Virus record (IMG/VR): IMGVR_UViG_3300017917_001336
Coordinates: 83,568-147,567 of that record
From: a virus
Reading direction: 5' to 3' (one strand)
Length of the DNA: 64,000 nt
Notes under the pieces: generated by a model
Told to the model about the DNA's origin: nothing
The model's input: the letters and a program-made list of their open reading frames with translations, nothing else
Database searches by the model: none
Part shown: positions 1-64,000 of the stretch, one piece after another
How positions within the stretch are numbered: the stretch's first letter is position 1
Layout of the letters: each line of letters opens with the position of its first letter
Translations under genes and position numbers: made by a program

Positions 1-47
1 TGTCTCTTAATTTTGCCATAAATAGTATATAAAGGGTCTTGCCAGGT

Positions 48-1136
48 ATGCAAAAAATCTCAAGTTATTTATATCCGAATAGAGTAATACTATTAGCCGA
101 TTTGGCGGGCTTTCCTGTGGAGTGGACAAACGTGTACCAAAGAACAATAAAAATTTACAATGGCATTGATAATACTATCGAGTTTGATATTAAGAATGCT
201 GATCAAAAACGTATCGATTTAGATACATTAACGAATATTGAATTGAATGTTATGGATGCCCAAGGGATTGCATTACCTAACAGCCCTTATACTATAACAC
301 CGTTTGATCAAACTAGCAGAAAAGGTTTAGCATCTGTTACAATTCCGCAAGATGACTTAATTGATTTAACATCTCAAAATCTAAAGTATAGTGTGAGTGC
401 TAATTCCAACGGAAACAACGTATTACTATATTGTGATAGTAGATTTGGTGCTGTAGGTACTATTGAGCTAGTCGGTAGTGCAATGCCTGTAGATAGAGCT
501 AGTAGAACATATGATTCTTTTACCGCAGAAATTGATTTAAAAGGCTTCCCAACTTGGCATTCTAGTGCAATACCTACAAAATTTTATGAAGCAGTTCCTA
601 CAACAACATTACAGTTTGATATTGATGTTAAGGGGTTAACTGGAAACGTTTGGATTGAAGGCACTAAGAAAAGCACCATTAATACCGAAGCATTCAAAAC
701 TGGAGATATAGTATATTCTTTCTCAGATTGTAATGACACTACTGACACACTTTCTTCGCCAGCTTTGAATATAGGTGATTATCAATATTTTAGAGTTTCT
801 TATGCTACACAACTTGGAAACGGCATTGGTGCAGCATTTGCAGTTACTCAGCGAGATGGCGACTATGATGTAGTTGTTAGAGCAGGCGGAACTGGTTATG
901 CTGTAGGAAGTCAAATTAAAATTTTTGGTAGCTTAATTGGCGGAACTGACGGTGTGAACGATCTAATTATAACGGTTACCCAAGTTGACGGCGCATCAAC
1001 TGGATACATTTCAAGTTATTCTGTTAGTTCAGCTTCTGGTATTTCTTGGACAGGTAATGCAGCACCTGGCTCGTCAACATTTGTAGTAACGGGCAAAAAT
1101 ATTACCGGAACTGTTGACAAAGTTACAGTAAATTAA
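48..1136 (+). CDS. probable virion structural protein (beta-rich, Gly/Thr-rich C-terminus)
   Basis: Long ORF; TAAATA late-promoter motif near 19-24; ATG at 48. Confidence 0.5.
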   Translation: MQKISSYLYPNRVILLADLAGFPVEWTNVYQRTIKIYNGIDNTIEFDIKNADQKRIDLDTLTNIELNVMDAQGIALPNSPYTITPFDQTSRKGLASVTIPQDDLIDLTSQNLKYSVSANSNGNNVLLYCDSRFGAVGTIELVGSAMPVDRASRTYDSFTAEIDLKGFPTWHSSAIPTKFYEAVPTTTLQFDIDVKGLTGNVWIEGTKKSTINTEAFKTGDIVYSFSDCNDTTDTLSSPALNIGDYQYFRVSYATQLGNGIGAAFAVTQRDGDYDVVVRAGGTGYAVGSQIKIFGSLIGGTDGVNDLIITVTQVDGASTGYISSYSVSSASGISWTGNAAPGSSTFVVTGKNITGTVDKVTVN

Positions 1137-1149
1137 GTATAATAGTGCT

Positions 1150-2154
1150 ATGAGCCTCATAGCCGATACTTTACTAACTTATCTTCCTGCTAAAAAGAAA
1201 CACACTCCAAGTGGTTGGATTAGTTTTAACGCACCCTGTTGTGGTGATAAGCGTATGCGTGGCGGATTTATTGTTAACGCAGGCGATGCAGTAAGTTATC
1301 ATTGTTTTAATTGCGGGTTCAAAGCAAGTTGGCAACCTGGCCGAACAATCAGTCAAAAGATGAATAAACTCATGCGGGATTTGAACATGCCCGATGATGT
1401 TATTAGCCAATTAAGATTAGAAGCATTGCGTCTTAATGAAAATTCAAACGCAACTGTGAGACAAGTTATTCCAACATTCGAAGAACGTGCTTTGCCAATG
1501 GACGCAAAGAGTTTAGAAGAATGGAGTACCTGGATTGAGCTACAGGGTTGGGAAAATACTGACCAAGAACTAATCAATGCGTTTTGTTATTTACGAAACA
1601 ACCGAGCAATAGATCCATATTCATATCCGTTTTATTGGACTAACAAAATAGGATTTAAAAATAGAATTATTATTCCTTTTTATAAAGACGGCAAAGTTGT
1701 AGGCTATACTGCCCGTGCTACTAATGATGCTAAACCTAAGTTTATTAGTGAACAACAACCAGGTTATGTTTTTAATTTAGATAGACAAACGCAGGATAAA
1801 GAATTCGTAATTGTATGTGAAGGCCCATTTGATGCGATAAGTATTGACGGCTGTGCAATTTTAGGTGCAGAAATTAAAGATAGTCAAAACTGGTTATTAA
1901 AACAACTAGGCAAAGAAATTATCTTAGTACCAGATAGAGACCATGAAGGCCCACGTACAGTAGAACAAGCACTAGAATTTGGTTGGTCAGTTAGCATGCC
2001 TGAATGGTCCGACGGCGTTAAAGACGTTAATGACGCAGTTAAAAAATATGGACGTTTAGCAACACTATATTTGATTTTGCAATCACGAGAATCAAATAAC
2101 CTTAAAATACAACTAAAGGCAAAGAAATGGTTCAAGGAACAAGAGAATGTATAA
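1150..2154 (+). CDS. dnaG: DNA primase (T4 gp61/DnaG-like)
   Basis: N-terminal Zn finger (PCC...HCFNC), TOPRIM motifs EGPFDA and DRD; near helicase; TTGACA-18-TATAAT at 1114-1143. Confidence 0.9.
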   Translation: MSLIADTLLTYLPAKKKHTPSGWISFNAPCCGDKRMRGGFIVNAGDAVSYHCFNCGFKASWQPGRTISQKMNKLMRDLNMPDDVISQLRLEALRLNENSNATVRQVIPTFEERALPMDAKSLEEWSTWIELQGWENTDQELINAFCYLRNNRAIDPYSYPFYWTNKIGFKNRIIIPFYKDGKVVGYTARATNDAKPKFISEQQPGYVFNLDRQTQDKEFVIVCEGPFDAISIDGCAILGAEIKDSQNWLLKQLGKEIILVPDRDHEGPRTVEQALEFGWSVSMPEWSDGVKDVNDAVKKYGRLATLYLILQSRESNNLKIQLKAKKWFKEQENV

Positions 2155-2260
2155 ACTTTGGCAATTCTTAAAAAACCCGTTTACGTATATTCAAAATCGT
2201 AGATTGCTCAAGAAACGACTCGACGAGTTGCGTAAAAGAGATCCGTTTATATACAAATGA
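2147..2260 (+). CDS. 37-aa peptide (MYKLWQF...RKRDPFIYK) coupled to primase and carbamoyltransferase
   Basis: AAGGA RBS; overlaps the primase stop and has an ATGA overlap with the next gene; below the ORF-track cutoff. Confidence 0.6.
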   Translation: MYKLWQFLKNPFTYIQNRRLLKKRLDELRKRDPFIYK

Positions 2261-3204
2261 TTGAATGGGGAATAAATGCTCTAAACCACGGCAGTAGTTT
2301 AGCCGTGTTTAAGAGTGGAGAATATAAAGCTAATATGATAGCTAATACTGACGAGATTCCGAGCGAAATAATTCGTTCAGCATTAGATTACGGGTCTCCA
2401 GATAAAATATACTGGTACGAAAATCCATGGACGAAAAAGGCTAGACAAATTTACGCAGGACAATATAAGACAGCAATTGATTTGTCTGTGCTTCCAAGTA
2501 AATATCTTAAACGTGCGAGGCTAGACTATGCATCCTTATATTATACTCCTCATCATGCTAGTCATGCTGCCGCTGGGTATTATACTAGTCCTTTCAACCA
2601 TACTGCGATTGTGGTTTTAGATGCTATTGGCGAATTTGATTGTGCAAGTATTTGGGAAGGAAAACACGGAGAAATTCGGAAAGTGTGGAGCAAACGTTAT
2701 CCACATAGTTTAGGATTATTTTATTCAGCCTTTACAAAATTACTTGGATTAGAGCCAATTAAACAGGAATTTTTATTACAACAAATGAGCGATCAAGGAA
2801 ACCCTAATAAGTATTATTTTGATGTAAAAGAGTATATAGGTACGTTAGTGCAAGCTCATAAAAATATGCATAGAGGCATTAACGATTGGCCGCATGAAAT
2901 TAAAAATTTACAAGATCAATGTGATATTGCAGCCGCAGTTCAAGAAATATTTACAGAACAAGTAGATATGGTAATGAAACAAGCTATCGAGCTGACTGGC
3001 GCTGATTCTTTGGTGTACATGGGCGGTTGTGCTATGAATAGTAAAACAAACAAACAAGTTGTCGAACCTAAATTTAAATGGATTTGGTCATTGCCAAATC
3101 CCGGCGATCCTTCTAGTTCAATTGGTGCAGTTACATATCACAATAAACAACGAGTCTGGCGTAATGATTGGACACCAATCAAACATATTGCTATTAAGGT
3201 ATAA
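2257..3204 (+). CDS. carbamoyltransferase, NodU/CmcH family, N-terminal Kae1-like domain only
   Basis: HHASHAAAGYY, DAIGE, SLGLFYSAFT, GGCAMN and GD..SSIGA motifs; 315 aa, no YrdC-like C-terminal domain. Confidence 0.85.
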   Translation: MIEWGINALNHGSSLAVFKSGEYKANMIANTDEIPSEIIRSALDYGSPDKIYWYENPWTKKARQIYAGQYKTAIDLSVLPSKYLKRARLDYASLYYTPHHASHAAAGYYTSPFNHTAIVVLDAIGEFDCASIWEGKHGEIRKVWSKRYPHSLGLFYSAFTKLLGLEPIKQEFLLQQMSDQGNPNKYYFDVKEYIGTLVQAHKNMHRGINDWPHEIKNLQDQCDIAAAVQEIFTEQVDMVMKQAIELTGADSLVYMGGCAMNSKTNKQVVEPKFKWIWSLPNPGDPSSSIGAVTYHNKQRVWRNDWTPIKHIAIKV

Positions 3205-3222
3205 AGATAATATAATATAACA

Positions 3223-4653
3223 ATGAAACAAAATACAGATTACGGTTACGATATTCAAAAAGTATATTTAGAAATGATGCTTGCAGATGCAGCAACATTT
3301 GCTCGATGTCAAACAATTTTTGATCCTAGCTTGTTTGATAGAAAATTGCAACTAGGCGCAGAGTTTATCAATGAATATATTAAAGAACATTCAGTGATGC
3401 CAACTGAAGAGATTGTAAATGCTGCTACCAGCATGAATTTTAAAGTTCCACACGATTTAAGAGAAGAGCACTTTGATTGGCTATTAAACGATTTTGAAAC
3501 TTTTACAAGGCACAAAGGTCTTGAACGTGCTATCCTTGAATCAGCAGACATGTTAGAAAAAGGTGAGTACGGAACTGTAGAAGAAAAAATTAAAAAAGCA
3601 GTACAAGTTGGTCTAACCAAAGACATGGGCACTGATTACTGGGCTGATCCTAGGGCCCGTCTAATGAAAATCAAAGATAAGAATGGTCAAATTAGTACAG
3701 GCTGGAAGTCAGTTGATGACAAACTATTTGGCGGAATGAATCGAGGCGAATTGAATATTTTTGCGGCAGCTTCGGGTGGCGGTAAGTCTTTGTTCCTTGC
3801 AAACTTAGGTGTTAACTGGGCAATGGCAGGATTAAATGTAATTTACTTAACACTTGAACTTAGTGAAGAACTAGTGTCAATGCGTGTTGATTCGATGATT
3901 ACAGGAATTCCAACTAGAGAAATTTTTAAGAGTCTTGATGATGTAGAAATGAAAGTTAAAATGATTGGTAAAAAATCTGGTAGCTTTCAAGTCAAGTACA
4001 TGCCAAGCGGTAAAACAGCAAACGATATTAGAAGTTATCTAAAAGAATATGAAATTAGAATGGGCCAAAAGTGTGATGTATTGTTAGTTGACTACTTAGA
4101 CTTGTTAATGCCAATGAGTAAGAAGATTTCAGCAGAAAACTTGTTTATTAAAGACAAGTATGTCTCTGAAGAATTGCGTAACTTAGCAATGGAAAAGAAT
4201 TGTATTTTTGTAACTGCGGCACAGTTAAATCGCGGAGCAGTTGAAGAAGTAGAATTTGATCATTCACACATTTCAGGTGGACTATCTAAAATCCAAACCG
4301 CAGATAATGTAATTGGTATCTTTACTAGTCGTGCAATGCGTGAACGTGGACGTTATCAAATTCAATTTATGAAAACACGTAGTTCTAGTGGTGTTGGACA
4401 AAAAATTGATTTAGAATTTAACATTGATACTTTAAGAATTACTGATCTTGAACAAGAAGATAGTTATGGCAATAGTAGCGTACAAAGTGCAGGTAGCACA
4501 CTATTGGCTAGTATTAAAAATCGAGCAACCGTTGATGCCCAAACTGGAGAAATTGATCCAAACAGTTTAACACCAGTACCAAAAATTAAAGCACAAGTTG
4601 AATCGAGTAAACTAAGAGAATTACTTAACAATTTACCATCCGACGATCTTTGA
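3223..4653 (+). CDS. dnaB: replicative helicase (DnaB/T4 gp41-like)
   Basis: Walker A AASGGGKS, TLELS, VDYLDL, AQLNR, KTRSS. Confidence 0.92.
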   Translation: MKQNTDYGYDIQKVYLEMMLADAATFARCQTIFDPSLFDRKLQLGAEFINEYIKEHSVMPTEEIVNAATSMNFKVPHDLREEHFDWLLNDFETFTRHKGLERAILESADMLEKGEYGTVEEKIKKAVQVGLTKDMGTDYWADPRARLMKIKDKNGQISTGWKSVDDKLFGGMNRGELNIFAAASGGGKSLFLANLGVNWAMAGLNVIYLTLELSEELVSMRVDSMITGIPTREIFKSLDDVEMKVKMIGKKSGSFQVKYMPSGKTANDIRSYLKEYEIRMGQKCDVLLVDYLDLLMPMSKKISAENLFIKDKYVSEELRNLAMEKNCIFVTAAQLNRGAVEEVEFDHSHISGGLSKIQTADNVIGIFTSRAMRERGRYQIQFMKTRSSSGVGQKIDLEFNIDTLRITDLEQEDSYGNSSVQSAGSTLLASIKNRATVDAQTGEIDPNSLTPVPKIKAQVESSKLRELLNNLPSDDL

Positions 4654-4711
4654 TTATCTGGCAGTTTATTGTAAAATTAATAAATACGCATATAACTGCT
4701 AGGAAACCGCC

Positions 4712-5155
4712 ATGGAATTGCACCACATCAAAGATTTATCTGACCCTCTTGTTAAAGTAATTAAGGACGATCCCGTTCGCCCACACATCCCATTAGAACA
4801 AAGAATTAATGATGCTGCTGAAATTTTAATTCTTAAGGCAGGAGAAGAAATTCTTGCGGCTACTTGTATGCAGTGGTTAAAAGACATTCCTGAAGACGAA
4901 CAAGATCTAGTTGAAATGGAAAAGGATAAAGAAGTAGCAGTATTCTATACTATTTGGAGTTATAAGCCAGGTGCAGGACAAGCATTGATTAAACAAGCTG
5001 CAGATTGGTTATTAAGCGAATATAAGGATATTAAAAACATTGTTACGCTAAGTCCACAAACAGAAATGGCTCGTCGTTTCCACCATAAAAACGGTGCTAA
5101 AACTCTACGAGAAAATCAAACAAGTGTTAATTACGAATATTACTCAAAAAAGTAA
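4712..5155 (+). CDS. putative GNAT-fold protein
   Basis: AVFYTIWS..PGAGQALIK, IVTLSP and ARRFHHKNG resemble GNAT/malonyl-CoA-decarboxylase-type motifs. Confidence 0.45.
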   Translation: MELHHIKDLSDPLVKVIKDDPVRPHIPLEQRINDAAEILILKAGEEILAATCMQWLKDIPEDEQDLVEMEKDKEVAVFYTIWSYKPGAGQALIKQAADWLLSEYKDIKNIVTLSPQTEMARRFHHKNGAKTLRENQTSVNYEYYSKK

Positions 5156-5173
5156 CTAGTAAATCACACAAAT

Positions 5174-5197
5174 AAACCCCGAAAGGGGTTTTTCTTT
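5174..5197 (+). terminator. intrinsic terminator
   Basis: AAACCCC-GAAA-GGGGTTT hairpin followed by a T-tract. Confidence 0.85.
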
Positions 5198-5236
5198 GGG
5201 CGATAAATACAGTACCTATTCAAGGACTGTGACCTA

Positions 5237-8002
5237 ATGAAACACGTAAGATTACCGGCGTATGACGCTTACGATTTAGATAGACTAAGCTATTCTAACG
5301 GCGAATTAGTAAATGATACAACTAATGCGATTATCCGTTATATGGACGGAGAAACCCCTGGCGGCTTTAAAATTGCTACCCAAGACTATGTGCAGGCTAA
5401 TGCTATTACACAGTCTAACTTAGATTCAGCATTAACTGTAAAATTACAACCATATGCAAAAACAACAGATTTAGCACCATACGCTCTTACAGTTGATGTA
5501 AACAATGCGATTGCTGCTATTCCAGTTTACTCATTACCAACTGCATCTACCTCAATTAAAGGTGGTGTTAAGGTTGATGGTACAACGATTCTTATCGATG
5601 GTAATGGTGTTATTAGCGGTGCTAATCAATATGTGTTGCCAACAGCCGGTGTAGGATCAGGTGGAACAAAAGGTGGTGTTAAGGTAGACGGCACAACAAT
5701 TCTTATTGATGGCAACGGTGTTATCAGTGGTGCTAACCAATATGTACTTCCTACAGCATCTACTACAGTTAAAGGTGGGGTTATTATACCTGCTGTGGGG
5801 ACTAGCGGTCTTAACAACTCAGCAGGATCGATTACACTAGCTACTGCTAGCACTACACAGTTAGGTGGTGTTAAAGTTGATGGTACAACTATTACTATCA
5901 GTAATGGAGTTATCAGCGGTAGTAATCAATACGTATTACCAACTGCAACAACATCAGTTTTAGGCGGCGTAACTGTTCCTGCAACAGCTAACTCAGGTTT
6001 AACAAATACATCAGGTGCAATACGTATTGCAACAGCTAGTACAAACCAAATTGGTGGTGTTAAAGTAGACGGTGTTACAATTACTATTAACGGTTCTGGT
6101 GTTATTTCTGCTAACATTACAGGTGCAATTATTTTCCAAGGCGGTTGGGATGCTAGTCTTAACAGTCCAACCCTAAACAACTCTAGTGGTGCATTTAACG
6201 TAAACGGTTATGAATTTGTTACAACTGTAGCTGGTACAGTAAACTTTGGTGCAGGTAACGTAACATTTGCTGTTGGTGATAACGTAATTTATGATGGTAC
6301 TAAATGGGTTAAAGTTCCTATTGGTTCAAGTGCTGGACAAACTAATAGTATATTAACAGTTAACAACTCAGGCACAGGTGATGCAAGTGGTACAACTTTT
6401 AATGGTTCTTCTCCTATAACAATCAGTTACAACTCAGTAGGAGCAAGTCCGTTAGCTGGAAGTAGTAGTTTAACAACTGTAGGCACAATAACATCTGGTA
6501 CATGGAGCGGCAATATTATTAGCCCAACTTACGGCGGTACTGGGATTAACAATGGCTCTTATACATTAACAATTACAGGCGCCAACAGAACATTAGATCA
6601 AAACGTATCGTCAGGTTCTAGCCCATCATTTGACGGAACAAACTTTTCTGGAACTGCATCAAGTTTATCAGTAGGGTCAGCTTCAAATGCAACATCAGCA
6701 ACATCAGCAGGTAAGTCAACAAACATTGCTGGTGGTACTGCTAATAGAATTCCTTATCAAACTGCTGCAGATACAACAAGTTTTATTGCTGCACCTGCAG
6801 ACGGTACATTCCTTAATTATACTACAGCAGGTGGACTAGCATGGACTAGTACAATAGCGGCTACTACTGCAACAAACGTAAGTGGTGGTGCAGCCAACAG
6901 AATTGTATATCAAACAGGTGCTAGTACTACAGGATTTATAGCTGCGCCAGCAAGTACCAACACATACTTACAATGGAACGGAACAGCGTTTGTGTTTGCC
7001 GCAGTTTCTGGTGCAACTGGTGGTACAGTAACATCTGTTAGTGGTACTGGTACAGTTAGCGGTATAACATTATCAGGTACTGTAACATCTACTGGTAACT
7101 TAACATTAGGCGGCTCTTTAAGTTTAGTAAGCCCTCCTGCAATTGGTTCAACAACACCAAACACCGGTGCATTTACTATCCTTACAGTTAACTCAGCTTC
7201 AACTTCAGCAGTTACACTAAGCCCAACAGGAACTGGTACAGTAACTATAAACCCAACAACTGCTGGTACAATTAATAACATGAGTATTGGTGCTACAACA
7301 GCATCAACTGGACGCTTTACAACAATTACGTCAACTGTTACTACTGGTACTGCTCCATTTACTGTTGCTTCAAGCACTAACGTGGCTAACTTAAATGCTA
7401 GTTCGTTAAACGGTGCAACTTTTGCAAGCCCCGGACAAATCGGTTCAGTTACTGCATCGTCAGGAAGATTTACTACTATTGAATCAACAGTAACAACAGG
7501 TACTGCACCATTTACAGTAGCGTCTACAACTAACGTGGTCAACTTAAACGCTAGTTCACTGAATGGTGCAACGTTTGCAAGTCCAGGATCAATTGGTAGT
7601 AGCGTAGCAGGCAGTGGTGCATTTACTACTGTAACTGCTACAACAAGCGTTAAGGCCAGTGGTAGTGGTGGTGTTGGTTATAACACAGGTGCTGCCGCAG
7701 GTGGTACTGTAACACAGTTAGTTTCACGTACAACAGGTGTTACCCTTAACAAAATTACTGGACAAATTACTTTGTTTACAGCAGCTGGTGATAACACTCA
7801 ATGGTTAACATTTACAGTTACTAATAGTACTGTAGTCGCAACTGACGTTGTTATTGTTACTGGAGATACTGCTACTAACAAATATATTGCCAACGTGTCT
7901 AATGTAACTGCAGGATCGTTTGATATTACTTACTTCTCTTTTGGTACAGCTATTGATGCACCAACATTTAACTTTGCTGTAATCAAAGGATCAAATAACT
8001 AA
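5237..8002 (+). CDS. tail fibre / fibre-like virion protein
   Basis: 921 aa, Gly/Thr/Ser-rich; LPTA...GGVKVDGTTI repeats; duplicated TVTTGTAPFTVAS...NLNASSLNGATFASPG; TAAATA at about 5204. Confidence 0.8.
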   Translation: MKHVRLPAYDAYDLDRLSYSNGELVNDTTNAIIRYMDGETPGGFKIATQDYVQANAITQSNLDSALTVKLQPYAKTTDLAPYALTVDVNNAIAAIPVYSLPTASTSIKGGVKVDGTTILIDGNGVISGANQYVLPTAGVGSGGTKGGVKVDGTTILIDGNGVISGANQYVLPTASTTVKGGVIIPAVGTSGLNNSAGSITLATASTTQLGGVKVDGTTITISNGVISGSNQYVLPTATTSVLGGVTVPATANSGLTNTSGAIRIATASTNQIGGVKVDGVTITINGSGVISANITGAIIFQGGWDASLNSPTLNNSSGAFNVNGYEFVTTVAGTVNFGAGNVTFAVGDNVIYDGTKWVKVPIGSSAGQTNSILTVNNSGTGDASGTTFNGSSPITISYNSVGASPLAGSSSLTTVGTITSGTWSGNIISPTYGGTGINNGSYTLTITGANRTLDQNVSSGSSPSFDGTNFSGTASSLSVGSASNATSATSAGKSTNIAGGTANRIPYQTAADTTSFIAAPADGTFLNYTTAGGLAWTSTIAATTATNVSGGAANRIVYQTGASTTGFIAAPASTNTYLQWNGTAFVFAAVSGATGGTVTSVSGTGTVSGITLSGTVTSTGNLTLGGSLSLVSPPAIGSTTPNTGAFTILTVNSASTSAVTLSPTGTGTVTINPTTAGTINNMSIGATTASTGRFTTITSTVTTGTAPFTVASSTNVANLNASSLNGATFASPGQIGSVTASSGRFTTIESTVTTGTAPFTVASTTNVVNLNASSLNGATFASPGSIGSSVAGSGAFTTVTATTSVKASGSGGVGYNTGAAAGGTVTQLVSRTTGVTLNKITGQITLFTAAGDNTQWLTFTVTNSTVVATDVVIVTGDTATNKYIANVSNVTAGSFDITYFSFGTAIDAPTFNFAVIKGSNN
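5533..6110 (+). repeat. tandem coding repeats (GGVKVDGxTI / YVLPTA) in the tail fibre
   Basis: At least four GGVKVDG units, with DNA-level similarity. Confidence 0.8.
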
Positions 8003-10002
8003 ACGCCAGCTAACTTACGCACACGAGTTAGCTCTGCGCTTTCTTTAAATCCGTCTATAGTATTTGATGCACTTGCCGGGGTATTAAAGTTTTGTGTTGG
8101 CGATTGCGGAGGAGTAGTTCCGTATGCATGGTCTACTAGCATGTCAATAAACTGTTCAACAGTATTGCCAAATGCCTTGTTAGCCGCCACTGCAGCCGCA
8201 AAACCTGTACCAGCACCGATGATAGCCGCCGGAATAACACCTATAACAGTTGGACTGGCCACAGTACCTGCCAAGGCCGCGCCAAATATAGCAGCCACAA
8301 TCTCAAGACCAAAACGTGCAATAGGTTGTGCAATAATCTTAGTAACTTCAGCACGATACTGATCCTGTGTCATCTTCTTAGGATCAAGTGCTTGATACTT
8401 GGCAACAGCATCGCTTACTTCAACGTAAATTGAATAACCTAACAACAACCAACCACCTGCTTTAAATGCAGCACCAGTAGCGGCTTTGGCATTTGTTACA
8501 GCAGTCTTAGGTGCTTGTGCTACTTTAGCGGCAAACTCATCAGCGGCTAAATCTAAACGTGTGGTGCCAATTTTAACCGAGTTCCAAGTATTTGGTAATA
8601 AACTTTTTTGAATACTGTCTTGTGGAATGCCTGTTAAGAATGCACGGAATCGAGCACTCCAAGATGCTTTACCAGCGGCACTGGATAAATCAACTGGACT
8701 GGTTTGTTGTTGGCTAACAAACTTAACAGCTTTGTTAAACAGTTTACGAAACTCTGGATCTTTAAGTGCAGAACTAAGTGCTTCCTTTTGAAACTCGGGC
8801 GCACTAGTTTTTAAACTACTACGCAAAAAATTTCTAAATTCTTTGTCCGCTACTTCACCATTGGGAAATGACTTGGGCATTTTGTTAGGGTCAACAAACT
8901 CAGCAGTAATGTTTTGATCCAAGAAGCTTTTTTCAATCATAGCAACAATTTGCTCGTTAGACATCTTGGGTTTAACATCCCGGGCCATTTGTTCCACGGC
9001 TTGTTGTAATCGTGAGTTAAGTTCTACAGGGTCACGCCAATAAGCATCACCATGATAGTCTGTGGGTATCTTAGGATTAGCTGGCGCCGCACCGGTCTTT
9101 AAACGATCACGTAACACAGCCATTTCTTGACGATGTGCTGTTAGTCGTTCGCTAGCTGACTTAATAGCAGCTTGATCACCACTGCGAGTAGCGGCAGTTA
9201 GTGTTTTTTGTAATTCAGGTTCTTGTTTGACTAATTCAGCTAAACGATCGCGATTTTCTACAGCTTGTCGTAAAAATGAGTTAGGAATAGTCTTAGGATC
9301 AGTACCCGGAGGAATAGCATCTAGTTGGGCCTTAAACTTAGCACGGTCGGCGTTTGCATTAACTCGACGCTGTGTGTCAGCCATGCTCATACCTTGTAGT
9401 GCGTTATAATGGTGATTTAATTCGTGAGCAATAGTAGAACGCATACCCTTTAAATCACTAGTAACACGATTGGTAACCCAAAGTCTGTTTGCACGTGGCC
9501 CCGGAGAATTAATATTCATGTTGCCCGTGATAGTTTCTGTGGGTATGTTAATTTGTAGTTTATGCCCTTGCTTTTCTAACCAACTAGCCATGCGGGGATC
9601 TTGGCGGAAATCACCCATGCTTGGGCGAGCATTAGCCTTGTCTGATCGGGCCAAGTCCCAGGGATCAGCAACCTTTGGATTATACTGATAGCCCGTCTTA
9701 GGATCAGCAAACCATGTACTAGCACTAGCACGGGGCATGTCAATAGTATATCCCCCATCGGGTAACTGTTTAAACTTAGCCATGGGCTCAAAGTTAACTT
9801 GCCCAGACTGCGCTAATATCTGAACTTGTGGACTTTTAAAATCTGCAGGATTAATACCCATGTCTGTTAAATTAACACGAGACCCGTCTTTGACTTTACC
9901 GGGGTTGGCATTTAAGTAGTCAATGATCTTTTGACTAATTAGTGATAGTTCCTGTTGTGCAACAGCATCTTCTTGTACTAATTGAATATATTCGCGGAGC
10001 AT
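7999..10002 (-). CDS. late protein with a Zn-metallopeptidase motif and hydrophobic C-terminal helices (probable internal/ejected virion protein)
   Basis: IAHELNHH plus distal E (YWRDPVE); Gly/Ala-rich hydrophobic segments; TAAATA upstream on minus (about 10008-10013). Confidence 0.55.
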   Translation of the reverse strand: MLREYIQLVQEDAVAQQELSLISQKIIDYLNANPGKVKDGSRVNLTDMGINPADFKSPQVQILAQSGQVNFEPMAKFKQLPDGGYTIDMPRASASTWFADPKTGYQYNPKVADPWDLARSDKANARPSMGDFRQDPRMASWLEKQGHKLQINIPTETITGNMNINSPGPRANRLWVTNRVTSDLKGMRSTIAHELNHHYNALQGMSMADTQRRVNANADRAKFKAQLDAIPPGTDPKTIPNSFLRQAVENRDRLAELVKQEPELQKTLTAATRSGDQAAIKSASERLTAHRQEMAVLRDRLKTGAAPANPKIPTDYHGDAYWRDPVELNSRLQQAVEQMARDVKPKMSNEQIVAMIEKSFLDQNITAEFVDPNKMPKSFPNGEVADKEFRNFLRSSLKTSAPEFQKEALSSALKDPEFRKLFNKAVKFVSQQQTSPVDLSSAAGKASWSARFRAFLTGIPQDSIQKSLLPNTWNSVKIGTTRLDLAADEFAAKVAQAPKTAVTNAKAATGAAFKAGGWLLLGYSIYVEVSDAVAKYQALDPKKMTQDQYRAEVTKIIAQPIARFGLEIVAAIFGAALAGTVASPTVIGVIPAAIIGAGTGFAAAVAANKAFGNTVEQFIDMLVDHAYGTTPPQSPTQNFNTPASASNTIDGFKESAELTRVRKLAGV

Positions 10003-10010
10003 GATAGTAT

Positions 10011-10090
10011 TTACCGCGCGAAGCGGCAGCGCAGATTTTAAGAAGCGCGAAGCGTTAGCGCAAAAAAATAACCGCGAAGCGGCAACGGTA
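10011..10090 (+). repeat. GCGAAGC mini-hairpin cluster (left element)
   Basis: GCGAAGC at 10018, 10047 and 10074; inverted homologue at 23904-23936. Confidence 0.75.
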
Positions 10091-10134
10091 AACGCGATAC
10101 CGAGCGTTCTGTTGGCTGTGCCATAAATAATTAT

Positions 10135-10566
10135 ATGTTAAACATGACTGCAATCAACGGTTTCCGCAGCATCTTAGCTGACACTTGCACCCGCCATGGT
10201 TGGCAAGCACCCGAAACTGTACTAGACTACTCTGTTAAGATTCTAGCTGACAAGCTGGATAAAAATCCATGGCAACCTGAGCCTAGCTACGCAGAACGCT
10301 ATATGACCCTTAAAAGCATCACAGAAGCTATAGAATTGGGCAATACTTGTTGGTTCACTAGGGCTGTATTTCCAGAGCTAATGCAGCGTAGAGGTTTAAG
10401 CAGCCGTTACTTTGTAGATATGGGTCAAGGATGCTATAGTATGGTTCTTAAGCATAATCCGCACCCAGCTATATCTATACTAAACAAACACTTTGAGTTT
10501 ACAGCTGAAATAGCATATACAGCAGTACGCCACTTTAACAGTCAGCGTGAAATGTGGGATTTATAA
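10135..10566 (+). CDS. hypothetical protein
   Basis: 143-aa ORF after TAAATA. Confidence 0.65.
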   Translation: MLNMTAINGFRSILADTCTRHGWQAPETVLDYSVKILADKLDKNPWQPEPSYAERYMTLKSITEAIELGNTCWFTRAVFPELMQRRGLSSRYFVDMGQGCYSMVLKHNPHPAISILNKHFEFTAEIAYTAVRHFNSQREMWDL

Positions 10567-10773
10567 GGGCAAACCTGTAGCTAAGTCTAGTGCGGGATCT
10601 ACATGTTCTACACTAGAACCAAAACGTATAATAAACTCTGTTAGTAACGGACCTTCTGGGATCCAAAAACGTGTACGATTTAAGTGCATTTCACTGGCTA
10701 TACTATGACTCTTGATATAGTTGATAACGTGTACAAAGTTTGGATTTTGGGTTAGAATATAATAGTGTCTCAT
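10561..10773 (-). CDS. hypothetical protein
   Basis: 70-aa ORF; TAAATA upstream on minus. Confidence 0.55.
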   Translation of the reverse strand: MRHYYILTQNPNFVHVINYIKSHSIASEMHLNRTRFWIPEGPLLTEFIIRFGSSVEHVDPALDLATGLPL

Positions 10774-10901
10774 GCTAGAATATTTACTTGTGTGCCCTTG
10801 GGACGAGTATTATTATAGAGCCACATGTGATAACGATGTAGTGTATTGTAGCTAGTACGATTAGGCGGGGATTGTTTTAAGTATTGAGCAGTTGTCCACA
10901 T
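10770..10901 (-). CDS. 43-aa hypothetical protein (MWTTAQYLK...)
   Basis: AAGGAGCGAA RBS; ATGA overlap with 10561..10773. Confidence 0.55.
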   Translation of the reverse strand: MWTTAQYLKQSPPNRTSYNTLHRYHMWLYNNTRPKGTQVNILA

Positions 10902-11155
10902 AGTTTCGCTCCTTGTGACAACGTATTTAATGATATTTGACTATTGCCCAGAATGGGTCCTGCAGGATAAAAAAATAGCCGCGCAAAAAATTATAGGGAA
11001 GTACTTACAGATTCATGATGGTGATTTTGAGTCTATATGGGGTGTTTTTTTAGGTTGCGCTGTTGCAAAAATGCCACACATTTTATATTATATACCCCGA
11101 CCCCCCATAAACCGAACCGAGCCCCACCGACCACCGAGAGGCCGAACCTGAGACC

Positions 11156-11204
11156 AAAAAAAACCCCTAGGATACCGGGAGCGAATCGGGTTTATACCTA
11201 GGGG
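11156..11204 (-). terminator. intrinsic terminator of the early transcripts
   Basis: CCCCTAGG/CCTAGGGG stem followed by T8 on minus. Confidence 0.8.
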
Positions 11205-11297
11205 CACTACAAAGGCCGTTGCCTCGTTGGCGTCGACCGCTGACAGCTTACCGGGAGCGAATCGTTGGGCTGTCTACTACAGTATGCACTACAGCTC
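11156..11297 (-). ncRNA. candidate 3'-UTR-derived sRNA with two AUUCGCUCC anti-RBS loops, ending in an intrinsic terminator
   Basis: Hairpins 11242-11274 and 11164-11204 each carry loop AUUCGCUCC; U8 tract at 11156-11163; middle hairpin 11214-11238. Confidence 0.6.
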
Positions 11298-12203
11298 TTA
11301 GCGGCTGTTACGCATACACGTTACTTCTACTACGCTACGCCAGTTGCTGGGCATACTAACACGAATGTCCGCAACCTTAAGCACCATACGCAGGCTTAGC
11401 TCTCGCATACGCTCTGCATTGTTATTAATGTAGTCTACTACTTCTTGCTTGTCCTCATCAGTTAGCTTGTAGTCATCGAGCATACCGCACTCGTTAACTA
11501 CCTGCTTGATACGCAACAGCTTCTCACGGGTAGTATCAATAGTCAGATCCAAATAGTGACAACGTGACTCCAATGCTTCCAAGTGATCGCGCAGCTTCTT
11601 TGACTTAACGTGATCGAACTTGATGTTGCTAATAAAGATAGCACCACCGTGGAAGTCGAAACTGTTGGGCACACCTTCTTGTCTAAGCAAACGGCTGTCC
11701 GTGTTCCAATGGATAGTACGCTTCTTACCTGAGTCTAGCGCAGCCTTTAGGATGTTCAAGCTAAGGTCATCTAGCAGTACAGAGTCGCAGTCATCAAACA
11801 CTAGGATGCATTTACGATCGCTGAACTCGTAGAGCTTTTTGTACAAGCCAATGGCACTCATTGCGCCCTTGACTACTTCGTATTTCTTCAGCTTGGTATC
11901 GTTGGCTACATTAGCAAACACATCATGCTTGCCCAGTACCCGTTCTACACCAAAGCTCTTACCAACACCCGGAGGGCCAGTTACGATCATAGCACGAACA
12001 TCACCCTTCTTTACAGCACGGGTCATGTCTTCTAGAATCTGAAAACGTTGGCCCAAACGTTCCATAATACTTTCATCGGACTCGGCTTTGAGCTGGCGCT
12101 CTTTTTCTTTAATATAGTCCTTGTCCTGCTCCAAGCTGGCTGTAGTGCCTGCTGAGCTCTTTTTACCTTTGGGCATGTCTGCTAGTGTCATTACTTTTGC
12201 CAT
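11298..12203 (-). CDS. AAA+ family ATPase
   Basis: Walker A GPPGVGKS, Walker B ILVFDDCD, sensor ISN, Arg finger ALESR. Confidence 0.85.
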   Translation of the reverse strand: MAKVMTLADMPKGKKSSAGTTASLEQDKDYIKEKERQLKAESDESIMERLGQRFQILEDMTRAVKKGDVRAMIVTGPPGVGKSFGVERVLGKHDVFANVANDTKLKKYEVVKGAMSAIGLYKKLYEFSDRKCILVFDDCDSVLLDDLSLNILKAALDSGKKRTIHWNTDSRLLRQEGVPNSFDFHGGAIFISNIKFDHVKSKKLRDHLEALESRCHYLDLTIDTTREKLLRIKQVVNECGMLDDYKLTDEDKQEVVDYINNNAERMRELSLRMVLKVADIRVSMPSNWRSVVEVTCMRNSR

Positions 12204-12257
12204 GTGTGTTCGCTCCTTTATTTAAAACATCTAGTATACTATCGAATGCAGTCTTGG

Positions 12258-12416
12258 TCAACTCTTTTGAAACACGCTTTGCACATAGCACTCGGAGCCA
12301 TATTGGGCTTCTACTAGTGCTCGAGCCTGTTGCGGATGGTTGGCCTGAACCACTTGGGTAATGTTTCTCAGTTGGGTGTCGCCACCCACTGAGAATGTAA
12401 CTTCATACATGTTCAT
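12258..12416 (-). CDS. 52-aa hypothetical protein
   Basis: TAATG coupling to the upstream gene; MNMYEVTFSVGG...EAQYG. Confidence 0.6.
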   Translation of the reverse strand: MNMYEVTFSVGGDTQLRNITQVVQANHPQQARALVEAQYGSECYVQSVFQKS

Positions 12417-12757
12417 TAGTCGAGCCTCGAACCTGCGTAAGCATCAAACCCATACTTGCGGAGTACTTGGGCGCAAGCTTCTGCACCCGCTTCTAGTGTA
12501 TCCACGTTCTGGACATAGAGCCCGGATGGGTTCCAAAGCTGGAATGCCTTGTTATAGCTTTGGCGGATGCCTGCTTCTTTGAGTGTGCGACCCAGTTTGG
12601 TGTTGCCTTTGATACCCAGGATATCAACCCAGGCAAAGCCACATGCGAACTGGTCACGTCCGCCTAGTTTGGTTTGGAAGAACAGGGTTGCTGCTTCGGT
12701 AGCTGCTTGGCTAGCTTCTGCTACGATGTCTTTGACTTGCTCGACTGTATATTGCAT
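12416..12757 (-). CDS. hypothetical early protein (CGFAWV motif)
   Basis: Own promoter and GGAGCGA RBS. Confidence 0.75.
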   Translation of the reverse strand: MQYTVEQVKDIVAEASQAATEAATLFFQTKLGGRDQFACGFAWVDILGIKGNTKLGRTLKEAGIRQSYNKAFQLWNPSGLYVQNVDTLEAGAEACAQVLRKYGFDAYAGSRLD

Positions 12758-12929
12758 GGTTCGCTCCTTGCTGTGTTGTTTAAGTATGTATTATACTATT
12801 TCAGGGCCGGGTTGTCAACCGTTTGATTCCGGTATTTTTGGACTAGACCTTCTGCGGCCATTGCGATGCAGAGTATAGCAAGGAATGCCCAAAGCTCGAT
12901 GGTCATATAAAATGCGTTGATTACTTCGT

Positions 12930-13262
12930 TCATGCTGCCTCCTTAAGGGTTAGAATTTTTGCAGGGTAAGTAATAGAACCTTCCCACTCCAACTGGCTCT
13001 TTTCGAACTCAGTCATGTAATCATCGGCTACTACACCGTAGGACACGATGTATTGGCGTGAGCCTATATCATCCCACTCTACTTCAGAACGGAAGTAGTT
13101 GACCAGCTCTGCTAGAGCTTCATCGGAGCGACCTGCTGCACCCAGCGGATAGAAGTAGTCCTCACCGCCTTTGAACTTCCAATACTGTGGGCACTCGCCG
13201 GTGCCGTCCCAATCGTGGGCACCATAGTTTTCCATGTATTGGCAAGTAATGTGCAGTTTCAT
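12930..13262 (-). CDS. hypothetical early protein (ENYGAHDWDG..CPQYWKFKGG)
   Basis: Own promoter and GGAGCGAAT RBS. Confidence 0.8.
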   Translation of the reverse strand: MKLHITCQYMENYGAHDWDGTGECPQYWKFKGGEDYFYPLGAAGRSDEALAELVNYFRSEVEWDDIGSRQYIVSYGVVADDYMTEFEKSQLEWEGSITYPAKILTLKEAA

Positions 13263-13324
13263 ATTCGCTCCTTTGTTTAACTTATGCTGCTAGTATAGCA
13301 AATTTGGGCTAGGCTGTCAACCAA

Positions 13325-13552
13325 TTAGTCCCAGCTCTTTTTATCACCGAACTGCTCGTTCCACTGGTAGCCTGCGAGATAGGCTTGAACTTCTGTAGGT
13401 GTTAGATCCGTTACACGATCCGATGTGCCAGTGCCACCAACATAGTAATGTGGCTGGCGTCCACGGCCGTAGTAGCTGTCTGCAGAGCCTCTATCAAAAG
13501 GGCCGCCGTGGCGTTGATCGTATGCGTCTCGGGATTCGTATGTAAATGGCAT
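13325..13552 (-). CDS. hypothetical early protein
   Basis: RBS places the start at 13552 (MPFTYESR). Confidence 0.75.
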   Translation of the reverse strand: MPFTYESRDAYDQRHGGPFDRGSADSYYGRGRQPHYYVGGTGTSDRVTDLTPTEVQAYLAGYQWNEQFGDKKSWD

Positions 13553-13636
13553 TGTATCGCTCCTTGTTAGTATGTGTACATTATAGCAAGGAACAGCCAA
13601 ACTGTCAACCGTTTGGTTGTTGTATTTTTACAACAG

Positions 13637-13713
13637 TGGCCTGCCCGGAGGGAATCGAACCCCCAACCTACGGCTTAGAAGGCCGTTGCTCTATCCGGTT
13701 GAGCTACGGGCAG
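13637..13713 (-). tRNA. tRNA-Arg(TCT)
   Basis: Cloverleaf CTGCCCG...CGGGCAGG-CCA, anticodon loop CT-TCT-AA, GGTTCGA T-arm. Confidence 0.95.
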
Positions 13714-13718
13714 ATGAA

Positions 13719-13796
<78 letters not shown>

Positions 13797-13803
13797 GGTT
13801 GTG

Positions 13804-13992
13804 TTATCTACTTAGCTGTTTGATTGATTGGTAGTCACCATCACTGGTTTCTTCGAATACTTCTACAAAGTCGCACCCGTCATTAAATGTACGTTCTGCG
13901 AGTTGTATTGCTTCCTTCTTAGAGTGTGTGGTTTCGATGAGTTCTTGATGGCCATCTAGCTCGGCCCAAACTTCATACTGAGTCCAGCTCAT
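13804..13992 (-). CDS. hypothetical protein
   Basis: ORF in the coupled early operon. Confidence 0.7.
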   Translation of the reverse strand: MSWTQYEVWAELDGHQELIETTHSKKEAIQLAERTFNDGCDFVEVFEETSDGDYQSIKQLSR

Positions 13993-14164
13993 TTCTTTCT
14001 TTCTGGTTAAGAAGATCGCAAAGCATCTGTCCTAGTTGCTCTGCTTCGTGTCTATTGTCTCTTGCAATGATGCAGAGCACCCGCCCAGCTGGGACTGATT
14101 TAAAGTCCCTAACAACTACCCTATTAGGGCCGTAGTCGTCACTGAGCGAGCATCCGTATCGCAT
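13973..14164 (-). CDS. hypothetical protein
   Basis: Starts directly after the upstream stop. Confidence 0.6.
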   Translation of the reverse strand: MRYGCSLSDDYGPNRVVVRDFKSVPAGRVLCIIARDNRHEAEQLGQMLCDLLNQKERNELDSV

Positions 14165-14530
14165 TTAGAAAGGTGCGTCTTCTGCGTCTGCAGGAACAGC
14201 AGCCTTAGCCTTAGTCTTTGACTGTGCCTTAGCAGGAGCCTTCGCAGGTGCTGCCTTAGCTTTAGGAGCTTTGGGTGCCTTAGGAGCCTTGTCTTCCAAG
14301 TACTCCGCAATCGCTGACTGTGCAGCGGCGTCCTGGAACTCGTCCATAGACTGAAGCTGTTTGACAGCCTCATACTTCGAAACAGCTTCGTCGAGCTCAG
14401 CAAGACGAATGTCTTCGTGGCCATGTTTAGCCAGTACTTTGATACGCATAATATCAGTTGCAAAGCGCACCTTGTACTCGCCATTGAGTTTCGAAACGCC
14501 AACGATGTTAAAAGTTTTATCTGTAGCCAT
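14165..14530 (-). CDS. hypothetical protein with a Lys/Ala/Pro-rich histone H1-like tail
   Basis: KAPKAPKAPKAKAAPAKAPAK tail; GAAAGAGG RBS before MATDKTF. Confidence 0.7.
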   Translation of the reverse strand: MATDKTFNIVGVSKLNGEYKVRFATDIMRIKVLAKHGHEDIRLAELDEAVSKYEAVKQLQSMDEFQDAAAQSAIAEYLEDKAPKAPKAPKAKAAPAKAPAKAQSKTKAKAAVPADAEDAPF

Positions 14531-14599
14531 TGTAATACCTCTTTCTGTGTGTGGTTTAAGTTTATATGCCAGTTTCCTTAGCATGTTTCTATTATAAGT

Positions 14600-14869
14600 T
14601 CATTTGCTCGGTTTGTCAACCGTTTTGTGCCTCTTTTGGGCAACCAATTTCTCTTTCTCTTTGCCAAATTCCTTTTCTGAGTAGTATTCAATCAAATGGT
14701 GTCTAATCATTAGGGTTAGATCCATTCCGGAATCATCTGGGCAGATAAATCGGACTGGACAGTATCCCCAACTCCTCGTTTGGACAAACTGGTAATACCA
14801 GCGCCTATGATCCTTGTTGTAAGGATCAAAGGCTACCAGCGGGCGTGAATAATATTCTAACTTACTCAC
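14600..14869 (-). CDS. hypothetical protein
   Basis: 89-aa ORF, WGYCPVRF. Confidence 0.6.
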   Translation of the reverse strand: MSKLEYYSRPLVAFDPYNKDHRRWYYQFVQTRSWGYCPVRFICPDDSGMDLTLMIRHHLIEYYSEKEFGKEKEKLVAQKRHKTVDKPSK

Positions 14870-14919
14870 GATCCTCTATCCATAGACGCATAATTGCATC
14901 CAATTGGTCCATCGCTTCT

Positions 14920-15555
14920 TTACTTGCTACCATGTGGTTCCAATCCTCTCTTTTCAATGCCATCTTCATACCATTCCTGGACTTCGTCCATTTCCTCTGC
15001 TTCATACTCTGCCATTGACTCACTGATACCAAACATCTCGTCCAGTTCCTCGCCAATGGTGTCTACAACAGTCTTAGAGTTGGTGCCACCGTAATCGTAG
15101 CACTCGTCGTAACCGTCTTCGAACTTGCCCACATAAGCCATACCTGGCTCGTAGTAGTAAGCACGAACTTCAAAGCCTTGCTCAACCAACTCTTCGTAAA
15201 CACCCATAGGAGGGCTCCACGCAGAGTCAAATCCAAATTCAATAGTGTTGTCTTCTACAACAACAGCCTCAGGGTCATAAGCATCAACATCCCATTTGGT
15301 GCCCCAGCGGCCTACGCAGAAGTCATACCAGTTGCCATAGCCATACTTCTCGACATTTTCAGCAGTCTTACGAACCAATTCAATTTGGTCCGGGTTGTCA
15401 TCGCTACCCACGCAACCTGCTACAATGTTCAGGTCCTCTGGAACAGGAATGACGTGTTTAAGGAATCTGCCTTCGCGGACAGCACTCGCAAGCGCCTCTA
15501 TTTTAGCAGAGTCAGTGTGTGAAATTGTGACGTTGTTATTGCACCAATTAGGCAT
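14920..15555 (-). CDS. MPNWC-start protein (DUF1281/YubB ferredoxin-like family)
   Basis: MPNWCNN, NWYDFCVGRWGTKWD, FDSAWSPP, YYYEPGMAYVG. Confidence 0.75.
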   Translation of the reverse strand: MPNWCNNNVTISHTDSAKIEALASAVREGRFLKHVIPVPEDLNIVAGCVGSDDNPDQIELVRKTAENVEKYGYGNWYDFCVGRWGTKWDVDAYDPEAVVVEDNTIEFGFDSAWSPPMGVYEELVEQGFEVRAYYYEPGMAYVGKFEDGYDECYDYGGTNSKTVVDTIGEELDEMFGISESMAEYEAEEMDEVQEWYEDGIEKRGLEPHGSK

Positions 15556-15573
15556 AGTTCGCTCCTATGTTGT

Positions 15574-15837
15574 TTAAGAAAATTCGTAAAAGGTTACGCT
15601 AGGGTCAATGCTCATCAACTCGCGGGCTGCACGGCGCAGATAAGTTGCACGGTCCTGCAGGGCCTTACCACGCAGTTCGCCATCGCAAGTAAGGTTCTCT
15701 GGGCTAAGGTCCGCATCCAAAGAGTTCGCAATCTTCTGGCGGTCCTCTGCGTTGAGCAGGCTCAAGGCCTTGCTACCAAAGATAGCACCCCAACGGTTCT
15801 TTTGCTCTACATAGTGTTCGATAGTTGAAATATTCAT
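15574..15837 (-). CDS. hypothetical early protein (LSPENLTCDGE)
   Basis: Promoter and GGAGCGAA RBS. Confidence 0.75.
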   Translation of the reverse strand: MNISTIEHYVEQKNRWGAIFGSKALSLLNAEDRQKIANSLDADLSPENLTCDGELRGKALQDRATYLRRAARELMSIDPSVTFYEFS

Positions 15838-15883
15838 TTTCGCTCCTGTTTATTTACTATAACTCTATTGTAAGCTCAAATGA

Positions 15884-16129
15884 TCACTTTGTCAACCGGA
15901 ACTGATCAATAACCCTATTAGCTTCAGGGAAATCGGTGTTGTTTTTCTGCAACATTTCCTCGTCCACGCACTCCATAATCATTAGACGCTGGAGCAGTTC
16001 TGCTTGGTGTTGCTGGGCAGGGTCGAGCGCATCGTACCAGTTGAGGAAGTCCTCTTCGGTTTCAAGTTCGTTCCACATGAAGTCCAGCATCTCCACTTGT
16101 TCTTCAGTTAGGTTGTTGATCGTAGGCAT
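15884..16129 (-). CDS. acidic hypothetical protein
   Basis: 81-aa ORF in the operon. Confidence 0.65.
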   Translation of the reverse strand: MPTINNLTEEQVEMLDFMWNELETEEDFLNWYDALDPAQQHQAELLQRLMIMECVDEEMLQKNNTDFPEANRVIDQFRLTK

Positions 16130-16130
16130 A

Positions 16131-16307
16131 TTAGGAGTTGATAGTTGCGTTAGGGCTGTATTCCTCGTCTACACCGCACCCGTTGGACTCAATCCAATCG
16201 TATACGATATCCACAGGACAGCCTAGTTGGACAGCAATACTCTTAGGGCCATAGCCCTCAATGTAGAGCTGTTCAATGTCGTATGCTAGGTCTTTCAGTT
16301 TAGTCAT
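16131..16307 (-). CDS. 58-aa putative helix-turn-helix protein
   Basis: LYIEGYGPKSIAVQLGCPVDIVYDWI HTH pattern; GAGGAG RBS; below the ORF-track cutoff. Confidence 0.55.
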   Translation of the reverse strand: MTKLKDLAYDIEQLYIEGYGPKSIAVQLGCPVDIVYDWIESNGCGVDEEYSPNATINS

Positions 16308-16512
16308 CGTAGGCCTCCTCGCCCAATTCAGTTACTTCTTCTTCCAGCACCATTACGTCAATGATGCGAGCTGTTTGATCTTCGTTGCTTACGCCCTGGA
16401 ACGCAGTACGAAAGGATTGATACTCACCGAGGAAGTCATAGACATCCATTCGGTCCCAGCCCTCTGGCACTTCAATCTCTTGCCGGAGGATAGTTGTTAC
16501 ATAGGCTTTCAT
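16300..16512 (-). CDS. hypothetical protein
   Basis: ATGA overlap, AAGGAGG RBS. Confidence 0.7.
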   Translation of the reverse strand: MKAYVTTILRQEIEVPEGWDRMDVYDFLGEYQSFRTAFQGVSNEDQTARIIDVMVLEEEVTELGEEAYDD

Positions 16513-16991
16513 GCTGCCTCCTTCTCTGCTTGGAACGCAAATGCTTCTTCCAGTGTAAGGAACTCGCCGTCAGTGCCGTAAAAGTCAACAAACCAAGTAG
16601 CCTTGCCGTTTACATTGCGCAGGATGTATTCGTACTCCTCACGCTGGTGCTCTCGTGCATATTCCTCAAAGTTCTTAAAACGCTTGGCACCCACACCCTC
16701 TTCGCCGCGATCGCGACCGTAGAAGGTAGTAATTTGTTGGCGTGCTTCTTGCTCTGCTTGGTACTCAGGGGTACCGTACTTGGCTTGTATGTCAAAGCTG
16801 TGCTTCTCGCCAATCTCAGGGCCCAGCGAGCTAACATCGCCCAAGTCCATAAGCTTCTGCACTTTGAAGGGATCCATGTAGTGATCGCGCAGGATAACAC
16901 CGTTGTGATCTAAGTAACCGTCCCAGTGGCAGTAGATCTGATCCACAGTACCGTCTGCGTATTCAATTGCAATAGTTGATCGTGTAGCCAT
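16509..16991 (-). CDS. conserved phage hypothetical protein (MATRS..IYCHWDGY)
   Basis: Promoter and GGAGCGAA RBS. Confidence 0.8.
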   Translation of the reverse strand: MATRSTIAIEYADGTVDQIYCHWDGYLDHNGVILRDHYMDPFKVQKLMDLGDVSSLGPEIGEKHSFDIQAKYGTPEYQAEQEARQQITTFYGRDRGEEGVGAKRFKNFEEYAREHQREEYEYILRNVNGKATWFVDFYGTDGEFLTLEEAFAFQAEKEAA

Positions 16992-17047
16992 TTGTTTCGC
17001 TCCTGTGTGTGTTTAAGCCTTAATTATACAACCTTTTGGGTCCGCTG

Positions 17048-17284
17048 TCAAGCCACTTCTTTGTAGACTTTGTAGCCGTAGATCGCCAGCTTGCGGATAG
17101 CCGATTGGATCTCGCCGTAGGTCTCGTTGAGGTCTTCTAGGCACTTCTTAGCATCTTTGATAGTGTCTGCGGTGCAGGTCTCGCCTGAGTAGATGTGTCT
17201 GCAGTCGTAGTAACGATCGCCATCGTCAGTGACCAGTTGGTAAGTGCCAAAGGTCTTGTACATTGTCATCTCGCCTGTTTTCAT
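17048..17284 (-). CDS. hypothetical protein
   Basis: AAGGAGCGA RBS places the start at 17284. Confidence 0.7.
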   Translation of the reverse strand: MKTGEMTMYKTFGTYQLVTDDGDRYYDCRHIYSGETCTADTIKDAKKCLEDLNETYGEIQSAIRKLAIYGYKVYKEVA

Positions 17285-17299
17285 CGCTCGCTCCTTGTT

Positions 17300-17497
17300 G
17301 ATTAATCTGTTGGGGAACTCCGGACTAGCCGCTAGCACCGTCTGCTAGATCGTCTGCCTTCGTCATTACCGCCTACCTTCTCCGCCGCTTCTCCGAGCTT
17401 ACGCCCTGTTTCATGTGCTTAGATTGAGCGTGACCGTCGCCACTGTCCTAACCCTCTAAGCACCTAACGGTGTAGGTAACCCCTAATTCCTTACTAT
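17300..17497 (-). ncRNA. candidate structured RNA / long 5' leader
   Basis: About 200 nt non-coding after promoter 17504-17532; stems GTGCTTAGA/TCTAAGCAC, CTAGCA/TGCTAG, TTACC/GGTAA. Confidence 0.45.
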
Positions 17498-17500
17498 GTG

Positions 17501-17758
17501 TTAATTATAAGCCCAAACCTCAACCTTGTCAACCTCTGCAATAACCCTACTGCCTGTATGGGTAATGTAAACTTTAGTACTATCTGTACCGCCTTCAACT
17601 AGGAAGACAGCCATGTAGACGAATTGCCCACCGTTGCTTATGCCCAGGAACTTGCACGAGCTGAACGCAGGGCCCTTATAGCCATTCTCGCGGGCTAGGC
17701 TGTTGAGCGTAGGCCCATTGTAGGAGATAAGAGTTTTTAGTGTCTCTGGGGTAATCAT
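17501..17758 (-). CDS. hypothetical protein
   Basis: GAGGAGCC RBS. Confidence 0.65.
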   Translation of the reverse strand: MITPETLKTLISYNGPTLNSLARENGYKGPAFSSCKFLGISNGGQFVYMAVFLVEGGTDSTKVYITHTGSRVIAEVDKVEVWAYN

Positions 17759-17907
17759 TTAGGCTCCTCAATTTTTAAGTTAGACAACACGGCTTCTAGT
17801 GTGTCGTAAGCCATTTGCCAACGATCCCCAGGGATGTTATAGATCTGACTAATAGCATCGTTGAGAGTAGCTAGAGCCTCTAGCTTCTTGTAGTCTTGCT
17901 CAGTCAT
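17755..17907 (-). CDS. 50-aa hypothetical protein
   Basis: ATGA overlaps at both ends. Confidence 0.6.
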   Translation of the reverse strand: MTEQDYKKLEALATLNDAISQIYNIPGDRWQMAYDTLEAVLSNLKIEEPK

Positions 17908-18224
17908 TCTGCATCCTCCTCTACTGCTTCGTCTTCCAAGCAGTCAAAGCAGTCCTCTACACGATTGTGTCCCTGATAGATAGTGTAGTCGCCAATTTGT
18001 GTTTTACATTCTTTGTCAATGTACTCGAAGCCGCCGTAGTACTCTAAGCTACGGGCATTGTCGCTAACAATAACACGCTCGCCTCTGTCAATGTACACAC
18101 GGCCGCAACGGATGTCTAGTCCCAGCTTGTCAGCACTCACCCGTTCCATACCCGCTACAAAACGCTCAATGCCGTAGCTAACCTCGTCTACAACATCCAA
18201 AATGCTAGTGCAGTCTTTAAACAT
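17904..18224 (-). CDS. hypothetical early protein (LEYYGGFEY)
   Basis: Promoter and GGAGCGAA RBS. Confidence 0.75.
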   Translation of the reverse strand: MFKDCTSILDVVDEVSYGIERFVAGMERVSADKLGLDIRCGRVYIDRGERVIVSDNARSLEYYGGFEYIDKECKTQIGDYTIYQGHNRVEDCFDCLEDEAVEEDAE

Positions 18225-18280
18225 AGTTTCGCTCCTTTTGTTTAACTTAGCCTATAGTATAGCACCGAGGGCCCAAACTG

Positions 18281-18517
18281 TCAACCCCATGCTTTCAATA
18301 ACCCTGCACAGCACACAAGTATTCCCGCAAGGTTGACAAGGATTTGTGCTTTGTTGCGTACCCTATAGCTCCACATAAAATAAAAGCTACCACCGCATAG
18401 CCCTGCTACTAAATTGTAGGGGTACAGTTGGGGGTAAAAAGACATTAATATGTACATTGTGAGGAGGCACATAGTGCCTGCCCACTGTAGCATATTATTA
18501 AACATTGTCTGCCTCAA
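18281..18517 (-). CDS. small membrane protein (about 3 TM)
   Basis: Hydrophobic segments; true start may be 18505. Confidence 0.6.
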   Translation of the reverse strand: MRQTMFNNMLQWAGTMCLLTMYILMSFYPQLYPYNLVAGLCGGSFYFMWSYRVRNKAQILVNLAGILVCCAGLLKAWG

Positions 18518-18683
18518 ATTCCATTACGTCACAGCGCAAGTCCTCTACAATGTCCTCAATCCTGCAATGCGTCTCATAGCACACGTCACTGTCACCCAGT
18601 GCATCTTGTATAAGTGCGTCTGCGTCCTCTAGCAATTCCATTGCCTCGCGCAGTTTAGCTGCTTTTTGTTTTGCTGTTAGCAT
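18498..18683 (-). CDS. hypothetical early protein (proline-free)
   Basis: Promoter and RBS; inside the GA/GG-free tract. Confidence 0.7.
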   Translation of the reverse strand: MLTAKQKAAKLREAMELLEDADALIQDALGDSDVCYETHCRIEDIVEDLRCDVMEFEADNV

Positions 18684-18761
18684 AGTGTCGCTCCTTGCTG
18701 TTTAAGTGTTTTAATTATAGCGCACATAGCCCAATCTGTCAACCATGTGCGCTTGTGTTAA

Positions 18762-19094
18762 TTAAAACGCCCCTTCAAAAATTTGTTGTGTTTCGTATGC
18801 ATACAAATCGCCTGTAGCCTTTTCGCGTACAGTAATCCAATCCTGTGCATAAAAGCGTTCTTGCTCATATGCGCTACCCATAAAAAAGTAACAGTCTACA
18901 GTCTCAAACTCAATCTCGTCTGTAGCAAATTGTTTAACAATGTATTCACCACATTCATCAGCGTCTAACGCATACCCGTGTTCACCAACGCTACCTAGTA
19001 CATTAGCAATCCAGCGTTCCTGCTGCTCTTGCGTGTCCTCTGTGTATGTAATGTCTTGCAGTTTGCACAATTTTACAAAATTACGCTTTTCCAT
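18762..19094 (-). CDS. acidic hypothetical early protein (proline-free)
   Basis: GGAGCGAA RBS; inside the GA/GG-free tract. Confidence 0.7.
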   Translation of the reverse strand: MEKRNFVKLCKLQDITYTEDTQEQQERWIANVLGSVGEHGYALDADECGEYIVKQFATDEIEFETVDCYFFMGSAYEQERFYAQDWITVREKATGDLYAYETQQIFEGAF

Positions 19095-19160
19095 TTTTCG
19101 CTCCTTCTAATTACAGTACAGCTAGTATAGCACAGCTAGCCTAGCTGTGCTGTGCTTACA

Positions 19161-19484
19161 TTACGCCTCCATGCTAGCAAGCTCGTCCTCTTGCATACCT
19201 TGTTCTGTAAAGCTAACAGCAAAGCCTACAGCGTCACTAATAGCAGTTTCAAACCCACTATCTGTATAAATGTCCCATGTGCTGTTGTGTTGCACATTTA
19301 CCATTGTATAAAATTCGCTGTCGTAAATGTTATTAATAATAGTAATACCTGTTACATTAATAACACGCCCTGCCTCACAGCCCCACAAGCCGTCGCCTGC
19401 TGTAGTAACTGTAAATGCACACATAAATTCTGTAATAATACAGTCTACGTCACGCTCGTAACGCACAAGCACTAATTTTTGCAT
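19161..19484 (-). CDS. hypothetical early protein (GDGLWG, YTDSGF, FTEQGMQ; proline-free)
   Basis: Promoter and RBS; inside the GA/GG-free tract. Confidence 0.75.
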   Translation of the reverse strand: MQKLVLVRYERDVDCIITEFMCAFTVTTAGDGLWGCEAGRVINVTGITIINNIYDSEFYTMVNVQHNSTWDIYTDSGFETAISDAVGFAVSFTEQGMQEDELASMEA

Positions 19485-19567
19485 ACATCGCTCCTTTTGC
19501 TACTTAAAAAACAATTATAGCACAGCAAGCCCAAAATGTCAACTTGCTGTGCTAATAACCCTACAGT

Positions 19568-19798
19568 TTAGTCTATTATTTGCACATTAGCACAGCGCAA
19601 AGTCTGCATAGCAGTATTAATGCTTTTTAATACTTCTGCTTGTGCATTTACATAATCTGTACTACAAATATCTCCTGTAACTAGTACAGCATTTTTAACA
19701 GTTACTACATTATGCTTATCAAAACTAAAAATTACGCGATAAGTGTTAAGACGCTTGTTTACTACTACTTTAGCTAACACAGTACAATTTGTTTGCAT
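19568..19798 (-). CDS. hypothetical early protein (proline-free)
   Basis: Promoter and GGAGCG RBS. Confidence 0.7.
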   Translation of the reverse strand: MQTNCTVLAKVVVNKRLNTYRVIFSFDKHNVVTVKNAVLVTGDICSTDYVNAQAEVLKSINTAMQTLRCANVQIID

Positions 19799-19846
19799 AC
19801 ACGCTCCTTCTAAGTGTTTGTATTATAGCGCAGCTAGCCCAAAATG

Positions 19847-20086
19847 TCAAATCCCTACAGCTTGTAGGGTCTTTAGTTCTTGTTGCAATTCTGCCACACG
19901 CTGTTTTTGCAGTTGTGCAATAAACTTGACTTTTTTAGTTTCGATGTCTTTGCGGAACTTATTAATGCTTACATTTAGCATATAAGAGGTTTGTCCGTAG
20001 CTTTGCAGCTTATTTTGTGTTTTGTACACATGAGCACGAGCGGCAGACATAGCGTATGCGTTTACAGTATTAGCGTATTGACCCAT
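19847..20086 (-). CDS. hypothetical early protein
   Basis: AAAGGA RBS after promoter 20108-20136 places the start at 20086. Confidence 0.65.
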   Translation of the reverse strand: MGQYANTVNAYAMSAARAHVYKTQNKLQSYGQTSYMLNVSINKFRKDIETKKVKFIAQLQKQRVAELQQELKTLQAVGI

Positions 20087-20104
20087 CTTTGTTCCTTTTA
20101 AAAA

Positions 20105-20320
20105 TGTATTATAGCACACTTTGGACCCGCTGTCAACAACCCTAACGACCGTAGGGTCTCTCATGATCCATTGACGCCTAACCCAAAAGGCAGTATAATA
20201 CATGTATTCGAACAAAGGGGGGTGGACGTCGAGGCTGGGCGTCAGTTTCTGAGCCTGAAATAAGAAAAAGTGTGGCATCTGCGCCACACTCTAGAATACC
20301 CTGGTTGACAGCAGGGTTAC
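20105..20320. repeat. divergent-promoter/small-RNA module, copy 1
   Basis: Back-to-back sigma70 promoters, TTCGAACA, GGTGGACGTCGAGG, TGT-N12-ACA box, hairpin with GTTGACA loop; homologous to 22026-22265. Confidence 0.65.
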
Positions 20321-20580
20321 ATGCTCCAGTATGCCTCGCTGGATGGGCTACAGTATCTGGGCGTATCAAATCGTTCCATGTACTCTTTACCACCCATCAT
20401 GTTGATCCGCTTGACCATAGTCTCATGGATTTCATAGCGGAACCCTTGACTGGCTCGCCACGTATGCTTGACAGTATGCTCTAGGGTCTTGAGGTCTGTA
20501 GTATCATAGTCACTATAATGCACTCGGCGCTCGCCTGCCTTGGTGCGAGCATCCTTTTTGTATATGATAACGGTATACAT
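20317..20580 (-). CDS. hypothetical protein (TPRYCSPSSEAYWSM C-terminus)
   Basis: TAATG coupling, GGAGG RBS. Confidence 0.7.
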   Translation of the reverse strand: MYTVIIYKKDARTKAGERRVHYSDYDTTDLKTLEHTVKHTWRASQGFRYEIHETMVKRINMMGGKEYMERFDTPRYCSPSSEAYWSM

Positions 20581-20858
20581 TATGCAGCCTCCAACATTGA
20601 CAGTGGAACGGAGTAGACCATGTTCATGCTAGGGATATGCACATCGGCCTTCTTGATCTTGATCTTGCGGATCGTTCCCACTACGGTACCACCCAACTTG
20701 GCATGGGTCAGTTTAACCTTATCGCCACTGTGGAAGGTGCAGGCGTTAACCCGGGCAGTCTTTGAACGGGCAAAGGCCACAGCGTCTACAATACTTTGCA
20801 GATCCTGCGCAGACCACGCACCCGAAATAATTGCACGATTGATAGTACCAATATCCAT
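20580..20858 (-). CDS. hypothetical protein, possible SH3/KOW-like C-terminus
   Basis: Promoter and GGAGCG RBS; FHSGDKVKL..GTIRKIKIK. Confidence 0.65.
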   Translation of the reverse strand: MDIGTINRAIISGAWSAQDLQSIVDAVAFARSKTARVNACTFHSGDKVKLTHAKLGGTVVGTIRKIKIKKADVHIPSMNMVYSVPLSMLEAA

Positions 20859-20937
20859 TTCACGCTCCTTTTTGTCTAAGTGTTTCTATTATATGCTCAA
20901 ACGCACCCGCTGTCAACCTACTAAGCAGCGGGGCCTA

Positions 20938-21642
20938 TTATGCAGCTACAGCGATTGGAATCATACGGCGAACGAACCCAGTGGTGTCCTTCTTAGCACG
21001 ACCCTTAGCCTTAAGCCCTGCGATGCAACCCTTAGGGTCCAAAAAGCGCAGGTCAGTGTCGTCTGCATTAATTACAGGACGGCCCATGTAAGAGTCTGGG
21101 AGCTTGTCAAAGACAGCAGCCACGTTCATACCTGCACTCACTGCCTTTTGTACGTCTGCTTCGTTACCGTCTGCAGCTGAGAACGTCAAGTGATAGTTGG
21201 GCAGGTGTGCTACCTTGCGTCCAAGCACCTTAGTATAGTCATAGAACTGTACATTGGGGAACTTCTCAATGATACCGTACTTCTCCCAAGCCAAGTCCGA
21301 TGTACCGTTAAGGCGGAACACGGGTGTCAAACCCAGCTTCGCAGACTGTTTGATGCCCAGCTTGATGTCCTTCTCCAGCTGAGCCATAAATGCATCACGC
21401 TGCTCAAAGAACATCCTAGTCTTGCGAATGCGAGCCTGCTGGATCATGTTGGTGTTTTCACCGCGCTTGAACATACCACCGCGCCCGGCAGTATTCAAAC
21501 AGGCAGCGGTACAGCCTGCGGTGCGCTTAGGGCAAGTCTCCTTACCGGACAGCGTCGCAGGAGCAAGATGCAGAATAAAGCTAAGATAGCCCAATTTTGC
21601 ACCCTTTTGGATCTTGGGATTTGCAGTACTTAGAAGTTTCAT
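20938..21642 (-). CDS. gp88-like protein (Cys-triad, radical-SAM-like)
   Basis: CPKRTAGCTAACLNTAGRG, FRLNGTSD, QFYDYTK, NYHLTFS, DLRFLD, GLKAKG. Confidence 0.7.
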   Translation of the reverse strand: MKLLSTANPKIQKGAKLGYLSFILHLAPATLSGKETCPKRTAGCTAACLNTAGRGGMFKRGENTNMIQQARIRKTRMFFEQRDAFMAQLEKDIKLGIKQSAKLGLTPVFRLNGTSDLAWEKYGIIEKFPNVQFYDYTKVLGRKVAHLPNYHLTFSAADGNEADVQKAVSAGMNVAAVFDKLPDSYMGRPVINADDTDLRFLDPKGCIAGLKAKGRAKKDTTGFVRRMIPIAVAA

Positions 21643-21698
21643 GTTCGCTCCATGTTCGTTTAAGTTAGCCTATAGTATAGCAAGAATTAATAACCCTG

Positions 21699-22022
21699 TC
21701 AACCGTCGGTGTATTGGTCGTTGAGCGAGGGTTGATGCTGCTTGACCCATGCCCGTTCCCAAGCATAAGCTTCAGCCCGCCCACGTATGACAGCCAGTAC
21801 TTCGTGTTCCCAGTCTGTCCAAGCACCAGCACGGATATATTCGTATACAGTCCACGCCTGCTGTTCGTGACGAGCCCGGCTAATATGCTTACGCCAACGC
21901 TCTGCCACTGCCTTAGGTACTGTACGGGTGCCCTTACGGGTCAAGCCCACGTATACATTGCCTTCATGCATAGCAGCGTAGATAACATAGTTTGAATCTT
22001 TACGAGCAGTTCTTTTTGTCAT
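21699..22022 (-). CDS. GIY-YIG family nuclease-like protein
   Basis: YVIY...VYVGLT, RWRKH, conserved E and C-terminal LN; start after promoter 22029-22057. Confidence 0.6.
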   Translation of the reverse strand: MTKRTARKDSNYVIYAAMHEGNVYVGLTRKGTRTVPKAVAERWRKHISRARHEQQAWTVYEYIRAGAWTDWEHEVLAVIRGRAEAYAWERAWVKQHQPSLNDQYTDG

Positions 22023-22025
22023 AGT

Positions 22026-22265
22026 CGTATTATAGCATTCCGAGCCCAAACTGTCAACCACAATAACCCTACAGCTGACTCGGGTATTTTTGCCCCGAGT
22101 TGACAGCCTGCCCAAAATGCAGTATAATTTGGGCATAGGTTCGAACAGCTACACTGGGGATGGACGGCGAGGGTGCGCAGGTGATTCTAAGTTAGTAAGT
22201 GCCAACTTAGCCCGTGGTTAAAATACAACAAACTAGAAAAACCCGGTTGACAAAACGGGTTTTTG
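22026..22265. repeat. divergent-promoter/small-RNA module, copy 2
   Basis: Promoters 22029-22057(-) and 22100-22128(+), TTCGAACA, GATGGACGGCGAGG, box 22213-22230, hairpin with GTTGACA loop. Confidence 0.65.
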
Positions 22266-22334
22266 GGCTGGGTGTCTCGGCCCGGCCGAGACCGTCTCGG
22301 CCCCTTTTTCTCAAAAACCATTCCGAACCGCCGC

Positions 22335-22529
22335 CTAATTTTGAATGGGTTTTTCTATGAACTTGCAAGCGTCATATTGATTATCAAATATTTCATACTC
22401 GCAACTGACATCGTTATATTTGAATATATGTAAATTCCTAGTGGCCATGCACATGCTGATAGCTATATTATAGTCTTTACCTGCTACATGTACGTGTGCT
22501 AAATGCACTATAGTATTAGGGGTCATCAT
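22335..22529 (-). CDS. hypothetical protein
   Basis: 64-aa ORF after TAAATA on minus. Confidence 0.45.
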   Translation of the reverse strand: MMTPNTIVHLAHVHVAGKDYNIAISMCMATRNLHIFKYNDVSCEYEIFDNQYDACKFIEKPIQN

Positions 22530-23191
22530 ATATTTAACAGTTCGAGCTCCTTATAGCAGTTAGCAGGATCCCCACTGTGACTCCTACGAGACTCCTAGCG
22601 TGTGACAAAGTGCAAGTAGAATGCTCGATTGTGTGATCTAGATCACCCCACCATGCGTATAGAGTCATACACAGGGGTCTCAGAATAGAAAAAGTGCAGA
22701 AAAGTGTAGAATTGTGTGATAAAGTGTGACAGAACCTAGAAAATGCGTCAGAATCGTGGCAGGCACCCTGGAACACGGTGGTCCTAGAATTTTCTACCTT
22801 GAGGTCGAGACGGGCATAGTTAAAATGGATACTATGTATCTAGACCGCAGCGGGGCCTATTGCACACACGCACATAAACCCCCGCCCAATTGTTCTCAGC
22901 CTATATATAAGTTTTGCCAAAGCACTTGCACCCTTAACTAATAGCCTCTATACTATATGCATAAGGGTCCGCCCAATCGTATCTTATACTATAGTTCTAC
23001 TGTGCTAGTAAGGTTTAGAAACTGATGCAGTCATAGTGCTCTATACATGTACGCAGCGGGGCCTAAGCGGAGTTCGTAGAACGAGCCTCCTATGTATAAC
23101 TGTGAGTTATTATGATTATATTTGATTACATGTACATACTAGCGTTAATCGCTATAGTAGTCTACATAGTATATAAGTTGAACAAGCCATT

Positions 23192-23392
23192 ATGAATGCA
23201 TTTACTGTATATAAGATCTTACAGCATGACACTAAGCAACTGTTATTAGTACAGGGTTTTGGTTCTGTAGAGTTTCAACTAAGCGTATATGATGAACACA
23301 CAGGTACTACGCTCAAGAGACTATCTAACTGTACTATAGAAGAATTTGAAGAAGCCATTAAAATTTTACGGGGAACTTGCGAGAGTCAGTAA
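23192..23392 (+). CDS. hypothetical protein
   Basis: 66-aa ORF. Confidence 0.45.
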   Translation: MNAFTVYKILQHDTKQLLLVQGFGSVEFQLSVYDEHTGTTLKRLSNCTIEEFEEAIKILRGTCESQ

Positions 23393-23579
23393 GGGCATTT
23401 AGCTTTTCGTGTAAGCGGGCAAATACTACATTGTCCATGTGATTCTTTTGTAACACTACATCCGCTAATATACCCAAAGCCCAAGCCAAGTGTTCGTTAT
23501 GTGTGTAGTCAGGGTGTATGCTGTGACTAACTTCTAATACATTTAACACTAAGTTTTTTACTCTGCTTGGGTCTACCAT
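23358..23579 (-). CDS. hypothetical protein
   Basis: 73-aa ORF downstream of 23584..23775. Confidence 0.55.
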   Translation of the reverse strand: MVDPSRVKNLVLNVLEVSHSIHPDYTHNEHLAWALGILADVVLQKNHMDNVVFARLHEKLNALTDSRKFPVKF

Positions 23580-23583
23580 AAGA

Positions 23584-23775
23584 TTATTGTTGTGCTGGTT
23601 CGTACGCTACTTTGATTACGCCAACCCAGTCACTTGCTCCTGTTTGTTCTGCGGCCCATGCATCAGCTGCTAGTCTAGCTTCAGCAGTTTCAGCTATGAG
23701 TGTGTTGGGTTTTTCTACAGTTTTGTTGAGTGTTTCTGAATGTGCATGTATAGTATGTGTAAATGGAAATGCCAT
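23584..23775 (-). CDS. small late protein
   Basis: GAGGAG RBS, TAAATA upstream; similar to 35292..35540 (A..AA...DW). Confidence 0.65.
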   Translation of the reverse strand: MAFPFTHTIHAHSETLNKTVEKPNTLIAETAEARLAADAWAAEQTGASDWVGVIKVAYEPAQQ

Positions 23776-23888
23776 AATATTCTCCTCTTTGTACTATTTA
23801 TTGGAATACAATTAAGTACCCAGAGTAAAGGGGAAGAGGCATGACTTCCCCTTTGCGAATGGTTAGCGGAGCGATCTGGACTACATGT

Positions 23889-23945
23889 GCGCTCAAAATT
23901 TTTCGCTGACGCTTCGCGTATTTTTGGCGCTGCCGCCCTACGGCT
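23889..23945 (-). repeat. GCGAAGC element (right), inverted relative to 10011-10090
   Basis: Reverse complement GCGGCAGCGC-N8-CGCGAAGCGTCAGCG versus left GCGGCAGCGC-N13-CGCGAAGCGTTAGCG. Confidence 0.7.
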
Positions 23946-24010
23946 TTTTGGGCTCTTGACTGGCACCATTTTTTATGTTATAGTTATGCTTATTAGGCGG
24001 AGAATAGGCT

Positions 24011-24385
24011 ATGCAACTTAAAGTGTACAATCCACAACATGCTCGTCGTGATGTTTACTTCTTTGAAGTAGCCGAGTTTCACTACTATACGGGTGAGGAA
24101 GTTAATGTTAAATGGGCCAAGGCGTGTGAAATGGGTTTCAAGACTGATGACGCGGTTGGCTTGCGTATTATACAGCGCAAGTGGATTCGTGAAATTGATG
24201 GCCAGCCCTATGTGTATAAGGATGAGCTAGAAGTCAAGCCTTCGGGCATCATTGAGGTTGCAGGCTCTAAAGGATCTGTGTATTATCTAGATATAGGCCA
24301 GGGTACTTGTACATGCCCGGGCTTTACATTTAGGGGTGCTTGCAAGCACATAGCTGAACATGTCAAATCATCCGGAAGAAGTTGA
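24011..24385 (+). CDS. SWIM-type zinc-finger protein
   Basis: GSKGSVY...CTCPGFTFRGACKH; sigma70-like promoter at about 23956-23984. Confidence 0.75.
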   Translation: MQLKVYNPQHARRDVYFFEVAEFHYYTGEEVNVKWAKACEMGFKTDDAVGLRIIQRKWIREIDGQPYVYKDELEVKPSGIIEVAGSKGSVYYLDIGQGTCTCPGFTFRGACKHIAEHVKSSGRS

Positions 24386-24722
24386 ATATTTTATACGCAA
24401 ATATGAAGCTCAAATAGAGCCCAGCCGCAAACGAGTGGCTTACAAGCGGCCACCATATAACTATGCACTAGCATTTGATGAGCCATACACATACTCCGTA
24501 GACATAGAACGTGAGCCTTGTGTAGAAATAACCCTACCCCCTGAACGTTTTAGAGATTTATTGGATCAGCAACATACCCTGACACGCTTGATGGAAGATT
24601 CGGGACGTTATGGGGAAATGCTAGCCGAAATGCGAGCAGAAGAACGGGTACGCCAGGATAACCCTGCTGTGGCCCGTGCTTGGCGTAACTATGTTACCCT
24701 ATTAGAATTAGCAAGGAGATAG
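24360..24722 (+). CDS. hypothetical protein (NPAVARAW..Y C-terminus)
   Basis: ORF in the operon. Confidence 0.65.
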   Translation: MSNHPEEVEYFIRKYEAQIEPSRKRVAYKRPPYNYALAFDEPYTYSVDIEREPCVEITLPPERFRDLLDQQHTLTRLMEDSGRYGEMLAEMRAEERVRQDNPAVARAWRNYVTLLELARR

Positions 24723-24814
24723 TATGGAATTTGATATAATAGCTACCCTGGTAGCATTTGGTTTGATAGCCCTATTTGTTGTGGGCATGTATAAGTGTGT
24801 AAAGGGTGACTCGG

Positions 24815-25204
24815 ATGATTAAAGGTATTAACGGGGGCCAGTTTATAACAGTCCAGGGTGGCTCACCATCATCTACATACGTTAACAACTATTCAGGTGG
24901 CCAGGGTGTGGGCAATATGCGCTACAATACTTCTAGCCAGAACGTTGAAGTGTATGATGGTAATAACTGGGTACAGCTAGCCATGAGCTATGCTAGTGTA
25001 GAGCTGTCGGGTGATGCTCAAAGTTTACTACGCTGGGCCCAAGATGAACGTTCACGTCAGAGTCGTCGTCAAGAGCTAATTAAAAACAATCCTGCACTAC
25101 AAAAAGCCTATGAAGCTATTGCTCGTGCTGAAGCTAACTTTGACATCCTGGAAAAGTTTGTGGAGAACGACAGTGAATCAGGTCAAGTCCAATCCAGCCC
25201 ATAA
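24815..25204 (+). CDS. hypothetical protein (NPALQKAYE C-terminus)
   Basis: ORF; GNMRYN..VEVYDG motif. Confidence 0.65.
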   Translation: MIKGINGGQFITVQGGSPSSTYVNNYSGGQGVGNMRYNTSSQNVEVYDGNNWVQLAMSYASVELSGDAQSLLRWAQDERSRQSRRQELIKNNPALQKAYEAIARAEANFDILEKFVENDSESGQVQSSP

Positions 25205-25499
25205 CGAGGGTAGTATCAAACTACCCGGGGAAACGGACCCGGACTTTGCTCGTGTAGTTCACGAGTATCTTAGCCATTTTGCTTACTATAAAATCAAAAA
25301 GGACTATGCTCAACGTGAGCGTTTATACGAGTGGTGTGCCCAATACATGGGTGAAAAGTACCGGGATTGGTTTGTACACGAAGGTGGCAAGTATGACAAA
25401 TGGTGGACCATAAACATACGCAGTCCAAAACATTGCACCATTTTTAGTTTACGCTGGTCCGATATCATTATCGAATTTGTTGACAGAAAATCTAAATAG
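25173..25499 (+). CDS. hypothetical protein, F-x-L-R-W family
   Basis: EWC...G; C-terminal IFSLRWS. Confidence 0.6.
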   Translation: MNQVKSNPAHNEGSIKLPGETDPDFARVVHEYLSHFAYYKIKKDYAQRERLYEWCAQYMGEKYRDWFVHEGGKYDKWWTINIRSPKHCTIFSLRWSDIIIEFVDRKSK

Positions 25500-25535
25500 T
25501 GCTAAACTAAGGCTATCGTATATCTAAAGGTAGCT

Positions 25536-25772
25536 ATGTTTACTGCTGAAACTTTTCAATCTAAGCACGACATCCGCACAATTCGCCAAGGCGAACCTAA
25601 CTTCATGCTAAGTGATGGCATGGTCATGTATCCACGGGCTATGATTCATATCATGCCTGAATGTCCGTTGCGTGTTCGCGAAATGATTAATTGGGCTATT
25701 ACCGAAGGATATGTTAAAACCGTAGCACATGTTCAAGGAAAGGAACTGACATGGGAACAACTCACAAAATAA
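25536..25772 (+). CDS. hypothetical protein
   Basis: Promoter TTGACA near 25480. Confidence 0.65.
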   Translation: MFTAETFQSKHDIRTIRQGEPNFMLSDGMVMYPRAMIHIMPECPLRVREMINWAITEGYVKTVAHVQGKELTWEQLTK

Positions 25773-25932
25773 CTGGCTTTAGAAACTGGCTACAGGAAAT
25801 GTGGATGTTACACAAGGACGAGTATAGTGAAATGCACTTGCCAATTCCAGAATCAGATCAAGCTGAATACTTTCAAAAGTACAAGTATTGGCTTAAACGT
25901 GAATACCGCCACCAAACTAAGGATGAATAATA

Positions 25933-26301
25933 ATGTTTGATTCTATTTTTATATTGTTAGCCTTGCTGTTTATCAAGCATTGGTACATTGACTTTGTTAA
26001 TCAATCTAATGAAGAAGTAGCGGGCAAAGGCATTTACGGCAATGCTCACGGGCTTATGCACTCTATCAAGCATGGTGCGGCTACGTTCTTAATTTTCCTG
26101 TTGTTTAGCAAAGACTTTCCTTTTAGCGTGATTATTGGCTTTTTGGACTTTGTGCTACACTATCACATTGACTGGGCCAAAATGAATATCAACAAGCGTT
26201 TTAAATATACAATTGAAATGCCGCAGTTCTGGGCTTGGCTTGGTGCTGATCAATTAGCTCATTCGTTAACTTATCTAGGATTGGTTTGGTTAGCAGTATG
26301 A
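25933..26301 (+). CDS. DUF3307-like membrane protein
   Basis: KHWYIDF..Q, HSIKHG, HYHIDWAK, LGADQLAH. Confidence 0.75.
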   Translation: MFDSIFILLALLFIKHWYIDFVNQSNEEVAGKGIYGNAHGLMHSIKHGAATFLIFLLFSKDFPFSVIIGFLDFVLHYHIDWAKMNINKRFKYTIEMPQFWAWLGADQLAHSLTYLGLVWLAV

Positions 26302-26540
26302 AAGAACTTCCTGTTCACAAAGACAAATTAGGCCGCGAAATTAAAGTAAATGACTTTGTGGCTTATCCTACTCATAACAGCCTTGAGTTCGGCAAGGTTA
26401 TGAAAATTAACAACAAGATGATTGGTGTGTTGCCTGTTATTCAAAAGTACAAGCATCACAAAAATACAAACAAGTATCCATCTGATCTAGTTCGTTTAGA
26501 AGCACAGGATATGACATGGTATATACTAAAGAACTCGTAG
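26298..26540 (+). CDS. hypothetical protein (SH3-like; DKLGREIKVND)
   Basis: ATGA overlap. Confidence 0.65.
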   Translation: MKELPVHKDKLGREIKVNDFVAYPTHNSLEFGKVMKINNKMIGVLPVIQKYKHHKNTNKYPSDLVRLEAQDMTWYILKNS

Positions 26541-26545
26541 ACCCA

Positions 26546-26734
26546 ATGAAACTTCCCTGTGGAGGTACAGCATACTTTGATCAAGACTCGGGTATTGCTT
26601 ATCGTTGTCAAGATTGCATGGCTGTAGTTGGATCAATTGGGCAACCACAACGATGTAAAGATGCGGCTCAAAAATATGAAAATTGGGCGGCCATGGGTGG
26701 CGAGCCCTGGGATTACTTTGAGGAAGCAGAATAA
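26546..26734 (+). CDS. small Cys-rich protein
   Basis: LPCGG, YRCQDC..VVGS. Confidence 0.6.
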   Translation: MKLPCGGTAYFDQDSGIAYRCQDCMAVVGSIGQPQRCKDAAQKYENWAAMGGEPWDYFEEAE

Positions 26735-26833
26735 TGACTGATAACATGACACTGAATATTATTTGTGCTATAATCGTAGGCGTGCCTATGTTTTATGTAG
26801 CATGGCGAATTTTAAATCTAATGGAGAAATAAG

Positions 26834-27301
26834 ATGAATGTAGTCAAAGGTGATCTGCTACAAATGGGCAAGGATAATGAATTTGATATTATCATGCACG
26901 GCTGTAACTGTTTTTGTATAATGGGTGGCGGTATTGCTGCTCAAATATCAGATCAATTTCCAGATGCTCGTTTAGCAGACGACGAAACTGTGCGTGGTGA
27001 CGCTGGGAAGTTAGGCACTTATACTATAGGTATGCACGGTAGACTTGTTATTCTAAACTGCTATACTCAATTTAGAACTTCAGCAGGTGCGGGTGACGAT
27101 GTATTTGAATATACAGCCTTTGAGCGTGTATTAGATAAAATTTCTATGCGTTTTGGCAAATGGCGCATTGGACTGCCTTTAATAGGTATGGGCCTCGCTG
27201 GTGGAAACCCTGAACGCATTGTTCCTATGATTGAACGTTTTGCTAGTAAAGTTGAAAGGCAGGGCGGATCTGTTACACTGGTTGAGTGGGAACGCAAATG
27301 A
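26834..27301 (+). CDS. macrodomain (ADP-ribose processing) protein
   Basis: KGDLL, HGCNCFCIMGGGIAAQI, NCYTQ, PLIGMGLAGG. Confidence 0.85.
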   Translation: MNVVKGDLLQMGKDNEFDIIMHGCNCFCIMGGGIAAQISDQFPDARLADDETVRGDAGKLGTYTIGMHGRLVILNCYTQFRTSAGAGDDVFEYTAFERVLDKISMRFGKWRIGLPLIGMGLAGGNPERIVPMIERFASKVERQGGSVTLVEWERK

Positions 27302-27591
27302 TTAATTTAAAATTTGAATTAACTAATCCGTGGACTGATCGCTTTGAAAGCATTCAGTGTTGGGTAGGTGTTACACCTTTTAAACACAAGTTCTGGGAAG
27401 TTCAAATAATGAAAACAGATGACATCGTGTCATTTGACTTGCGTGTTACAACTAGACGAGATCACGCAGGAGCAGAACTATGGTTAGGCTTGTTAGGCTA
27501 CAGCATCAATTTTAATGTTTACGACAATCGCCATTGGAACCATAGCGAAGGTCGTTGGATGATTTATACCGAAGAGGAGGGGTTGCATTAA
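27298..27591 (+). CDS. hypothetical protein
   Basis: Coupled ORF. Confidence 0.65.
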   Translation: MINLKFELTNPWTDRFESIQCWVGVTPFKHKFWEVQIMKTDDIVSFDLRVTTRRDHAGAELWLGLLGYSINFNVYDNRHWNHSEGRWMIYTEEEGLH

Positions 27592-28016
27592 TGTTAGATT
27601 GTTTAATTCTAGGCGATAGCCTTGCAGTAGGTGTAGGACAAATCCGCAAAGAGTGTGTTACTTACGCAAAAAGCGGAATCAATAGTTATGACTATGTTAA
27701 TCGTCATGTGTTGCATACTAACGGTTCAAACAAAGAAGCTAAGACTGTTATTATCAGCTTAGGTAGTAATGACACAAAGAACATCGAAACGTACGACGAA
27801 CTAGATACATTGCGTCAAATGGTTAAAGCAGATCGTGTATATTGGATACTGCCTAACATTAAAGAAACAAAACGCAAAGCCGTTTGGATGGTTGCTGACA
27901 AATACAAAGATCATGTTATTGATGCTAGACAGTATGACCGCAGTCCAGATCATGTACATCCAACTTATACAGGCTACAAAGGCATAGCAAATGAAACCCG
28001 TCGTACTGACCGTTGA
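27591..28016 (+). CDS. SGNH/GDSL hydrolase
   Basis: GDSLAVG, SLGSND, DHVHP. Confidence 0.8.
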   Translation: MLDCLILGDSLAVGVGQIRKECVTYAKSGINSYDYVNRHVLHTNGSNKEAKTVIISLGSNDTKNIETYDELDTLRQMVKADRVYWILPNIKETKRKAVWMVADKYKDHVIDARQYDRSPDHVHPTYTGYKGIANETRRTDR

Positions 28017-28272
28017 CCAATGGAAAACTATTCGTTCTGAATTGCAAACAGAATATCCACGAACTGTCTTTATGCTTAGAGATAAGATGAAACGTGTATT
28101 AGGTTTTACTGTGCGTGAACATAAGGCATGGCTTTCTGAACCTAAGACATCAGGAGATGATTTAAACTTTGGATATTATGAGTTTCAAATCCATTTAGAT
28201 TTCTTTTCAGAAAAGAAACGTACAATGTTCTTAATGAAATTTAGTGAAGTGATTAGTAATGCAGAACTGTGA
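27991..28272 (+). CDS. hypothetical protein, F-x-L-R-W family
   Basis: LDFFSEKKRTMFLMKFS. Confidence 0.65.
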   Translation: MKPVVLTVDQWKTIRSELQTEYPRTVFMLRDKMKRVLGFTVREHKAWLSEPKTSGDDLNFGYYEFQIHLDFFSEKKRTMFLMKFSEVISNAEL

Positions 28273-28489
28273 AGTAGGCCCATTCCGTTTGCCAGGTATT
28301 GCTTTTGATAAAGGCGAGTTGCCTACTGACTTGTTAGAAGAAATGCAATCATGGGCTAATGCTGAAGGTGTTGGCATGAGCACTACAGATAGACTTTGGT
28401 CTTTTAAGAAAGAAGCACATCGCGAATGGTTTATTTTACGCTGGTCTGATGACATAAGCAAACGATGCAAAAAGGAAGACGATGCTTAA
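28259..28489 (+). CDS. hypothetical protein, F-x-L-R-W family
   Basis: WSFKKEAHREWFILRWS. Confidence 0.65.
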   Translation: MQNCEVGPFRLPGIAFDKGELPTDLLEEMQSWANAEGVGMSTTDRLWSFKKEAHREWFILRWSDDISKRCKKEDDA

Positions 28490-28778
28490 AAAGAAATTGC
28501 TCACTGATCGATCAGGTAACTTACAAGAACAAATTCTAGAAGAGAAAGCAAAAGAACTTGCTGACGAGATGGACGCTGAAGTTTTGCGAGGTATGCTATG
28601 TGAACTTGGATGGCATCAAGTTGTTATAGCACCAGTGACGTGGGAAACTGGTGATAGAATCGATTTGTGGGTAACAAAAACAATTAAAGGAAGGCATTGG
28701 AATCGTGGTCTTGTTTGGTTGTTTGAAGACGATAAAGATGCTATGTGGTTTAAAATGAGGTGGATGTCAAATGAGTGA
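28482..28778 (+). CDS. hypothetical protein, F-x-L-R-W family
   Basis: WLFEDDKDAMWFKMRW. Confidence 0.7.
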   Translation: MLKKKLLTDRSGNLQEQILEEKAKELADEMDAEVLRGMLCELGWHQVVIAPVTWETGDRIDLWVTKTIKGRHWNRGLVWLFEDDKDAMWFKMRWMSNE

Positions 28779-29181
28779 ATCAGCAGAATTAGAACCGTGG
28801 CAACAACGTGCTTTAGATAAAATGAAGTCGTTTAAAGGCAAAGGTGTTGTACAAATTACAGGCCGTAATGCCGGTAAGAGTCATTGGAATAGTGTTGCTG
28901 TAAAACGGCTGTTTGATGACATTTACAGTCGTCCAATTGAAGCACTAATTTTCGATGTAGGAACAGTATACGGTGCTAGGTATTATACTGTTGAACCTAT
29001 TGGCGGTAATTGGCCAGAGATGGAACATTGGTGTTATGCAACGTTTGGTGACAGCGGAGACAATATGTGGGGTGAGAAAAAAGCACCTAAACCTTCTGAG
29101 CGTTGGTATATGAATAACCGAAAGTTTTGGTTCCGTAATGAAAAAGATCGCGATTGGTTTGTGATAAGGTGGAACGCATGA
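28771..29181 (+). CDS. hypothetical protein, F-x-L-R-W family
   Basis: EMEHWCYATFG; FWFRNEKDRDWFVIRW. Confidence 0.7.
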   Translation: MSESAELEPWQQRALDKMKSFKGKGVVQITGRNAGKSHWNSVAVKRLFDDIYSRPIEALIFDVGTVYGARYYTVEPIGGNWPEMEHWCYATFGDSGDNMWGEKKAPKPSERWYMNNRKFWFRNEKDRDWFVIRWNA

Positions 29182-29378
29182 TTATAGATAAAAGTGTATA
29201 CTGGAATCGTGTTGTTGATCATTACTACGATGACATTCATTGGGTAGATGGTGCTCCACGCAATATCTACGATTGGTTAGAAACAGAGTTTACTATAACA
29301 TCTGATACAGGAAGCTCAGTTTTAGAATTCAAAGATGCAAGTAAGGCAACATTCTTTGTAATGAGGTTTGGTTCATGA
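29178..29378 (+). CDS. hypothetical protein, F-x-L-R-W family
   Basis: LEFKDASKATFFVMRFGS. Confidence 0.65.
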   Translation: MIIDKSVYWNRVVDHYYDDIHWVDGAPRNIYDWLETEFTITSDTGSSVLEFKDASKATFFVMRFGS

Positions 29379-29605
29379 TTACACAAGAACGCAAAAGCAA
29401 GTATAAGCACAAAGTAATGGTAGATAGCGGCACTGACAGCGTATCCTTTAAGGAGATGCGTGAATGGTGCGAGAAGAGTTTTGGCCCAGGCGGCCGAAGT
29501 AAGAAGCTACGCTGGCGTGTAGGTTGGACTGACAGTATTGATACATTTTATTTTAAAAGCGGCAAAGATGCTATGATGTTTACTTTACGGTGGAGTCATG
29601 CCTAA
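29375..29605 (+). CDS. hypothetical protein, F-x-L-R-W family
   Basis: EMREWCEKSFG; FYFKSGKDAMMFTLRWS. Confidence 0.7.
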   Translation: MITQERKSKYKHKVMVDSGTDSVSFKEMREWCEKSFGPGGRSKKLRWRVGWTDSIDTFYFKSGKDAMMFTLRWSHA

Positions 29606-29837
29606 TAAGTTTCGTGTTGATGTTGGCACACCCTGGAAAGATCCATGGGCTACTTATTTTGAGAACTTCTATCATCATTGTCAAGACATTGCTATTAAAG
29701 GCAAGTATCATGTTGATACTGTGTGCAACTACGAACTAAAACCACATGGTAGGTTAATCAAAACTAAAACACAAGGATGGTATTTACGTTGGGACGACGA
29801 GAAGTACCATACAGCATTTGTATTGAGGTGGTCTTAA
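29598..29837 (+). CDS. hypothetical protein, F-x-L-R-W family
   Basis: LRWDDEKYHTAFVLRWS. Confidence 0.65.
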   Translation: MPNKFRVDVGTPWKDPWATYFENFYHHCQDIAIKGKYHVDTVCNYELKPHGRLIKTKTQGWYLRWDDEKYHTAFVLRWS

Positions 29838-30106
29838 TGGGAATGACTTACGAATATAAGGCATGGAATATGCAGGACAAAGCAGAGCGTGATAGGTACT
29901 TTGATGCAATTAGACGTATGCGCCGCGAGTATACAGAAGAATATAAAGGTATATATGATCTTACTGTCAGACCAACAGTTCATTATTGGGCTGAAGAAAA
30001 ATATGGATTTGCAATGGCTATGGACGGTACCGGCAACTATACTGCTGAGTATACTGTAACCAATCCTAAGAAATTTATGTTGTTTAAAATAAAGTATTGG
30101 AAATGA
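29837..30106 (+). CDS. hypothetical protein, F-x-L-R-W family
   Basis: YTVTNPKKFMLFKIKYW. Confidence 0.6.
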   Translation: MGMTYEYKAWNMQDKAERDRYFDAIRRMRREYTEEYKGIYDLTVRPTVHYWAEEKYGFAMAMDGTGNYTAEYTVTNPKKFMLFKIKYWK

Positions 30107-30375
30107 AAGCACCAGCACCTCCAGGATATGAATGGGTAAAGATTAAAGATTTGAAACCTACCGCAATTATTACTAATGGATGCGACTGTTATCCGTGGCA
30201 TGAAGTATTTGCTTGGTGGCCAGTTAAAACTGTAGCAGGCCGATATGTTTGGCGCCAAAAAATATTCAAACGTAAAGTTTGGGTAGTTTGGGGCGATGGC
30301 TTTCATATGGAGCCGGAAGTACAGTATGCAACAGCATTTGATCTAATAACACATAATGATACAAGACTTGCATAG
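30103..30375 (+). CDS. hypothetical protein (FAWWPVKT motif)
   Basis: Coupled ORF. Confidence 0.6.
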   Translation: MKAPAPPGYEWVKIKDLKPTAIITNGCDCYPWHEVFAWWPVKTVAGRYVWRQKIFKRKVWVVWGDGFHMEPEVQYATAFDLITHNDTRLA

Positions 30376-31474
30376 ACTTTGGGGTGTAACAAATTATGTT
30401 ACATCGGATCAGTTTACTGGTTATGAATCAGTAGACGATATTCTTGCAGGCTACACAAAGGAAGTGTATGATAAAGATCCAGAAGGCACAATAGAAAATG
30501 TGTTTAATACATATAGATCTATTAATCTTGTGCCAATTGTTTACTATACAGAAGAAGGCTTAATCAAAGCAATCAAAGAACTAACAGATACAACTGCTAA
30601 TCCTGTAATAGATAATGTAATTGGTTTAGGAAACAATCAAGGACAGACTATTAATCGTTTTTTATTTCCAAACATGATGACTGCTGAACCAAAAGGCAGA
30701 GGATCAAATAGTTTGCGTGATAGATTCTTGGATGATCGTAAACTCAAACGTGCTATTAAATTATGCTTTGAACACAGAGAAGGCAACAATTTAGTAAGTC
30801 CTACAGCATTACGTAGAGCATTGGAATTAGTTACAGGTGAGAATGTACAGAACTTTAAATGCCTTAATGCTCGTGCCATTGTAGAAGACTTATGTCCGGT
30901 TATGTGGGGCAATGTATATGATTATTCAGCAGGGTACGGTGGCAGGCTGTTAGGTATAACCACAAGTCGTATGCGTTACAATTATCTAGCAGTTGACCCA
31001 AATACTGAAACAGTTAATTACCTTAATTACTTAAATGAGCTAATTGATCAAGCAGTAGGTAATAAAGGTAGTATAATACAAAGTGTAAGCGAAGAATATC
31101 AGCCTACAGATATTGATCTTGCCTTTAGTAGCCCTCCTTATTTTAATCTAGAAAAGTACAGCGATGAACCTACACAATGTATGGTACGCTATACTACAAT
31201 GGATGAATGGTTCGACGGATATGTTGTTCCTACAATGAAGAACATACATAAAGGACTTAATGCAGATGGTGTGTTTGCTACAAACATTGCTGACTACAAA
31301 AGCTACGGAAATAAAGAATATCTTGTTGTTGATCGTTGGATTGAAACAGCAGAGAGTTTAGGTTTTAAGTTTGAAAAAACTATTAAAATGATGTTAAATA
31401 CTCGTCCAGGTGTTGGCAACAATAAAACTGAAGGTCGAGAGAAGTTTGAAGGCGTTTACGTTTTTAGGAAATAA
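30356..31474 (+). CDS. SAM-dependent amino-methyltransferase (DNA N4-C/N6-A type)
   Basis: Motif I YDYSAGYGGR, motif IV FSSPPYF. Confidence 0.75.
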   Translation: MIQDLHRLWGVTNYVTSDQFTGYESVDDILAGYTKEVYDKDPEGTIENVFNTYRSINLVPIVYYTEEGLIKAIKELTDTTANPVIDNVIGLGNNQGQTINRFLFPNMMTAEPKGRGSNSLRDRFLDDRKLKRAIKLCFEHREGNNLVSPTALRRALELVTGENVQNFKCLNARAIVEDLCPVMWGNVYDYSAGYGGRLLGITTSRMRYNYLAVDPNTETVNYLNYLNELIDQAVGNKGSIIQSVSEEYQPTDIDLAFSSPPYFNLEKYSDEPTQCMVRYTTMDEWFDGYVVPTMKNIHKGLNADGVFATNIADYKSYGNKEYLVVDRWIETAESLGFKFEKTIKMMLNTRPGVGNNKTEGREKFEGVYVFRK

Positions 31475-31475
31475 A

Positions 31476-31991
31476 ATGATTATATATTTAGATATGGATG
31501 ATGTCGTTGCTGACTGGCGTGATGCCGCAGAAACTTTGCTTAAATTAAAGTTTCCAAACGGAGATCAGTGGGCACGAATCCCAGACGATAAGTGGCAAGA
31601 ACTAAAACGTGCTAGTCGTTTTTATCGTGACTTGCCTATGAAGCATGGTGCAAAAGAGTTAGTTGATTTTTGTCTTAATGCAGTGGAGTACGGACTTGCA
31701 GATGAAGTTCGCTTCCTGACTGCTATACCACACAACAACGATATGCCTTGGACATTCCAAGATAAGGTTTGGTGGGCACATGAACGTTTCCCAAACATTC
31801 CTGTATTCTTTGGTCCTTATAGTCACGATAAGCAAGATCATTGTCGCCCCGGAGATATCTTAATTGACGATCGTACAGACAACTGTATGCAATGGGAAGC
31901 CCGTGGCGGACTTGCACACATTTATAGAACTTGGGAAGGATGCAGACCATGGCTGGAACTTACACTAAATCCAATGCCCGAGCTACCGTAA
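31476..31991 (+). CDS. HAD 5'(3')-deoxyribonucleotidase (NT5C-like)
   Basis: IYLDMDDVVAD, LTA, K..W, ILIDDR. Confidence 0.85.
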   Translation: MIIYLDMDDVVADWRDAAETLLKLKFPNGDQWARIPDDKWQELKRASRFYRDLPMKHGAKELVDFCLNAVEYGLADEVRFLTAIPHNNDMPWTFQDKVWWAHERFPNIPVFFGPYSHDKQDHCRPGDILIDDRTDNCMQWEARGGLAHIYRTWEGCRPWLELTLNPMPELP

Positions 31992-32005
31992 GTGAGCACT
32001 TGGGT

Positions 32006-32290
32006 ATGTCTACTAAAACTACACAGAAATACCAAGTATATGGCGATGAAGTTTACGAACGACGAGTAGTACATAAATTTACTATGGGTGATGTTGAAGA
32101 CCCCGAGTTGTATGCTGCCCAACCAATTTACGAATGGCAACAAACTGAACACGGACAATGGGTAATGAAATATGGTAAAGATCCACAGTACCATATGAAC
32201 ATGGAACCAGTTACTTACGGATACCAAATTGTTATCACAGCCCATATTACGCCCAAACGCTGGACAGAGTATTGCTTACGATTTGCTTGA
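32006..32290 (+). CDS. hypothetical protein (MGDVEDPELYAAQP)
   Basis: ORF. Confidence 0.65.
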   Translation: MSTKTTQKYQVYGDEVYERRVVHKFTMGDVEDPELYAAQPIYEWQQTEHGQWVMKYGKDPQYHMNMEPVTYGYQIVITAHITPKRWTEYCLRFA

Positions 32291-32321
32291 CAGGAGGCAT
32301 CACCGATGCTATAATAACGAC

Positions 32322-32567
32322 ATGAATGAACAACCAGAATACAATAACGAAGAAGAGGCTGAAGTAGCCCAAATCTTATCTATAACCCGTAGTATGGCGG
32401 CTGTTAATAAAGTGCAAGAAGCACTAGCCAAACAACGTCTGCTACCTAGTCTGGAAGAATGTGAGGAATGCGGCGAAGAAATTCCAAAAGAGCGACAACT
32501 TGCTATTAAAGGAGTTACCCGTTGCATCTATTGCCAAGAACTACTGGAACGAAAAGGTCGTGTGTGA
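32322..32567 (+). CDS. traR: DksA/TraR C4-type zinc-finger protein
   Basis: CEECGEEIPKERQLAIKGVTRCIYCQ; own TTGACA-TATAAT promoter at 32287-32315. Confidence 0.85.
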   Translation: MNEQPEYNNEEEAEVAQILSITRSMAAVNKVQEALAKQRLLPSLEECEECGEEIPKERQLAIKGVTRCIYCQELLERKGRV

Positions 32568-33028
32568 GCAAAACAATTTTTTACAAAAAGGTTGGCAGGC
32601 GCTATCAGCCTGTAGCAGAGTTTGACAATGAATATATGGACAGTTTTCCAAAAGGCAACCACTTGGTTATGTGTTATCCAGGAGGCCAATCTCGCAGGTT
32701 TAATATTGATCCTGCTTATGCCCCACTGATAGCAGCTGGTCGTGTTGCTGAAGATGCTATCAGCAAACATATCATGGAAGTTAGTTCATTGCGAGTTCCA
32801 GATAAGGAAAAGCCATTAACTGACGAACAACGCAATGCCTGGCAAGCATTTAGTAAAGCAATGGGCAAGGAAGTGTATGCCCTTGAATACTGCTCATACC
32901 GTGAAGCCGCCGAGCAAGGTGTAAAAGCTATGATGGATGAAGCAGAGAAACTATTAGAAAACCCTGTCGTTCGCAAAGCATACGAACGATTCCTATTAAT
33001 CTGTGAACTTACAAAGGAACACACATGA
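32564..33028 (+). CDS. hypothetical protein (NPVVRKAYE C-terminus)
   Basis: GTGA overlap. Confidence 0.65.
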   Translation: MSKTIFYKKVGRRYQPVAEFDNEYMDSFPKGNHLVMCYPGGQSRRFNIDPAYAPLIAAGRVAEDAISKHIMEVSSLRVPDKEKPLTDEQRNAWQAFSKAMGKEVYALEYCSYREAAEQGVKAMMDEAEKLLENPVVRKAYERFLLICELTKEHT

Positions 33029-33312
33029 AAGAAGTTTGGTTATTTTTAAAATGGAAGTGGGCAAAGTTTACCTTTGCTGACAAGTGTTGGTTTGGTGGCG
33101 CATTCCTGGTAGGTTCGGGAACATATGAAATGTGGACACATCCACAAGATCCAATCCCATTGAGGGTGCTTGTTGGATTTGGACTTTGGTTTACTGTTCT
33201 AACTAAATGGTTTATAGTTGATCAAATCAAAGACCAATGGTTGAAATACAAAAAAGAAAAATCAGAGCTGTTTAACACAATTAAGGAGAGTGAACATGCA
33301 AGTAAGAGTTGA
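33025..33312 (+). CDS. membrane protein
   Basis: Two hydrophobic segments. Confidence 0.6.
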   Translation: MKEVWLFLKWKWAKFTFADKCWFGGAFLVGSGTYEMWTHPQDPIPLRVLVGFGLWFTVLTKWFIVDQIKDQWLKYKKEKSELFNTIKESEHASKS

Positions 33313-33502
33313 AGAAAACGCAGAAGATATTGGTAAGTGTGGTTGTGGCCGCAGTCCTACAGGTAAGTGTATTGGTCTCCATACACTAACTGAACAACAA
33401 TGGATTGAAGGCAAAACACAAATCCTTGCTAACATTGCTATTGGCAGAACTAATATTGGTATTGAAAAACCCGTTGGGGAGCCGGACGATGAAGTGGTTT
33501 GA
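33296..33502 (+). CDS. CDGSH-like iron-sulfur/zinc-finger protein
   Basis: CGCGRSPTGKCIGLH matches C-x-C-x2-S-x4-C-x-G-x-H. Confidence 0.65.
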   Translation: MQVRVEENAEDIGKCGCGRSPTGKCIGLHTLTEQQWIEGKTQILANIAIGRTNIGIEKPVGEPDDEVV

Positions 33503-33824
33503 CAAATGGTTTTATAAACAAGCCAAAAAGGCTTGGGACAACAAAGACCAATATGAAGAAGAAAGTAATTACGTCTTAAGTGCAAAAGAAGCTAGGAGTC
33601 TAAAAATGGGAACAATGGGTGCAGTACAAATTGATAGAGGCCGCGCAGAAGGCGAAGATCGGATTAGTTTTGAACTAACATCAGCAGTTGGCGGACGCAT
33701 TCTTAATGTACGCAGATATGATCAGCGTAAAGATCAGCATGATCAACAAACCTATGTAATTCCTAGCGGCGAAGATGTAGGTGCTAGAGTAGCTAAAATT
33801 TTGAACTTGGAATTGCTTAAATAA
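33489..33824 (+). CDS. hypothetical protein
   Basis: ORF; start MKWFDKW. Confidence 0.6.
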   Translation: MKWFDKWFYKQAKKAWDNKDQYEEESNYVLSAKEARSLKMGTMGAVQIDRGRAEGEDRISFELTSAVGGRILNVRRYDQRKDQHDQQTYVIPSGEDVGARVAKILNLELLK

Positions 33825-33847
33825 ACTATCCTTTCTGGAGAATCATA

Positions 33848-34207
33848 ATGGAAGAAGTTCTATTGTACGTGATTGCACTTGGTTTTGCATTTTGGTTAGG
33901 TTGGCATCTTAGAAGCATCGTAATGATAGCCAATTTAGCAACCAATCCCGATAAAGTTATTAAGATGCTTGAAAAAATCAAAGAAATTAATGCCGCCGAA
34001 GCAGACGGAAAAGATGCATCAGAGCTCGAAGGAACAGAAATTGCACCAGAGCAAGTAGGAAACGTATGGTATGCTTATGCAAAAGATTCTGGACAATTCC
34101 TTGGTCAAGGTCCAACATTTGAAGATGCGCTCAAAATGGCCGCCGAACGATTTCCTAATAAAAAGTTTTGGTGTAAAAAACCAAAAGAAGTTAGCCATAA
34201 CACTTGA
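33848..34207 (+). CDS. membrane-anchored hypothetical protein
   Basis: N-terminal TM; FLGQG. Confidence 0.65.
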   Translation: MEEVLLYVIALGFAFWLGWHLRSIVMIANLATNPDKVIKMLEKIKEINAAEADGKDASELEGTEIAPEQVGNVWYAYAKDSGQFLGQGPTFEDALKMAAERFPNKKFWCKKPKEVSHNT

Positions 34208-34278
34208 TAAAATTTTTATATTGTAATATACTGTGTATAGCTGTTGAATTACAGCATAATCTAAAAAGAGGAAACAAT

Positions 34279-34551
34279 ATGAAATTTTTTAATCCAGAAA
34301 CTAAGACTTACAAAGTGTTTAACGCATTGTATAATGGCGATGCTCTAACCCAATCACAAGCTGAAAAGCGTTTTGGTGTTAAGAACCTAGGTGCCGAAGT
34401 TAGCCGTATCCGTCACAATGGTTACGCTGTTTATGCAAACACACGTAAGGCAGGTAACGGTGTTCAAGTTACTGAGTATGTTATGGGTAAGCCAAGCCGT
34501 GAAATCGTTGCTCTAGGCTACAAAGCTAAGGCAATGGGTATCACTCTTTAA
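34279..34551 (+). CDS. winged-helix DNA-binding protein
   Basis: LTQSQAEKRFGVKNLGAEVSRIRHNGYAVY; AGAGG RBS. Confidence 0.6.
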   Translation: MKFFNPETKTYKVFNALYNGDALTQSQAEKRFGVKNLGAEVSRIRHNGYAVYANTRKAGNGVQVTEYVMGKPSREIVALGYKAKAMGITL

Positions 34552-34578
34552 TTAAGAGAGGTTAGGCCTAACCAACTC

Positions 34579-34608
34579 AAAAAGCCCCACATGCTTGGGG
34601 CTTTTTTT
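34579..34608 (+). terminator. intrinsic terminator
   Basis: AGCCCC..GGGGCT followed by a T-tract. Confidence 0.8.
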
Positions 34609-34619
34609 ATACATACAGT

Positions 34620-34910
34620 ATGATAATAGACTTTTTTAAACCTACTATAGATTGGATACGCGATGACTGGACTAGTAACCCATTTCGCTTTTGTATTGAG
34701 GTATTGGCTTGGGCAATCTCAATTGGCTGTAGCATCACTATGGCTGTCACTGTCCCTAACCCGCCTCTTCTTGCTTTATATCCTGTGTGGATCACTGGCT
34801 GTGCTATGTATGCTTGGGCTAGTTATACTAGGAAATCATTTGGCATGTTGGCTAACTACATCTTGTTAACAACTATCGACACAATCGGATTGATAAGGAT
34901 GTTAACATGA
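34620..34910 (+). CDS. 3-TM membrane protein
   Basis: Hydrophobic helices. Confidence 0.65.
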   Translation: MIIDFFKPTIDWIRDDWTSNPFRFCIEVLAWAISIGCSITMAVTVPNPPLLALYPVWITGCAMYAWASYTRKSFGMLANYILLTTIDTIGLIRMLT

Positions 34911-35089
34911 AGTTGAATGAAATTTATGGAAGTGTCGATGGTAAAGTTTTTAAAGTTGTAGCCATCTATAATCCTAATGAAGAAAACGACCCTTGGGTTG
35001 AATTTATTAACACAGACACAGAGCAAAAATACTCATGCAGACAAGAAGCATTCTTACTGCGATACTCATTATTGCCGCAACCTCGTTAA
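34907..35089 (+). CDS. hypothetical protein
   Basis: ATGA overlap. Confidence 0.55.
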   Translation: MKLNEIYGSVDGKVFKVVAIYNPNEENDPWVEFINTDTEQKYSCRQEAFLLRYSLLPQPR

Positions 35090-35265
35090 ACGGCTGTGCC
35101 GTCTATACTGTTGCTAGTGTAGGTAGTTATGCAACCACGGGCAAAGGTATTGGTGATCATGTTGGATCAGCAGTATCAGGCGGCGATTGCAACTTAATCA
35201 AACATACAGTTAATGGAAAATATGTTTGCGAAATGCCTGTTGTCTATAATCGCAATGGATTCTAA
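35035..35265 (+). CDS. small lipoprotein
   Basis: Lipobox LNGC. Confidence 0.6.
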   Translation: MQTRSILTAILIIAATSLNGCAVYTVASVGSYATTGKGIGDHVGSAVSGGDCNLIKHTVNGKYVCEMPVVYNRNGF

Positions 35266-35291
35266 ATAAATACAGAATCGAGGATAACATT

Positions 35292-35540
35292 ATGTCATTT
35301 CAATATACAGTATGGGCTAGAAGTCCAAGTTTACAACAAGAAGTTAGAGAGTTTAATTTAACAGGCGGCCAAAACAATCCGTACCCAGATCAAAATGCAG
35401 CTAATCAAGCCGCTGGATCACTTGTTAACCGTTTAAATACAGAACGTTATCTACACACAGCAGATTGGCAACCTTTGGTAAAGTACGAAGAACTTGGTAT
35501 CCAAACCTTTATCAATGCAATGAACAATCGAGTTCTTTAA
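35292..35540 (+). CDS. small late protein
   Basis: TAAATA and GAGGA RBS. Confidence 0.65.
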   Translation: MSFQYTVWARSPSLQQEVREFNLTGGQNNPYPDQNAANQAAGSLVNRLNTERYLHTADWQPLVKYEELGIQTFINAMNNRVL

Positions 35541-35766
35541 TATATTCTGTTCTTAAAATACGCTCAGCTTTTTTGTTGTCTTGCGTATAATACAATCGTG
35601 GGTCACCCCACCCAAACATTTCGCATACCCATTCTCCTAAATATTTGGATTGGCAGTTATTAAACGCATACCAAAATAGGAGTTTATCTAACTCTTTTGT
35701 AGTTAGATAATGGGTAGTGTTAGTCATATAATGTTCCATAATAATATTTACATTTGAACTTGACAA
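35512..35766 (-). CDS. hypothetical protein
   Basis: ORF; start uncertain. Confidence 0.45.
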   Translation of the reverse strand: MSSSNVNIIMEHYMTNTTHYLTTKELDKLLFWYAFNNCQSKYLGEWVCEMFGWGDPRLYYTQDNKKAERILRTEYIKELDCSLH

Positions 35767-35818
35767 TTTAGCCTAATGGTACTATAATACAAACTGTATT
35801 AACTAATTAAGGCTCACA

Positions 35819-36949
35819 ATGAAATTTGCATTCCAATACGAAGATGTAGTTAAAAAACCAAACCCAATGGTTAAGATTAATCCTCTTAAGCGTGGCTCTG
35901 GTAAGACTGTTAACTTACAAGATCGTGTAGATACTCTTAATAAGAGTGCCGCTTGGAAGAAAACTATCAAAGCGTGGAACAATCAAAGTAAGCAGTTTGA
36001 CCTAACACGACTTCCTAAAGTATCTATGGAAGAATTAGGTGTACTAGACATTGACGAAGACATCCAACGTGCATTAGATGACAAACATTGTGCTAACAAA
36101 ATTGCCAATCCAGATTTGTTTGATCCAGCATTGCTTCAGCCTGTAGTTTGTATTAAAACATCTAAAGGCAAGTTTATCAGTATTGATACACAACATACTG
36201 TCAGCACTATTGCTGCATTAATTGATGCCGGACTTGTTCCAGGTGTTAAGAACTGGAAAACATTTAAGTATCCATTTACATACATTGAAACTGACAACCT
36301 TGCTTATGCTCGCCGAGCATTTGGCATTCTCAACGGCAAGGGTAAGAAGAAACAGTCTGCCTATCAGGACTTGCGTAATGCTGTCTTTACAATCCGTATC
36401 GATAAAGATAAAACAGATTCAGACGAAGTTGCTCTTGAAAGGAAAGTTGCTATTGCAGAAAAGCATAATTGCTTTCCTGTAGAAGTAGATAGCGATTTGT
36501 CAAAGTATCCAGGAACATTTACTAACATTGCTACATTCAAAACTCTTAACGAAGATGAGCTCGAAGTATCGTGTGGGTGGCATGATAAGTACTTCCACTA
36601 TGAAAACGTTCACGTTAGTTTGTTCTTTATCTTCCGAGACTTGTGCCGACAGTTTGGTAGTGCAAAACTAAAAATTACTCCTAAGTTACAAGAAGAACTT
36701 GCCGCATTAGTGCAAAGCTGTTTTGGTAACTTGTCACAGTTCCAAGAATCAGTAACAGAAGCACATCGCCGTTGGACTGAAAAGCGTTATGGATATCAGG
36801 CTAACTGGGACGATGATGCGTATGCTTGTGCATTGATTCAACTTTATCAACACTTTGGTGGTAAGGAAAAAGTTGCTCCTACCTTACTAGATCACTTTGA
36901 CGGACTCATTGAGTTCTTTGATGAAGACATTTTAAACTTAGCAGACTAA
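35819..36949 (+). CDS. ParB/Srx-like domain protein
   Basis: IDEDIQRALD and FISIDTQHT (variant of IDGQHR); own sigma70 promoter at 35760-35788. Confidence 0.5.
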   Translation: MKFAFQYEDVVKKPNPMVKINPLKRGSGKTVNLQDRVDTLNKSAAWKKTIKAWNNQSKQFDLTRLPKVSMEELGVLDIDEDIQRALDDKHCANKIANPDLFDPALLQPVVCIKTSKGKFISIDTQHTVSTIAALIDAGLVPGVKNWKTFKYPFTYIETDNLAYARRAFGILNGKGKKKQSAYQDLRNAVFTIRIDKDKTDSDEVALERKVAIAEKHNCFPVEVDSDLSKYPGTFTNIATFKTLNEDELEVSCGWHDKYFHYENVHVSLFFIFRDLCRQFGSAKLKITPKLQEELAALVQSCFGNLSQFQESVTEAHRRWTEKRYGYQANWDDDAYACALIQLYQHFGGKEKVAPTLLDHFDGLIEFFDEDILNLAD

Positions 36950-37293
36950 TGTATCATTTTTACTTAATCCAGTCACTAGGCGGCCGAGCAGGTTTTGGTA
37001 TCGCGCAGGACATCAAAGAACGCAATAAACAATACTGCTCTCATGCAGGCGGTATTGTCAACATGCACGTCTATACTGGATTAAGGGCACACGCTAAGGC
37101 TTTAGAACGCACAATTAAAACTCAGTACGTTGATAATATCTGGATAATTGAAGATTGGAAAACAGAATGGTTAAATGATTCTGTTCCAATGGAAGTTCTT
37201 AAAAAATATGTTGATGATCTAATAAAAGAACGTCACTTTAAGTTAAAATGCATCGCTCAAGATTGGAACTTCTTACAAGACATTCCTGAGTAA
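36949..37293 (+). CDS. GIY-YIG-like (T5orf172-type) protein
   Basis: FYLIQ..GFGI...ER, ALE, TEW. Confidence 0.45.
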   Translation: MYHFYLIQSLGGRAGFGIAQDIKERNKQYCSHAGGIVNMHVYTGLRAHAKALERTIKTQYVDNIWIIEDWKTEWLNDSVPMEVLKKYVDDLIKERHFKLKCIAQDWNFLQDIPE

Positions 37294-37300
37294 ATACTTT

Positions 37301-38119
37301 ATGAGAGTTCTAATCACCGGCCATGAAGGATTCATAGGTCGTAATATGCTTGCCTGGTGTGCAGCAGAAGAAGGTTGGGAAGTTGACGGGTATGAATGGC
37401 ATCCTGTTGAGCGTCCTGATGTCCGAGAATATGATTGGGTAATTCACCTGGGTGCTATTGCTGATATGACGTTTACAGACGTTGATCAGATAATGAAACA
37501 AAACTATGAGTTCAGCCAGTGGCTTTTTGACGAGTGCAACAAACACGGTGTAAACCTACAATATGCAAGTTCTAGTTCTGTTTATGGCGACACTAATGAT
37601 TTTAGTGAACACGCAGCATGCCACCCACAAACACCTTATGCGTGGAGCAAATACCTATTTGATCGTTGGTGGCCACAACAGCGTGTAAAAATTATGGTTC
37701 AAGGATTCCGTTACTTTAATGTATACGGAAAATGGATGCACTTACGAGGTAATCGCGCTAATGCTATAGTTAAATGGCGTAATCAAGCTCGTAAAGAAGG
37801 TAAGATTACAGTATGGGAAAATGCTGAACATATTAAACGTGATTGGACTTGGGTAGGCGATGTTTGCCGTCTGCACATTGATTTTATCAAACACGTAAAT
37901 GGATCCGGTATTTGGAACTGTGGCGCAGGTCTTGCTCATTCATTTTTAGATATTGCTGAAGAAATAGCAGAACAAGAGGGTGTTGAAATAGAGTTTATTC
38001 CTGTTCCAGACGAAGAGAAAACCCGCTTTAGACATAAAACTAAAGCAGATTTAACTAATCTTAAAGCAACCATAGGTAAACGAAAGTGGCTCAACGTATT
38101 TGAGTTTCTAGCTCAGTAA
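37301..38119 (+). CDS. hldD: NAD-dependent epimerase, ADP-L-glycero-D-manno-heptose 6-epimerase-like
   Basis: TGHEGFIG, YASSSSVYG, YAWSK, RYFNVYG, RDWTWV. Confidence 0.75.
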   Translation: MRVLITGHEGFIGRNMLAWCAAEEGWEVDGYEWHPVERPDVREYDWVIHLGAIADMTFTDVDQIMKQNYEFSQWLFDECNKHGVNLQYASSSSVYGDTNDFSEHAACHPQTPYAWSKYLFDRWWPQQRVKIMVQGFRYFNVYGKWMHLRGNRANAIVKWRNQARKEGKITVWENAEHIKRDWTWVGDVCRLHIDFIKHVNGSGIWNCGAGLAHSFLDIAEEIAEQEGVEIEFIPVPDEEKTRFRHKTKADLTNLKATIGKRKWLNVFEFLAQ

Positions 38120-38154
38120 TTCTAATAAATATAGTATTAACTGAGTCGTTTACT

Positions 38155-38928
38155 ATGAGAGCAAAACAATTTTTACCTGAAGCACCGTTAGGCATTAGTC
38201 AAAAACGCCCTTCACGTCAAGGAAGTCGTCCAGAGCGCGGACACGAGCCTGTAGAGCGTTATACTACCACTAAGGAAGAATGGAGCCAAAAGTATAAAAA
38301 TAGCATTAATTGTAGTCACCCTAAAGGTTTTAGCCAAAAGGCTCACTGTGCAGGTAAGAAGAAGCATAACGAATCTGCTGACATGGAAATGACTTGCCCA
38401 GATTGCGGAATGTGTGAAACACACGGCGACCACATGATGGAAGTTAAACAACGTCTTGATGCTAAATGCTGGAAAGGTAAACACAAAGAAGGCACAAAAA
38501 TTAAAGGTGGTGTTCGTGTAAACAACTGTGTACCTAACGAAAGTTTATCAGAAGGTAAAACACAAAAACAAGAAACACCTAAGCCACGTAACTTTGTGGC
38601 AAAGAACGCTATCAATACAGGTGCAGGCGCACACAAAGATAAAAAGAAAGCAGCTAAACAAGGTGATGTTAAGCATAAAGGTAAGATGATGGATCTTGCT
38701 GAAATGGAAGACATTTTAGAAAAAGCAAGTCTTAAACTATGTAAGAGCTCAACACCAGACGAAGATTTAGGTGCTAGTAATCTAGCTTCATGTAAGTCAC
38801 AAGGATTACGTGCCCGTGACGGAAACAAATCGCATAAGTTAGGAAAAACTAAAAAGAGTCGTGTGAAGGTTGGCGGTCACAAGATCAAAGGCAACAAATA
38901 CGGCGGCCCGTTACCTGACTGGAGTTAA
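38155..38928 (+). CDS. basic multi-module late protein
   Basis: Modules INCSHPKGFSQKAHC and CWKG..NCVP separated by x-x-E sites; TAAATA. Confidence 0.6.
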   Translation: MRAKQFLPEAPLGISQKRPSRQGSRPERGHEPVERYTTTKEEWSQKYKNSINCSHPKGFSQKAHCAGKKKHNESADMEMTCPDCGMCETHGDHMMEVKQRLDAKCWKGKHKEGTKIKGGVRVNNCVPNESLSEGKTQKQETPKPRNFVAKNAINTGAGAHKDKKKAAKQGDVKHKGKMMDLAEMEDILEKASLKLCKSSTPDEDLGASNLASCKSQGLRARDGNKSHKLGKTKKSRVKVGGHKIKGNKYGGPLPDWS

Positions 38929-38929
38929 G

Positions 38930-40444
38930 ATGCGATTTTCAGAATTTAAAAGATATTTCTTTGAAGCAGATGGAGAGCCGGGATATTACACTATTGGTGA
39001 TAGCCATGCTAAAGGTATTGCCGATGCCGCAGGTCATCCATGGATTAACAGCGCAGTAGGTGGCAGGACCAGTACAAGTCCAGAAATAAGAGCAAAGGTT
39101 CCTACTGTTACTCCAGGTAGTATCGTAGTAGTTGCCGCAGGAGCCAATGACACAGCAAACTCTTATAGAGCATCTGTAGAAAGTGGAAACAAAGTTAAAC
39201 TTGTAGATCCTAAGGTTATTGCTAGTAATGTAGCAGACTTAGTTAACATGGTCAAGGCACAAAAGCCAAAGAAGATTATATTTTTATTGTTTCCAAATGG
39301 CAAAGGAAGAACAAAAGGTAGCGCCAAGTGGTATAACGGAGATTACCAAGAGGATGTTAGGTCAGCTATCAAATCAGCAGTATCTGGTGTAGAAATTATT
39401 GATCAAAGCGGCTACCCGATTGCTCCAGATCAAATACACTCAGATTGGAATGTATATAGCAGATTAGGTAAAGAAATTGTACAACGCAACCCATTAGGTG
39501 GAATTTCAGGTGCACCTGAAACAAAATCAGGAAGAGAAGTAAATCCAATGCTTGCCCGCCGACATCCAGACTGGAATTTTAACAAGACTGGGTCTTCGGG
39601 AAATCCAGACGAACAACTACAGAAAGAAGGCGAAAAGTTCTTTATCGATGTTCCAACAAGTCGCAGAGGAACAGCAGTACGTGATGTACAACAAGCATTA
39701 GAAAAATTAGGGTATAGTGTTGGCCCTCCAGGGCTTGACGGTCTTCGAGGCAAGTATACTATTGCAGCAGTAAGAGCTTTCCAGCGTGACAACCCACCAT
39801 TAGAACAAGACGGTGACCCGGGCCCAGAAACTGTTGCTAAACTAAACGCTATAATTAAAGCTAAACCAGAAAAGTTCAAAGGTCTAGTTAGAAGTAAACC
39901 AAACCAAGTTAAGTCATGGGGTGGTGGCTCTGCTGAAGCAGATGTTGGTGATTTATTAACTGACACAGATGATAATATTGAACAAGCAAGAAAATCAGCC
40001 GAACAGTACCTTGGTCGTAAAATGAGTGACACTGAGTGGACAGCATTACTTAAAGTAACTGCCGCAGAAGAAAATAATACTGAAGCACTTGGTTGGGTAA
40101 TAGGCGCAATTTTAAATCGCGTTAAGCAAGGAAGCTGGGGTGATGATGTTGTATCAGTCTTAACAGCTGGCGGACAGTTTGAACCAGTAACGGGCACTTA
40201 TGACAAAGTGAACAAACGCTGGTTAGGAAAAGGATTACCCGCACTACCAATTCCTAGCGGAACAAAACTTCGTAAGATCTTAACAGGTGCAACGGAATTC
40301 CTTCCAAGTGTACCAAGTGATATTGTTAACTTTACATCAGCTATTGATGCTGCATATAATAAACCTGGTCATAACATTAGTTATAAAAAACAACTGTTAG
40401 ACCGCGGCGGTGTGCGTAAAGGTAACTCTATCTTTGCTAGATAA
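38930..40444 (+). CDS. virion-associated cell-wall enzyme: SGNH esterase + peptidoglycan-binding + SleB/Hydrolase_2-like domain
   Basis: IGDSHA/GAND/DQIH; VQQALEKLGY..DGLRGKYTIAAVRAFQ..DGDPGPET; AAEE..ILNRV..GQFEPV. Confidence 0.75.
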   Translation: MRFSEFKRYFFEADGEPGYYTIGDSHAKGIADAAGHPWINSAVGGRTSTSPEIRAKVPTVTPGSIVVVAAGANDTANSYRASVESGNKVKLVDPKVIASNVADLVNMVKAQKPKKIIFLLFPNGKGRTKGSAKWYNGDYQEDVRSAIKSAVSGVEIIDQSGYPIAPDQIHSDWNVYSRLGKEIVQRNPLGGISGAPETKSGREVNPMLARRHPDWNFNKTGSSGNPDEQLQKEGEKFFIDVPTSRRGTAVRDVQQALEKLGYSVGPPGLDGLRGKYTIAAVRAFQRDNPPLEQDGDPGPETVAKLNAIIKAKPEKFKGLVRSKPNQVKSWGGGSAEADVGDLLTDTDDNIEQARKSAEQYLGRKMSDTEWTALLKVTAAEENNTEALGWVIGAILNRVKQGSWGDDVVSVLTAGGQFEPVTGTYDKVNKRWLGKGLPALPIPSGTKLRKILTGATEFLPSVPSDIVNFTSAIDAAYNKPGHNISYKKQLLDRGGVRKGNSIFAR

Positions 40445-40468
40445 GATTCATAGGAGCGTAAATACGCT

Positions 40469-41017
40469 ATGAATTTAATTGGCAATTTATTAATCGCACC
40501 ACCCGCAGTCAAAGGTAACTTCTGGTATAAAACAGTTATCATGGTAACTGAAAACCACATGCAGGGATCAGTCGGTCTTGTACTAAACAAGCGAAGTCAT
40601 ATGTCTATTAAAGAGTTTGGATCAGAGCTCGGGTACGACATAGACTTACCTGGATTTGTTTATCTTGGCGGCCCTGTTAATGTAAAGAGTCTTAGTTTCT
40701 TACATAGCAACGAATGGGTAAGCAAGAACACAATGCGTATCAGTAACGAGTTTAGTCTAAGCTCGGCAGATGACATACTTCCTCGTTTAGCTATGGGTGA
40801 TACTCCAGAACGTTGGAGATTATTTTTGGGCATGTGTGGTTGGGCACATGGACAGCTAGCAGGCGAAATAAAAGGAAAAGCACCTTGGACACATGAAACA
40901 AGTTGGCTTTTGGCTAGTGCTGATTCAGAATTGGTTTTTGGCAACGATAATAAAGAACAATGGTGCAACGCCATTGATAGAGCCGGTTTAGAGTTTGCTC
41001 AAAATATGTTGGCATAA
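40469..41017 (+). CDS. algH: YqgE/AlgH family protein
   Basis: LLIAPP, GSVGLVLNK, YLGGPV, LGMCGWAHGQLAGEI. Confidence 0.88.
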   Translation: MNLIGNLLIAPPAVKGNFWYKTVIMVTENHMQGSVGLVLNKRSHMSIKEFGSELGYDIDLPGFVYLGGPVNVKSLSFLHSNEWVSKNTMRISNEFSLSSADDILPRLAMGDTPERWRLFLGMCGWAHGQLAGEIKGKAPWTHETSWLLASADSELVFGNDNKEQWCNAIDRAGLEFAQNMLA

Positions 41018-41085
41018 ATAACTTTTGAGTGTATAATATATACTTCATAGGTTGGGTCTGTAACACAATCGAAAGAGGTAAAAAA

Positions 41086-41604
41086 ATGTCAGACACGTTG
41101 GTCTTGAATGCCGACGGATTGCCTGTAAGCGTAATGCCGTTGAGCGTAATCCCTTGGGAAGAAAGCATCAAGTACATGGTTTTAGATAAAGCCGATGTAT
41201 TGCTATGGCACGAAAATTGGATCGTGCATTCTGCTACTTGGGAAACACCAGTCCCTTCTGTTATCATGTTACGTGAGTACATGAAAGCAAAGCAAACAGT
41301 TCGTTTCTCAAGAGCGAATGTTTACTTGCGAGATGATGGAAAATGTATGTATTGCGGTACACATGTAGAACGCAAGGACTCAACATTGGACCACGTACAC
41401 CCAATTTCAAAGGGTGGTAAAACTACGTGGGAAAATACAGTTACCGCTTGCGGTCCATGTAATGCTGACAAGGCAGATAAGACCCATACTCATAAGCCTA
41501 AAATCAAACCTTATAAGCCTGACTACTACGAACTTGTAAATAAGCGTAAGAAGCAAGGCTTCCATAACTTAAGGTTTCAAGAATGGCTCCAATTCATCGC
41601 TTAA
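41086..41604 (+). CDS. HNH endonuclease
   Basis: LVLNAD, RDDGKCMYCG, TLDHVHPISKGG..WENTVTACGPCN. Confidence 0.9.
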   Translation: MSDTLVLNADGLPVSVMPLSVIPWEESIKYMVLDKADVLLWHENWIVHSATWETPVPSVIMLREYMKAKQTVRFSRANVYLRDDGKCMYCGTHVERKDSTLDHVHPISKGGKTTWENTVTACGPCNADKADKTHTHKPKIKPYKPDYYELVNKRKKQGFHNLRFQEWLQFIA

Positions 41605-42020
41605 AAAAAGTCCTCTGGACTACACTAGGTCTACTTAGTTTAGGAATGGCCTATATAGGGGTTGTCACACCTGGCATCCCCTATTCTCCTTTTGTAGTAT
41701 TTGCTGCATACTGTTTTAGCAAAGGCAGTGAGCGTTTGCATCGTTGGATTTATAATCATAAGCTGTTTGGACCATTTCTTACTAATTGGGGTCAGAAGCG
41801 TGTGTTTCCGCTTAAACTAAAATTTTTTATGCTGGGTATGATGAGTCTTAGTCTAGTACTCATGTACACAGGAGGAGTTCCACTTCGTGGTATATACTAT
41901 ACTGGTGCTTTTATGGCCTGTGTTGCCGTTTGGGCTTGGCGTTATCCTTCCTCTGTTGCCGAATATGATAAGCGTATTGAAGAAGGCCGTAAGATAGGTT
42001 GGTTTAACAATTACATATGA
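41583..42020 (+). CDS. ybaN: YbaN (DUF454) inner-membrane protein
   Basis: GVVTPGIPYSPF..AAYCFSKGSERLHRW..HKLFGPFL. Confidence 0.85.
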   Translation: MAPIHRLKKVLWTTLGLLSLGMAYIGVVTPGIPYSPFVVFAAYCFSKGSERLHRWIYNHKLFGPFLTNWGQKRVFPLKLKFFMLGMMSLSLVLMYTGGVPLRGIYYTGAFMACVAVWAWRYPSSVAEYDKRIEEGRKIGWFNNYI

Positions 42021-42724
42021 AACTCCTAGAGCTTGAAAATAGAAATGGAGAGCTTTGGAGTGGTGGAGATACGCCTACAAAGTTTCAACGTAATTTAGAA
42101 TTACAGCCTGCAAATTGGTTGTGGCGTACTAAAGAAGTAAAATACACTCTTAACGAACAAAAGTATCGAGCACCGTCTTGGGACACAGTCGACTGGGCTA
42201 ACAGTATTATTTTCTTTGGCGACAGTATGGTATATGGAGTAGGTGCAAGCGACGAAGATACTGTAGCACATCAGCTAAGTTTGCAAATGAACTGCCCTGT
42301 TATCAATTTAGGACAAGGGGAAGTTGGACTTGGGTTTTACTGGGGCAATGCAATTATCCTGCGAGAACATAATATTAAACCAAAAGCAGTATGTTTTGTG
42401 TGGCCTGATAGGATCCGACAATGCGAGTACTTGTCAGACGTAAAGACAATTAATTACGGGCCTTGGAACTATGATAAAAGCTGGATGCTGCCTTTAGCAA
42501 CGCATAACAAGCACAACTATCATTGGGCTAAATTTATGGTCCGTAACCTAAGATTGCTTTGGGCAGATGTTCCAGTAGCAGAAGGCACATGGTATGACAG
42601 CATGTCATGGACAGGAGCTCCTCTTTTACCGTTTGATGATTACAGTAGAGATATGGAACATGCTGGTCCAGAGAGCTACAAATTAAGTGCTACTATATTT
42701 GCTAGCCAGCTAAAGGAACTATAA
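42017..42724 (+). CDS. SGNH-like hydrolase
   Basis: FFGDSMVYGVG, INLG, RDMEHAG. Confidence 0.65.
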   Translation: MKLLELENRNGELWSGGDTPTKFQRNLELQPANWLWRTKEVKYTLNEQKYRAPSWDTVDWANSIIFFGDSMVYGVGASDEDTVAHQLSLQMNCPVINLGQGEVGLGFYWGNAIILREHNIKPKAVCFVWPDRIRQCEYLSDVKTINYGPWNYDKSWMLPLATHNKHNYHWAKFMVRNLRLLWADVPVAEGTWYDSMSWTGAPLLPFDDYSRDMEHAGPESYKLSATIFASQLKEL

Positions 42725-42757
42725 ACTAAATAGTAGTTGTTATCAAGGACAATTACA

Positions 42758-43570
42758 ATGAAGAAGTTTTTAGTTTTGCTAGCACTTGTTTCTACACAAG
42801 TGTTTGCATGGGAGCAACGTGCCCCATTACCCGTACAAAATTGCCAAGTACACAGCCCTTATGGATGGGCACAATCCAGTAGACCAGCAAGTCCAATTTG
42901 CCGAGAAGCATATCTAGTAGCATACGATGCTCCGGTTAAGATTCCGGCTTATGTTGCCTACACACTACTTCCACAAAACGCCTTAGGATGCTTTCCACGT
43001 ACGAACGCATTCGTTGCGGATCAGTCAGTTCCAGGAGGTGCTACTCCTAATGACTACGCAGGCACAGGCTACGACAAAGGACATGCTGCTCCCGATGGTG
43101 ACCTAAGTTGGTCACAGATTGTGGAGTATGAGAGTTTCCTAATGACAAATATGTACCCACAACACGGATCATTAAATCGTGGCATATGGAAACTACTAGA
43201 AACTTCAGTACGTGGGTGGACGGTACAGCAGAATCGTCCGTTTACTATCTACGTGGGGGCATTCTATGGCGCTGGTGATCCATTTATTGGTAATGGAGTT
43301 ATTGTTCCACACGGTTACTATAAAATCGTTATTGACCAACAAACAGGTGCTATTGCTGGCTGGGCATTCCCACATACTAAACCATATGTTAATTTAGGCA
43401 ATGACTTAACTAAGTTTCGTGTGCCGGTAGCACAAATACAACAACAAGCAGGGATCACATTCAAGTATCCTGCTAACGCAAAAGAATTACAACCAGGACA
43501 AGAGTGGCCTGTAGACTATGGAGCATTAACAAATGCTAAACGTGCTAAGTGTGGTAAAAATGCAGAATGA
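42758..43570 (+). CDS. secreted DNA/RNA non-specific endonuclease (NucA/EndoG family)
   Basis: Signal peptide; YDKGHAAP, TNMYPQ..LNRGIW..LE. Confidence 0.9.
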   Translation: MKKFLVLLALVSTQVFAWEQRAPLPVQNCQVHSPYGWAQSSRPASPICREAYLVAYDAPVKIPAYVAYTLLPQNALGCFPRTNAFVADQSVPGGATPNDYAGTGYDKGHAAPDGDLSWSQIVEYESFLMTNMYPQHGSLNRGIWKLLETSVRGWTVQQNRPFTIYVGAFYGAGDPFIGNGVIVPHGYYKIVIDQQTGAIAGWAFPHTKPYVNLGNDLTKFRVPVAQIQQQAGITFKYPANAKELQPGQEWPVDYGALTNAKRAKCGKNAE

Positions 43571-43684
43571 TCCAAATGACTATCCAGTATATCCAGAAGA
43601 TGACGGTTACGATCGTCCAAGAAACCCTTATAGCCCTGTATGAAGGATTAGCCCGCTTTGGTTGCGGCCTAGGAGGAATACCTT

Positions 43685-44119
43685 ATGAGAATGAATGAAG
43701 TTTTAAACGAAGATTGGCAAAAAGTCAACAAGCATGATAAGACAGATGGCATGAGTTCTAAAGCTGTCAAAGCATATCGCAGAGAAAATCCAGGCAGCAA
43801 ATTAAAAACTGCTGTAACTACTAAACCTAGCAAACTTAAAAAAGGATCTAAGTCTGCTAAACGTCGCAAGAGTTTTTGCGCCAGGATGAGTGGTATGAAG
43901 AAAGCACATGCTAGTGCTAAGACTAAGAGAGATCCAGATAGCCCAATCAATAAAGCACTACGTCGTTGGAACTGCGAAAGCATCGAACAATTAGAACAAA
44001 TGGTGGCAGAAGCAGAAAAGACTTTAAGAAACTCAAATCCATGCTGGAAGGGTTACAAGCCAGTTGGCACAAAGAAAAAAGGTGGACGCACAGTTCCTAA
44101 CTGTGTACCAAAAGAGTAA
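43685..44119 (+). CDS. basic late protein (RRKSFCARM..ALRRWNC; CWKGY..NCVP module)
   Basis: GGAGG RBS; shares a module with 38155..38928. Confidence 0.65.
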   Translation: MRMNEVLNEDWQKVNKHDKTDGMSSKAVKAYRRENPGSKLKTAVTTKPSKLKKGSKSAKRRKSFCARMSGMKKAHASAKTKRDPDSPINKALRRWNCESIEQLEQMVAEAEKTLRNSNPCWKGYKPVGTKKKGGRTVPNCVPKE

Positions 44120-45607
44120 ATGAGATCTAAAGAGTTTACGCCAGGCAACAGAGATTTAATTATCTTTGATATTGACGATACACTACTTCATACGACTGCT
44201 AAAATTAAAGTCATAGATGCCAACGGCAATATAGTAAGAGATTTAACTAATCAAGAGTTTAACAATTACCAACTCCGCCCAGGCGAGCAATTTGATTTTG
44301 GAGAGTTTCGTAGTGCTGAAAAGTTTCGTCAAGAAAGCCAGCCTATTGTCCCAATGATACGTAAACTCAAAACAATATTATCGCATGCCGGTACTGCTAA
44401 AGTTATCATGCTTACCGCTCGCGCAGATTTTGATAATAAAGAAGAATTCCTACAAACATTTCAAGACTTAGGAATTGACATGAGTCGTGTGCATGTTCAT
44501 CGCGCAGGCAACTTACCTGGCAACGAACCACCAGCGTACAAAAAAGCAGTTTGGGTACGCAAGTATTTAGATACGCAACAGTATGGGCATGTTCGCTTAT
44601 ATGACGACAGCATGAGCAATTTAAAAGTCTTCAAAGAACTAAAAAATGAGTATCCTCAGGTAGACTTTAGAGCATTATATGTAGGCCCTACTGGCAGCAC
44701 ACAAGTAGTCGAAAATCAAGATGATTATGAAATACGCAATTACGAAAAGTTAGATAATATATTGCATGAACTAACAAACTTAGTAATTAAAGGACAAAAG
44801 AAAGACCCTGACAAATACGGCATGGTTGCAGCCGCAGTATTAGATATGGACAACAATCTTGTTCAAGGTATTAATTCTCCAGCATCTGACGGGAAACGTA
44901 AACATGCTGAGCGAGTTGCTATTGATAGATATGTAAAACAATATGGAGATATTCCAGAAGGAAGTATTATCATAACAACTTGTAGTCCGTGCAGTGAGTA
45001 TATGGACGAAAGGTATGGAGAAGATTGCACAGAATTAATTAATCAACACGGTGTTAAAAAAGTCTATGCAGGGTACATGGATCCGACACAAGAGGAAGAA
45101 CATAGAGATTTTAATATTATAGAAACTGAAAACAGTTCTATAAGAGATATGTGTAAAGAGTTTGCTGATACTTTTTTACATTTAAGAGAAAGCTACAAAT
45201 CAATAAAAGAATTTGCACCTGATGACGGATCAGGCGATGAAGAAGAAACATTACTTAAATATGCACGTTTGTGGTATAGAGGTAACTTAGATACACAACA
45301 ACAAGTTGAAAAAGTACTAGCTCGCATGGGTTGGGAAATTGGAGAGCTAGAGTCAGAAGAAGGCGGCGCATTTGTTGTGCAATCTGGAGACGAACACGGC
45401 AATAGTTATATAGGCTTTGCCGCTGACGACTTACTAGAAAACTTTGCAGATGGAAAGAATCCTGGACGCAAAGGTTTAGCAAAGCGTAGTGGAGTGAATT
45501 GTAAAGCAAGTGTTTCTACGCTACGTAATGTAGCAAAAAATAGTAGCGGTGAAAAGCAACGTATGGCACATTGGTGTGCTAATATGAAAAGCGGGAGAAA
45601 GAAATGA
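44120..45607 (+). CDS. multidomain protein: HAD phosphatase + cytidine-deaminase-like domain + small modules
   Basis: IFDIDDTL, LTAR, YDD..N; HAE...SPC...C. Confidence 0.7.
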   Translation: MRSKEFTPGNRDLIIFDIDDTLLHTTAKIKVIDANGNIVRDLTNQEFNNYQLRPGEQFDFGEFRSAEKFRQESQPIVPMIRKLKTILSHAGTAKVIMLTARADFDNKEEFLQTFQDLGIDMSRVHVHRAGNLPGNEPPAYKKAVWVRKYLDTQQYGHVRLYDDSMSNLKVFKELKNEYPQVDFRALYVGPTGSTQVVENQDDYEIRNYEKLDNILHELTNLVIKGQKKDPDKYGMVAAAVLDMDNNLVQGINSPASDGKRKHAERVAIDRYVKQYGDIPEGSIIITTCSPCSEYMDERYGEDCTELINQHGVKKVYAGYMDPTQEEEHRDFNIIETENSSIRDMCKEFADTFLHLRESYKSIKEFAPDDGSGDEEETLLKYARLWYRGNLDTQQQVEKVLARMGWEIGELESEEGGAFVVQSGDEHGNSYIGFAADDLLENFADGKNPGRKGLAKRSGVNCKASVSTLRNVAKNSSGEKQRMAHWCANMKSGRKK

Positions 45608-45987
45608 AAAAGTTTTTAGTAGTGCTCGCAGTTGTAAGTTTAACAGGTTGTTCAACAATTAAAGATTGGATACCAGTTAGATGGGATGCCAATCAAAGTC
45701 AATCAATTACAACGATTCAACAAACAACACGTAACTTTGATTGTAAGGGTGATATTGCTCAACAAGCAAAAGATTTATCCGGAAAAATACAATGGTTCAC
45801 AATCTATTCAGAGTCTAAGCCAACCCGTGATGTTATTGGGCCAATTGGACATATGAATGATACAGTTAAGGAACTTGTTGACCGTAGCTCAAAAGGTCCA
45901 GTAAGTCCTATGTATTGTGAAATTAAAAAGAAGCTAATGATACAACAAGCTGATATGGTTGCACATACAGTTCAGGGGAGATTCTAA
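45604..45987 (+). CDS. lipoprotein
   Basis: Lipobox LTGC. Confidence 0.7.
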   Translation: MKKFLVVLAVVSLTGCSTIKDWIPVRWDANQSQSITTIQQTTRNFDCKGDIAQQAKDLSGKIQWFTIYSESKPTRDVIGPIGHMNDTVKELVDRSSKGPVSPMYCEIKKKLMIQQADMVAHTVQGRF

Positions 45988-46223
45988 TGCAAAACGAATT
46001 ATTACAATTAGCAGGATGTGGTTTACCTTGGGCAGAACAACGTGCTCAATATGCTATACAGATTGCAGAAGCTAATCAACGCGGTGAAATATCAGCAGAC
46101 GAAGCTCGTGCGTTGTTAGAGGATTTAGTTAATACTGATAAGTTAAACGAAGAAGCTAGTAATGCAGAAGCTCGCGCTATGCTAGTGTTTGGTGTTACTC
46201 AAATTGCTCGAATGCTTGTTTAA
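45987..46223 (+). CDS. hypothetical protein
   Basis: TAATG coupling. Confidence 0.6.
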
Positions 46224-47397
46224 GCGCATCTACTAAATCTTCAATCATTCCGTCATCATGAAACGGTGACGGAGCAAATCGTAAACGTTCAGTTCCAACG
46301 TCTACAGTTGGATAGTTAATAGGCTGAACATAAATTCCATGTTCAGCTAACAAATAATCACTCATTGCTTTACACTTTTTAGCATCTCCAACAAGCACAG
46401 GAATGATGTGTGTAGTACTGCATTCCATAACTGTAATTCCTGCTTTATTCAACCGATGTCTTAACTTACGAGCACGTTCTTGATGCTTTTCTCTAACTTC
46501 GTTATGCTCTTTTAAATATTTAATAGCAGCTAATGCACCTGCACAACTAACAGGACTCATAGAAGTAGTAAAAATAAATCCAGCTGCAATACTTCGAATA
46601 CAATCAACTACATCTGCATCGGCAGCAATATAACCACCTTGGACTCCAAACGCTTTGCCAAGTGTTCCGTTGACTATGTCTACTTGATCCTGTAATCCTA
46701 ATTCTTCTAGTTTGCCGGCACCTGTTGCACCGTAAAGTCCTACCGCATGTACTTCATCAATATAAGTGATTGCTTTATACTTTTTAGCTAATTTGCATAT
46801 ATCAGCTATTGGACTAACATCGCCATCCATACTATAAACAGACTCAAACACTACACACGGCGTTTTTCCTTGTGCAAAACTAATTTTTAGCTTCTGTTCT
46901 AGATCATCTAAGTTATTGTGTTCAAAGATAACTTTTGGAGCACGGCTATGATTAATACCAACAATGATACTATTGTGATTGTTGCTGTCGCTAATGAATT
47001 CTAAATTTGGAACAATTTTAGATAGTGCTATAAGTGTCCATTCATTTGCCACATACGCACTTGAAAATAACAATGCACGTTCTTTTTTATGTAGTGTAGA
47101 AAGCTCGTGCTCTAGTGCTTTATGATAGTGACTTGAACCTCCTATATTCCGTGTACCGCCCGAACCAGAGCCTGTGTGGTCTAAGGCTGTGTGCATAGCA
47201 TCTAGCACAACTTTGTGCTGTCCCATGCCAAGGTAATCGTTCGAACACCAGTTTACTATGTTCTTAATGTTATACGGTCCGTACCAGATAGCCGTAGGAA
47301 ACTTGCCTGCTTCACGCACAATGTCGTTAAACACGCGATATTTGCCAGTTTCTTTTAAGTTTTCTAGTAGTTTTTTAAAAGGTTCTTTGTTTATCAT
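46195..47397 (-). CDS. hemA: 5-aminolevulinate synthase (PLP-dependent, Shemin pathway)
   Basis: [71 protein letters not shown]. Confidence 0.93.
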
Positions 47398-47439
47398 AGT
47401 CAGCTATTTAACGCTAAATATAAAACATGGGGATCAATT

Positions 47440-47775
47440 ATGAGAGCAAACGAGATTATTAGAAGCATACTAGATTTAATCGACGGTGTAGATCAAGAAC
47501 CTACAGTACAAATTGCTGTAGAACCTATCGACGATGTAGAAGATGAGTTTGCTGGCGACGATATCCGCAGATTTAAGCAAATTGTTGATCTAGCCAGTGA
47601 TGAAACAGACGGCACTAATAGTCCATTTTCAAATGCACCAAATGAAAAAGTAGCAGACATTGATGCTGTTACTGTTGATGCAGGCGGCGGTTGGCAAGAA
47701 CCTAAACATCCAGCAGATATACGTGGAGAACATCCTAGCATGTATCCAGCATATCAAGCAGGATTTGGAGAGTAA
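47440..47775 (+). CDS. acidic late protein (PKHPADIR)
   Basis: TAAATA at about 47415. Confidence 0.65.
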   Translation: MRANEIIRSILDLIDGVDQEPTVQIAVEPIDDVEDEFAGDDIRRFKQIVDLASDETDGTNSPFSNAPNEKVADIDAVTVDAGGGWQEPKHPADIRGEHPSMYPAYQAGFGE

Positions 47776-47776
47776 T

Positions 47777-49378
47777 ATGTCAGCAAACGGTATTGCACAT
47801 TTAGCAACTAAAGAATTAAGACAAAAAGCCAAACTTGATATTGCAAAAGCAAAACGTCAAGGTAAAGTTGTAGCAGACGATGGTACTGTAACAGGCAGTA
47901 TCGATCCAACAAAAAATTACTACCGTAGTAGAAACAACTACGACATTACAGAATTACCAACACAGTATGATGACAATGGTATTATTGATAATCCAAACGT
48001 AGGAGGACTAATTGTAGGTCGTCCATGGGTATCTGCTCCAGTATTTAATTTGCCATCAGGTATGAGTGAACATGAACCACTAGAAGGATCTGGAGGTAAC
48101 GATCCAACAGTACCTGGATCAGCATATCTATCAGCAGCCGCAAGTGGTATAAATGCAGCCTATGGAACACGCGGTACACCTTACGACCCAGGCGGCGCCA
48201 TTTCATCTGTTCCAAATAGTGCTAGTGGTTTATACAGAACCAAGTACCTTGGTAATGTATGGAGCACGTATGGAGCATTCAGCGAATTTGACGTAACTTG
48301 GTTTGACGATCCATTAATTGGCCCAATCGGCACTGACGTTTATGGATATGCCGGCTTTGGCCAGCGCCAAGACTTAGATGCTTTGCCAACATTAGAAGAC
48401 GGATATACATTACATTGGCAAGCCTACGTACAAGTACCAACTACAGGTACATATAATATATGGACTTCGGGTACAGACGATGATGCCGCAGTATGGATCG
48501 GTAATGCGGCGTACACACCAACATACGCAAACATGAACGGGTATGCTAGTAACAACCGTGTGCTAAGTTTAAACAGCGTTAAGTTAGTAGGCGGTCAGTG
48601 GTATCCAATGCGAATGGTATTCACCGAATTTGGCGGCTGGGAGCAATGCCAATGGTTCTTACAAAATAGTACCACTGGAGTTTTGTACAACGGTACAGAC
48701 TTAACATGGGCATACGACACATCAGTTAACGGAATTAATCCTAGCCTAACAACACCGCCATTCCCAGTAGTACAACTTGACGCTGGCGACATTCGCAGTT
48801 ATTCAGGATCAGGCTCGACCTGGACTAATATTACAGATAACACAGCGTACACTATTAACGCTGGATCATACAGTAGCGGCAATGGTGGATACATTAACTT
48901 TAACGGATTCAGTACTTATGTTGACATCGGCAATCCAATAAGTACCAACGGCAACTTTACTAAAGAAGCATGGGTAAGTCCTCAATCGTTATCTGGTGGT
49001 CACGTTATAATAGGATCGTATAGTAATCGTTTATTCTTTAATAATACTAATCTACAATGTAGTGCTAACGGTTCAAACATACTAATTAAAACAGGAGTAT
49101 CAACAGGTTGGCAACATGTAGTAGCAACATTTGATGACACTACAAATACCGCAACACTTTACATTAATGGTGTACAAGTAGTACAGAATACCAATATTAC
49201 CGCGCATTATACAGTGACACACGCTGAACGAGTTGGTTCTGATACTGATACAACTGGAACAACTGGTGCTAATTTCTTTGGTGGTAAGATAGCAATAGCC
49301 CGTGTTTACGACTATGCTATAGATAGCACTACAGTACTGGCAAACTTCAACGCTGAAAAAGCAAGGTTTGGATTATAA
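47777..49378 (+). CDS. virion protein with PA14-like and LamG/ConA-like domains
   Basis: TGTYNIW..TDDDAAVWIG..WYPMRMVFTEFGG; WQHVVATFD..LYING. Confidence 0.7.
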   Translation: MSANGIAHLATKELRQKAKLDIAKAKRQGKVVADDGTVTGSIDPTKNYYRSRNNYDITELPTQYDDNGIIDNPNVGGLIVGRPWVSAPVFNLPSGMSEHEPLEGSGGNDPTVPGSAYLSAAASGINAAYGTRGTPYDPGGAISSVPNSASGLYRTKYLGNVWSTYGAFSEFDVTWFDDPLIGPIGTDVYGYAGFGQRQDLDALPTLEDGYTLHWQAYVQVPTTGTYNIWTSGTDDDAAVWIGNAAYTPTYANMNGYASNNRVLSLNSVKLVGGQWYPMRMVFTEFGGWEQCQWFLQNSTTGVLYNGTDLTWAYDTSVNGINPSLTTPPFPVVQLDAGDIRSYSGSGSTWTNITDNTAYTINAGSYSSGNGGYINFNGFSTYVDIGNPISTNGNFTKEAWVSPQSLSGGHVIIGSYSNRLFFNNTNLQCSANGSNILIKTGVSTGWQHVVATFDDTTNTATLYINGVQVVQNTNITAHYTVTHAERVGSDTDTTGTTGANFFGGKIAIARVYDYAIDSTTVLANFNAEKARFGL

Positions 49379-49381
49379 TAT

Positions 49382-51457
49382 ATGGGCGTTCAACAACCTA
49401 ATTCAACTAACTACCAGCATCCGCACGAGTCTAACCTATTAGACTTGCACAATGTCATGCAGTATAACAATGCAGGAGAACCGGTTGCTCGCGTTCACGT
49501 TGACGGCATCAGTATAGAAGGCGATGTTGTTGTAGATAAAGTTAAACTGTGGGATGGAACAAACAATCTCATATTTGACATGCCTAACAATGATGGAGAA
49601 ACTGCTCCAATATCATTGCCCACAGAAAACCACAACATGGTGTTTAACGGTTCTACCTGGGATCGTATGCGTGGCAACACTACAGATGGTGTGCTAACAA
49701 AGATAACCAATAGTTATCTTGCTGTCAGCAAAGACACTAATGCCAACAGCGACAGCAATCGTATATTTGTCAATGCTACAGGTACAGTAGAGTTAGGCAC
49801 AGCATCACTAGCCGCATTAGAAAACATAGGTGTAACTGGTACGGTCACAGTACAGGATGGCGGTGGATCAATCACCGTAGATGGTAATGTCACAGCTACT
49901 ATTACAGGTACTCCTGTGTTTGCTAGAGAAGAAACAGCAAGTACCGTTACAGCATTTGGTGAACAGTATGGAGTAACTATCACTCCTGTTATCCAGTTAG
50001 ACAGCATCTACGGCATCACAGACGAAGTTATACAGACTTATACCAACGGCACAGGTGCAAGCGCCACAGCCACACCACAGCAAGGACTATGGACCATACA
50101 GTCAGGAACTACAGCCTATGGTTACGGTGTGTTACGAAGTCGCAGATTCCTACGCTACCGTCCAGGTCAAGGTGCCCTTGCCCGCTTCACAGCCGCATTC
50201 AGCCCTACAGTAGCACTGACCAGCCAACGTGCTGGATTGGCCAATCAGGAAAATGCTATACAGATTGGCATCAATGATGATGGAGTCAATGGTCCACGGT
50301 TTGGTATATTAAGAGCATCAGGCGGCAAGACGCAGATTGTGGTACTGACCATCAATACAGCACCAACGGGTAGTCAAACAGCCACAGTAACTCTCAATGG
50401 TGTAGCTTTTACTGTGTCTATCACAGCAGGCACTACCACGGCCACAGCAGTAGCAATTAATAAAGCAGATGGATTCACAGGCTGGCTGACAGATCAAGTA
50501 GACAACACTATTGTGTTTATGAGTACTTCACTAGGAGCCAAGTCAGGAACTTACAGTTTTTCAAGCTCAGGTACAGGCACACTGGCCGCGGGCACATTCA
50601 GCACTAAACAGGTTGGTGTGGCACAGACAGAACACTGGACTTATCAAACAGATTTTAACGTTGACAGACTAGACGGCAGCAAAGGAACACCCAGCGACAT
50701 CGGTAAAAACCCTAGTGGTATGACTCTACACAGTCAATATCTAAATGTCTATCAGATCAACTTCCGTTGGCTTGGAGCAGGTGAAATACGTTTTGCTATT
50801 GAAAACGAACTAAATGGACAAGTAGTGTTCTTCCATCGCATACACTATACTAATCAAAATAGCTTACCACACGTACTACAGCCCAGTTTCAAACTTGGCT
50901 ATGTCAGTTACAACATAGGTTCAACTACCAATGCTACTGTAACAGGTGCTTCGATGATGGCAGCTATCGAAGGCGAAATAAAACAAAACGAGCTAAATCG
51001 CAGTTGTGAAAGCGTTAAATCAAACCTAGCACAAAACACTCTACATCACTTGCTGACCCTGAGAAATCCTTATGTGACCAACGGAGCGGTAGGAGCCTTA
51101 AATGGCAACTATCTACTCAACGCCAAAGAGATCATATTGAAAGACATCAGTGTTGCTCTACAAGGGCAGGATCCTGGTATAATCTACATATTCTACAATG
51201 CTACCAGCTTTTCAGGAACGCACACATTTACCAGCCAGCCCAAAGACAACGGTTTTATCAGCACGGTAGACGGTACACTAGATAGCACAGTAGACACAGC
51301 CATATGCCGTTTCGTTACTGCTATCAACGGTGAAAGTGAATATAAACTCAGCGATTTCCGTATTGCTATTCCTCCAGGTGACAGCGTTAGCATTGGTATC
51401 CGTAGCACTAACGGTATCACACGCTTGTCCTTAGCAATGGTATTCAGCGAGGATTAA
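49382..51457 (+). CDS. large beta-rich virion structural protein
   Basis: 691 aa, Thr/Gly-rich; RYRPGQG, WLGAG. Confidence 0.6.
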   Translation: MGVQQPNSTNYQHPHESNLLDLHNVMQYNNAGEPVARVHVDGISIEGDVVVDKVKLWDGTNNLIFDMPNNDGETAPISLPTENHNMVFNGSTWDRMRGNTTDGVLTKITNSYLAVSKDTNANSDSNRIFVNATGTVELGTASLAALENIGVTGTVTVQDGGGSITVDGNVTATITGTPVFAREETASTVTAFGEQYGVTITPVIQLDSIYGITDEVIQTYTNGTGASATATPQQGLWTIQSGTTAYGYGVLRSRRFLRYRPGQGALARFTAAFSPTVALTSQRAGLANQENAIQIGINDDGVNGPRFGILRASGGKTQIVVLTINTAPTGSQTATVTLNGVAFTVSITAGTTTATAVAINKADGFTGWLTDQVDNTIVFMSTSLGAKSGTYSFSSSGTGTLAAGTFSTKQVGVAQTEHWTYQTDFNVDRLDGSKGTPSDIGKNPSGMTLHSQYLNVYQINFRWLGAGEIRFAIENELNGQVVFFHRIHYTNQNSLPHVLQPSFKLGYVSYNIGSTTNATVTGASMMAAIEGEIKQNELNRSCESVKSNLAQNTLHHLLTLRNPYVTNGAVGALNGNYLLNAKEIILKDISVALQGQDPGIIYIFYNATSFSGTHTFTSQPKDNGFISTVDGTLDSTVDTAICRFVTAINGESEYKLSDFRIAIPPGDSVSIGIRSTNGITRLSLAMVFSED

Positions 51458-51470
51458 GATAAGTAATAAT

Positions 51471-51878
51471 ATGAAAGTAAAAGAACTCCTAAACGAAAGC
51501 CTAGAACGCAAAGACACTTACAGTATCCTATTGGACTTTATACGTTTTGCCGCTGAACACTTAGAACTTACTAAGTTACCTAAGTTTGATTTCTTATTTG
51601 ATACTAAGAAAAGTTTAGAGCACAAGAGCTTTGGTGGATACAGTACCGAAAAGCACATCAACATTACTGTTGTTAATCGTCACATCATGGATGTGTGCCG
51701 CACGTTAGCACATGAGCTTGTACATTTCAAGCAAGATCTAAATGATCAGTTAACGGGCGAAAATCCAGGTGCAACCGGTAGTCCCCAAGAAAATGAAGCC
51801 AACGCAGAAGCCGCAGTTATTATGCGGAACTGGGGTAAGAAACATCCAGATCTGTTTGATAAAGAAAGCATATCATAA
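51471..51878 (+). CDS. small HExxH metallopeptidase-like protein
   Basis: RTLAHELVH..Q...ENEANAEA. Confidence 0.65.
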   Translation: MKVKELLNESLERKDTYSILLDFIRFAAEHLELTKLPKFDFLFDTKKSLEHKSFGGYSTEKHINITVVNRHIMDVCRTLAHELVHFKQDLNDQLTGENPGATGSPQENEANAEAAVIMRNWGKKHPDLFDKESIS

Positions 51879-51879
51879 G

Positions 51880-51901
51880 AAAAGGGCTCTGAGAGCCCTT
51901 T
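51880..51901. terminator. bidirectional intrinsic terminator
   Basis: AAAGGGCTC-TGA-GAGCCCTTT between convergent genes. Confidence 0.8.
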
Positions 51902-51937
51902 AATGTTTTTATAGTATCAACCTACTAAAAGCTATGC

Positions 51938-52204
51938 TTACTTCTTAACTCCGGCATTAACGAAGCCATAGAATTTTTCAGCAGCCTCTAAAACTTTTTC
52001 AAGTCCTGGAAACTCTGGCATACCTACCTTAGTAATAATTTGTCCTGTCTTAGCATCACGTTCTGCTGATACTTCCCAGCCTGCAAACTTAGCATGATAT
52101 TCTTGCTCAACATGTTCTTTAGCCATGGCTAAGATATCAGCACGGATTTCATAGCCGTTCTTGTTGAATTTTACTTCTGGTAGCTTTGGTGTAAATTCTG
52201 ACAT
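51938..52204 (-). CDS. hypothetical protein (NGYEIRADILAMAK)
   Basis: AAGGAG RBS at MSEFTPK. Confidence 0.7.
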   Translation of the reverse strand: MSEFTPKLPEVKFNKNGYEIRADILAMAKEHVEQEYHAKFAGWEVSAERDAKTGQIITKVGMPEFPGLEKVLEAAEKFYGFVNAGVKK

Positions 52205-52205
52205 A

Positions 52206-52424
52206 TTAAGCTCCTTTCTTTGCGTAGATTGCATCGGTAGCACTTTTGTAAACTGCTTGTGCAATGCTTAATGATGTTTGGTAAGAACCTTTAACAAACT
52301 TAGCGTGAGCTTCAGTTAACTTAACTAGTTCTGCTTGTAATTTCTTGTCTGAAACGTAGGTTTCTACGAAAGACTTTTGAGCACCTTGAACGGTGTCAAC
52401 GATTGTATCAAATGATGTAAACAT
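52206..52424 (-). CDS. small amphipathic helical protein, phasin-like
   Basis: AGGAG RBS; all-helical amphipathic pattern. Confidence 0.45.
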   Translation of the reverse strand: MFTSFDTIVDTVQGAQKSFVETYVSDKKLQAELVKLTEAHAKFVKGSYQTSLSIAQAVYKSATDAIYAKKGA

Positions 52425-52510
52425 ATTTTTCTCCTGTGTGTATGTTTTTGTTAACAGTTACTTCTTTTTCACTGTTAGCTTATTATATATCTCTTTCATT
52501 AAAAAAGCAA

Positions 52511-53086
52511 CTATTTTCTGAACTTTTTTATTCGTTCTTTAATAATATCAACTACTGGCTCGGCCAAAACTACTTCATAATGATTGTAGTCTACTTCTAC
52601 TAGTTCCATATCTTCATGATGTTTTTGACTAGCAACTGTAACTACGCCATCGTTATGTACTAACATAAAGGGGCTTTGTCCCTTTACTGTAACAACATTA
52701 GTCCAAGGATGCTGTATCTTAATCTTACTAGCCTGTTTAAATGCCCAGCTATTTGGTCCGATATCTCGCATTAATCGACTAAACGGTAAAAAGTATTTGG
52801 CATAGTCAGCTACTTCAGCACCTCCATACGGTGTGCTTAATGTTACTGCTCCTAACACTTGGTTGGGTAAAGTGTTAGCAATGTGTAAACTATAGATACC
52901 ACCCAAACTGTGCGCTACAAAAGCGATGTCTTTAACTCCAGATAGCTTATCAAGCATGTCATTTAAGTTATTTTCAAATCCATTACGACTGTCGTAATCG
53001 ATATCAATACCTTTGCCTAACTTACTTCTGATATAGTTAAAACTTTCACTGGTAGCACTGGCTCCGTGAATATAAACTAGCGTCAT
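52511..53086 (-). CDS. alpha/beta hydrolase
   Basis: YIHGA, AHSLGG nucleophile elbow, NDGVV, NHYE. Confidence 0.85.
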   Translation of the reverse strand: MTLVYIHGASATSESFNYIRSKLGKGIDIDYDSRNGFENNLNDMLDKLSGVKDIAFVAHSLGGIYSLHIANTLPNQVLGAVTLSTPYGGAEVADYAKYFLPFSRLMRDIGPNSWAFKQASKIKIQHPWTNVVTVKGQSPFMLVHNDGVVTVASQKHHEDMELVEVDYNHYEVVLAEPVVDIIKERIKKFRK

Positions 53087-53282
53087 CAGTTATTTATTGA
53101 GCTATCACCAAATAAACAATTATAGCAACAATAGCCCATGCAGCTAACTTTTCTCCGTACTCAGCTTCAACTTGCTCTATTTTTTTAATAATATCCGCCA
53201 TTACGATATCCTTTACGATTGCGATATTCGTGCAATGATTCAGCGCAGGCAATTAAAAAATTCCAAACGTATTTGATAGGCT

Positions 53283-53462
53283 TCATAGGTATTGCTCCTT
53301 GTGAGAGTAGTTGAACTCGCGAATGTAGTTTTCGAGTTGGGCGGCATCGGTAATGCCTTTGGTACTTAGATAAGAATCTAAGCGTGATTGATAAGAGCTA
53401 TTTGGAAACATCTCTGCTAGACGCTCTAAAATGGCTAGCATTTTTCTTGATAGGGTTTGCAT
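53283..53462 (-). CDS. 59-aa hypothetical protein (DUF3563-like pattern)
   Basis: GAGGA RBS; YLS...DAAQLENYIREF. Confidence 0.5.
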   Translation of the reverse strand: MQTLSRKMLAILERLAEMFPNSSYQSRLDSYLSTKGITDAAQLENYIREFNYSHKEQYL

Positions 53463-53612
53463 TTTACTGTCCTCTGTAAGTGTGTGTAGTAACTCATGGT
53501 TTCTACTGAGTATTTATATTTTATTAACGCATCGCAACATGAATTTGTTGCCACTTGATTTCGTCAAATCTTTATGTTACAATACGATAAATATCTGTAG
53601 GATACTAATAAA

Positions 53613-53867
53613 ATGCGTAAAAGTACAAGATCAATTCTGCAAGGCCTCTCTGACCTAGGACTTAATCGTGACACCGAATTAGTCATAGAAAGCCGTGGTT
53701 CAAACTTAATACAAAGTGCAATCAATCTATTAGATATGATTAGAGAAACATATGATGTTGAAACAGCAGCAGAATTAGAGCGCCGATTTATTAATTCTAT
53801 TAAAGCAAGTGATCCTGCAAAATTTAAGCGTGGTATCAAACGCATTCAAGAGAGTAAAGATCAATGA
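53613..53867 (+). CDS. conserved late hypothetical protein
   Basis: TAAATA and AGGA RBS. Confidence 0.7.
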   Translation: MRKSTRSILQGLSDLGLNRDTELVIESRGSNLIQSAINLLDMIRETYDVETAAELERRFINSIKASDPAKFKRGIKRIQESKDQ

Positions 53868-54706
53868 GCGGTTCAGCGTTAAAAAAGCTAGGGATTGATA
53901 CACTAGATAATAATCCTACTAAAGGTGTACTTGTACGTCTAAGCCCTAAGCAATTTTTACAAATTAAACAAGGACTACAACCTGTATTGGCTGCACTAGG
54001 CGACAAGGGTGTTTGGACTAGTGGTGGCGCAGGCAGTTTTGATCCAGAGCATCGTTTTGCTAGTAAAGGTACAACTAAAATAGACAGCGGTGATGTAGAT
54101 GTATTCATAGATACAGCCCTACTTAAACAAAAACTTAACTTAGATCCAGAAATGGACGATCCAGCTGTGCGTAAAGTTTTAGCTGGTCATATGGTTAAAC
54201 ACTATCCAACTATTCAAATTGGTAAAAACGTGCATATTGGTTACCCAGTAGGTAAAGAAATAGAAGGATTGCCAGCTTACTTTCAGGTAGACTTAATGAC
54301 TATGGCTCATGCACATGAAATTGCTCGACATCACGAACATGATTATAGTGTTAAAGATAGTCCGTATGGCGGGCAGGATCAACAATTTGCTCTAGCCAGT
54401 TTAGTTAACACAATTCCAGGTGCTCCCGAAAGAACATATCAATATAATGGCTTTGGCGGCGCATTACAAAATCGTGCCACTGGTGAAGTTATTACACGTG
54501 ATATCGATAAAATAGCAGAAATTGTGCTAGGTAAAGGAGCAACAGGTGACATGCTAGGAAATGTAGAAAGCATGATTGCCGCAGTAGGCGGAATTGATAG
54601 CCCAAGATTAGCGCAATTCCGTGATGATATGGCTAAAAAGTACCCGCACTTAAAAGAAGGGTCTATAGACTGGTTTAAAGCTATACGCTCAAAATTAGCC
54701 GTATAA
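53864..54706 (+). CDS. nucleotidyltransferase-fold protein
   Basis: GS...SGDVDVFID and distal QVDLM. Confidence 0.55.
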   Translation: MSGSALKKLGIDTLDNNPTKGVLVRLSPKQFLQIKQGLQPVLAALGDKGVWTSGGAGSFDPEHRFASKGTTKIDSGDVDVFIDTALLKQKLNLDPEMDDPAVRKVLAGHMVKHYPTIQIGKNVHIGYPVGKEIEGLPAYFQVDLMTMAHAHEIARHHEHDYSVKDSPYGGQDQQFALASLVNTIPGAPERTYQYNGFGGALQNRATGEVITRDIDKIAEIVLGKGATGDMLGNVESMIAAVGGIDSPRLAQFRDDMAKKYPHLKEGSIDWFKAIRSKLAV

Positions 54707-54791
54707 GCCCATTTTTAAACTTCAATACTAAATACATATACAAAGCTCACAGAGTAGTGGGCATTGATAAGCATATACGAGGAGAAAAATT

Positions 54792-55220
54792 ATGCCATCA
54801 TTAATCGGAACAACAGTTGCCGCTAACTACGGCAAGATGACAGCACAACAAACCTACGGCGTAGGTGAAGTTTATAGCAACTTTGGTACACGTCAATTAA
54901 CTTTCATTAAAGTTGTTGTATCAGGTGGTTCAACACCAGACCTAAGCACAAACTACAACACAGATCCTTTCAGCAACTTTGCTAAGGCTGTTCGTGCTTT
55001 ACAAAATCAAAACGAAATTTATTTCTTAGGCGTACCAAGCTCAACAGCTTTTGTTGCAGCTATTTCTTACGACACACAAGTTGGTGCAGAAACATCTAGC
55101 AACACACAAGCAACTACTTATGGTCAATTAGAAAGCGATGTTTACAAAGCATTAGGATCATGGGGTTCAGGTGCAGTAACAGTTAGCGTTCTAACAGCTA
55201 GCGGTGCTTCTATTGCTTAA
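54792..55220 (+). CDS. highly expressed virion structural protein
   Basis: TAAATA, GAGGAG RBS, own terminator, biased codon use. Confidence 0.6.
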   Translation: MPSLIGTTVAANYGKMTAQQTYGVGEVYSNFGTRQLTFIKVVVSGGSTPDLSTNYNTDPFSNFAKAVRALQNQNEIYFLGVPSSTAFVAAISYDTQVGAETSSNTQATTYGQLESDVYKALGSWGSGAVTVSVLTASGASIA

Positions 55221-55258
55221 TAGCAATTTTTAATTCTCATCGGGATGGGAAGCAAATC

Positions 55259-55281
55259 AGGACTCTTCGGAGTCCTTTTTT
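55259..55281 (+). terminator. intrinsic terminator with UUCG tetraloop
   Basis: GGACTC-TTCG-GAGTCC followed by T6. Confidence 0.9.
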
Positions 55282-55299
55282 GTTGGCGTAAATATACGC

Positions 55300-55701
55300 A
55301 TGGATTATAAGCTATACACTACTGTCGACATAACTAATACTGGGCAATATAGAACAGAGCCTGGCAAAGAGCATTTGCGTTGGAAAGAGCAAAACTTCCA
55401 AACAGTATTATTAACTTTAGGTATTAGAGCAAATGTCACATACTCATTAAAACCTACAATAACAGAAGTAAAAGGGAGTCTAGTTGGGTTTGAAACTGAC
55501 GAAATAATACGTGTATGGCGTTTTGATTTTAGAACTGAACGTGAACATTTATTTGAATCAAACAAAGATCCTGTTGGATATTTACTAGAAGATTTTAACG
55601 GAGTACCGTTCATAAGTGGGTTAGACGAAAGTATGCAACAAAATCTCGATGTTTTTGTTACAGATGGTCCATCACGAAATATTGTTTTTAAACAAAAATA
55701 A
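55300..55701 (+). CDS. conserved late hypothetical protein (TTVDITNTG..QNF)
   Basis: TAAATA upstream. Confidence 0.65.
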   Translation: MDYKLYTTVDITNTGQYRTEPGKEHLRWKEQNFQTVLLTLGIRANVTYSLKPTITEVKGSLVGFETDEIIRVWRFDFRTEREHLFESNKDPVGYLLEDFNGVPFISGLDESMQQNLDVFVTDGPSRNIVFKQK

Positions 55702-55786
55702 TAAATATATCAAAGGCTCCAAACTAGGCAATTAATCATACACTAAGGAACGTCCTTAGACACATTAATTAACAGGATAAAAACTA

Positions 55787-56086
55787 ATGCCAACAGTTGC
55801 AGAGCGAGTAAGCGTACTTGAAACAAAGATTGAAAACTTTGATGAAAAGTTAGACGATGTCAAAAATGACATTACCTCTAACCACTCCGATTTAAAAACA
55901 CAACTCAAAACGATGTACGATGCTAGCTGTCAACAACACGCAGAGCTTGCTGGCAAAATCAAAGACCTAGAAGGCATTAAAGACAGATGGATCAAATGGA
56001 CTATGATTGTCCTAGCATTTGCAGCAGGTGCAGGTTGGATTGGTAATGCAAACTTACCAACTATTTTAAAATTCATTGGCCTATAA
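55787..56086 (+). CDS. coiled-coil protein with C-terminal TM (holin/XhlA-like architecture)
   Basis: ERVSVLETKI coiled coil followed by a TM helix. Confidence 0.5.
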   Translation: MPTVAERVSVLETKIENFDEKLDDVKNDITSNHSDLKTQLKTMYDASCQQHAELAGKIKDLEGIKDRWIKWTMIVLAFAAGAGWIGNANLPTILKFIGL

Positions 56087-56099
56087 TAGTAAATAATGA

Positions 56100-56798
56100 A
56101 TGAAAGTCCAAGAGCTATCCCCAGCGCCAATAACGCACAACATTGAACTTAATCCTAAGCTCTGGGACAATACGTCTCTCATACCAGAAGTAAGACACAA
56201 GTTATTAGTCATAGCAAAACATTTTGCTGACTATCTTAACGTAGATCGTCTAAATCTTAAAGACATTACAATTAGCGGATCTAACGCTAGCTATGGATAT
56301 AATGATAGCAGTGATGTAGATTTGCATTTAGTTTGTATTGTTGACCCATCACAAGCAGAGTTGTTTGATGCAAAGAAAAATGTATACAACTCTCGATATA
56401 ATATTAAAATCAAAGATATTGATGTAGAACTGTATGTGCAGGACTATAAGCAAAAGCATCATTCATCCGGCATATATTCTGTACTAAACAATAAATGGTT
56501 AAACGAGCCAAAAAAAGAAGCGCCACGTGCTACTGCCCAAGAAGTTAAAAGTAAAGCCCGTAATTATGCTGGCCGTATCAATCAAGCACTTCGCTCTAAA
56601 AATTTAGAAACAGCTAAAGAAACTATGGCTAACATACGCAGGTTACGCCAAGCAGGTTTAGAAAAGGGCGGAGAACATTCTGTAGAAAACTTAGCATTTA
56701 AGTTGCTCAGAGCTCGCGGCCAAATTGATAAATTGCGTAAATACATAGATAAATTAGAAAGTGCTAGTCTTAGCATTGGAGAAAAACATGAAAGTTAA
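56100..56798 (+). CDS. nucleotidyltransferase (Pol-beta superfamily)
   Basis: ISGSNASYGYNDSSDVDLH, VELYVQD, GEHSVENLAFKLLR. Confidence 0.7.
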   Translation: MKVQELSPAPITHNIELNPKLWDNTSLIPEVRHKLLVIAKHFADYLNVDRLNLKDITISGSNASYGYNDSSDVDLHLVCIVDPSQAELFDAKKNVYNSRYNIKIKDIDVELYVQDYKQKHHSSGIYSVLNNKWLNEPKKEAPRATAQEVKSKARNYAGRINQALRSKNLETAKETMANIRRLRQAGLEKGGEHSVENLAFKLLRARGQIDKLRKYIDKLESASLSIGEKHES

Positions 56799-57579
56799 AC
56801 AAATCGTAGGCGAACACAAAAAAGGTGTGAGAGCAATGAAGTATGGCAAAAAGACCAAAGGTGCAGTACCTATTTACGGTCCTGATGCTAAAGATGCTAA
56901 ACTAAAACCAGTTAAACCTGTTGGGCCTGGAGCAAAATTAGATGAAGCTGGTGATGTTATCAAACAATATGAACCAGGAAAATTAGTTACTACTGATAAT
57001 CCACAAACTGGTGTAAGCACTACTGTTGACCTAACTAAATCTCCAGGAGCACTTCGTCCTACAGACAAAGGTACATTAGAACTTGATCCAACCCCTGCGG
57101 CAGGAACAGTGGGCTCTACTGGCGGCCAAGCGGCACCAAAAATTGCTCCAGGGGCTCCAGTTACAGTAGCAGACGATGACAAAGCAGTTTCTGAAGAAAC
57201 ACCAGATGCAATCAAACAACAATATGTAACACAATTAACACAACTGATGCAAACTGCCCAGCAACCATGGGAAAAGAAACAATTAGAATATAGACTAAAA
57301 GCTGTTCAAGACGGTATGGTTCCAACTACAGGCACTGGCGGAGCAATTAAAGTGCTACCTCCAGTAGAATGGGAACGCTCAACTAACCCAACGGTTATTG
57401 CTAGAATTATTGGCAAGGACGGACTAAGCCCAGAGTATCTACAAAAATCTAATATGATTGGTAGAGGATTAGATTACATCGGACTTCCAGGAAAGAATCC
57501 AGTTAATCCCGACTTAAAGTTTGAATCTGAAGATGATAAGTTACTAAACAAAATGTTAACTATTGCTGGTCTAAGATGA
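56788..57579 (+). CDS. late hypothetical protein (MLTIAGLR C-terminus)
   Basis: GGAG RBS; leader MKVKQIVGE. Confidence 0.6.
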   Translation: MKVKQIVGEHKKGVRAMKYGKKTKGAVPIYGPDAKDAKLKPVKPVGPGAKLDEAGDVIKQYEPGKLVTTDNPQTGVSTTVDLTKSPGALRPTDKGTLELDPTPAAGTVGSTGGQAAPKIAPGAPVTVADDDKAVSEETPDAIKQQYVTQLTQLMQTAQQPWEKKQLEYRLKAVQDGMVPTTGTGGAIKVLPPVEWERSTNPTVIARIIGKDGLSPEYLQKSNMIGRGLDYIGLPGKNPVNPDLKFESEDDKLLNKMLTIAGLR

Positions 57580-57842
57580 GAATAAGCGAGCTTATACAGG
57601 GGTTTGATTTTCAACCCCCTAAAAATCAAAAAGTGTATAACATACTTGACGAGTTTGAAGTATGGACAACACTTGAAGAATTAGAGCTCCTTAAAAAGCT
57701 ACAAAAGCCTATTAAAATCTCAAAGCTCACAGAACATGAGCAATTCACAATCCAGGCTATGATTCGTAAAAGTTTGGTAACTAAGATAGGGATGGAAGAT
57801 CCTATGGTAGTAGCCAATGAAAAAACTAACGAAGAAGACTAA
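57576..57842 (+). CDS. hypothetical protein
   Basis: ATGA overlap. Confidence 0.6.
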   Translation: MRISELIQGFDFQPPKNQKVYNILDEFEVWTTLEELELLKKLQKPIKISKLTEHEQFTIQAMIRKSLVTKIGMEDPMVVANEKTNEED

Positions 57843-58272
57843 AACTAAAGTAATCAAAACTCTAGCTGAACAATTTAGTGTTGAGCTAGATAAGAAACTG
57901 CCAGTTACTATTTTGCCCAACGGAGGAATCCTTTATAAGGATTATCTAGTTAAGCAAATGAAAAACGGCAACTGGGGTGTGTACAATTACAGGCAAAAAA
58001 ATCTAATAGAGCAGTTCTACCTTAAAAGTTGTGCTCTTATGGCGGCAAAAGCCCACGCAAACACTAATTTAACTGCGTTTTTTGAAGTTAAGCATCTAGA
58101 TAATCGTTATTGGGCTAACCACTGTGATTTTGTTGTTTACAAAAATAATATAAAATCAGCAAAAGACTTTGATCGATACTTGGTTCTTCTTACTAGATTG
58201 GAAGAAAGCCAGCTTAAGGAAGCGTTCTATAAGGAAGAAATTTCCAATAAGTTTAAGTGGTCATTTGTATAA
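57817..58272 (+). CDS. hypothetical protein
   Basis: 151-aa ORF. Confidence 0.65.
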   Translation: MKKLTKKTKTKVIKTLAEQFSVELDKKLPVTILPNGGILYKDYLVKQMKNGNWGVYNYRQKNLIEQFYLKSCALMAAKAHANTNLTAFFEVKHLDNRYWANHCDFVVYKNNIKSAKDFDRYLVLLTRLEESQLKEAFYKEEISNKFKWSFV

Positions 58273-58302
58273 ATACGTAATAAGATTTCTAGGACAAGAA
58301 TC

Positions 58303-59304
58303 ATGCAAATTAGAGAATTTTCAAAACCAGTAACAAGCAAGCAGCTTAACGAAAGTTTAGCACAAAAGTTTGGTTACAGACTTCAGTTAGAGCAGTTTAC
58401 TGACATGCAACTAGAAGATGCACGTAACAAGTTACGTACACGTATTAGTCAAATGGAGTTGTCAGAAAGCTTCGACTCTATTCTTGAAAGCCCAGAGTAC
58501 CAAAAGACTCGCTTAATGTTAGATTGCATTAATCAGGAAATTCTAGAAAGAGAAATGACGCCTGGCGAAAAGAAGAAAGAAAAAGAAATCAAAGCAAAAA
58601 CTGACAAATCAGGGATGAAGCAATCTATGAAAAAACAATACGGTGAAGAAAAAGGCGAAAACGTTTACTTCGCAACCATTCGCAAACGTGCAATGGACGA
58701 ATCAATTCCAGAAAGCTGGATTGACTCAGCAATCAGTCGTTTAGAACTAGGCGAATCAGACAATGAAGAGCTAAAGGCAGAATTAGCAGTACGTTATGAC
58801 ATCAAAGAATCAGTAGCTAGCTGGTTGTTATGTGAAGGCGAAGAAGATAAAGCTGAGACTATCATTGCTACCAAAGATATGGTTGACCGTATTACTAGCT
58901 GGTTGGAAGACGTCGCTGCAATGAAGTCAGAACAGTTATTAGAATTATTAGACTCTATAAGAGATACACAAGGTAGTGACGTAGCACAACGTTACAATGA
59001 CGCAATTAAACCAGCACTTGAATCAGTATATTCAGCATTAGAACAATCACGCGAAGGCTTATCAAATGCTTTAGCTGTTGTTTCAGGCAAAGAAATTTCA
59101 ACAATGGGCTCAGCTACACCAGGCGCAATGGGTGGTGCACCAGCTGACTTAGGTACAGGCGCAGGCGAACTAACTCCTCCAATTGGTGGAGCAGAAGGCG
59201 AAGAAGAACTACCACCTCCAGCAGCAGAAGTAGGCAGAGAAAAACGTGAAAGCGTTGATTACAGCAGACGCTTAGGCATGTTGCTAGCATCAAAAAAAAA
59301 GTAA
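58303..59304 (+). CDS. acidic helical late protein (head core/scaffold-like)
   Basis: TAAATA; Glu-rich helices with several L-x-E sites. Confidence 0.45.
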   Translation: MQIREFSKPVTSKQLNESLAQKFGYRLQLEQFTDMQLEDARNKLRTRISQMELSESFDSILESPEYQKTRLMLDCINQEILEREMTPGEKKKEKEIKAKTDKSGMKQSMKKQYGEEKGENVYFATIRKRAMDESIPESWIDSAISRLELGESDNEELKAELAVRYDIKESVASWLLCEGEEDKAETIIATKDMVDRITSWLEDVAAMKSEQLLELLDSIRDTQGSDVAQRYNDAIKPALESVYSALEQSREGLSNALAVVSGKEISTMGSATPGAMGGAPADLGTGAGELTPPIGGAEGEEELPPPAAEVGREKRESVDYSRRLGMLLASKKK

Positions 59305-59312
59305 TTAAAGAA

Positions 59313-59642
59313 ATGGTTGACCCCTTGGTTATGACACTAAGGGGCATCCAAGCAGACGCAGACAACAAAGGAGTAGAAGCTCCTATGACATGGGATGCGC
59401 TCAATTCAATCAATACCGGAATGGGTTCTCCAAACATTGACTATGATCGTTTTGCTGCCCAATGGGAAGCAGAAGGTGAAGAAGGCATTTTACATCAATT
59501 AGTAGATAGATTCGACGGTAACGGTGTAGTTATTAAGACCAAAGACCAAGAAGACGAACTACCTCAACAAGGCCAAGAGAAAGAAGCAGAAAGCGAAATC
59601 TCTAAAATGGCAAAACGTGTTACAAGAAAAAAGTTCGGATAA
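59313..59642 (+). CDS. hypothetical protein
   Basis: 109-aa ORF. Confidence 0.6.
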   Translation: MVDPLVMTLRGIQADADNKGVEAPMTWDALNSINTGMGSPNIDYDRFAAQWEAEGEEGILHQLVDRFDGNGVVIKTKDQEDELPQQGQEKEAESEISKMAKRVTRKKFG

Positions 59643-59677
59643 TTGACATGTAGAGTTGTATAGTATATAATTACTAT

Positions 59678-60394
59678 ATGACTCTATTAACCGAAAGATA
59701 TGACTACACTCCTTTGGACAGGGAAAGTGTAGAGGGCAAGCGATTATACGCTACGCCCGACGGCAACAAGTTGCCATCCGTAACAACAATCCTAGACAAG
59801 ACTAAACCGTGGGAAAAGGTGCAAGCCTTACTTAATTGGAAAAAGTCTGTTGGTGAAAAGAAAGCACAAGAGATTGTAACAGAAGCTGCAGGACGTGGCA
59901 CACGAATGCACAAGTACCTTGAGGATTATATTACACAAGGTGTTTTAAATGAACCTGGTTCAAATCCGTACTCTGTTCAAAGCCACAAGATGGCCAAACA
60001 CATTATCGAAAACGGACTTAAAAACGTTAATGAAGTTTGGGGTGTTGAGGTTGGACTGTACTATCCAGGATTATATGCTGGCTCAACAGACTGTGTAGGC
60101 ATACACCTTAATGAGCCAGCAATCATGGACCATAAGCAAACTAACAAGCCTAAAAAAGAAGAGTGGATCGAAGACTACTACTTACAAATGGTTGCTTATG
60201 CCCTAGCACACAACGAAGTACACAAAACTAATATCCGCAAGGGTGTAGTGTTTATGTGTGTAAAACCCCCAGAAATTAAACCGTTAGTTTGGGGAGATCC
60301 TGCATATCAAGAATTTGTACTTACACCTGATAAATTTGATTACTGGGAAAAACAGTGGTGGAATAGAGTGGAACAATACTACCGCGAAAACTGA
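59678..60394 (+). CDS. PD-(D/E)XK exonuclease (Cas4/RecB-like)
   Basis: PSVTTIL, RGTRMH, E..L, AGSTD, IMDHK, YYLQMVAY. Confidence 0.85.
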   Translation: MTLLTERYDYTPLDRESVEGKRLYATPDGNKLPSVTTILDKTKPWEKVQALLNWKKSVGEKKAQEIVTEAAGRGTRMHKYLEDYITQGVLNEPGSNPYSVQSHKMAKHIIENGLKNVNEVWGVEVGLYYPGLYAGSTDCVGIHLNEPAIMDHKQTNKPKKEEWIEDYYLQMVAYALAHNEVHKTNIRKGVVFMCVKPPEIKPLVWGDPAYQEFVLTPDKFDYWEKQWWNRVEQYYREN

Positions 60395-60420
60395 TAAATA
60401 TCCAATAAGAGGATATAATT

Positions 60421-62649
60421 ATGGCAGTTGTGCAAATCAGCCGTATTCAAATACGCAGAGGTAAATCGCTTGAAGGAACCGGGCTTCCCCAACTAGCGTC
60501 GGGCGAATTAGCTTGGTCGTTAGATACCCAAGAACTGTACATTGGTAACGGTTCTGTTGCTGAGGGCTCTCCTGCGGTTGGAAATACAAAAATTCTAACA
60601 GAGCGTGACCTTACATCACAAGGTAACATTCTTAACTTAATTAACCACACATACAAAGTTACTGACCCAGGTATACAAACTGGGCCTACAATTAACAGTC
60701 CTATATCACGTACTATACAAGAACGTTTTGATGATAGAGTAAGTGCTGTAGACTTCGGAGCAGTGGGTGATGGAGTTATTGATGATACTAGCGCATTACA
60801 ACGTGCTATCAACCAATTGTATCTAAATTCAACTACAAAAGCATCTGCTGACATTGCTGACGGTGTTAAGTCTCGTGTTGTGCTAACTCTTGCTCCTGGA
60901 ATTTATAAAATTACTGATACATTGTATATTCCAAGCTATGCTACATTAGTTGGAGCAGGTTCAAATAAAACTATTATTTCATACACAGGTACTGGGCCAG
61001 CTATACAATTTGTAAATGATTCTTCAACAATAGGCAACCCAAGTACTATTGGCAATACTTTAGGAAACACACAACCTCGCTATATTGAACTTAGTGGGTT
61101 AACTGTGTTTACTAATACAAATAACGAAATAGCTTTAAAATTAGATGCTGTACGAAATAGCACATTTACAGATATTATTGTTAAAGGTAACTGGTTAGAA
61201 GTTGTGAACGCTAATAGCAAAGGTATCGAAATGAACGCAGTATCTGCATTAGTTACTTGTAGCGATAACGTATTTTCTAAAGTAACAGTAACAGGGTTTA
61301 CAACAGGCATATACGCTAAACAAGATATTATTAATAATTCATTTAATGATTGTAACATATATGATGTTAGACAGGGATTTGTATTAGGAGACGAGGCCGA
61401 CGGTACTACTGTTGGACAACAATATGGACCTAGACAAACATCCATTGTTCGTTGCAAGTTTGAAAATATTAAACAACATGCGGTATATGTTGATAGAGGA
61501 ACAGGTACAACAACTCGCGATTGTAAATTAATTAATGTAGGCAACGACGGCGCTGGCGTTTATTATCCGGCATACCCTCAAATTTATTTTGGTCGTCCTG
61601 GCAACTCAAGCCAGAATGATCAATCAGATAGAGAAGCTTTAGGTTCTGAGCAATCATTTACTATTGAATTAGAATTAAGTACACCTATTACTGCTAGTAA
61701 AGGCGATTTGTTTAAACAACTAACAACAAACGTTCAGGCTATACTTAAAGAAGATGTTGTGAATACTAGATTTGTAACAGTCGTTACTCAATATACTACA
61801 CCATTCAACAACTTTAGTAACATTTCTATTAATAATAATATTACACCAGGACTTCCGAAGACTATTGAAATCAGTTCGTCTAGTACAACTGCATTTACAA
61901 CAACAGACACTACTGAAGAGCTTACTGTTGGAACAGCTATTGTGTTTAGCGGGTCAGTGTTTGGTGGTGTTATTGCTGGTACAACATACTATGTCCAAGG
62001 CATTACTGATGGCTTTACATTTTCTATAAGTGATAGTTTAGGCGGCCCCCAAAAAACTTTAGGGTTATCAAGTGGAGTAATGACAGCTACATTTGCACCA
62101 ACAATACATCCGTTTACTGTTGGGAATTCTATGATAGTTCCGTATATTCCAGAAGTAACCGGCTGGGGAACTTATAATTCATATGGTTCAAGACAAAAAG
62201 ATGTTGGCTATTTTGCACTAAACTTGTTAGATCCTAACGTAAAGGCGTTAATTGGATTACTACCAATATCAACATTATCAACAGGCTCTGGCGCAGGCTC
62301 TATAACTTACAAAATTGATTATTTGTATAAGAGTAGAGTTCATAATTTTAGTAAATCGGGTACACTAACATTAGTAGTTGATATTGATGCAAGCAATTCA
62401 GAGTTGACTACTATTTCCCAACTAACAGACGACTATAACGTTTCTGGAATATCAGATGAGGATGCTCTTAAATTTGATATCTCAGCTGTGTTGCTAAATG
62501 AAAGTGGTAATACATTCTCTGGGTTAGGTGATGTACCAACATCAATTGCCCTGCAATATGTAAACACTATTAGTTTTAGTAGTGTACCAGATTCTGGTGC
62601 GTTCATTTATTCTTATACTTCAACAGCTACATATCTAACCATAATTTAA
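60421..62649 (+). CDS. tail-associated protein with pectate-lyase-like beta-helix
   Basis: ISRIQIRRG..LPQLASGELAW; VDFGAVGDGVIDDTSALQRAI; beta-helix repeats. Confidence 0.75.
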   Translation: MAVVQISRIQIRRGKSLEGTGLPQLASGELAWSLDTQELYIGNGSVAEGSPAVGNTKILTERDLTSQGNILNLINHTYKVTDPGIQTGPTINSPISRTIQERFDDRVSAVDFGAVGDGVIDDTSALQRAINQLYLNSTTKASADIADGVKSRVVLTLAPGIYKITDTLYIPSYATLVGAGSNKTIISYTGTGPAIQFVNDSSTIGNPSTIGNTLGNTQPRYIELSGLTVFTNTNNEIALKLDAVRNSTFTDIIVKGNWLEVVNANSKGIEMNAVSALVTCSDNVFSKVTVTGFTTGIYAKQDIINNSFNDCNIYDVRQGFVLGDEADGTTVGQQYGPRQTSIVRCKFENIKQHAVYVDRGTGTTTRDCKLINVGNDGAGVYYPAYPQIYFGRPGNSSQNDQSDREALGSEQSFTIELELSTPITASKGDLFKQLTTNVQAILKEDVVNTRFVTVVTQYTTPFNNFSNISINNNITPGLPKTIEISSSSTTAFTTTDTTEELTVGTAIVFSGSVFGGVIAGTTYYVQGITDGFTFSISDSLGGPQKTLGLSSGVMTATFAPTIHPFTVGNSMIVPYIPEVTGWGTYNSYGSRQKDVGYFALNLLDPNVKALIGLLPISTLSTGSGAGSITYKIDYLYKSRVHNFSKSGTLTLVVDIDASNSELTTISQLTDDYNVSGISDEDALKFDISAVLLNESGNTFSGLGDVPTSIALQYVNTISFSSVPDSGAFIYSYTSTATYLTII

Positions 62650-62868
62650 AATAAATCCGTTACCAAACCATTTGACCTTATCAAAAAATACGTATATTAT
62701 TATGTTCGTATCAATGATAAGGTTTTTACATTTTTAAATTAACAATAAATCTTGCAAAATCGGGTTGTAAACCGTTGTGAATCAAGAAGAATTAACAGGT
62801 TGGGTCTATCCACTAAATACTTCCTAAACACGGAAAAGACCCCAAACAATTTGTGAGAGCGTAGCAGA

Positions 62869-64000
62869 ATGACAAACATAACAGTAATTAAAAGAAGCGG
62901 GAACAAAGAACCATTAGCAGTAGAAAAGTGGCAAGCTCAAGTAGCAAAAGTATGTCAAGGTATAGCAGATGTAAGTCAATCAATGATTGAAATTAAAAGT
63001 CAGCCACACTTTTATGACGGTATCACAACTAAAGAAATTGACGAGGTTACTTTACGTGCTATTGTTGATTTGATTGACGTAGAACATAACCCAGATATTG
63101 GCCACACTAACTATCAATATGTAGCAGGTAAACAACGCCTATCAATGTTGCGTAAAGATGTGTACGGCGACTATCAAGTTCCACACATTTACGAAATTGT
63201 AAAGAAAAACATAGAAGTAGGGTTATACACACCTGAGTTGCTTGAATGGTATTCGGAAGAAGACTGGAACAAGATGAACGATATGCTCGAACATGACAAA
63301 GACGAGCAGTACAGTTACGCTGCAATTGAGCAACTTATTGAAAAATATCTAGTACGCAATCGTGCTACTAAAGAAATTTACGAAACACCCCAAATTAGAT
63401 ACATGGTCGCCGCGGCAACTGTGTTCCATAAAGAAGAGCCCAACTCGGCTCGTATGAAGTACATTAAGGAGTATTACAATGCGGCTTCAGACGGTTTATT
63501 TACTCTCGCTACTCCTGTTCTTGCTGGGCTTGGAACTCCCACTAAGCAGTTCAGTAGTTGTGTTCTCATTCGCAGTGATGATGATCTTGACTCCATTTTT
63601 GCTTCTGGCGAAATGATGGCTAAGTATGCTAGTAAACGTGCTGGCATTGGTTTAGAAATTGGCAGACTTCGTCCACTAGGCAGTCCTATTCGCGGTGGCG
63701 AGATCATGCACACTGGTATGATTCCTTTTTTGAAGAAGTGGTTTGGTGACTTACGTTCTTGCTCACAAGGTGGCATTCGAAATGCTAGTGCTACAGTCTT
63801 TTATCCTATTTGGCATCATCAGTTTGATGACCTCATTGTTCTTAAGAATAATCAAGGAACTGAAGAAACTCGCGTTAGACACATGGACTACGGAGTGGTG
63901 CTATCAGCGTTCTTTTGGCGTCGTTTTAAAAACAAAGAAAATATTACTTTCTTTGATCCTAACGAAGTACCTGATCTTTACGAAGCCTTCTATAAGAATA
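62869..64000 (+). CDS. nrdA: ribonucleoside-diphosphate reductase class Ia alpha subunit (truncated by window end)
   Basis: Read from sequence: ATP cone MTNITVIKRSGNKE, NYQYVAG, ETPQ, TPVLAGLGTPTKQFSSCVL, AGIG, CSQGGIRN. Confidence 0.93.
   Translation, partial: MTNITVIKRSGNKEPLAVEKWQAQVAKVCQGIADVSQSMIEIKSQPHFYDGITTKEIDEVTLRAIVDLIDVEHNPDIGHTNYQYVAGKQRLSMLRKDVYGDYQVPHIYEIVKKNIEVGLYTPELLEWYSEEDWNKMNDMLEHDKDEQYSYAAIEQLIEKYLVRNRATKEIYETPQIRYMVAAATVFHKEEPNSARMKYIKEYYNAASDGLFTLATPVLAGLGTPTKQFSSCVLIRSDDDLDSIFASGEMMAKYASKRAGIGLEIGRLRPLGSPIRGGEIMHTGMIPFLKKWFGDLRSCSQGGIRNASATVFYPIWHHQFDDLIVLKNNQGTEETRVRHMDYGVVLSAFFWRRFKNKENITFFDPNEVPDLYEAFYKN

Follow-up and report, generated by a model that had tools for sequence, protein, structure and literature searches.

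Does a phage ATPase gene's 3' untranslated region (3'UTR) yield an RNA that addresses whole classes of the phage's own genes through their ribosome-binding sites (RBSs)? The question arises from an earlier inspection of the letters alone (the sequence-only reading) of the final 64 kb of a 147,567-bp viral record, a stretch of 64,000 nucleotides here called the window. The record derives from an uncultured giant phage from a lake, carries T4-like replication and virion genes and is approximately 40% complete, its near-complete relatives measuring 345-364 kb.

The 3'UTR element and its genomic surroundings

The ATPase gene is the final gene of an island of short minus-strand genes, which extends over approximately 10.5-24 kb of the window and holds 16 near-consensus sigma70 promoters (Table 1). 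Its closest cultured homolog, in Pseudomonas phage PA5oct/Paride, has 46% identity. No internal promoter was found within the gene, and the RNA element is therefore probably made only as the end of the ATPase mRNA, or of a longer mRNA from upstream.

Two loop-bearing hairpins, the second of which is an intrinsic terminator with a U8 tract, and a middle hairpin between them were found on the minus strand, just as the sequence-only reading had placed them. The loop that it described as common to both also proved exact, as the 14-mer CGATTCGCTCCCGG is present in two copies in the window, against none expected even allowing one mismatch. Both 9-nt loops are predicted to be unpaired, with per-base probabilities of 0.76-1.0. 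The folding energy of the region as a whole is no better than that of shuffled sequences (z -1.03), and the structure of the element consequently rests on comparative data. The motif UGUAGU does precede both loops, as had been pointed out, but it is not conserved, two copies being present in 0 of 29 non-redundant relatives. An antisense decoy RNA from the plus strand, displaying the tag itself, was also considered and was ruled out by the U-tract terminator and the better folding on the minus strand.

Several other features of the window were recorded. The early island includes tRNA-Met and tRNA-Arg(TCT) genes (13637-13796, minus strand) and a conserved non-coding RNA of approximately 200 nt (17295-17500, minus strand) with its own sigma70 promoter (17504-17532). 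This RNA recurs, 69-86% identical, in about 20 loci of clade 1, its consensus fold has 25 pairs, 12 of them with two-sided changes, and the blocks GGTTACC and GTAAT are invariant; it has no match in Rfam, and the gene following it often differs in relatives. A small Lys/Ala-rich protein (14165-14539, minus strand) has its own promoter, an untagged RBS and no Pfam match, and in other clade-1 phages the loop module sits in the 3'UTR of similar genes. Directly past the terminator, a conserved non-coding block (10940-11150, minus strand) marks the island border in most clade-1 relatives. It consists of a G-rich run, TATATA, ACAACAGCGC, AAATCACCAC, AAGTACTT, a T-run GCGCG and GGACCCATT, and may serve as a signal for an origin, for packaging or for a terminus. 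The left border of the island also has a GC-rich GCGAAGC hairpin element (10011-10060). Lastly, the RBS of an AlgH-like (DUF179) gene (40453-40471, plus strand) has GGAGCG followed by TAAATA within a small hairpin, which would mask the Shine-Dalgarno (SD) sequence on longer transcripts, cf. the RBS hairpins of T4 late genes.

Table 1. Features of the element, tagged RBSs in the window, and leader/3'UTR matches of ATPase genes in related phages (positions are those of the window; L numbers denote loci in relatives).
Feature	Position	Strand	Remark
3'UTR element (putative antisense RNA)	11156-11297	-	Small hairpin, loop hairpin 1, middle hairpin, loop hairpin 2/intrinsic terminator, U8; kept in 60/60 nearest loci
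Small fourth hairpin	11276-11296	-	Directly after stop codon
Anti-tag loop 1	11251-11264	-	14-mer; 9-nt loop, G-C closed; in hairpin 11242-11274
Middle hairpin	11214-11238	-	No anti-tag; similar GCC-loop-GGC-AA hairpin in 8/29 relatives
Anti-tag loop 2	11175-11188	-	Apex of terminator hairpin 11164-11204
U8 tract of terminator	11156-11163	-
Host gene of the element	11298-12203	-	301-aa AAA ATPase, phrog_1250, T4 nrdC.10 homolog; own RBS tagged
Promoter of ATPase gene	12233-12261	-	sigma70-type
Tag	10906-10912	-	RBS of 43-aa ORF 10770-10901; TAAATA late-type promoter, outside early transcript
Tag	12210-12216	-	ATPase's own RBS, 8-nt complement
Tag	12761-12767	-	RBS of 12416-12757
Tag	13263-13271	-	Perfect 9-nt complement; RBS of 12930-13262
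Tag	13557-13563	-	RBS of gene with start 13552
Tag	15559-15565	-	RBS of operon-internal gene 14920-15555
Tag	15840-15846	-	RBS of 15574-15837
Tag	16997-17003	-	RBS of 16509-16991
Tag	17288-17294	-	RBS of gene with start 17284
Tag	18229-18235	-	RBS of 17904-18224
Tag	18688-18694	-	RBS of 18498-18683
Tag	19098-19104	-	RBS of 18762-19094
Tag	19488-19494	-	RBS of 19161-19484
Short tag (6 nt)	19802-19807	-	RBS of 19568-19798
Short tag (6 nt)	20863-20868	-	RBS of 20580-20858
Tag	21645-21651	-	RBS of 20938-21642 (GP88 family)
Sister-clade leader/3'UTR match	L290		AGGAGCATTC
Sister-clade leader/3'UTR match	L311		GAGCTAGACA
Sister-clade leader/3'UTR match	L315		AGGAGCGTG
Sister-clade leader/3'UTR match	L300		CAGGAGCTA
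Sister-clade leader/3'UTR match	L347		TGAAAGGGGT
Sister-clade leader/3'UTR match	L330		CTGACACAGA
Sister-clade leader/3'UTR match	L294, L322		Bulged, 13-bp
Leader/3'UTR match	L270 (basal)		13 bp upstream + 7 bp downstream of SD

Tagged ribosome-binding sites

The proposed target of the loops, GGAGCGA, was found 18 times in the window, against 2.19 ± 1.48 expected. Fourteen of these matches lie at RBSs on the minus strand and GGAGCG occurs at two further RBSs, giving 16 tagged RBSs, while no comparable cluster exists in the remainder of the 147.6-kb record. These counts, and the perfect 9-mer, are as the sequence-only reading gave them, but it had taken all of the genes as early, which does not hold for the 43-aa ORF past the terminator with its TAAATA promoter. 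Using the 9-nt loop as query against 162 candidate leaders from the whole record, the 14 best-pairing leaders were those of tagged genes, as the suggested pairing would have it. Early sites mostly form only 6-8 bp with the loop (mean 7.7).

Pairing of the loop with the tag was calculated at -14.8 kcal/mol, versus -7.0 kcal/mol for the standard 16S anti-SD, which reaches AAGGAG only; the earlier argument that the anti-SD leaves the following CGA(A) unexplained was thus upheld. The early tags are situated approximately 20 bp past the -10 box, in promoter-leader cassettes that resemble each other. Their spacing to the ATG is tight (sd about 2 nt), and that to the promoter looser (sd about 4).

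Conservation and clade-level covariation

In clade 1, the exact 11-mer was found within 260 nt of the ATPase stop codon in all of the 60 closest ATPase loci, with two copies in 52. As these loci were anchored on the ATPase, this is the unbiased figure for conservation, whereas the conservation of the loop columns over 209 distinct elements is circular, since the motif was used to select them. In 208 of the 209, the bases on either side of the loop form a Watson-Crick pair (C-G 181, T-A 24, G-C 3), while the outer stems are unrelated in sequence and lack any column conservation. The transcript strand gives the better fold in 140 elements and its complement in 63, with 353 versus 188 G-U pairs, and the seed is exposed in 166. 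By these comparisons, the element is an RNA scaffold presenting a fixed loop.

Loops and tags differ between clades in the same manner. Clade-1 leaders of promoter-led early genes have GGAGCG in 373 out of 588 cases and GAGGGC in none. Clade 2, a branch nested within clade 1 with 100% support (quick IQ-TREE run, midpoint root), has GCCCTC-type loops in 56 out of 57 loci, with one to five copies each (one to three loops in clade 1), and its promoter-led leaders have GAGGGC in 176 out of 267 cases and GGAGCG in none. Neither clade's loop was found in the 3'UTRs of the other, and a complete 357-kb record repeats this pattern. One locus, L061, has both GGAGCA and GGAGCG leaders together with one matching loop variant for each, and is a possible transition state. 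Furthermore, ACGCTC is retained beside the new motif in 22 out of 36 clade-2 elements, perhaps as a relic of the old loop. Since most RBSs in clades 1 and 2 share one tag, a ranking of each RBS against 168 others by duplex energy was uninformative there, and the counts were used together with a permutation test in the sister clade (see below). Variants in the targets that would form G-U wobble pairs showed no clear preference (GGAGTG 4 versus GGAGCA 41).

The module is mobile: other members have it behind a 90-aa winged-helix gene adjoining the ATPase or behind a Lys/Ala-rich gene, and in every case a terminator follows. Loops are missing from many ATPase homologs, and in many clade-1 phages the loops sit behind a gene other than the tagged ATPase. 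A relative that seemingly kept the tags and lacked the loops (L065), which would have spoken against the proposal, has its loops behind two other genes. In 27 of 36 clade-2 loci, and in 3 of 29 clade-1 loci, the first anti-tag begins at most 5 nt from the stop codon. The covariation of loop and early RBS, which had been named as the decisive test, was hence found between clades, and gene by gene in the sister clade. Evolution has altered loop and tag in concert many times over.

A probable second target class among late genes

In the relatives, genes with TAAATA late-type promoters were also found to have the reversed loop pattern as their RBS. These encode CsgF, CsgG, a GTA-type holin with three TM segments, DUF4337, FecR and autotransporter-domain proteins and a 93-aa membrane protein. 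Among orthologs of these genes, those of clade 1 have GGAGCGA and those of clade 2 mostly GAGGGC or something close to it, and sister-clade orthologs are untagged. The mean late match is 8.7 nt versus 7.7 nt for early genes, and single matches can extend over 11-15 nt, those of 13-15 nt with stem bases included; these longer matches explain why the 11-mer is kept invariant in full when the early genes use no more than 6-8 nt of it. Some late leaders have an additional site upstream of the RBS (10-15 nt in L129, L184 and L450; also in G022), which cannot act as an SD and suits an RNA with two loops.

Apart from the 43-aa ORF past the terminator, the tagged late cluster is absent from the fragment in the window. 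The sequence-only reading, which held middle and late genes to be untagged, was therefore correct for this 40%-complete record but not for near-complete relatives, and its view that only early host-takeover genes are targeted has to be given up, the late envelope and holin-like genes being tagged as well, often with longer matches. A late curli-type secretion cluster, with CsgF, CsgG, FecR, autotransporter-domain and signal-peptide proteins, was located at 282-286 kb in G019, 278-288 kb in G017 and 325-327 kb in G020, and occurs also in L105, L108, L128 and L129.

Predicted single-gene pairing in the sister clade

The ATPase gene of the sister clade has a short 3'UTR with a terminator, and this 3'UTR matches the leader of the same gene through at least eight different sequence pairs (Table 1). 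The helix score of own leaders against own 3'UTRs was 498, compared to 372 ± 15 for permuted combinations, and none out of 100,000 permutations reached 498. All sister-clade and basal representatives with a short 3'UTR were included, among them five without evident pairing; the rows are not independent, although tag sharing among related rows makes the test conservative. In G012 (171 kb) and G013 (88 kb), no gene other than the ATPase has a credible tagged RBS. It is plausible, though more than the midpoint-rooted tree itself shows, that the single-gene form is ancestral, and the trait has also been lost, as some sister-clade members have no pairing.

In PA5oct, the leader of the ATPase gene EST35_0359 has a 12-bp match, including G-U, to a hairpin just past the stop codon (L218, 11690-11703 and 12868-12890). 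It ranked first out of 26 leaders but may be due to chance, as the match sits in a stem. The leader GGAGTAGCA is shared by a second promoter-led gene, EST35_0069.

Proposed mechanism and alternatives

That the loops pair with a barcoded class of RBSs, as first proposed, is strongly supported by the covariation at both clade and gene level and is not explained by the host anti-SD. From this comparative evidence, RNA-RNA pairing of loops with tags as such is very likely. Somewhat less firmly, we consider it probable that an antisense RNA encoded in the 3'UTR pairs in trans with the tagged ribosome sites and represses their translation. One to five identical single-stranded loops would be exposed at an early transcript's 3' end, in this phage that of the nrdC.10-like ATPase mRNA. 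These loops would pair with the phage-specific SD extension on chosen phage mRNAs and on the ATPase's own leader, the duplex covering the RBS and lowering translation. As no internal promoter was found, the active species would be either the whole ATPase mRNA or a processed 3' fragment protected by the terminator; an anti-tag beginning at the stop codon fits a cut near the stop, and equally a ribosome-coupled model. The accumulating RNA would then damp many strong single-gene early transcripts, as negative feedback or as a timer. It may also set a threshold for late genes of the envelope, holin-like and curli-type kinds, which would bind it more tightly through their longer or doubled sites, until late transcripts out-titrate it; we assume that an early-made repressor with its best matches in late genes needs titration or decay for these to be expressed. 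Hfq is not encoded by the phages, and pairing would have to proceed unaided or with a chaperone from the host. Against this reading also stand the short matches of most early sites, the finding that G-U wobble variants are not clearly preferred in the targets, and the unremarkable folding energy of the region. Computed support comprises the complementarity, the exposure of the loops, folding of the transcript strand, repeated coevolution and a tag position that is fixed relative to the start codon; we infer the expression and processing of the RNA, its pairing in vivo, the repression and its timing. Repression is the best reading of the pairing because the duplex covers the SD, and because loops that do so repress translation in RsaE (PMC2790875), LhrC (PMC4132741) and icaR (PMC3868564).

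Pairing with the same sites might instead favor expression, by shielding GGAG from an endonuclease, by tethering tagged mRNAs to each other or to a place where translation occurs, or by closed-loop recycling, in which terminating ribosomes would open the helix at a stop-codon anti-tag and be handed to the start codon. The nearness of the first anti-tag to the stop codon, prevalent in clade 2, speaks for this, as do the longest matches being those of late genes, which are needed when the RNA is plentiful, and the pairing that flanks the SD in L330 and L270. We nevertheless hold it to be unlikely, since the duplex nearly always covers the SD and outcompetes 16S pairing, no conserved second segment able to bind the ribosome was seen, no RegB-like nuclease was matched in five records (a search without positive control), and the single-target self-loop is easier to read as negative feedback. 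A related thought is that the RNA guides a protein, e.g. the phage ATPase, the adjoining winged-helix protein or host RNase III/E, to cleave or remodel tagged mRNAs; the strictly invariant loop with little tolerance for wobble and the recurring middle hairpin would suit this, and pairing in icaR recruits RNase III (PMC3868564). The module, though, also moves to the 3'UTRs of a winged-helix and a Lys/Ala-rich gene and is missing from many ATPase homologs, i.e. it is not tied to the ATPase, and its stems have no common sequence for a protein to read. Duplexes of 7-9 bp are moreover short for RNase III, and we give a guide function rather little credence.

Could the pairing act only in cis, closing the ATPase mRNA 5' to 3' as in icaR, with all other tags as by-products of copied promoter-leader cassettes? 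The early cassettes are indeed alike and the tag is confined to the ATPase gene in G012 and G013, and cis action may be right for the sister clade. As a general account it is improbable, given late genes with unrelated leaders and promoters that carry and switch the tag, loops situated behind a gene other than the tagged ATPase, up to five loops per element and a tagged operon-internal gene (15565). The position of early tags relative to the -10 box would permit an operator, and tag and loop could then be two orientations of one double-stranded DNA site for regulation, recombination or packaging. This is very improbable: the motif reads without exception in the sense direction at gene starts and in the antisense direction within 3'UTR loops, spacing tracks the ATG rather than the promoter, folding of the transcript strand is rich in G-U, the bulged and split pairings (L270, L294, L322) make sense for RNA only, and one clade alone has at least eight unrelated sequence pairs. 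Finally, variant anti-SD tails occur in some bacteria, and the tag might be an ordinary SD for a host with an unusual 16S 3' end, the loops being incidental. Most other genes of the same records use ordinary GGAG-AA/AT sites, however, the tag differs between close phage lineages and belongs to a single gene in the sister clade, and the loops would be left without explanation, which makes this hardly credible. A scan for a variant 16S end, using a loose pattern, gave no 16S-like match among the 120 matches listed.

Relation to known regulators

Searches of the record against Rfam returned tRNAs only, the element being unmatched at gathering or E-value thresholds, and the element had no DNA match in cultured phages. 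Close in layout are the cuckoo or CcsR1-4 sRNAs (RSs0680, alpha-r14) of Alphaproteobacteria, in which 2-4 hairpins lie side by side, their stems variable and one anti-SD-like loop repeated among them; the CcsR RNAs are released by RNase E from the 3'UTR of a small upstream gene (PMC4615179, PMC8034643). The phage element likewise has adjacent hairpins, variable stems and a repeated loop motif (1-5 loops), and its location in a 3'UTR would fit release from an mRNA tail. The cuckoo loop CCUCCUCCC is, however, fixed and mimics a generic anti-SD, whereas the phage loop, AUUCGCUCC in clade 1 or GCCCUC in clade 2, matches a private SD extension and changes between lineages together with dozens of targets. 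It was found only on phage records, with no occurrence on an alphaproteobacterial replicon and no match to the Rfam model.

In the Staphylococcus aureus icaR mRNA, a motif in the 3'UTR base-pairs with that mRNA's SD, blocks initiation and recruits RNase III (PMC3868564). The phage 3'UTR also complements the SD region of its own mRNA, as seen in the 8-nt match at the ATPase leader (12210 region) and in the sister-clade permutation test, but icaR concerns one gene and one motif with no demonstrated action in trans, while the phage layout exists in many sequence versions and has been extended to gene classes. In RsaE (PMC2790875) and LhrC (PMC4132741) of Firmicutes, unpaired, redundant C/U-rich motifs bind SD regions by base-pairing and block initiation, with no requirement for Hfq, which resembles the presumed action of the phage loop. 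The clade-1 loop ends in UCCC, with the last C predicted to be paired, and the clade-2 loop has no UCCC. Unlike the phage element, which has no internal promoter and matches no Rfam family, these are stand-alone sRNA genes with their own promoters that read ordinary SDs, and no private tag or loop-tag coevolution has been reported for them. The element thus works like cuckoo/CcsR, RsaE, LhrC and icaR, but is a member of none of these groups. In T4, RegB/S1 and RegA shut off early mRNAs as a class after transcription, acting at the translation-initiation region, and RegB reads an extended GGAG (PMC3014915); these are proteins and the phage element is an RNA, though the role would be alike. Neither RegA nor RegB had a match in five records, four of them near-complete, and no control genome gave a match either.

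Significance

The element is real, conserved and coevolving, and we infer its function to be regulation by anti-SD loops with an address private to the phage. No phage RNA that rules gene classes through a private, coevolving RBS tag was found in Rfam or in the literature searched, which covered few subscription papers. Natural orthogonal RNA-RBS pairs are hereby supplied, namely two clade-wide and at least eight single-gene ones, together with a rare and well-sampled record of a regulon arising from single-gene feedback and then being re-addressed. For these phages, the element offers an answer to how strong early promoters read by the host polymerase may be damped without RegA/RegB. More tentatively, and with somewhat less than even confidence, we suggest an aquatic jumbo phage family with an RNA-addressed translation code, in which self-pairing of an ATPase mRNA widened to a master regulator, its complement being written into the RBSs of dozens of early and late envelope and lysis genes, and in which the address was rewritten genome-wide more than once, passing through intermediates with two loop types. 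If so, an RNA would in these phages do the job of the T4 proteins RegA and RegB, and might also time lysis.

Follow-up and report, generated by a model that had tools for sequence, protein, structure and literature searches.

One immediate-early transcription unit of a giant phage, comprising four small genes, is kept free of the step 5'-YC-3' (5'-GR-3' on the opposite strand) in one orientation by purifying selection. UC and CC are absent from the mRNA, as are TC and CC from the non-template strand, and GA and GG are absent from the template strand; a YC-free RNA or non-template strand and a GR-free template strand cannot be separated from the sequence alone. Each of the four genes has a host-type sigma-70 promoter (putative in the case of the 110-aa gene) and a strong ribosome-binding site. 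Here we present the extent, conservation and selective origin of this ban, together with an assessment of the agents that may read the banned step, the most favoured of which, at a probability of roughly one in three (0.35), is a GA/GG-directed guanine modification made by the phage clade itself; under this reading, the ban would leave the template strand unmodified.

The YC-free transcription unit

The window is a stretch of 64,000 nucleotides (positions 83,568 to 147,567 of IMG/VR virus record IMGVR_UViG_3300017917_001336), and all positions given are those of the window. The source contig (G000) has a length of 147,567 bp and a CheckV completeness of approximately 40%; since homologous contigs measure 275-377 kb, the genome size is estimated at approximately 350 kb. 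The DnaB helicase is closest to that of the PA5oct group of Pseudomonas giant phages (51%), PA5oct being the nearest cultured relative by this marker. Regarding the host, one aminotransferase gives a weak hint of Alphaproteobacteria. The YC-free tract is located in a minus-strand early island (approximately 10-24 kb of the window), in which nearly every small gene has its own TTGACA-17-TATAAT promoter and a AAGGAGCG ribosome-binding site. The features of the unit and its surroundings are summarized in Table 1.

Table 1. Features of the YC-free unit and its flanks (positions in the window)
Feature	Position	Strand	Remarks
YC-free (= template GA/GG-free) tract	18467..19737	-	0 YC observed vs ~110 expected; unique in contig
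First gene of the unit, 76 aa, basic, no Pro	19568..19798	-	only 2 YC, at 19738 and 19750 (5' end)
'Gene X', 107 aa; core of the ban, conserved across all relatives	19161..19484	-	0-3 YC vs ~20 expected in 13 relatives
Gene of 110-aa acidic protein, no YC, no Pro	18762..19094	-	no homologue found
Gene of 61-aa acidic protein, no YC, no Pro	18498..18683	-	family YC-free in loci L001 and L003 too
Next gene downstream, 106 aa	17904..18224	-	partly depleted: 2.8 YC per 100 nt vs 8-10
Consensus sigma-70 promoter of 76-aa gene, TTGACA-17-TATAAT	19822..19850	-	
Consensus promoter of gene X, extended -10 TG	19514..19554	-	perfect 12-nt inverted repeat (19518-19529 / 19543-19554) around -35
Consensus promoter of 61-aa gene	18714..18753	-	perfect 9-nt inverted repeat (18719-18727 / 18745-18753) around -35
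Intergenic inverted repeat and TGnTATACT extended -10-like element	19108..19158	-	5' of 110-aa gene; putative promoter
Sharp 3' boundary	18420..18467	-	12 YC in 48 nt, C-rich, G-poor; begins 31 nt past last stop codon

The initial annotation had described a strand-specific GA/GG desert on the plus strand, in which each of roughly 190-200 guanines was followed by C or T, and had judged chance to be negligible; counting bears this out. The gap between the GG at 18466 and the GA at 19738 measures 1272 nt, whereas the second-longest plus-strand GA/GG gap is 156 nt, both in the 64-kb window and in the whole 147,567-bp contig, where the tract is unique. Other dinucleotide classes leave no gap above approximately 320 nt in the window. 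The message (minus) strand of the tract contains 194 C, each of them preceded by a purine, and the YC expectation derived from the flanking early genes gives a Poisson P of ~1e-48. TC and CC are still frequent on the plus strand, and the depletion fades as noted earlier, over 17.9-18.2 kb on one side and 19.74-20.1 kb on the other. Regarding composition, the message strand holds 25% G vs 15% C, and T is raised rather than the purines. Generic avoidance of palindromes or restriction sites is ruled out by the frequency of allowed-step 6-mer palindromes, which is 9.4 per kb in the tract vs 9.3 per kb in the flanks. No longer motif was found among the rare tolerated YC sites.

The constraint also overrides protein coding, as had been proposed from four proline-free proteins totalling 354 aa: none of the four ORFs (61, 110, 107 and 76 aa) encodes a proline, and the ban extends to codon junctions and intergenic DNA alike. 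Shuffling of the codon order, a control named in the initial annotation, predicts 18 Y|C junctions (0 observed; matched in 0 of 5000 shuffles), and the 258 nt of intergenic DNA within the tract contain 0 YC vs ~22 expected. Hairpin stems in the tract are also YC-free. A YC would be created by 835 of the possible single substitutions in the tract (22% of all), and not one of these is present. The 76-aa gene is poor in GA/GG too (3.5 per 100 nt vs 11-16 elsewhere).

The wider YC-poor zone (2 YC in 1401 nt) begins 17 nt before the -35 element of the first gene, at 19867. In a relative (locus L016), the zone begins 33 nt before the -35 element and ends 38 nt past the stop codon, and overall such zones start 17-35 nt before the -35 element and finish 0-43 nt after the stop codon. 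Because they run from just upstream of the -35 element to just past the stop codon, the unit of selection looks like the transcription unit. Ranked by YC, the C-rich patch at the 3' boundary falls into the top 0.6% of all 48-nt windows of the early island; in relatives, the 3' flanks of the tract are only sometimes YC-rich. Predicted folding of the 216 nt that follow the tract downstream is no more stable than that of shuffled sequence (z -1.3).

The predicted structure of the gene X product consists of four long beta strands and two helices (pLDDT 86) and yielded no significant match in the PDB or BFVD and no usable match in the ESM Atlas. PHROGs and Pfam profile searches with the four tract proteins returned no family, and no relative of the 110-aa protein was found in IMG/VR. 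Among cultured phages, neither a DNA search with the tract region nor a tblastn search with gene X gave a hit.

Conservation and selective origin of the ban

The gene X protein, used as the query, recovered 24 loci from IMG/VR. At all 18 loci with 56-86% protein identity, a coding-strand YC-free tract of 415-1422 nt lies over or beside the gene X homologue, whereas loci at approximately 40% identity have no such tract; the tract also surrounds the gene X homologue of four NCBI metagenome contigs. Regarding the 13 relatives listed for gene X in Table 1, the expectation was obtained by synonymous resampling. Compared with the copy in the window, the gene has a dS of 0.6 to > 2 (saturation) and a dN/dS of 0.15-0.25. 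The gene X family comprises 2846 homologue clusters in metagenomes.

What surrounds gene X varies among relatives. Gene X and its promoter are all that the tract comprises in the L009-L017 lineage (GC 50%). At locus L018, three separate tracts cover promoters, 140-nt leaders and intrinsic terminators; the longest of them cover paralogues further downstream of the gene X homologue, and the YC-free proteins of 137 and 138 aa encoded there share the motif (S/T)E(S/Q)GMQ(E)D with gene X. The -35 element at this locus is TTGCAT, not TTGACA, and the leaders are free of GA, GG, TC and CC. L001 and L003 share the two YC of the 76-aa gene, position for position, and at locus L005 the 76-aa family has been relocated approximately 4.5 kb away and is YC-poor even so. 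Several unrelated families are found in the YC-poor state only. The YC-free property thus follows the genes.

Codon usage was compared between 24 low-YC genes and 150 ordinary early genes. Serine is equally frequent in both (4.7%), and in the low-YC genes it is encoded by AGY in 100% of cases. ACC, GCC and GTC are exchanged mainly for ACA, GCA and GTA rather than for T-ending codons, whereas GAC, GGC, AGC and CAC are retained or enriched. Proline falls from 3.4% in the ordinary early genes to 0. Since serine is kept as AGY, replacements end in A, C after a purine is kept, and intergenic DNA and codon junctions are purged as well, the selection acts on the nucleic acid and is directed against YC as such; it is neither a loss of C nor a decay of C to T.

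These data bear on one explanation offered in the initial annotation, in which the exposed non-template strand was purged of YC mutationally, by a deaminase or by UV, and for which YC should have been lost by C>T. The codon replacements speak against such purging, as does the persistence of the tract in many relatives through saturated synonymous divergence; selection against a YC-directed enzyme acting on single-stranded DNA is the part of that proposal that survives, and it is taken up below. A single hypermutation event, neutral erosion, or an artefact of assembly or polishing is very improbable as the source of the tract. The loss of GG/GA resembles the G-to-A changes of retroviral APOBEC hypermutation, but the footprint of that process (T-ending codons, Ser TCN converted to Leu or Phe, damaged ORFs) is absent; the reading frames are intact and under the constraint given above, with serine maintained through AGY. 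An artefact, a possibility that had also been raised, is contradicted by the recurrence of the tract in independent assemblies from many samples and from lineages as little as 56% and up to 86% identical in protein.

Candidate readers of the banned step

What may read the step, and what the four proteins may do, we infer from the patterns described above. Two known readers fit the step exactly: the transcription termination factor Rho and a GA/GG-directed guanine modification. Because the purge spares no site as far as the last stop codon, the agent appears to act site by site. The both-strand bans on promoter DNA in L018 and PA5oct call for a reader at the DNA level, as a reader of RNA only leaves them unexplained. 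We rank a modification-free template strand first, followed in this order by escape from Rho, an RNA-level enzyme, a single-stranded-DNA-level enzyme and, last, artefact.

Under the favoured reading, this clade of giant phages would modify G in GA/GG, as reported for PA5oct, and its first genes would be written such that their template strand carries no modified G. Host RNA polymerase could then read the incoming, fully modified genome unobstructed at these genes, and the first proteins would be made; an alternative benefit would be the absence of template-strand nicks by modification-dependent host nucleases. Ordinary early genes, which retain the motif, would be read later or more slowly. 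In PA5oct, modified G in GA and/or GG was inferred from resistance to EcoRI, BmrI, XbaI and BsaI, and QueE and PTPS genes are present (PMC12191111). The step banned here is the same as that motif. One relative of the phage (G001), which carries an 840-nt tract (locus L005), encodes a GTP cyclohydrolase I (FolE; 2.5e-48), a purine phosphoribosyltransferase and a QueE-like radical-SAM protein (1.8e-15, below the cut-off; its five best NCBIfam matches are all QueE, likewise below the cut-off). A very conserved 364-aa protein adjoins FolE; its homologues are named glycosyltransferase by JGI, and it is not TGT-like. QueC and QueD were not found in G001 by Pfam. The FolE/QueE-like cluster lies approximately 150 kb from gene X, beyond the part of the genome covered by the approximately 40% complete G000, in which none of FolE, QueD, QueE and QueC was found. 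A search for DpdA with PF01702 gave no match, nor did it in CAjan and PA5oct, so that this search is blind to phage DpdA.

In CAjan, whose Queuovirinae-type genome is known to encode DpdA, preQ0 has been mapped at GA/GGC. The phage described here is like the 7-deazaguanine phages CAjan (GA and GGC) and PA5oct (GA and/or GG) in that the banned template step, G followed by a purine, is a reported modification motif; it is unlike them in that its own modification is hypothetical, and in that CAjan has no motif-free tract and PA5oct only promoter-sized both-strand segments. These are six segments of 104-217 nt free of GA, GG, TC and CC (vs an expected maximum of 68 nt), which surround TTGCAA-N17-TATAAT promoters. 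Together with the leaders and promoters of L018 they favour guanine modification, as does the strictness of the ban, which is what a site-wise obstacle would impose, with every potential site cleared to the 3' end and inside stems. The initial annotation had already listed a GR-directed modification that the earliest genes must escape; the evidence from PA5oct and from the FolE and QueE-like genes of the relative has made it the leading candidate, whereas CAjan, the example then cited, has no tract beyond chance and speaks against it. PA5oct, too, has no gene-length one-strand tract but only a three-fold dip at 39.4-41 kb, and in G000 no both-strand segment exceeds what chance predicts. GA and GG do occur on the non-template strand of the promoters within the tract, the G of the -35 element included, and the ban in only four of approximately 25 early genes is left without explanation. 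The Watson-Crick face is preserved in 7-deazaguanines, and we know of no block of RNA polymerase by them.

Escape from host Rho is doubtful, and less probable than guanine modification. Transcripts free of UC and CC could not load Rho and would be transcribed with or without ribosomes following the polymerase; one product of the unit might, in addition, neutralise Rho for the other early genes. Rho has six primary-site clefts with which it binds nascent RNA, and the specificity of each is for 5'-YC (PMC12360218); up to six CC/UC are read by Rho of E. coli, and Rho avoidance has been shown to drive the purine bias of coding strands and to restrict foreign genes (Dierksheide et al. 2026, PMC13323073). 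The dinucleotide specificity is therefore an exact match, the strand specificity is inherent, and there is a precedent for coding-strand composition shaped in this way. The phage as a whole conforms, with coding strands of 54.3% purine and 6.3 YC vs 10.4 GR per 100 nt, and so do the excess of G over C in the YC-free message, the YC-dense C-rich patch directly 3' of the unit, and the limits of the YC-poor zones near the -35 element and the stop codon. As in Rho-avoiding genes, the same dinucleotide class is affected on the same strand (that of the nascent RNA), and composition rather than translation would protect; known Rho avoidance, by contrast, is a mild genome-wide purine bias (54% vs 46%), whereas the ban is absolute here, confined to a few genes, extends up to the stop codon and has cost all prolines. 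Several YC per 60-80 nt are needed by Rho and lone sites should be nearly neutral, yet not a single potential site is occupied; a cumulative bias relaxing toward the 3' end would be predicted, whereas no YC at all is tolerated until 0-43 nt beyond the last stop codon. Nor does Rho account for the ban inside hairpin stems, the rise of T instead of purine in place of C, the both-strand bans in promoters and leaders of L018 and PA5oct, or the ordinary early genes next to the tract, which have identical promoters and 8-10 YC per 100 nt. Homologues of the Rho inhibitors Psu and Rof were not found (the Psu search having no positive control). RNA-level readers such as Rho were not among the options of the initial annotation.

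An enzyme of a kind not yet described would act site by site. One that cuts or modifies single-stranded RNA at YC (a host RNase or ADP-ribosyltransferase, or a shut-off RNase of the phage, with YC-free mRNAs persisting) is unlikely. It would explain why whole transcription units are purged, leaders and terminators of L018 included, why every site is affected, and why the property travels with the gene, as in the 76-aa family moved in L005; in addition, the products are small and acidic, as is typical of early anti-defence genes. It does not account for the both-strand bans in relatives. ACA-less mRNAs under MazF and GCU-less genes under MqsR are precedents, in which whole messages similarly lack a short target and survive a global RNA-directed activity, although those targets are of at least 3 nt and their enzymes are known. 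RNases or RNA-modifying enzymes specific for YC are not known to us, and a literature search did not turn up any. CmdT targets GA, which is retained in the mRNAs of the tract, and no motif was given in the paper on Csm6. Less likely again is an enzyme that attacks YC in single-stranded DNA (an APOBEC-like deaminase or a dC-specific nuclease, for example), whose target sites selection would have removed from the exposed non-template strand of the most-transcribed first genes. The context of APOBEC3 is TC plus CC, and transcription-dependent deamination is known to target the non-template strand, both in agreement with the ban, and such an enzyme can account for a ban that is strong on one strand and weaker on the other, as in relatives. 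Against it, no such bacterial defence is known, and a search found none; YC persist in other early genes that have the same consensus promoters, and the preference for A-ending over T-ending replacements excludes simple decay, though not selection. The DNA that enters first is free of restriction sites in the first-step-transfer region of T5 and the early region of T7; like these, the unit is first-used DNA cleared of a target so that counter-defence genes could be expressed, whereas the ban here concerns a dinucleotide in one orientation, and allowed palindromes have their normal frequency. DarT2, which the initial annotation had named for its TNTC target, leaves CC and most TC unexplained, all TC and CC being absent whatever the base at -2, and DarT1, which has no consensus motif (PMC11543638), does not fit a ban on all TC/CC either. 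Taken jointly, the RNA and the single-stranded DNA enzyme rank above escape from Rho and are still improbable. Below guanine modification but above this pair we place the broader, tentative proposition that an undescribed factor, be it host defence or phage shut-off, reads YC site by site on single-stranded RNA or DNA, and that a very abundant aquatic clade of approximately 350-kb phages keeps dedicated first-expressed counter-genes, proteins included, hidden from it.

Biological significance

Avoidance of target motifs by phages is known. No description of an absolute, orientation-specific dinucleotide ban that rewrites whole proteins was found in the literature, and a motif-free template strand for the first genes has not been described before in modified phages. 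With more than 2800 metagenome clusters in the gene X family, and phages of approximately 350 kb as its carriers, the phenomenon is widespread in nature. If guanine modification is the reader, the ban would be a new way to set the order of early gene expression. Escape from Rho, if true, would amount to a sequence-encoded immunity to Rho and would make Rho a front-line barrier to phage, whereas a YC-specific enzyme, if true, would represent a new activity in defence or shut-off. In uncultured giant phages, the very first genes can be recognised by their YC-free tracts, and these genes are probably rich in anti-defence functions.

Promoter and leader DNA of the early genes

A perfect 9-12-nt inverted repeat encloses the -35 of each early promoter, the first arm lying immediately 5' of the -35 and the second arm falling within the spacer, adjoining the -10. 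In RNA read through over this repeat, the two arms would pair into a stem and leave the -35 in the loop; such a structure may be a signal for 3' end formation or processing that is joined to the next promoter. In L018, an IMG/VR locus with a homologue of the 107-aa gene X, the promoter plus 140-nt leader of two paralogous genes free of TC and CC (YC) on the coding strand lack GA, GG, TC and CC altogether, on both strands. The -35 of these two promoters is TTGCAT, not TTGACA, and each leader contains a possible attenuator, made up of a hairpin and a subsequent T8 run.

Segments without the four dinucleotides were also found in the Pseudomonas giant phage PA5oct, the nearest cultured relative by DnaB, where they are 86-217 nt long (expected maximum, 68 nt) and surround TTGCAA-N17-TATAAT promoters. 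Two of them precede 'lncRNAs' annotated from RNA-seq, one directly and the other at a distance of several hundred nt. At 39.4-41.0 kb of PA5oct, immediately beyond the 39-kb terminal repeat, YC is reduced three-fold.

Two paralogous plus-strand units in the early island (the minus-strand small-gene region at about 10-24 kb of the window) each carry a near-consensus sigma-70 promoter and then about 80 nt of conserved, G-rich sequence. As such they are candidates for small RNAs antisense to the early island; Rfam yielded no match at either unit.

Coordinates of features in the window, in related loci and in PA5oct
Feature	Sequence	Positions	Strand	Remarks
Promoter inside inverted repeat	Window	19518-19554, 18719-18753, 19124-19156
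Promoter inside inverted repeat	L009	about 6318-6350
Promoter inside inverted repeat	L016	about 6310-6345
Promoter plus leader	L018	4440-4630, 6252-6479
Four-dinucleotide-free segments	PA5oct (NC_071039.1)	267340-267557, 239310-239459, 277084-277227, 264997-265138, 27593-27698, 21065-21169, 8185-8271
Paralogous units	Window	20160-20300, 22089-22229	+	77% identical; within minus-strand early island
First gene of YC-free unit	Window	19568-19798
Homologue of first gene	L001	5685-5921
Homologue of first gene	L005	10543-10797
676-aa acidic protein gene (example)	L020	4591-6621
tRNA-Arg(TCT), tRNA-Met(CAT) genes	Window	13637-13796	-	Within early island
495-aa protein	Window	44120-45607	+	Central dCMP/cytidine deaminase domain; weak HAD-like N-terminus
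277-aa DNA/RNA non-specific endonuclease (Endonuclease_NS)	Window	42737-43570	+	Near 495-aa protein
Gene cluster	G001 (contig of L005)	41.9-48.4 kb		Loci L044 and L048

Composition of the contig and of individual genes

Coding strands of the whole 147,567-bp contig contain 54.3% purine, and more than 50% in 95% of genes; per 100 nt, these strands have 6.3 YC and 10.4 GA or GG (GR). Ordinary early-island genes exceed this YC average, with about 8.7 per 100 nt. In the first gene of the YC-free unit, GR is also scarce on the coding strand (3.5 per 100 nt versus 11-16), and Asp, Glu and Gly are nearly absent from its basic protein; the scarcity may arise at the nucleotide level or at the protein level.

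L020-L024 come from another group of phages (GC 37%), in which the gene X domain forms the C-terminal part of an acidic protein of 676 aa. At its N-terminus this protein has a match to PHROG 13484 ('virion structural protein'). The gene for this protein has a normal YC content and encodes prolines.

A gene cluster in a related contig

The G001 cluster encodes a 364-aa protein, GTP cyclohydrolase I, a purine phosphoribosyltransferase, a dCMP deaminase, a QueE-like radical-SAM protein and a 5'-3' exonuclease. The 364-aa protein is very conserved (75-83% identity across the best 120 clusters out of more than 8000), and its homologues are labeled as glycosyltransferase by JGI. The cluster may represent a nucleotide-level route to modified guanine.

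Follow-up and report, generated by a model that had tools for sequence, protein, structure and literature searches.

Several described systems bear on the locus presented here. In phage T4, the origins rely on middle promoters that depend on MotA, together with an AT-rich unwinding element, and are not known to have a conserved folded RNA or a G-rich core. RNA II of ColE1 is about 550 nt long; RNase H processes it, Pol I extends it, and the antisense RNA I controls it. The put element of phage HK022 consists of two stem-loops, spans about 70 nt and leads into long operons. Phage T5 has arrays of host-factor sites in non-coding regions, as well as an injection-stop region. Finally, phage-encoded small RNAs have been found by transcriptomics in jumbo phages (phiKZ-like phages and PA5oct). 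To our knowledge, hardly any replication origin of a jumbo phage has been mapped, and only a few conserved non-coding RNAs have been described in uncultured phages.

The window analysed here is a stretch of 64,000 nt, taken from a viral record of 147,567 bases. It contains two copies of an element that is, very probably, an early, host-transcribed gene for a structured small non-coding RNA, present as two old paralogues at fixed places. The parts of the two copies are the following:

20171-20199, plus strand: promoter of copy 1, TTGACG-17-TATAAT, 11/12 match to sigma70; homologous promoters in the family
20204-20217, plus strand: predicted 5' end of the copy 1 RNA, with a TTCGAAC loop (20207-20213) within a short UGU/ACA hairpin
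20218-20234, plus strand: G-rich core of copy 1, GGGG-G-TGGACG-T-CGAGG (model R1, 56.3 bits, E 6e-17)
20270-20289: hairpin GTGTGGC/GCCACAC, T-run on the minus strand, conserved in relative L232
20291-20296 and 22233-22238: CTAGAA, present in both copies
20299-20316: hairpin CCCTG/CAGGG, loop GTTGACAG (contains GTTGACA), abutting the stop codon of the leftward gene 20317-20580
22100-22128, plus strand: promoter of copy 2, TTGACA-17-TATAAT, 12/12 match to sigma70; homologous promoters in the family
22136-22156, plus strand: predicted folded 5' domain of copy 2, TTCGAAC loop at 22140-22146, with the covariation mapped onto the sequence
22156-22172, plus strand: G-rich core of copy 2, GGGG-A-TGGACG-G-CGAGG (model R1, 68.5 bits, E 4e-21)
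22187-22210, plus strand: hairpin P3 of copy 2, CTAAGTT/AACTTAG, 10-nt loop
22240-22264: bidirectional intrinsic terminator, AAAAACCCG, loop GTTGACAAAA (contains GTTGACA), CGGGTTTTT; this element also stands after the DnaA boxes of relative L173
22274-22309, plus strand: GTCTCGGCC / GGCCGAGAC / GTCTCGGCC, two mutually exclusive hairpins possible

The two rightward sigma70 promoters, already proposed in a first-pass annotation of this DNA, are real. Their 17-nt spacers contain CCCAAAAGGCAG in copy 1, likewise in relatives, and GCCCAAAATGCAG in copy 2. Copy 1 is the short-spacer 'type 1' form, and its RNA would start near 20206, judging by the distance to the -10 hexamer. The ordered architecture described in the same annotation (TTCGAAC, the G-run motif, CTAGAA and a hairpin with a GTTGACA loop) is indeed shared by the two copies, CTAGAA being present in both but not conserved family-wide. 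Other parts had been assigned to the module in error. The leftward promoters exist, with 12/12 matches at 20136-20108 and 22057-22029, but they are generic and do not belong to it; the ACCC..GGGT hairpin accompanies every leftward gene cassette in the 14-22 kb region; and the 18-bp TGT..ACA box, thought to be common to both copies, is found in copy 1 only, as the hairpin at 20270-20289. With its T-run on the minus strand, this hairpin serves the leftward genes as their intrinsic terminator; read on the plus strand, it falls within the copy 1 transcript or at its end. Both copies run antisense to the surrounding leftward early genes. Over the whole record, TGGACGNCGAGG was found at the two copies only, and GGGG-R-TGGACG-K-CGAGG occurs twice, once per copy. 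For this GGGG-anchored motif, with its 15 specified bases, hand arithmetic gives a chance expectation of about 3e-4 occurrences.

Pattern scans of viral and metagenome contigs yielded 95 distinct versions of the element, and it is known from more than 100 uncultured large phages. The motif order that had been proposed was kept in these relatives; its loss there would have spoken against the module, so that the outcome favours the finding. The same scans found no true member in cellular genomes or in cultured phages; 11 cellular pattern matches were rejected, as all had C or T at the R position and lay in GC-rich coding sequence. In near-complete jumbo genomes (300-330 kb) the element is present once or twice, and both paralogue types occupy fixed syntenic positions in a conserved gene order. 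The invariance of the core is partly circular, because the pattern used to retrieve most members has the core fixed in it. Loci were also retrieved independently of the motif, via a neighbouring GP88-like gene: 14 of 49 contain the element, and only TTCGAA and GGGRTGGAC are truly constant across them. Among 108 family promoters, 92 match the sigma70 consensus at 10 or more of 12 positions, 40 of them perfectly. At the nucleotide level, the 2.8-kb region showed no similarity to cultured phages, near or distant. The element was absent at blastn level from 50,697 cultured-phage records, where the 45-nt core gave chance matches only, and likewise from PA5oct, XacN1 and Atu_ph07. Neither the motif string nor phage origins with DnaA boxes or R-loops brought up anything relevant in a literature search.

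The 5' part of the predicted RNA appears to fold. In copy 2, helix P1 pairs 22136-22138 with 22149-22151, helix P2 pairs 22146-22148 with 22154-22156, and the two cross. Compared to permuted arms, the pairing of the P1 arms had a z of about 8-9 (0 of 1000 permutations as good). The covariation score was 0.252, versus 0.109 +/- 0.011 in shuffles, none of which reached it (0/500). Among the independently retrieved loci, each of the three P2 pairs shows changes on both sides; a CG to GC change was seen in 5 sequences, and 89% of cells are paired. As two short helices around TTCGAA covary, C-G/G-C swaps included, we infer that a folded single strand is under selection; the crossing of the helices suggests a pseudoknot or alternative states. 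The helices emerged only with position-specific tests and mutual information: RNAalifold predicted no structure on a MAFFT alignment, and a position-free hairpin test was not significant (3.99 vs 3.82 +/- 0.11). Near-pairs did not discriminate the strand of the fold (8 G-T vs 6 A-C), and single-sequence folds of the two window transcripts were unremarkable (z of -1.4 and +0.3). An intramolecular G-quadruplex, judged from the letters, would be weak, with two-layer tracts only.

Known RNA families did not account for the element. With Rfam 15, only two tRNAs reached the gathering score in the whole window; 20000-22500 and 11 other members, when scanned permissively, gave only chance-level hits (E of 0.35 or more). 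ARAGORN found no tRNA or tmRNA at the element, its only predictions in the window being tRNA-Arg and tRNA-Met at 13.6-13.8 kb. A tRNA or tmRNA identity was rejected; the UUCGAA loop is T-loop-like in sequence only. A riboswitch was not retained either: there is usually no same-strand gene downstream, and a U-run hairpin overlaps the element in a subset only. The core might alternatively encode the start of a tiny peptide, M-D-G/V-E-G/A, and the R position is always A or G, hence an ATG or GTG, followed by conserved first codons. We give this hardly any credence. The absence of an ORF behind the rightward promoters, noted from the start, was confirmed, the frame from R-TG having 13 and 11 codons in the window copies; across the family, it ranges from 6 to 181 codons. 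There is no conservation past residue 5, all three codon positions are equally fixed, and the first G of the G-run pairs in P2, where it swaps to C along with its partner. Moreover, there is no usable Shine-Dalgarno site, because the G-run touches the start codon with zero spacing. The tiny ORF (MDGEG) was rejected on the grounds that its frame is not conserved. What is found is what is generally expected of a small non-coding RNA: its own conserved promoter, covarying helices, an unconserved frame, and a terminator, at 22240-22264 and in minimal relatives. The small RNA reading of the first-pass annotation is thus well supported.

Downstream of the core, the family is variable. The terminator at 22240-22264 is likely to be the 3' end of the copy 2 RNA, which would then be about 130 nt long. 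Beyond it, the second of the two hairpins possible at 22274-22309 precedes CCCTTTTTCTC and forms a second plus-strand terminator. GGTTGACA is enriched downstream of the element (20 of 97), and P3-type hairpins, GTTAGT..ACTAAC, recur among many relatives, with a compensating change in one of them (L187). In minimal relatives such as L085, L185, L247 and L154, fold and core are followed directly by a terminator, as expected of a free-standing small RNA. Complementarity was also seen between promoter spacers and downstream segments; most likely it reflects the GCCCAAA spacer motif common to all early promoters.

In part of the family, the downstream region carries repeat arrays. Within the 300 nt downstream (+0..300), the density of DnaA boxes is 4.76 per kb, versus 0.32 upstream and 0.26 in far flanks, an enrichment of 15-18 times. 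At least two boxes were found at 23 of 96 elements. Arrays of 4-9 consensus TTATCCACA boxes, 11 or 22 nt apart and in opposed sub-arrays, are present in 23 relatives. The boxes lie between core and terminator, inside the transcription unit, at five or more different positions and orientations relative to the core. More generally, 31 of 94 elements have at least three copies of a 9-mer, versus 2 of 190 controls, and about two thirds of the members are without an obvious repeat array. In a complete genome of 322 kb, one copy is followed by a run of ATACTC-type repeats, which number about a dozen by eye. AT content reaches 60-70% in several relatives at some 250-400 nt past the arrays, which is not specific; no adjacent AT-rich 13-mers or DnaA-trios were recognised at relatives' arrays. 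Near the window copies there is no DnaA box, and the 147-kb record holds no box cluster anywhere; the repeats of copy 2 amount to GTCTCGGCC twice plus one inverted copy.

The phage genes include a primase, a DnaB-like helicase and an AAA+ protein, whose gene (11298-12203) is a candidate for the initiator. In four genomes the helicase gene is 6-20 kb from the element, and the primase gene is also 6-20 kb distant. By their helicase (51% identity), PA5oct-like phages are the nearest cultured relatives. Five related records, of which just one is complete, yielded no gene for RNase H (PF00075) or PolA (PF00476); host enzymes could serve. This bears on an R-loop of the ColE1 kind, promoted by the G-run, which had been part of the origin proposal and for which we found no support beyond the short core: G-richness is confined to about 17 nt, and GC skew over the 100 nt after the core averages 0.04, with 61% of members positive. 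An inflection of GC skew, suggested as an origin marker, is of no help, since skew follows transcription and gene direction and locates no origin.

As for the function of the RNA, a tie to the phage replication origin is our tentative proposal, with somewhat less than an even chance of being right. Very probably, host sigma70 RNA polymerase transcribes each copy early, antisense to the leftward early genes, and the 5' end of the RNA forms a compact fold, two short crossing helices around the UUCGAA loop. Next come a single-stranded GGGRUGGACG-rich segment and a variable region that differs between lineages, with a terminator at the end in many members. In the origin proposal, the transcription unit would both mark and serve the origin: strong early transcription would provide an RNA, and DNA opening beside arrays of initiator sites (host DnaA boxes in some lineages, private iterons in others) or hairpin-forming repeats, and the phage DnaB-type helicase and DnaG-type primase could be loaded there. 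The evidence is circumstantial and comes from relatives, with their DnaA boxes or iterons, one or two copies per genome, and primase and helicase genes; the window copies are without DnaA boxes. Because the arrays of the window phage are reduced to hairpins, the case for an origin in this phage rests on homology with those relatives. DnaA boxes and iterons may also gather there as in one of few non-coding gaps, or have another role. Nearly as likely is a free-standing, trans-acting, abundant early small RNA that binds or titrates a conserved host or phage factor via its 5' fold and GGGRUGGACG, the arrays being unrelated passengers in a non-coding gap that tolerates them. Such an RNA would agree with the minimal relatives, in which promoter, compact covarying fold and terminator make up the whole unit, with the core as the only part common to all lineages, with two sibling copies at conserved positions, and with the two thirds of members devoid of arrays. 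It leaves unexplained, however, the enrichment in DnaA boxes and their several independent positions inside the transcript. Furthermore, the antisense strand of the element itself was the only complementary target found in phage genomes (an 11-nt match in phage coding sequence was judged due to chance), and E. coli genomes have no similarity or complementarity to the core. Nor is there an obligatory protein neighbour: family 1 (GIY-YIG-like) accompanies the element at 31 of 76 loci, and family 3 (71 aa) at 29 of 90.

The conserved part always lies at about +1 to +45 of the predicted transcript, and both crossing helices covary. This would also suit an RNA acting in cis on its own polymerase, either as a put-type antiterminator or as a riboswitch-like gate, choosing between a stop at about 60 nt and read-through into repeats and antisense or rightward genes. 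Other features point the same way: the 3' end of the core and a U-run hairpin overlap in several members (L297, L298, L247 and L185), alternative hairpins are possible at 22274-22302, and a U-rich GGTTYT tract stands at a fixed distance from the core. We nevertheless consider a cis-acting RNA unlikely, as the window has no same-strand gene for about 1.8 kb after the element, the next gene is convergent in 19 of 24 scored loci, the early hairpin is not general (a strict terminator within 50 nt in only 3 of 94 elements), and no ligand or factor is indicated. There is an equally small chance that the folded 5' domain is a switch that gates origin firing, the polymerase stopping at about 60 nt or continuing into the region of DnaA boxes, iterons or hairpins. 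Still less probable is a role of the arrays at the DNA level and outside replication, such as DnaA titration, or anchoring or pausing of the entering genome, with the RNA gene merely adjacent. T5 offers a precedent, and many members without arrays are compatible with it. Yet the arrays lie within the transcription unit, between core and terminator, they recur at one locus in lineages with different array types, and the role of the RNA is not addressed.

The element is a previously undescribed RNA family. It is easily recognised. A host-consensus promoter and a covarying fold come together in it, joined in many lineages by textbook DnaA-box arrays. Should it mark the origin, hundreds of environmental phage genomes would gain a ready landmark, and host DnaA would prove to be recruited by large virulent phages that have their own helicase and primase. 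If the 5' domain is a switch, a conserved RNA element would gate the origin throughout a large clade of uncultured jumbo phages, and host DnaA sites and private initiator sites would be interchangeable modules behind it. If the RNA acts in trans, it is a widespread early phage product, whose cellular target is probably conserved. Either way, this new RNA family is open to in vitro testing without a cultured host.

Compared to the systems described above, the element is like T4 oriF (uvsY) and oriG (gene 34) in having a promoter with a short transcript to which a role at the origin is ascribed, in occurring as two similar copies per genome, and in belonging to a large virulent phage that encodes a helicase and a primase of its own. 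It differs by its sigma70 consensus promoters and conserved RNA fold, and has no sequence relation to them; no T4-type AT-rich unwinding element was identified after the promoter, where the GC-rich core is followed by sequence of about 50% AT. RNA II of ColE1/pBR322 likewise has a sigma70 promoter and is a structured transcript that includes a G-rich stretch; a DnaA box and hairpin loading sites downstream, on the displaced strand, are further common points. Unlike RNA II, the RNA would be about 60-130 nt long and often terminated, and the short G-rich stretch does not extend into a long G-rich hybrid region. In a non-systematic look at the promoter scan, we noted no opposing promoter for an RNA I-like antisense regulator within the first 100 nt. 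The likeness to HK022 put is a conserved folded RNA from the first tens of nt of a phage transcript; here, however, the fold is small, with crossing helices and a G-rich strand, it usually faces convergent genes, and no sequence or Rfam relation to put or other promoter-proximal RNAs was found. Like the small RNAs of jumbo phages, it is a non-coding RNA of large phages, but it is not one of those of PA5oct. Finally, the arrays of 23 relatives, with consensus boxes spaced by 11 or 22 nt, resemble the DnaA-box clusters of oriC-type origins. The window itself, without such a cluster, was not retained as an oriC-like origin. In contrast to oriC, the relatives' arrays lie inside a phage non-coding RNA gene that is predicted to be strongly transcribed.

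Two look-alike stretches, copy 1 (20105-20320) and copy 2 (22026-22265), lie within the 14-23 kb region of the window, which is filled with small leftward genes, each with its own perfect or near-perfect minus-strand sigma70 promoter. At least 10 of the leftward promoters in 14591-22057 (minus strand) match the consensus at 12/12, one per small leftward gene, while rightward promoters of comparable strength were found only at 20171-20199 (11/12) and 22100-22128 (12/12). The first-pass annotation was correct in its observation of a repeated order behind these two promoters: TTCGAAC, a G-run with TGGACG-N-CGAGG, hairpins, CTAGAA, and a hairpin with a GTTGACA loop. Indeed, the core motif is absent from the rest of the 147.6-kb record, and no ORF follows the promoters, as the frame starting at the A/GTG of the core has only 13 and 11 codons. 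On the other hand, the leftward promoter and the ACCC..GGGT hairpin, taken then as parts of the module, are common to every leftward cassette, and the copy 1 TGT..ACA box (20270-20289) serves the leftward genes as their intrinsic terminator. The hairpin at 20299-20316 adjoins the stop codon of gene 20317-20580.

The surrounding features are the following:
1150-2154, DnaG-like primase, replication module
2257-3204, carbamoyltransferase/TsaD-like protein, within the replication module
3223-4653, DnaB-like helicase, replication module
11298-12203, minus strand, AAA+ protein, separate from the primase and helicase genes, which could be a loader or an initiator
20938-21642, minus strand, GP88-family (PF17338) protein
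21699-22022, minus strand, 107-aa protein with a GIY-YIG nuclease domain only

The window covers the final 64 kb of the record, which, being 147.6 kb long at a completeness of 40% (CheckV), probably derives from a jumbo phage. Several other observations were made around the early-gene island. Nearly all leftward promoters in 14591-22057 have GCCCAAA (+ strand reading) in their spacer; sigma70 promoters do not usually conserve this part. Several have a (A)CCCTAC..GTAGGG(T) hairpin immediately in front of them, which makes a cassette of terminator and promoter. At the left edge of the island, tRNA-Arg(TCT) and tRNA-Met genes are direct neighbours (13637-13796, minus strand); tRNA genes are also found just past the element in two relative loci (L119, L250) and in G002, a complete 322-kb relative. 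In copy 2, past the first terminator of the RNA, GTCTCGGCC, GGCCGAGAC and GTCTCGGCC follow in succession at 22274-22309 and could form two 9-bp hairpins that exclude each other; a T-run comes after the second one only, an attenuator-like layout. Three 43-nt direct repeats at 28722-29594, some 410-420 nt apart and 60-72% identical to the reference copy, are probably ends that three small rightward genes, paralogous to one another, have in common.

Viral contigs were scanned with the pattern GGGGNTGGACGNCGAGG, which gave many chance matches; about 20 of the matches also had a TATAAT box, a correctly spaced TTCGAAC and hairpins of a similar kind downstream. A stricter pattern recovered 21 viral contigs, several of them 100-330 kb long, and at least 120 metagenome contigs, and yielded only chance matches in 185,579 cellular genomes. 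De-duplication left 95 distinct core sequences (alignment A2). The element is absent from cultured phages, including those nearest by helicase (PA5oct group, 51% identity) and by GP88-like protein (XacN1, 52%). No Rfam family matches it, and a literature search for the motif string returned nothing relevant. We conclude that the element is a new RNA family, found neither in Rfam nor in cultured phages, with a wide occurrence among large phages that are uncultured.

The core being fixed by the search pattern, its invariance among these members is partly circular. Therefore, 80 loci were fetched via the neighbouring GP88-like gene, and searched with a covariance model built from A2 (R1). Among the 49 loci whose 4-kb upstream flank was complete, 14 had the element, in every case antisense to the gene cluster, and a second copy was found downstream in 3 of 45. 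In these unbiased members, GGGRTGGAC and TTCGAA were constant, and the 3′ half of the core varied (GCGAGG, TCGAGG, TGGAGG, GCGGGG, TGGAGA and others).

We then asked whether the sense strand folds. RNAalifold detected no structure on the plain alignment. However, the bases immediately on either side of N-TTCGAAC-NG are complementary to their own partner much more often than to the partners of other members (z of ∼8-9, 0/1000 permutations as good), and mutual information singled out two helices, which lie in copy 2 as follows:
22136-38 with 22149-51, helix P1
22146-48 with 22154-56, helix P2
22156-22172, core

On A2, the inner pairs of P1 are paired in 47/48 and 46/58, with four pair types, and P2 is 93% paired, its middle pair being A-U 63, U-A 21, G-C 2 and C-G 1 times. 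The covariation score of P1 plus P2 is 0.252, versus 0.109 ± 0.011 for shuffles (0/500 as high) and at most 0.078 for slid controls. In the independent, GP88-fetched set, found with a model that did not include P2, all three P2 pairs underwent double changes, among them a C-G to G-C swap at the pair that joins the C of TTCGAAC to the G-run's first G. The two helices, P1 and P2, are mutually crossing, and represent a pseudoknot of very small size, with UUCGAA in the first loop, or else two alternative states; on geometric grounds the pseudoknot is possible only if P1 is ∼3 bp long. It is firmly established that the unit is conserved, promoter-driven and non-coding and that its sense strand folds, which supports the small-RNA alternative of the first-pass annotation. 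We treat the unit as a small-RNA gene, though displaced DNA might in principle adopt the fold, G-T versus A-C counts not discriminating between the two. In four type 1 paralogues (L074, L099, L206, L055), a long 3′ hairpin, CCCCCAGC..GCTGGGGG, lies at +40 to +110 after the core and covaries with GGCCCCC..GGGGGCC; it is missing from copy 1, hence the 3′ domain of the RNA is lineage-specific.

A sigma70 match of at least 10/12 lies within 130 nt upstream of 92 of 108 family members, perfect in 40; 81 members have a 17-nt spacer, and a CCAAAAG-type motif is common to the spacers. Three classes of spacing separate the -10 hexamer from the core (∼21, 27 and 50-66 nt), which places the beginning of the conserved part at or near the RNA 5′ end. 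A peptide gene was considered and rejected: the length of the M-D-G/V-E-G/A frame ranges from 6 to 181 codons, and its start lacks usable ribosome-binding spacing.

Gene order around the element is conserved among relatives. On the early-gene strand it reads: a 71-aa family, element type 2, the small GIY-YIG-domain protein, the GP88-family protein, two small proteins, element type 1 (at this position in only a handful of related loci), and further small proteins. The GIY-YIG and GP88-family proteins are the conserved divergent neighbours of copy 2, which is type 2; copy 1 is type 1, and the two are old paralogues, not a recent duplication. The GP88-like protein has 454 relatives among candidate stretches confirmed in IMG/VR, and others in XacN1, pelagiphages and mycobacteriophages. 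In 21 of 24 scored loci the gene upstream is divergent from the element, and in 19 of 24 the next downstream gene converges on it. Copy number in near-complete genomes is one or two: a single copy is present in a 331-kb genome (93% complete) and in one of 300 kb, two divergent copies separated by 14 kb in G002, which has terminal repeats, and two tandem copies in the present record. A third arrangement is seen on metagenome contig L195, where copies at 6620-6684 (+) and 8254-8317 (-) face each other, 1.6 kb apart. In four genomes, the helicase gene is 6-20 kb from the element.

What lies downstream of the core differs between lineages. In the 300 nt that follow the core, the density of DnaA boxes (at most one mismatch to TTATCCACA) is 4.76 per kb, against 0.32 upstream and 0.26 in the far flanks (710 kb). 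Two or more are present in 23 of 96 elements, most of these having five or more, spaced by 11 or 22 nt. Commonly a first sub-array has one orientation and a second the opposite one, so that two-box units form inverted repeats; in several members all boxes share one orientation. Depending on the lineage, the first box lies at +14/15/16, +37, +42-48 or +75, in differing orientations, which argues for a repeated functional association and against one inherited insertion. The boxes are bounded by the core on one side and the GTTGACA-loop terminator on the other, as in locus L173, hence are within the transcription unit. L161, L119, L137, L250 and ∼19 other loci, from uncultured phages with their own DnaB-type helicase, have 4-9 consensus boxes at +15 to +230, several with near-perfect inverted repeats of two-box units. 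In other lineages this position is occupied by private repeats (AGTAAGTGCTTACTAAC three times, AATACATAC five times, GGGTTTCGA, AAGAGGTTA), and at least 3 copies of a 9-mer are found in +0..300 in 31 of 94 elements, versus 2 of 190 control windows. In G002 (∼119,150-119,550, minus strand), about 12 (G/C/A)ATACTC repeats, counted by eye, directly follow one copy and precede a tRNA gene; the other copy, 14 kb off and oppositely oriented, is of the minimal kind, with a second promoter and an ORF after it. Minimal members (L085, L185, L247, L154) consist of the fold and core, with a terminator hairpin immediately after.

Given the enrichment of initiator-type arrays inside the unit, its copy number and the replication genes nearby, a role at a replication origin is the single most likely reading of its function, albeit a tentative one. 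The unit would act there by transcriptional activation, priming or DNA opening, with hairpins, DnaA boxes or iterons as possible loading sites. The origin idea of the first-pass annotation is plausible through the relatives, but unproven; its G-run R-loop mechanism found no support beyond the short core. Against the origin role, the window phage has no DnaA boxes near its copies and no cluster of them in the record, two thirds of members have no obvious array, minimal members resemble ordinary sRNA genes, G-richness ends after the core, and no RNase H or PolA gene was found in five related records. GC skew was uninformative on origin location. For these reasons a free-standing, trans-acting RNA is nearly as likely as the origin role, but a search of the phage genomes and E. 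coli found no target for it, and it leaves the arrays unexplained. The crossing helices P1/P2, and the U-run hairpins that overlap the core in some members, hint at a third, less likely option, a cis-acting gate on elongation. Finally, a rival explanation for the arrays only would be a role of the T5 injection-stop type, arrays of host-factor sites being known from non-coding DNA of T5.
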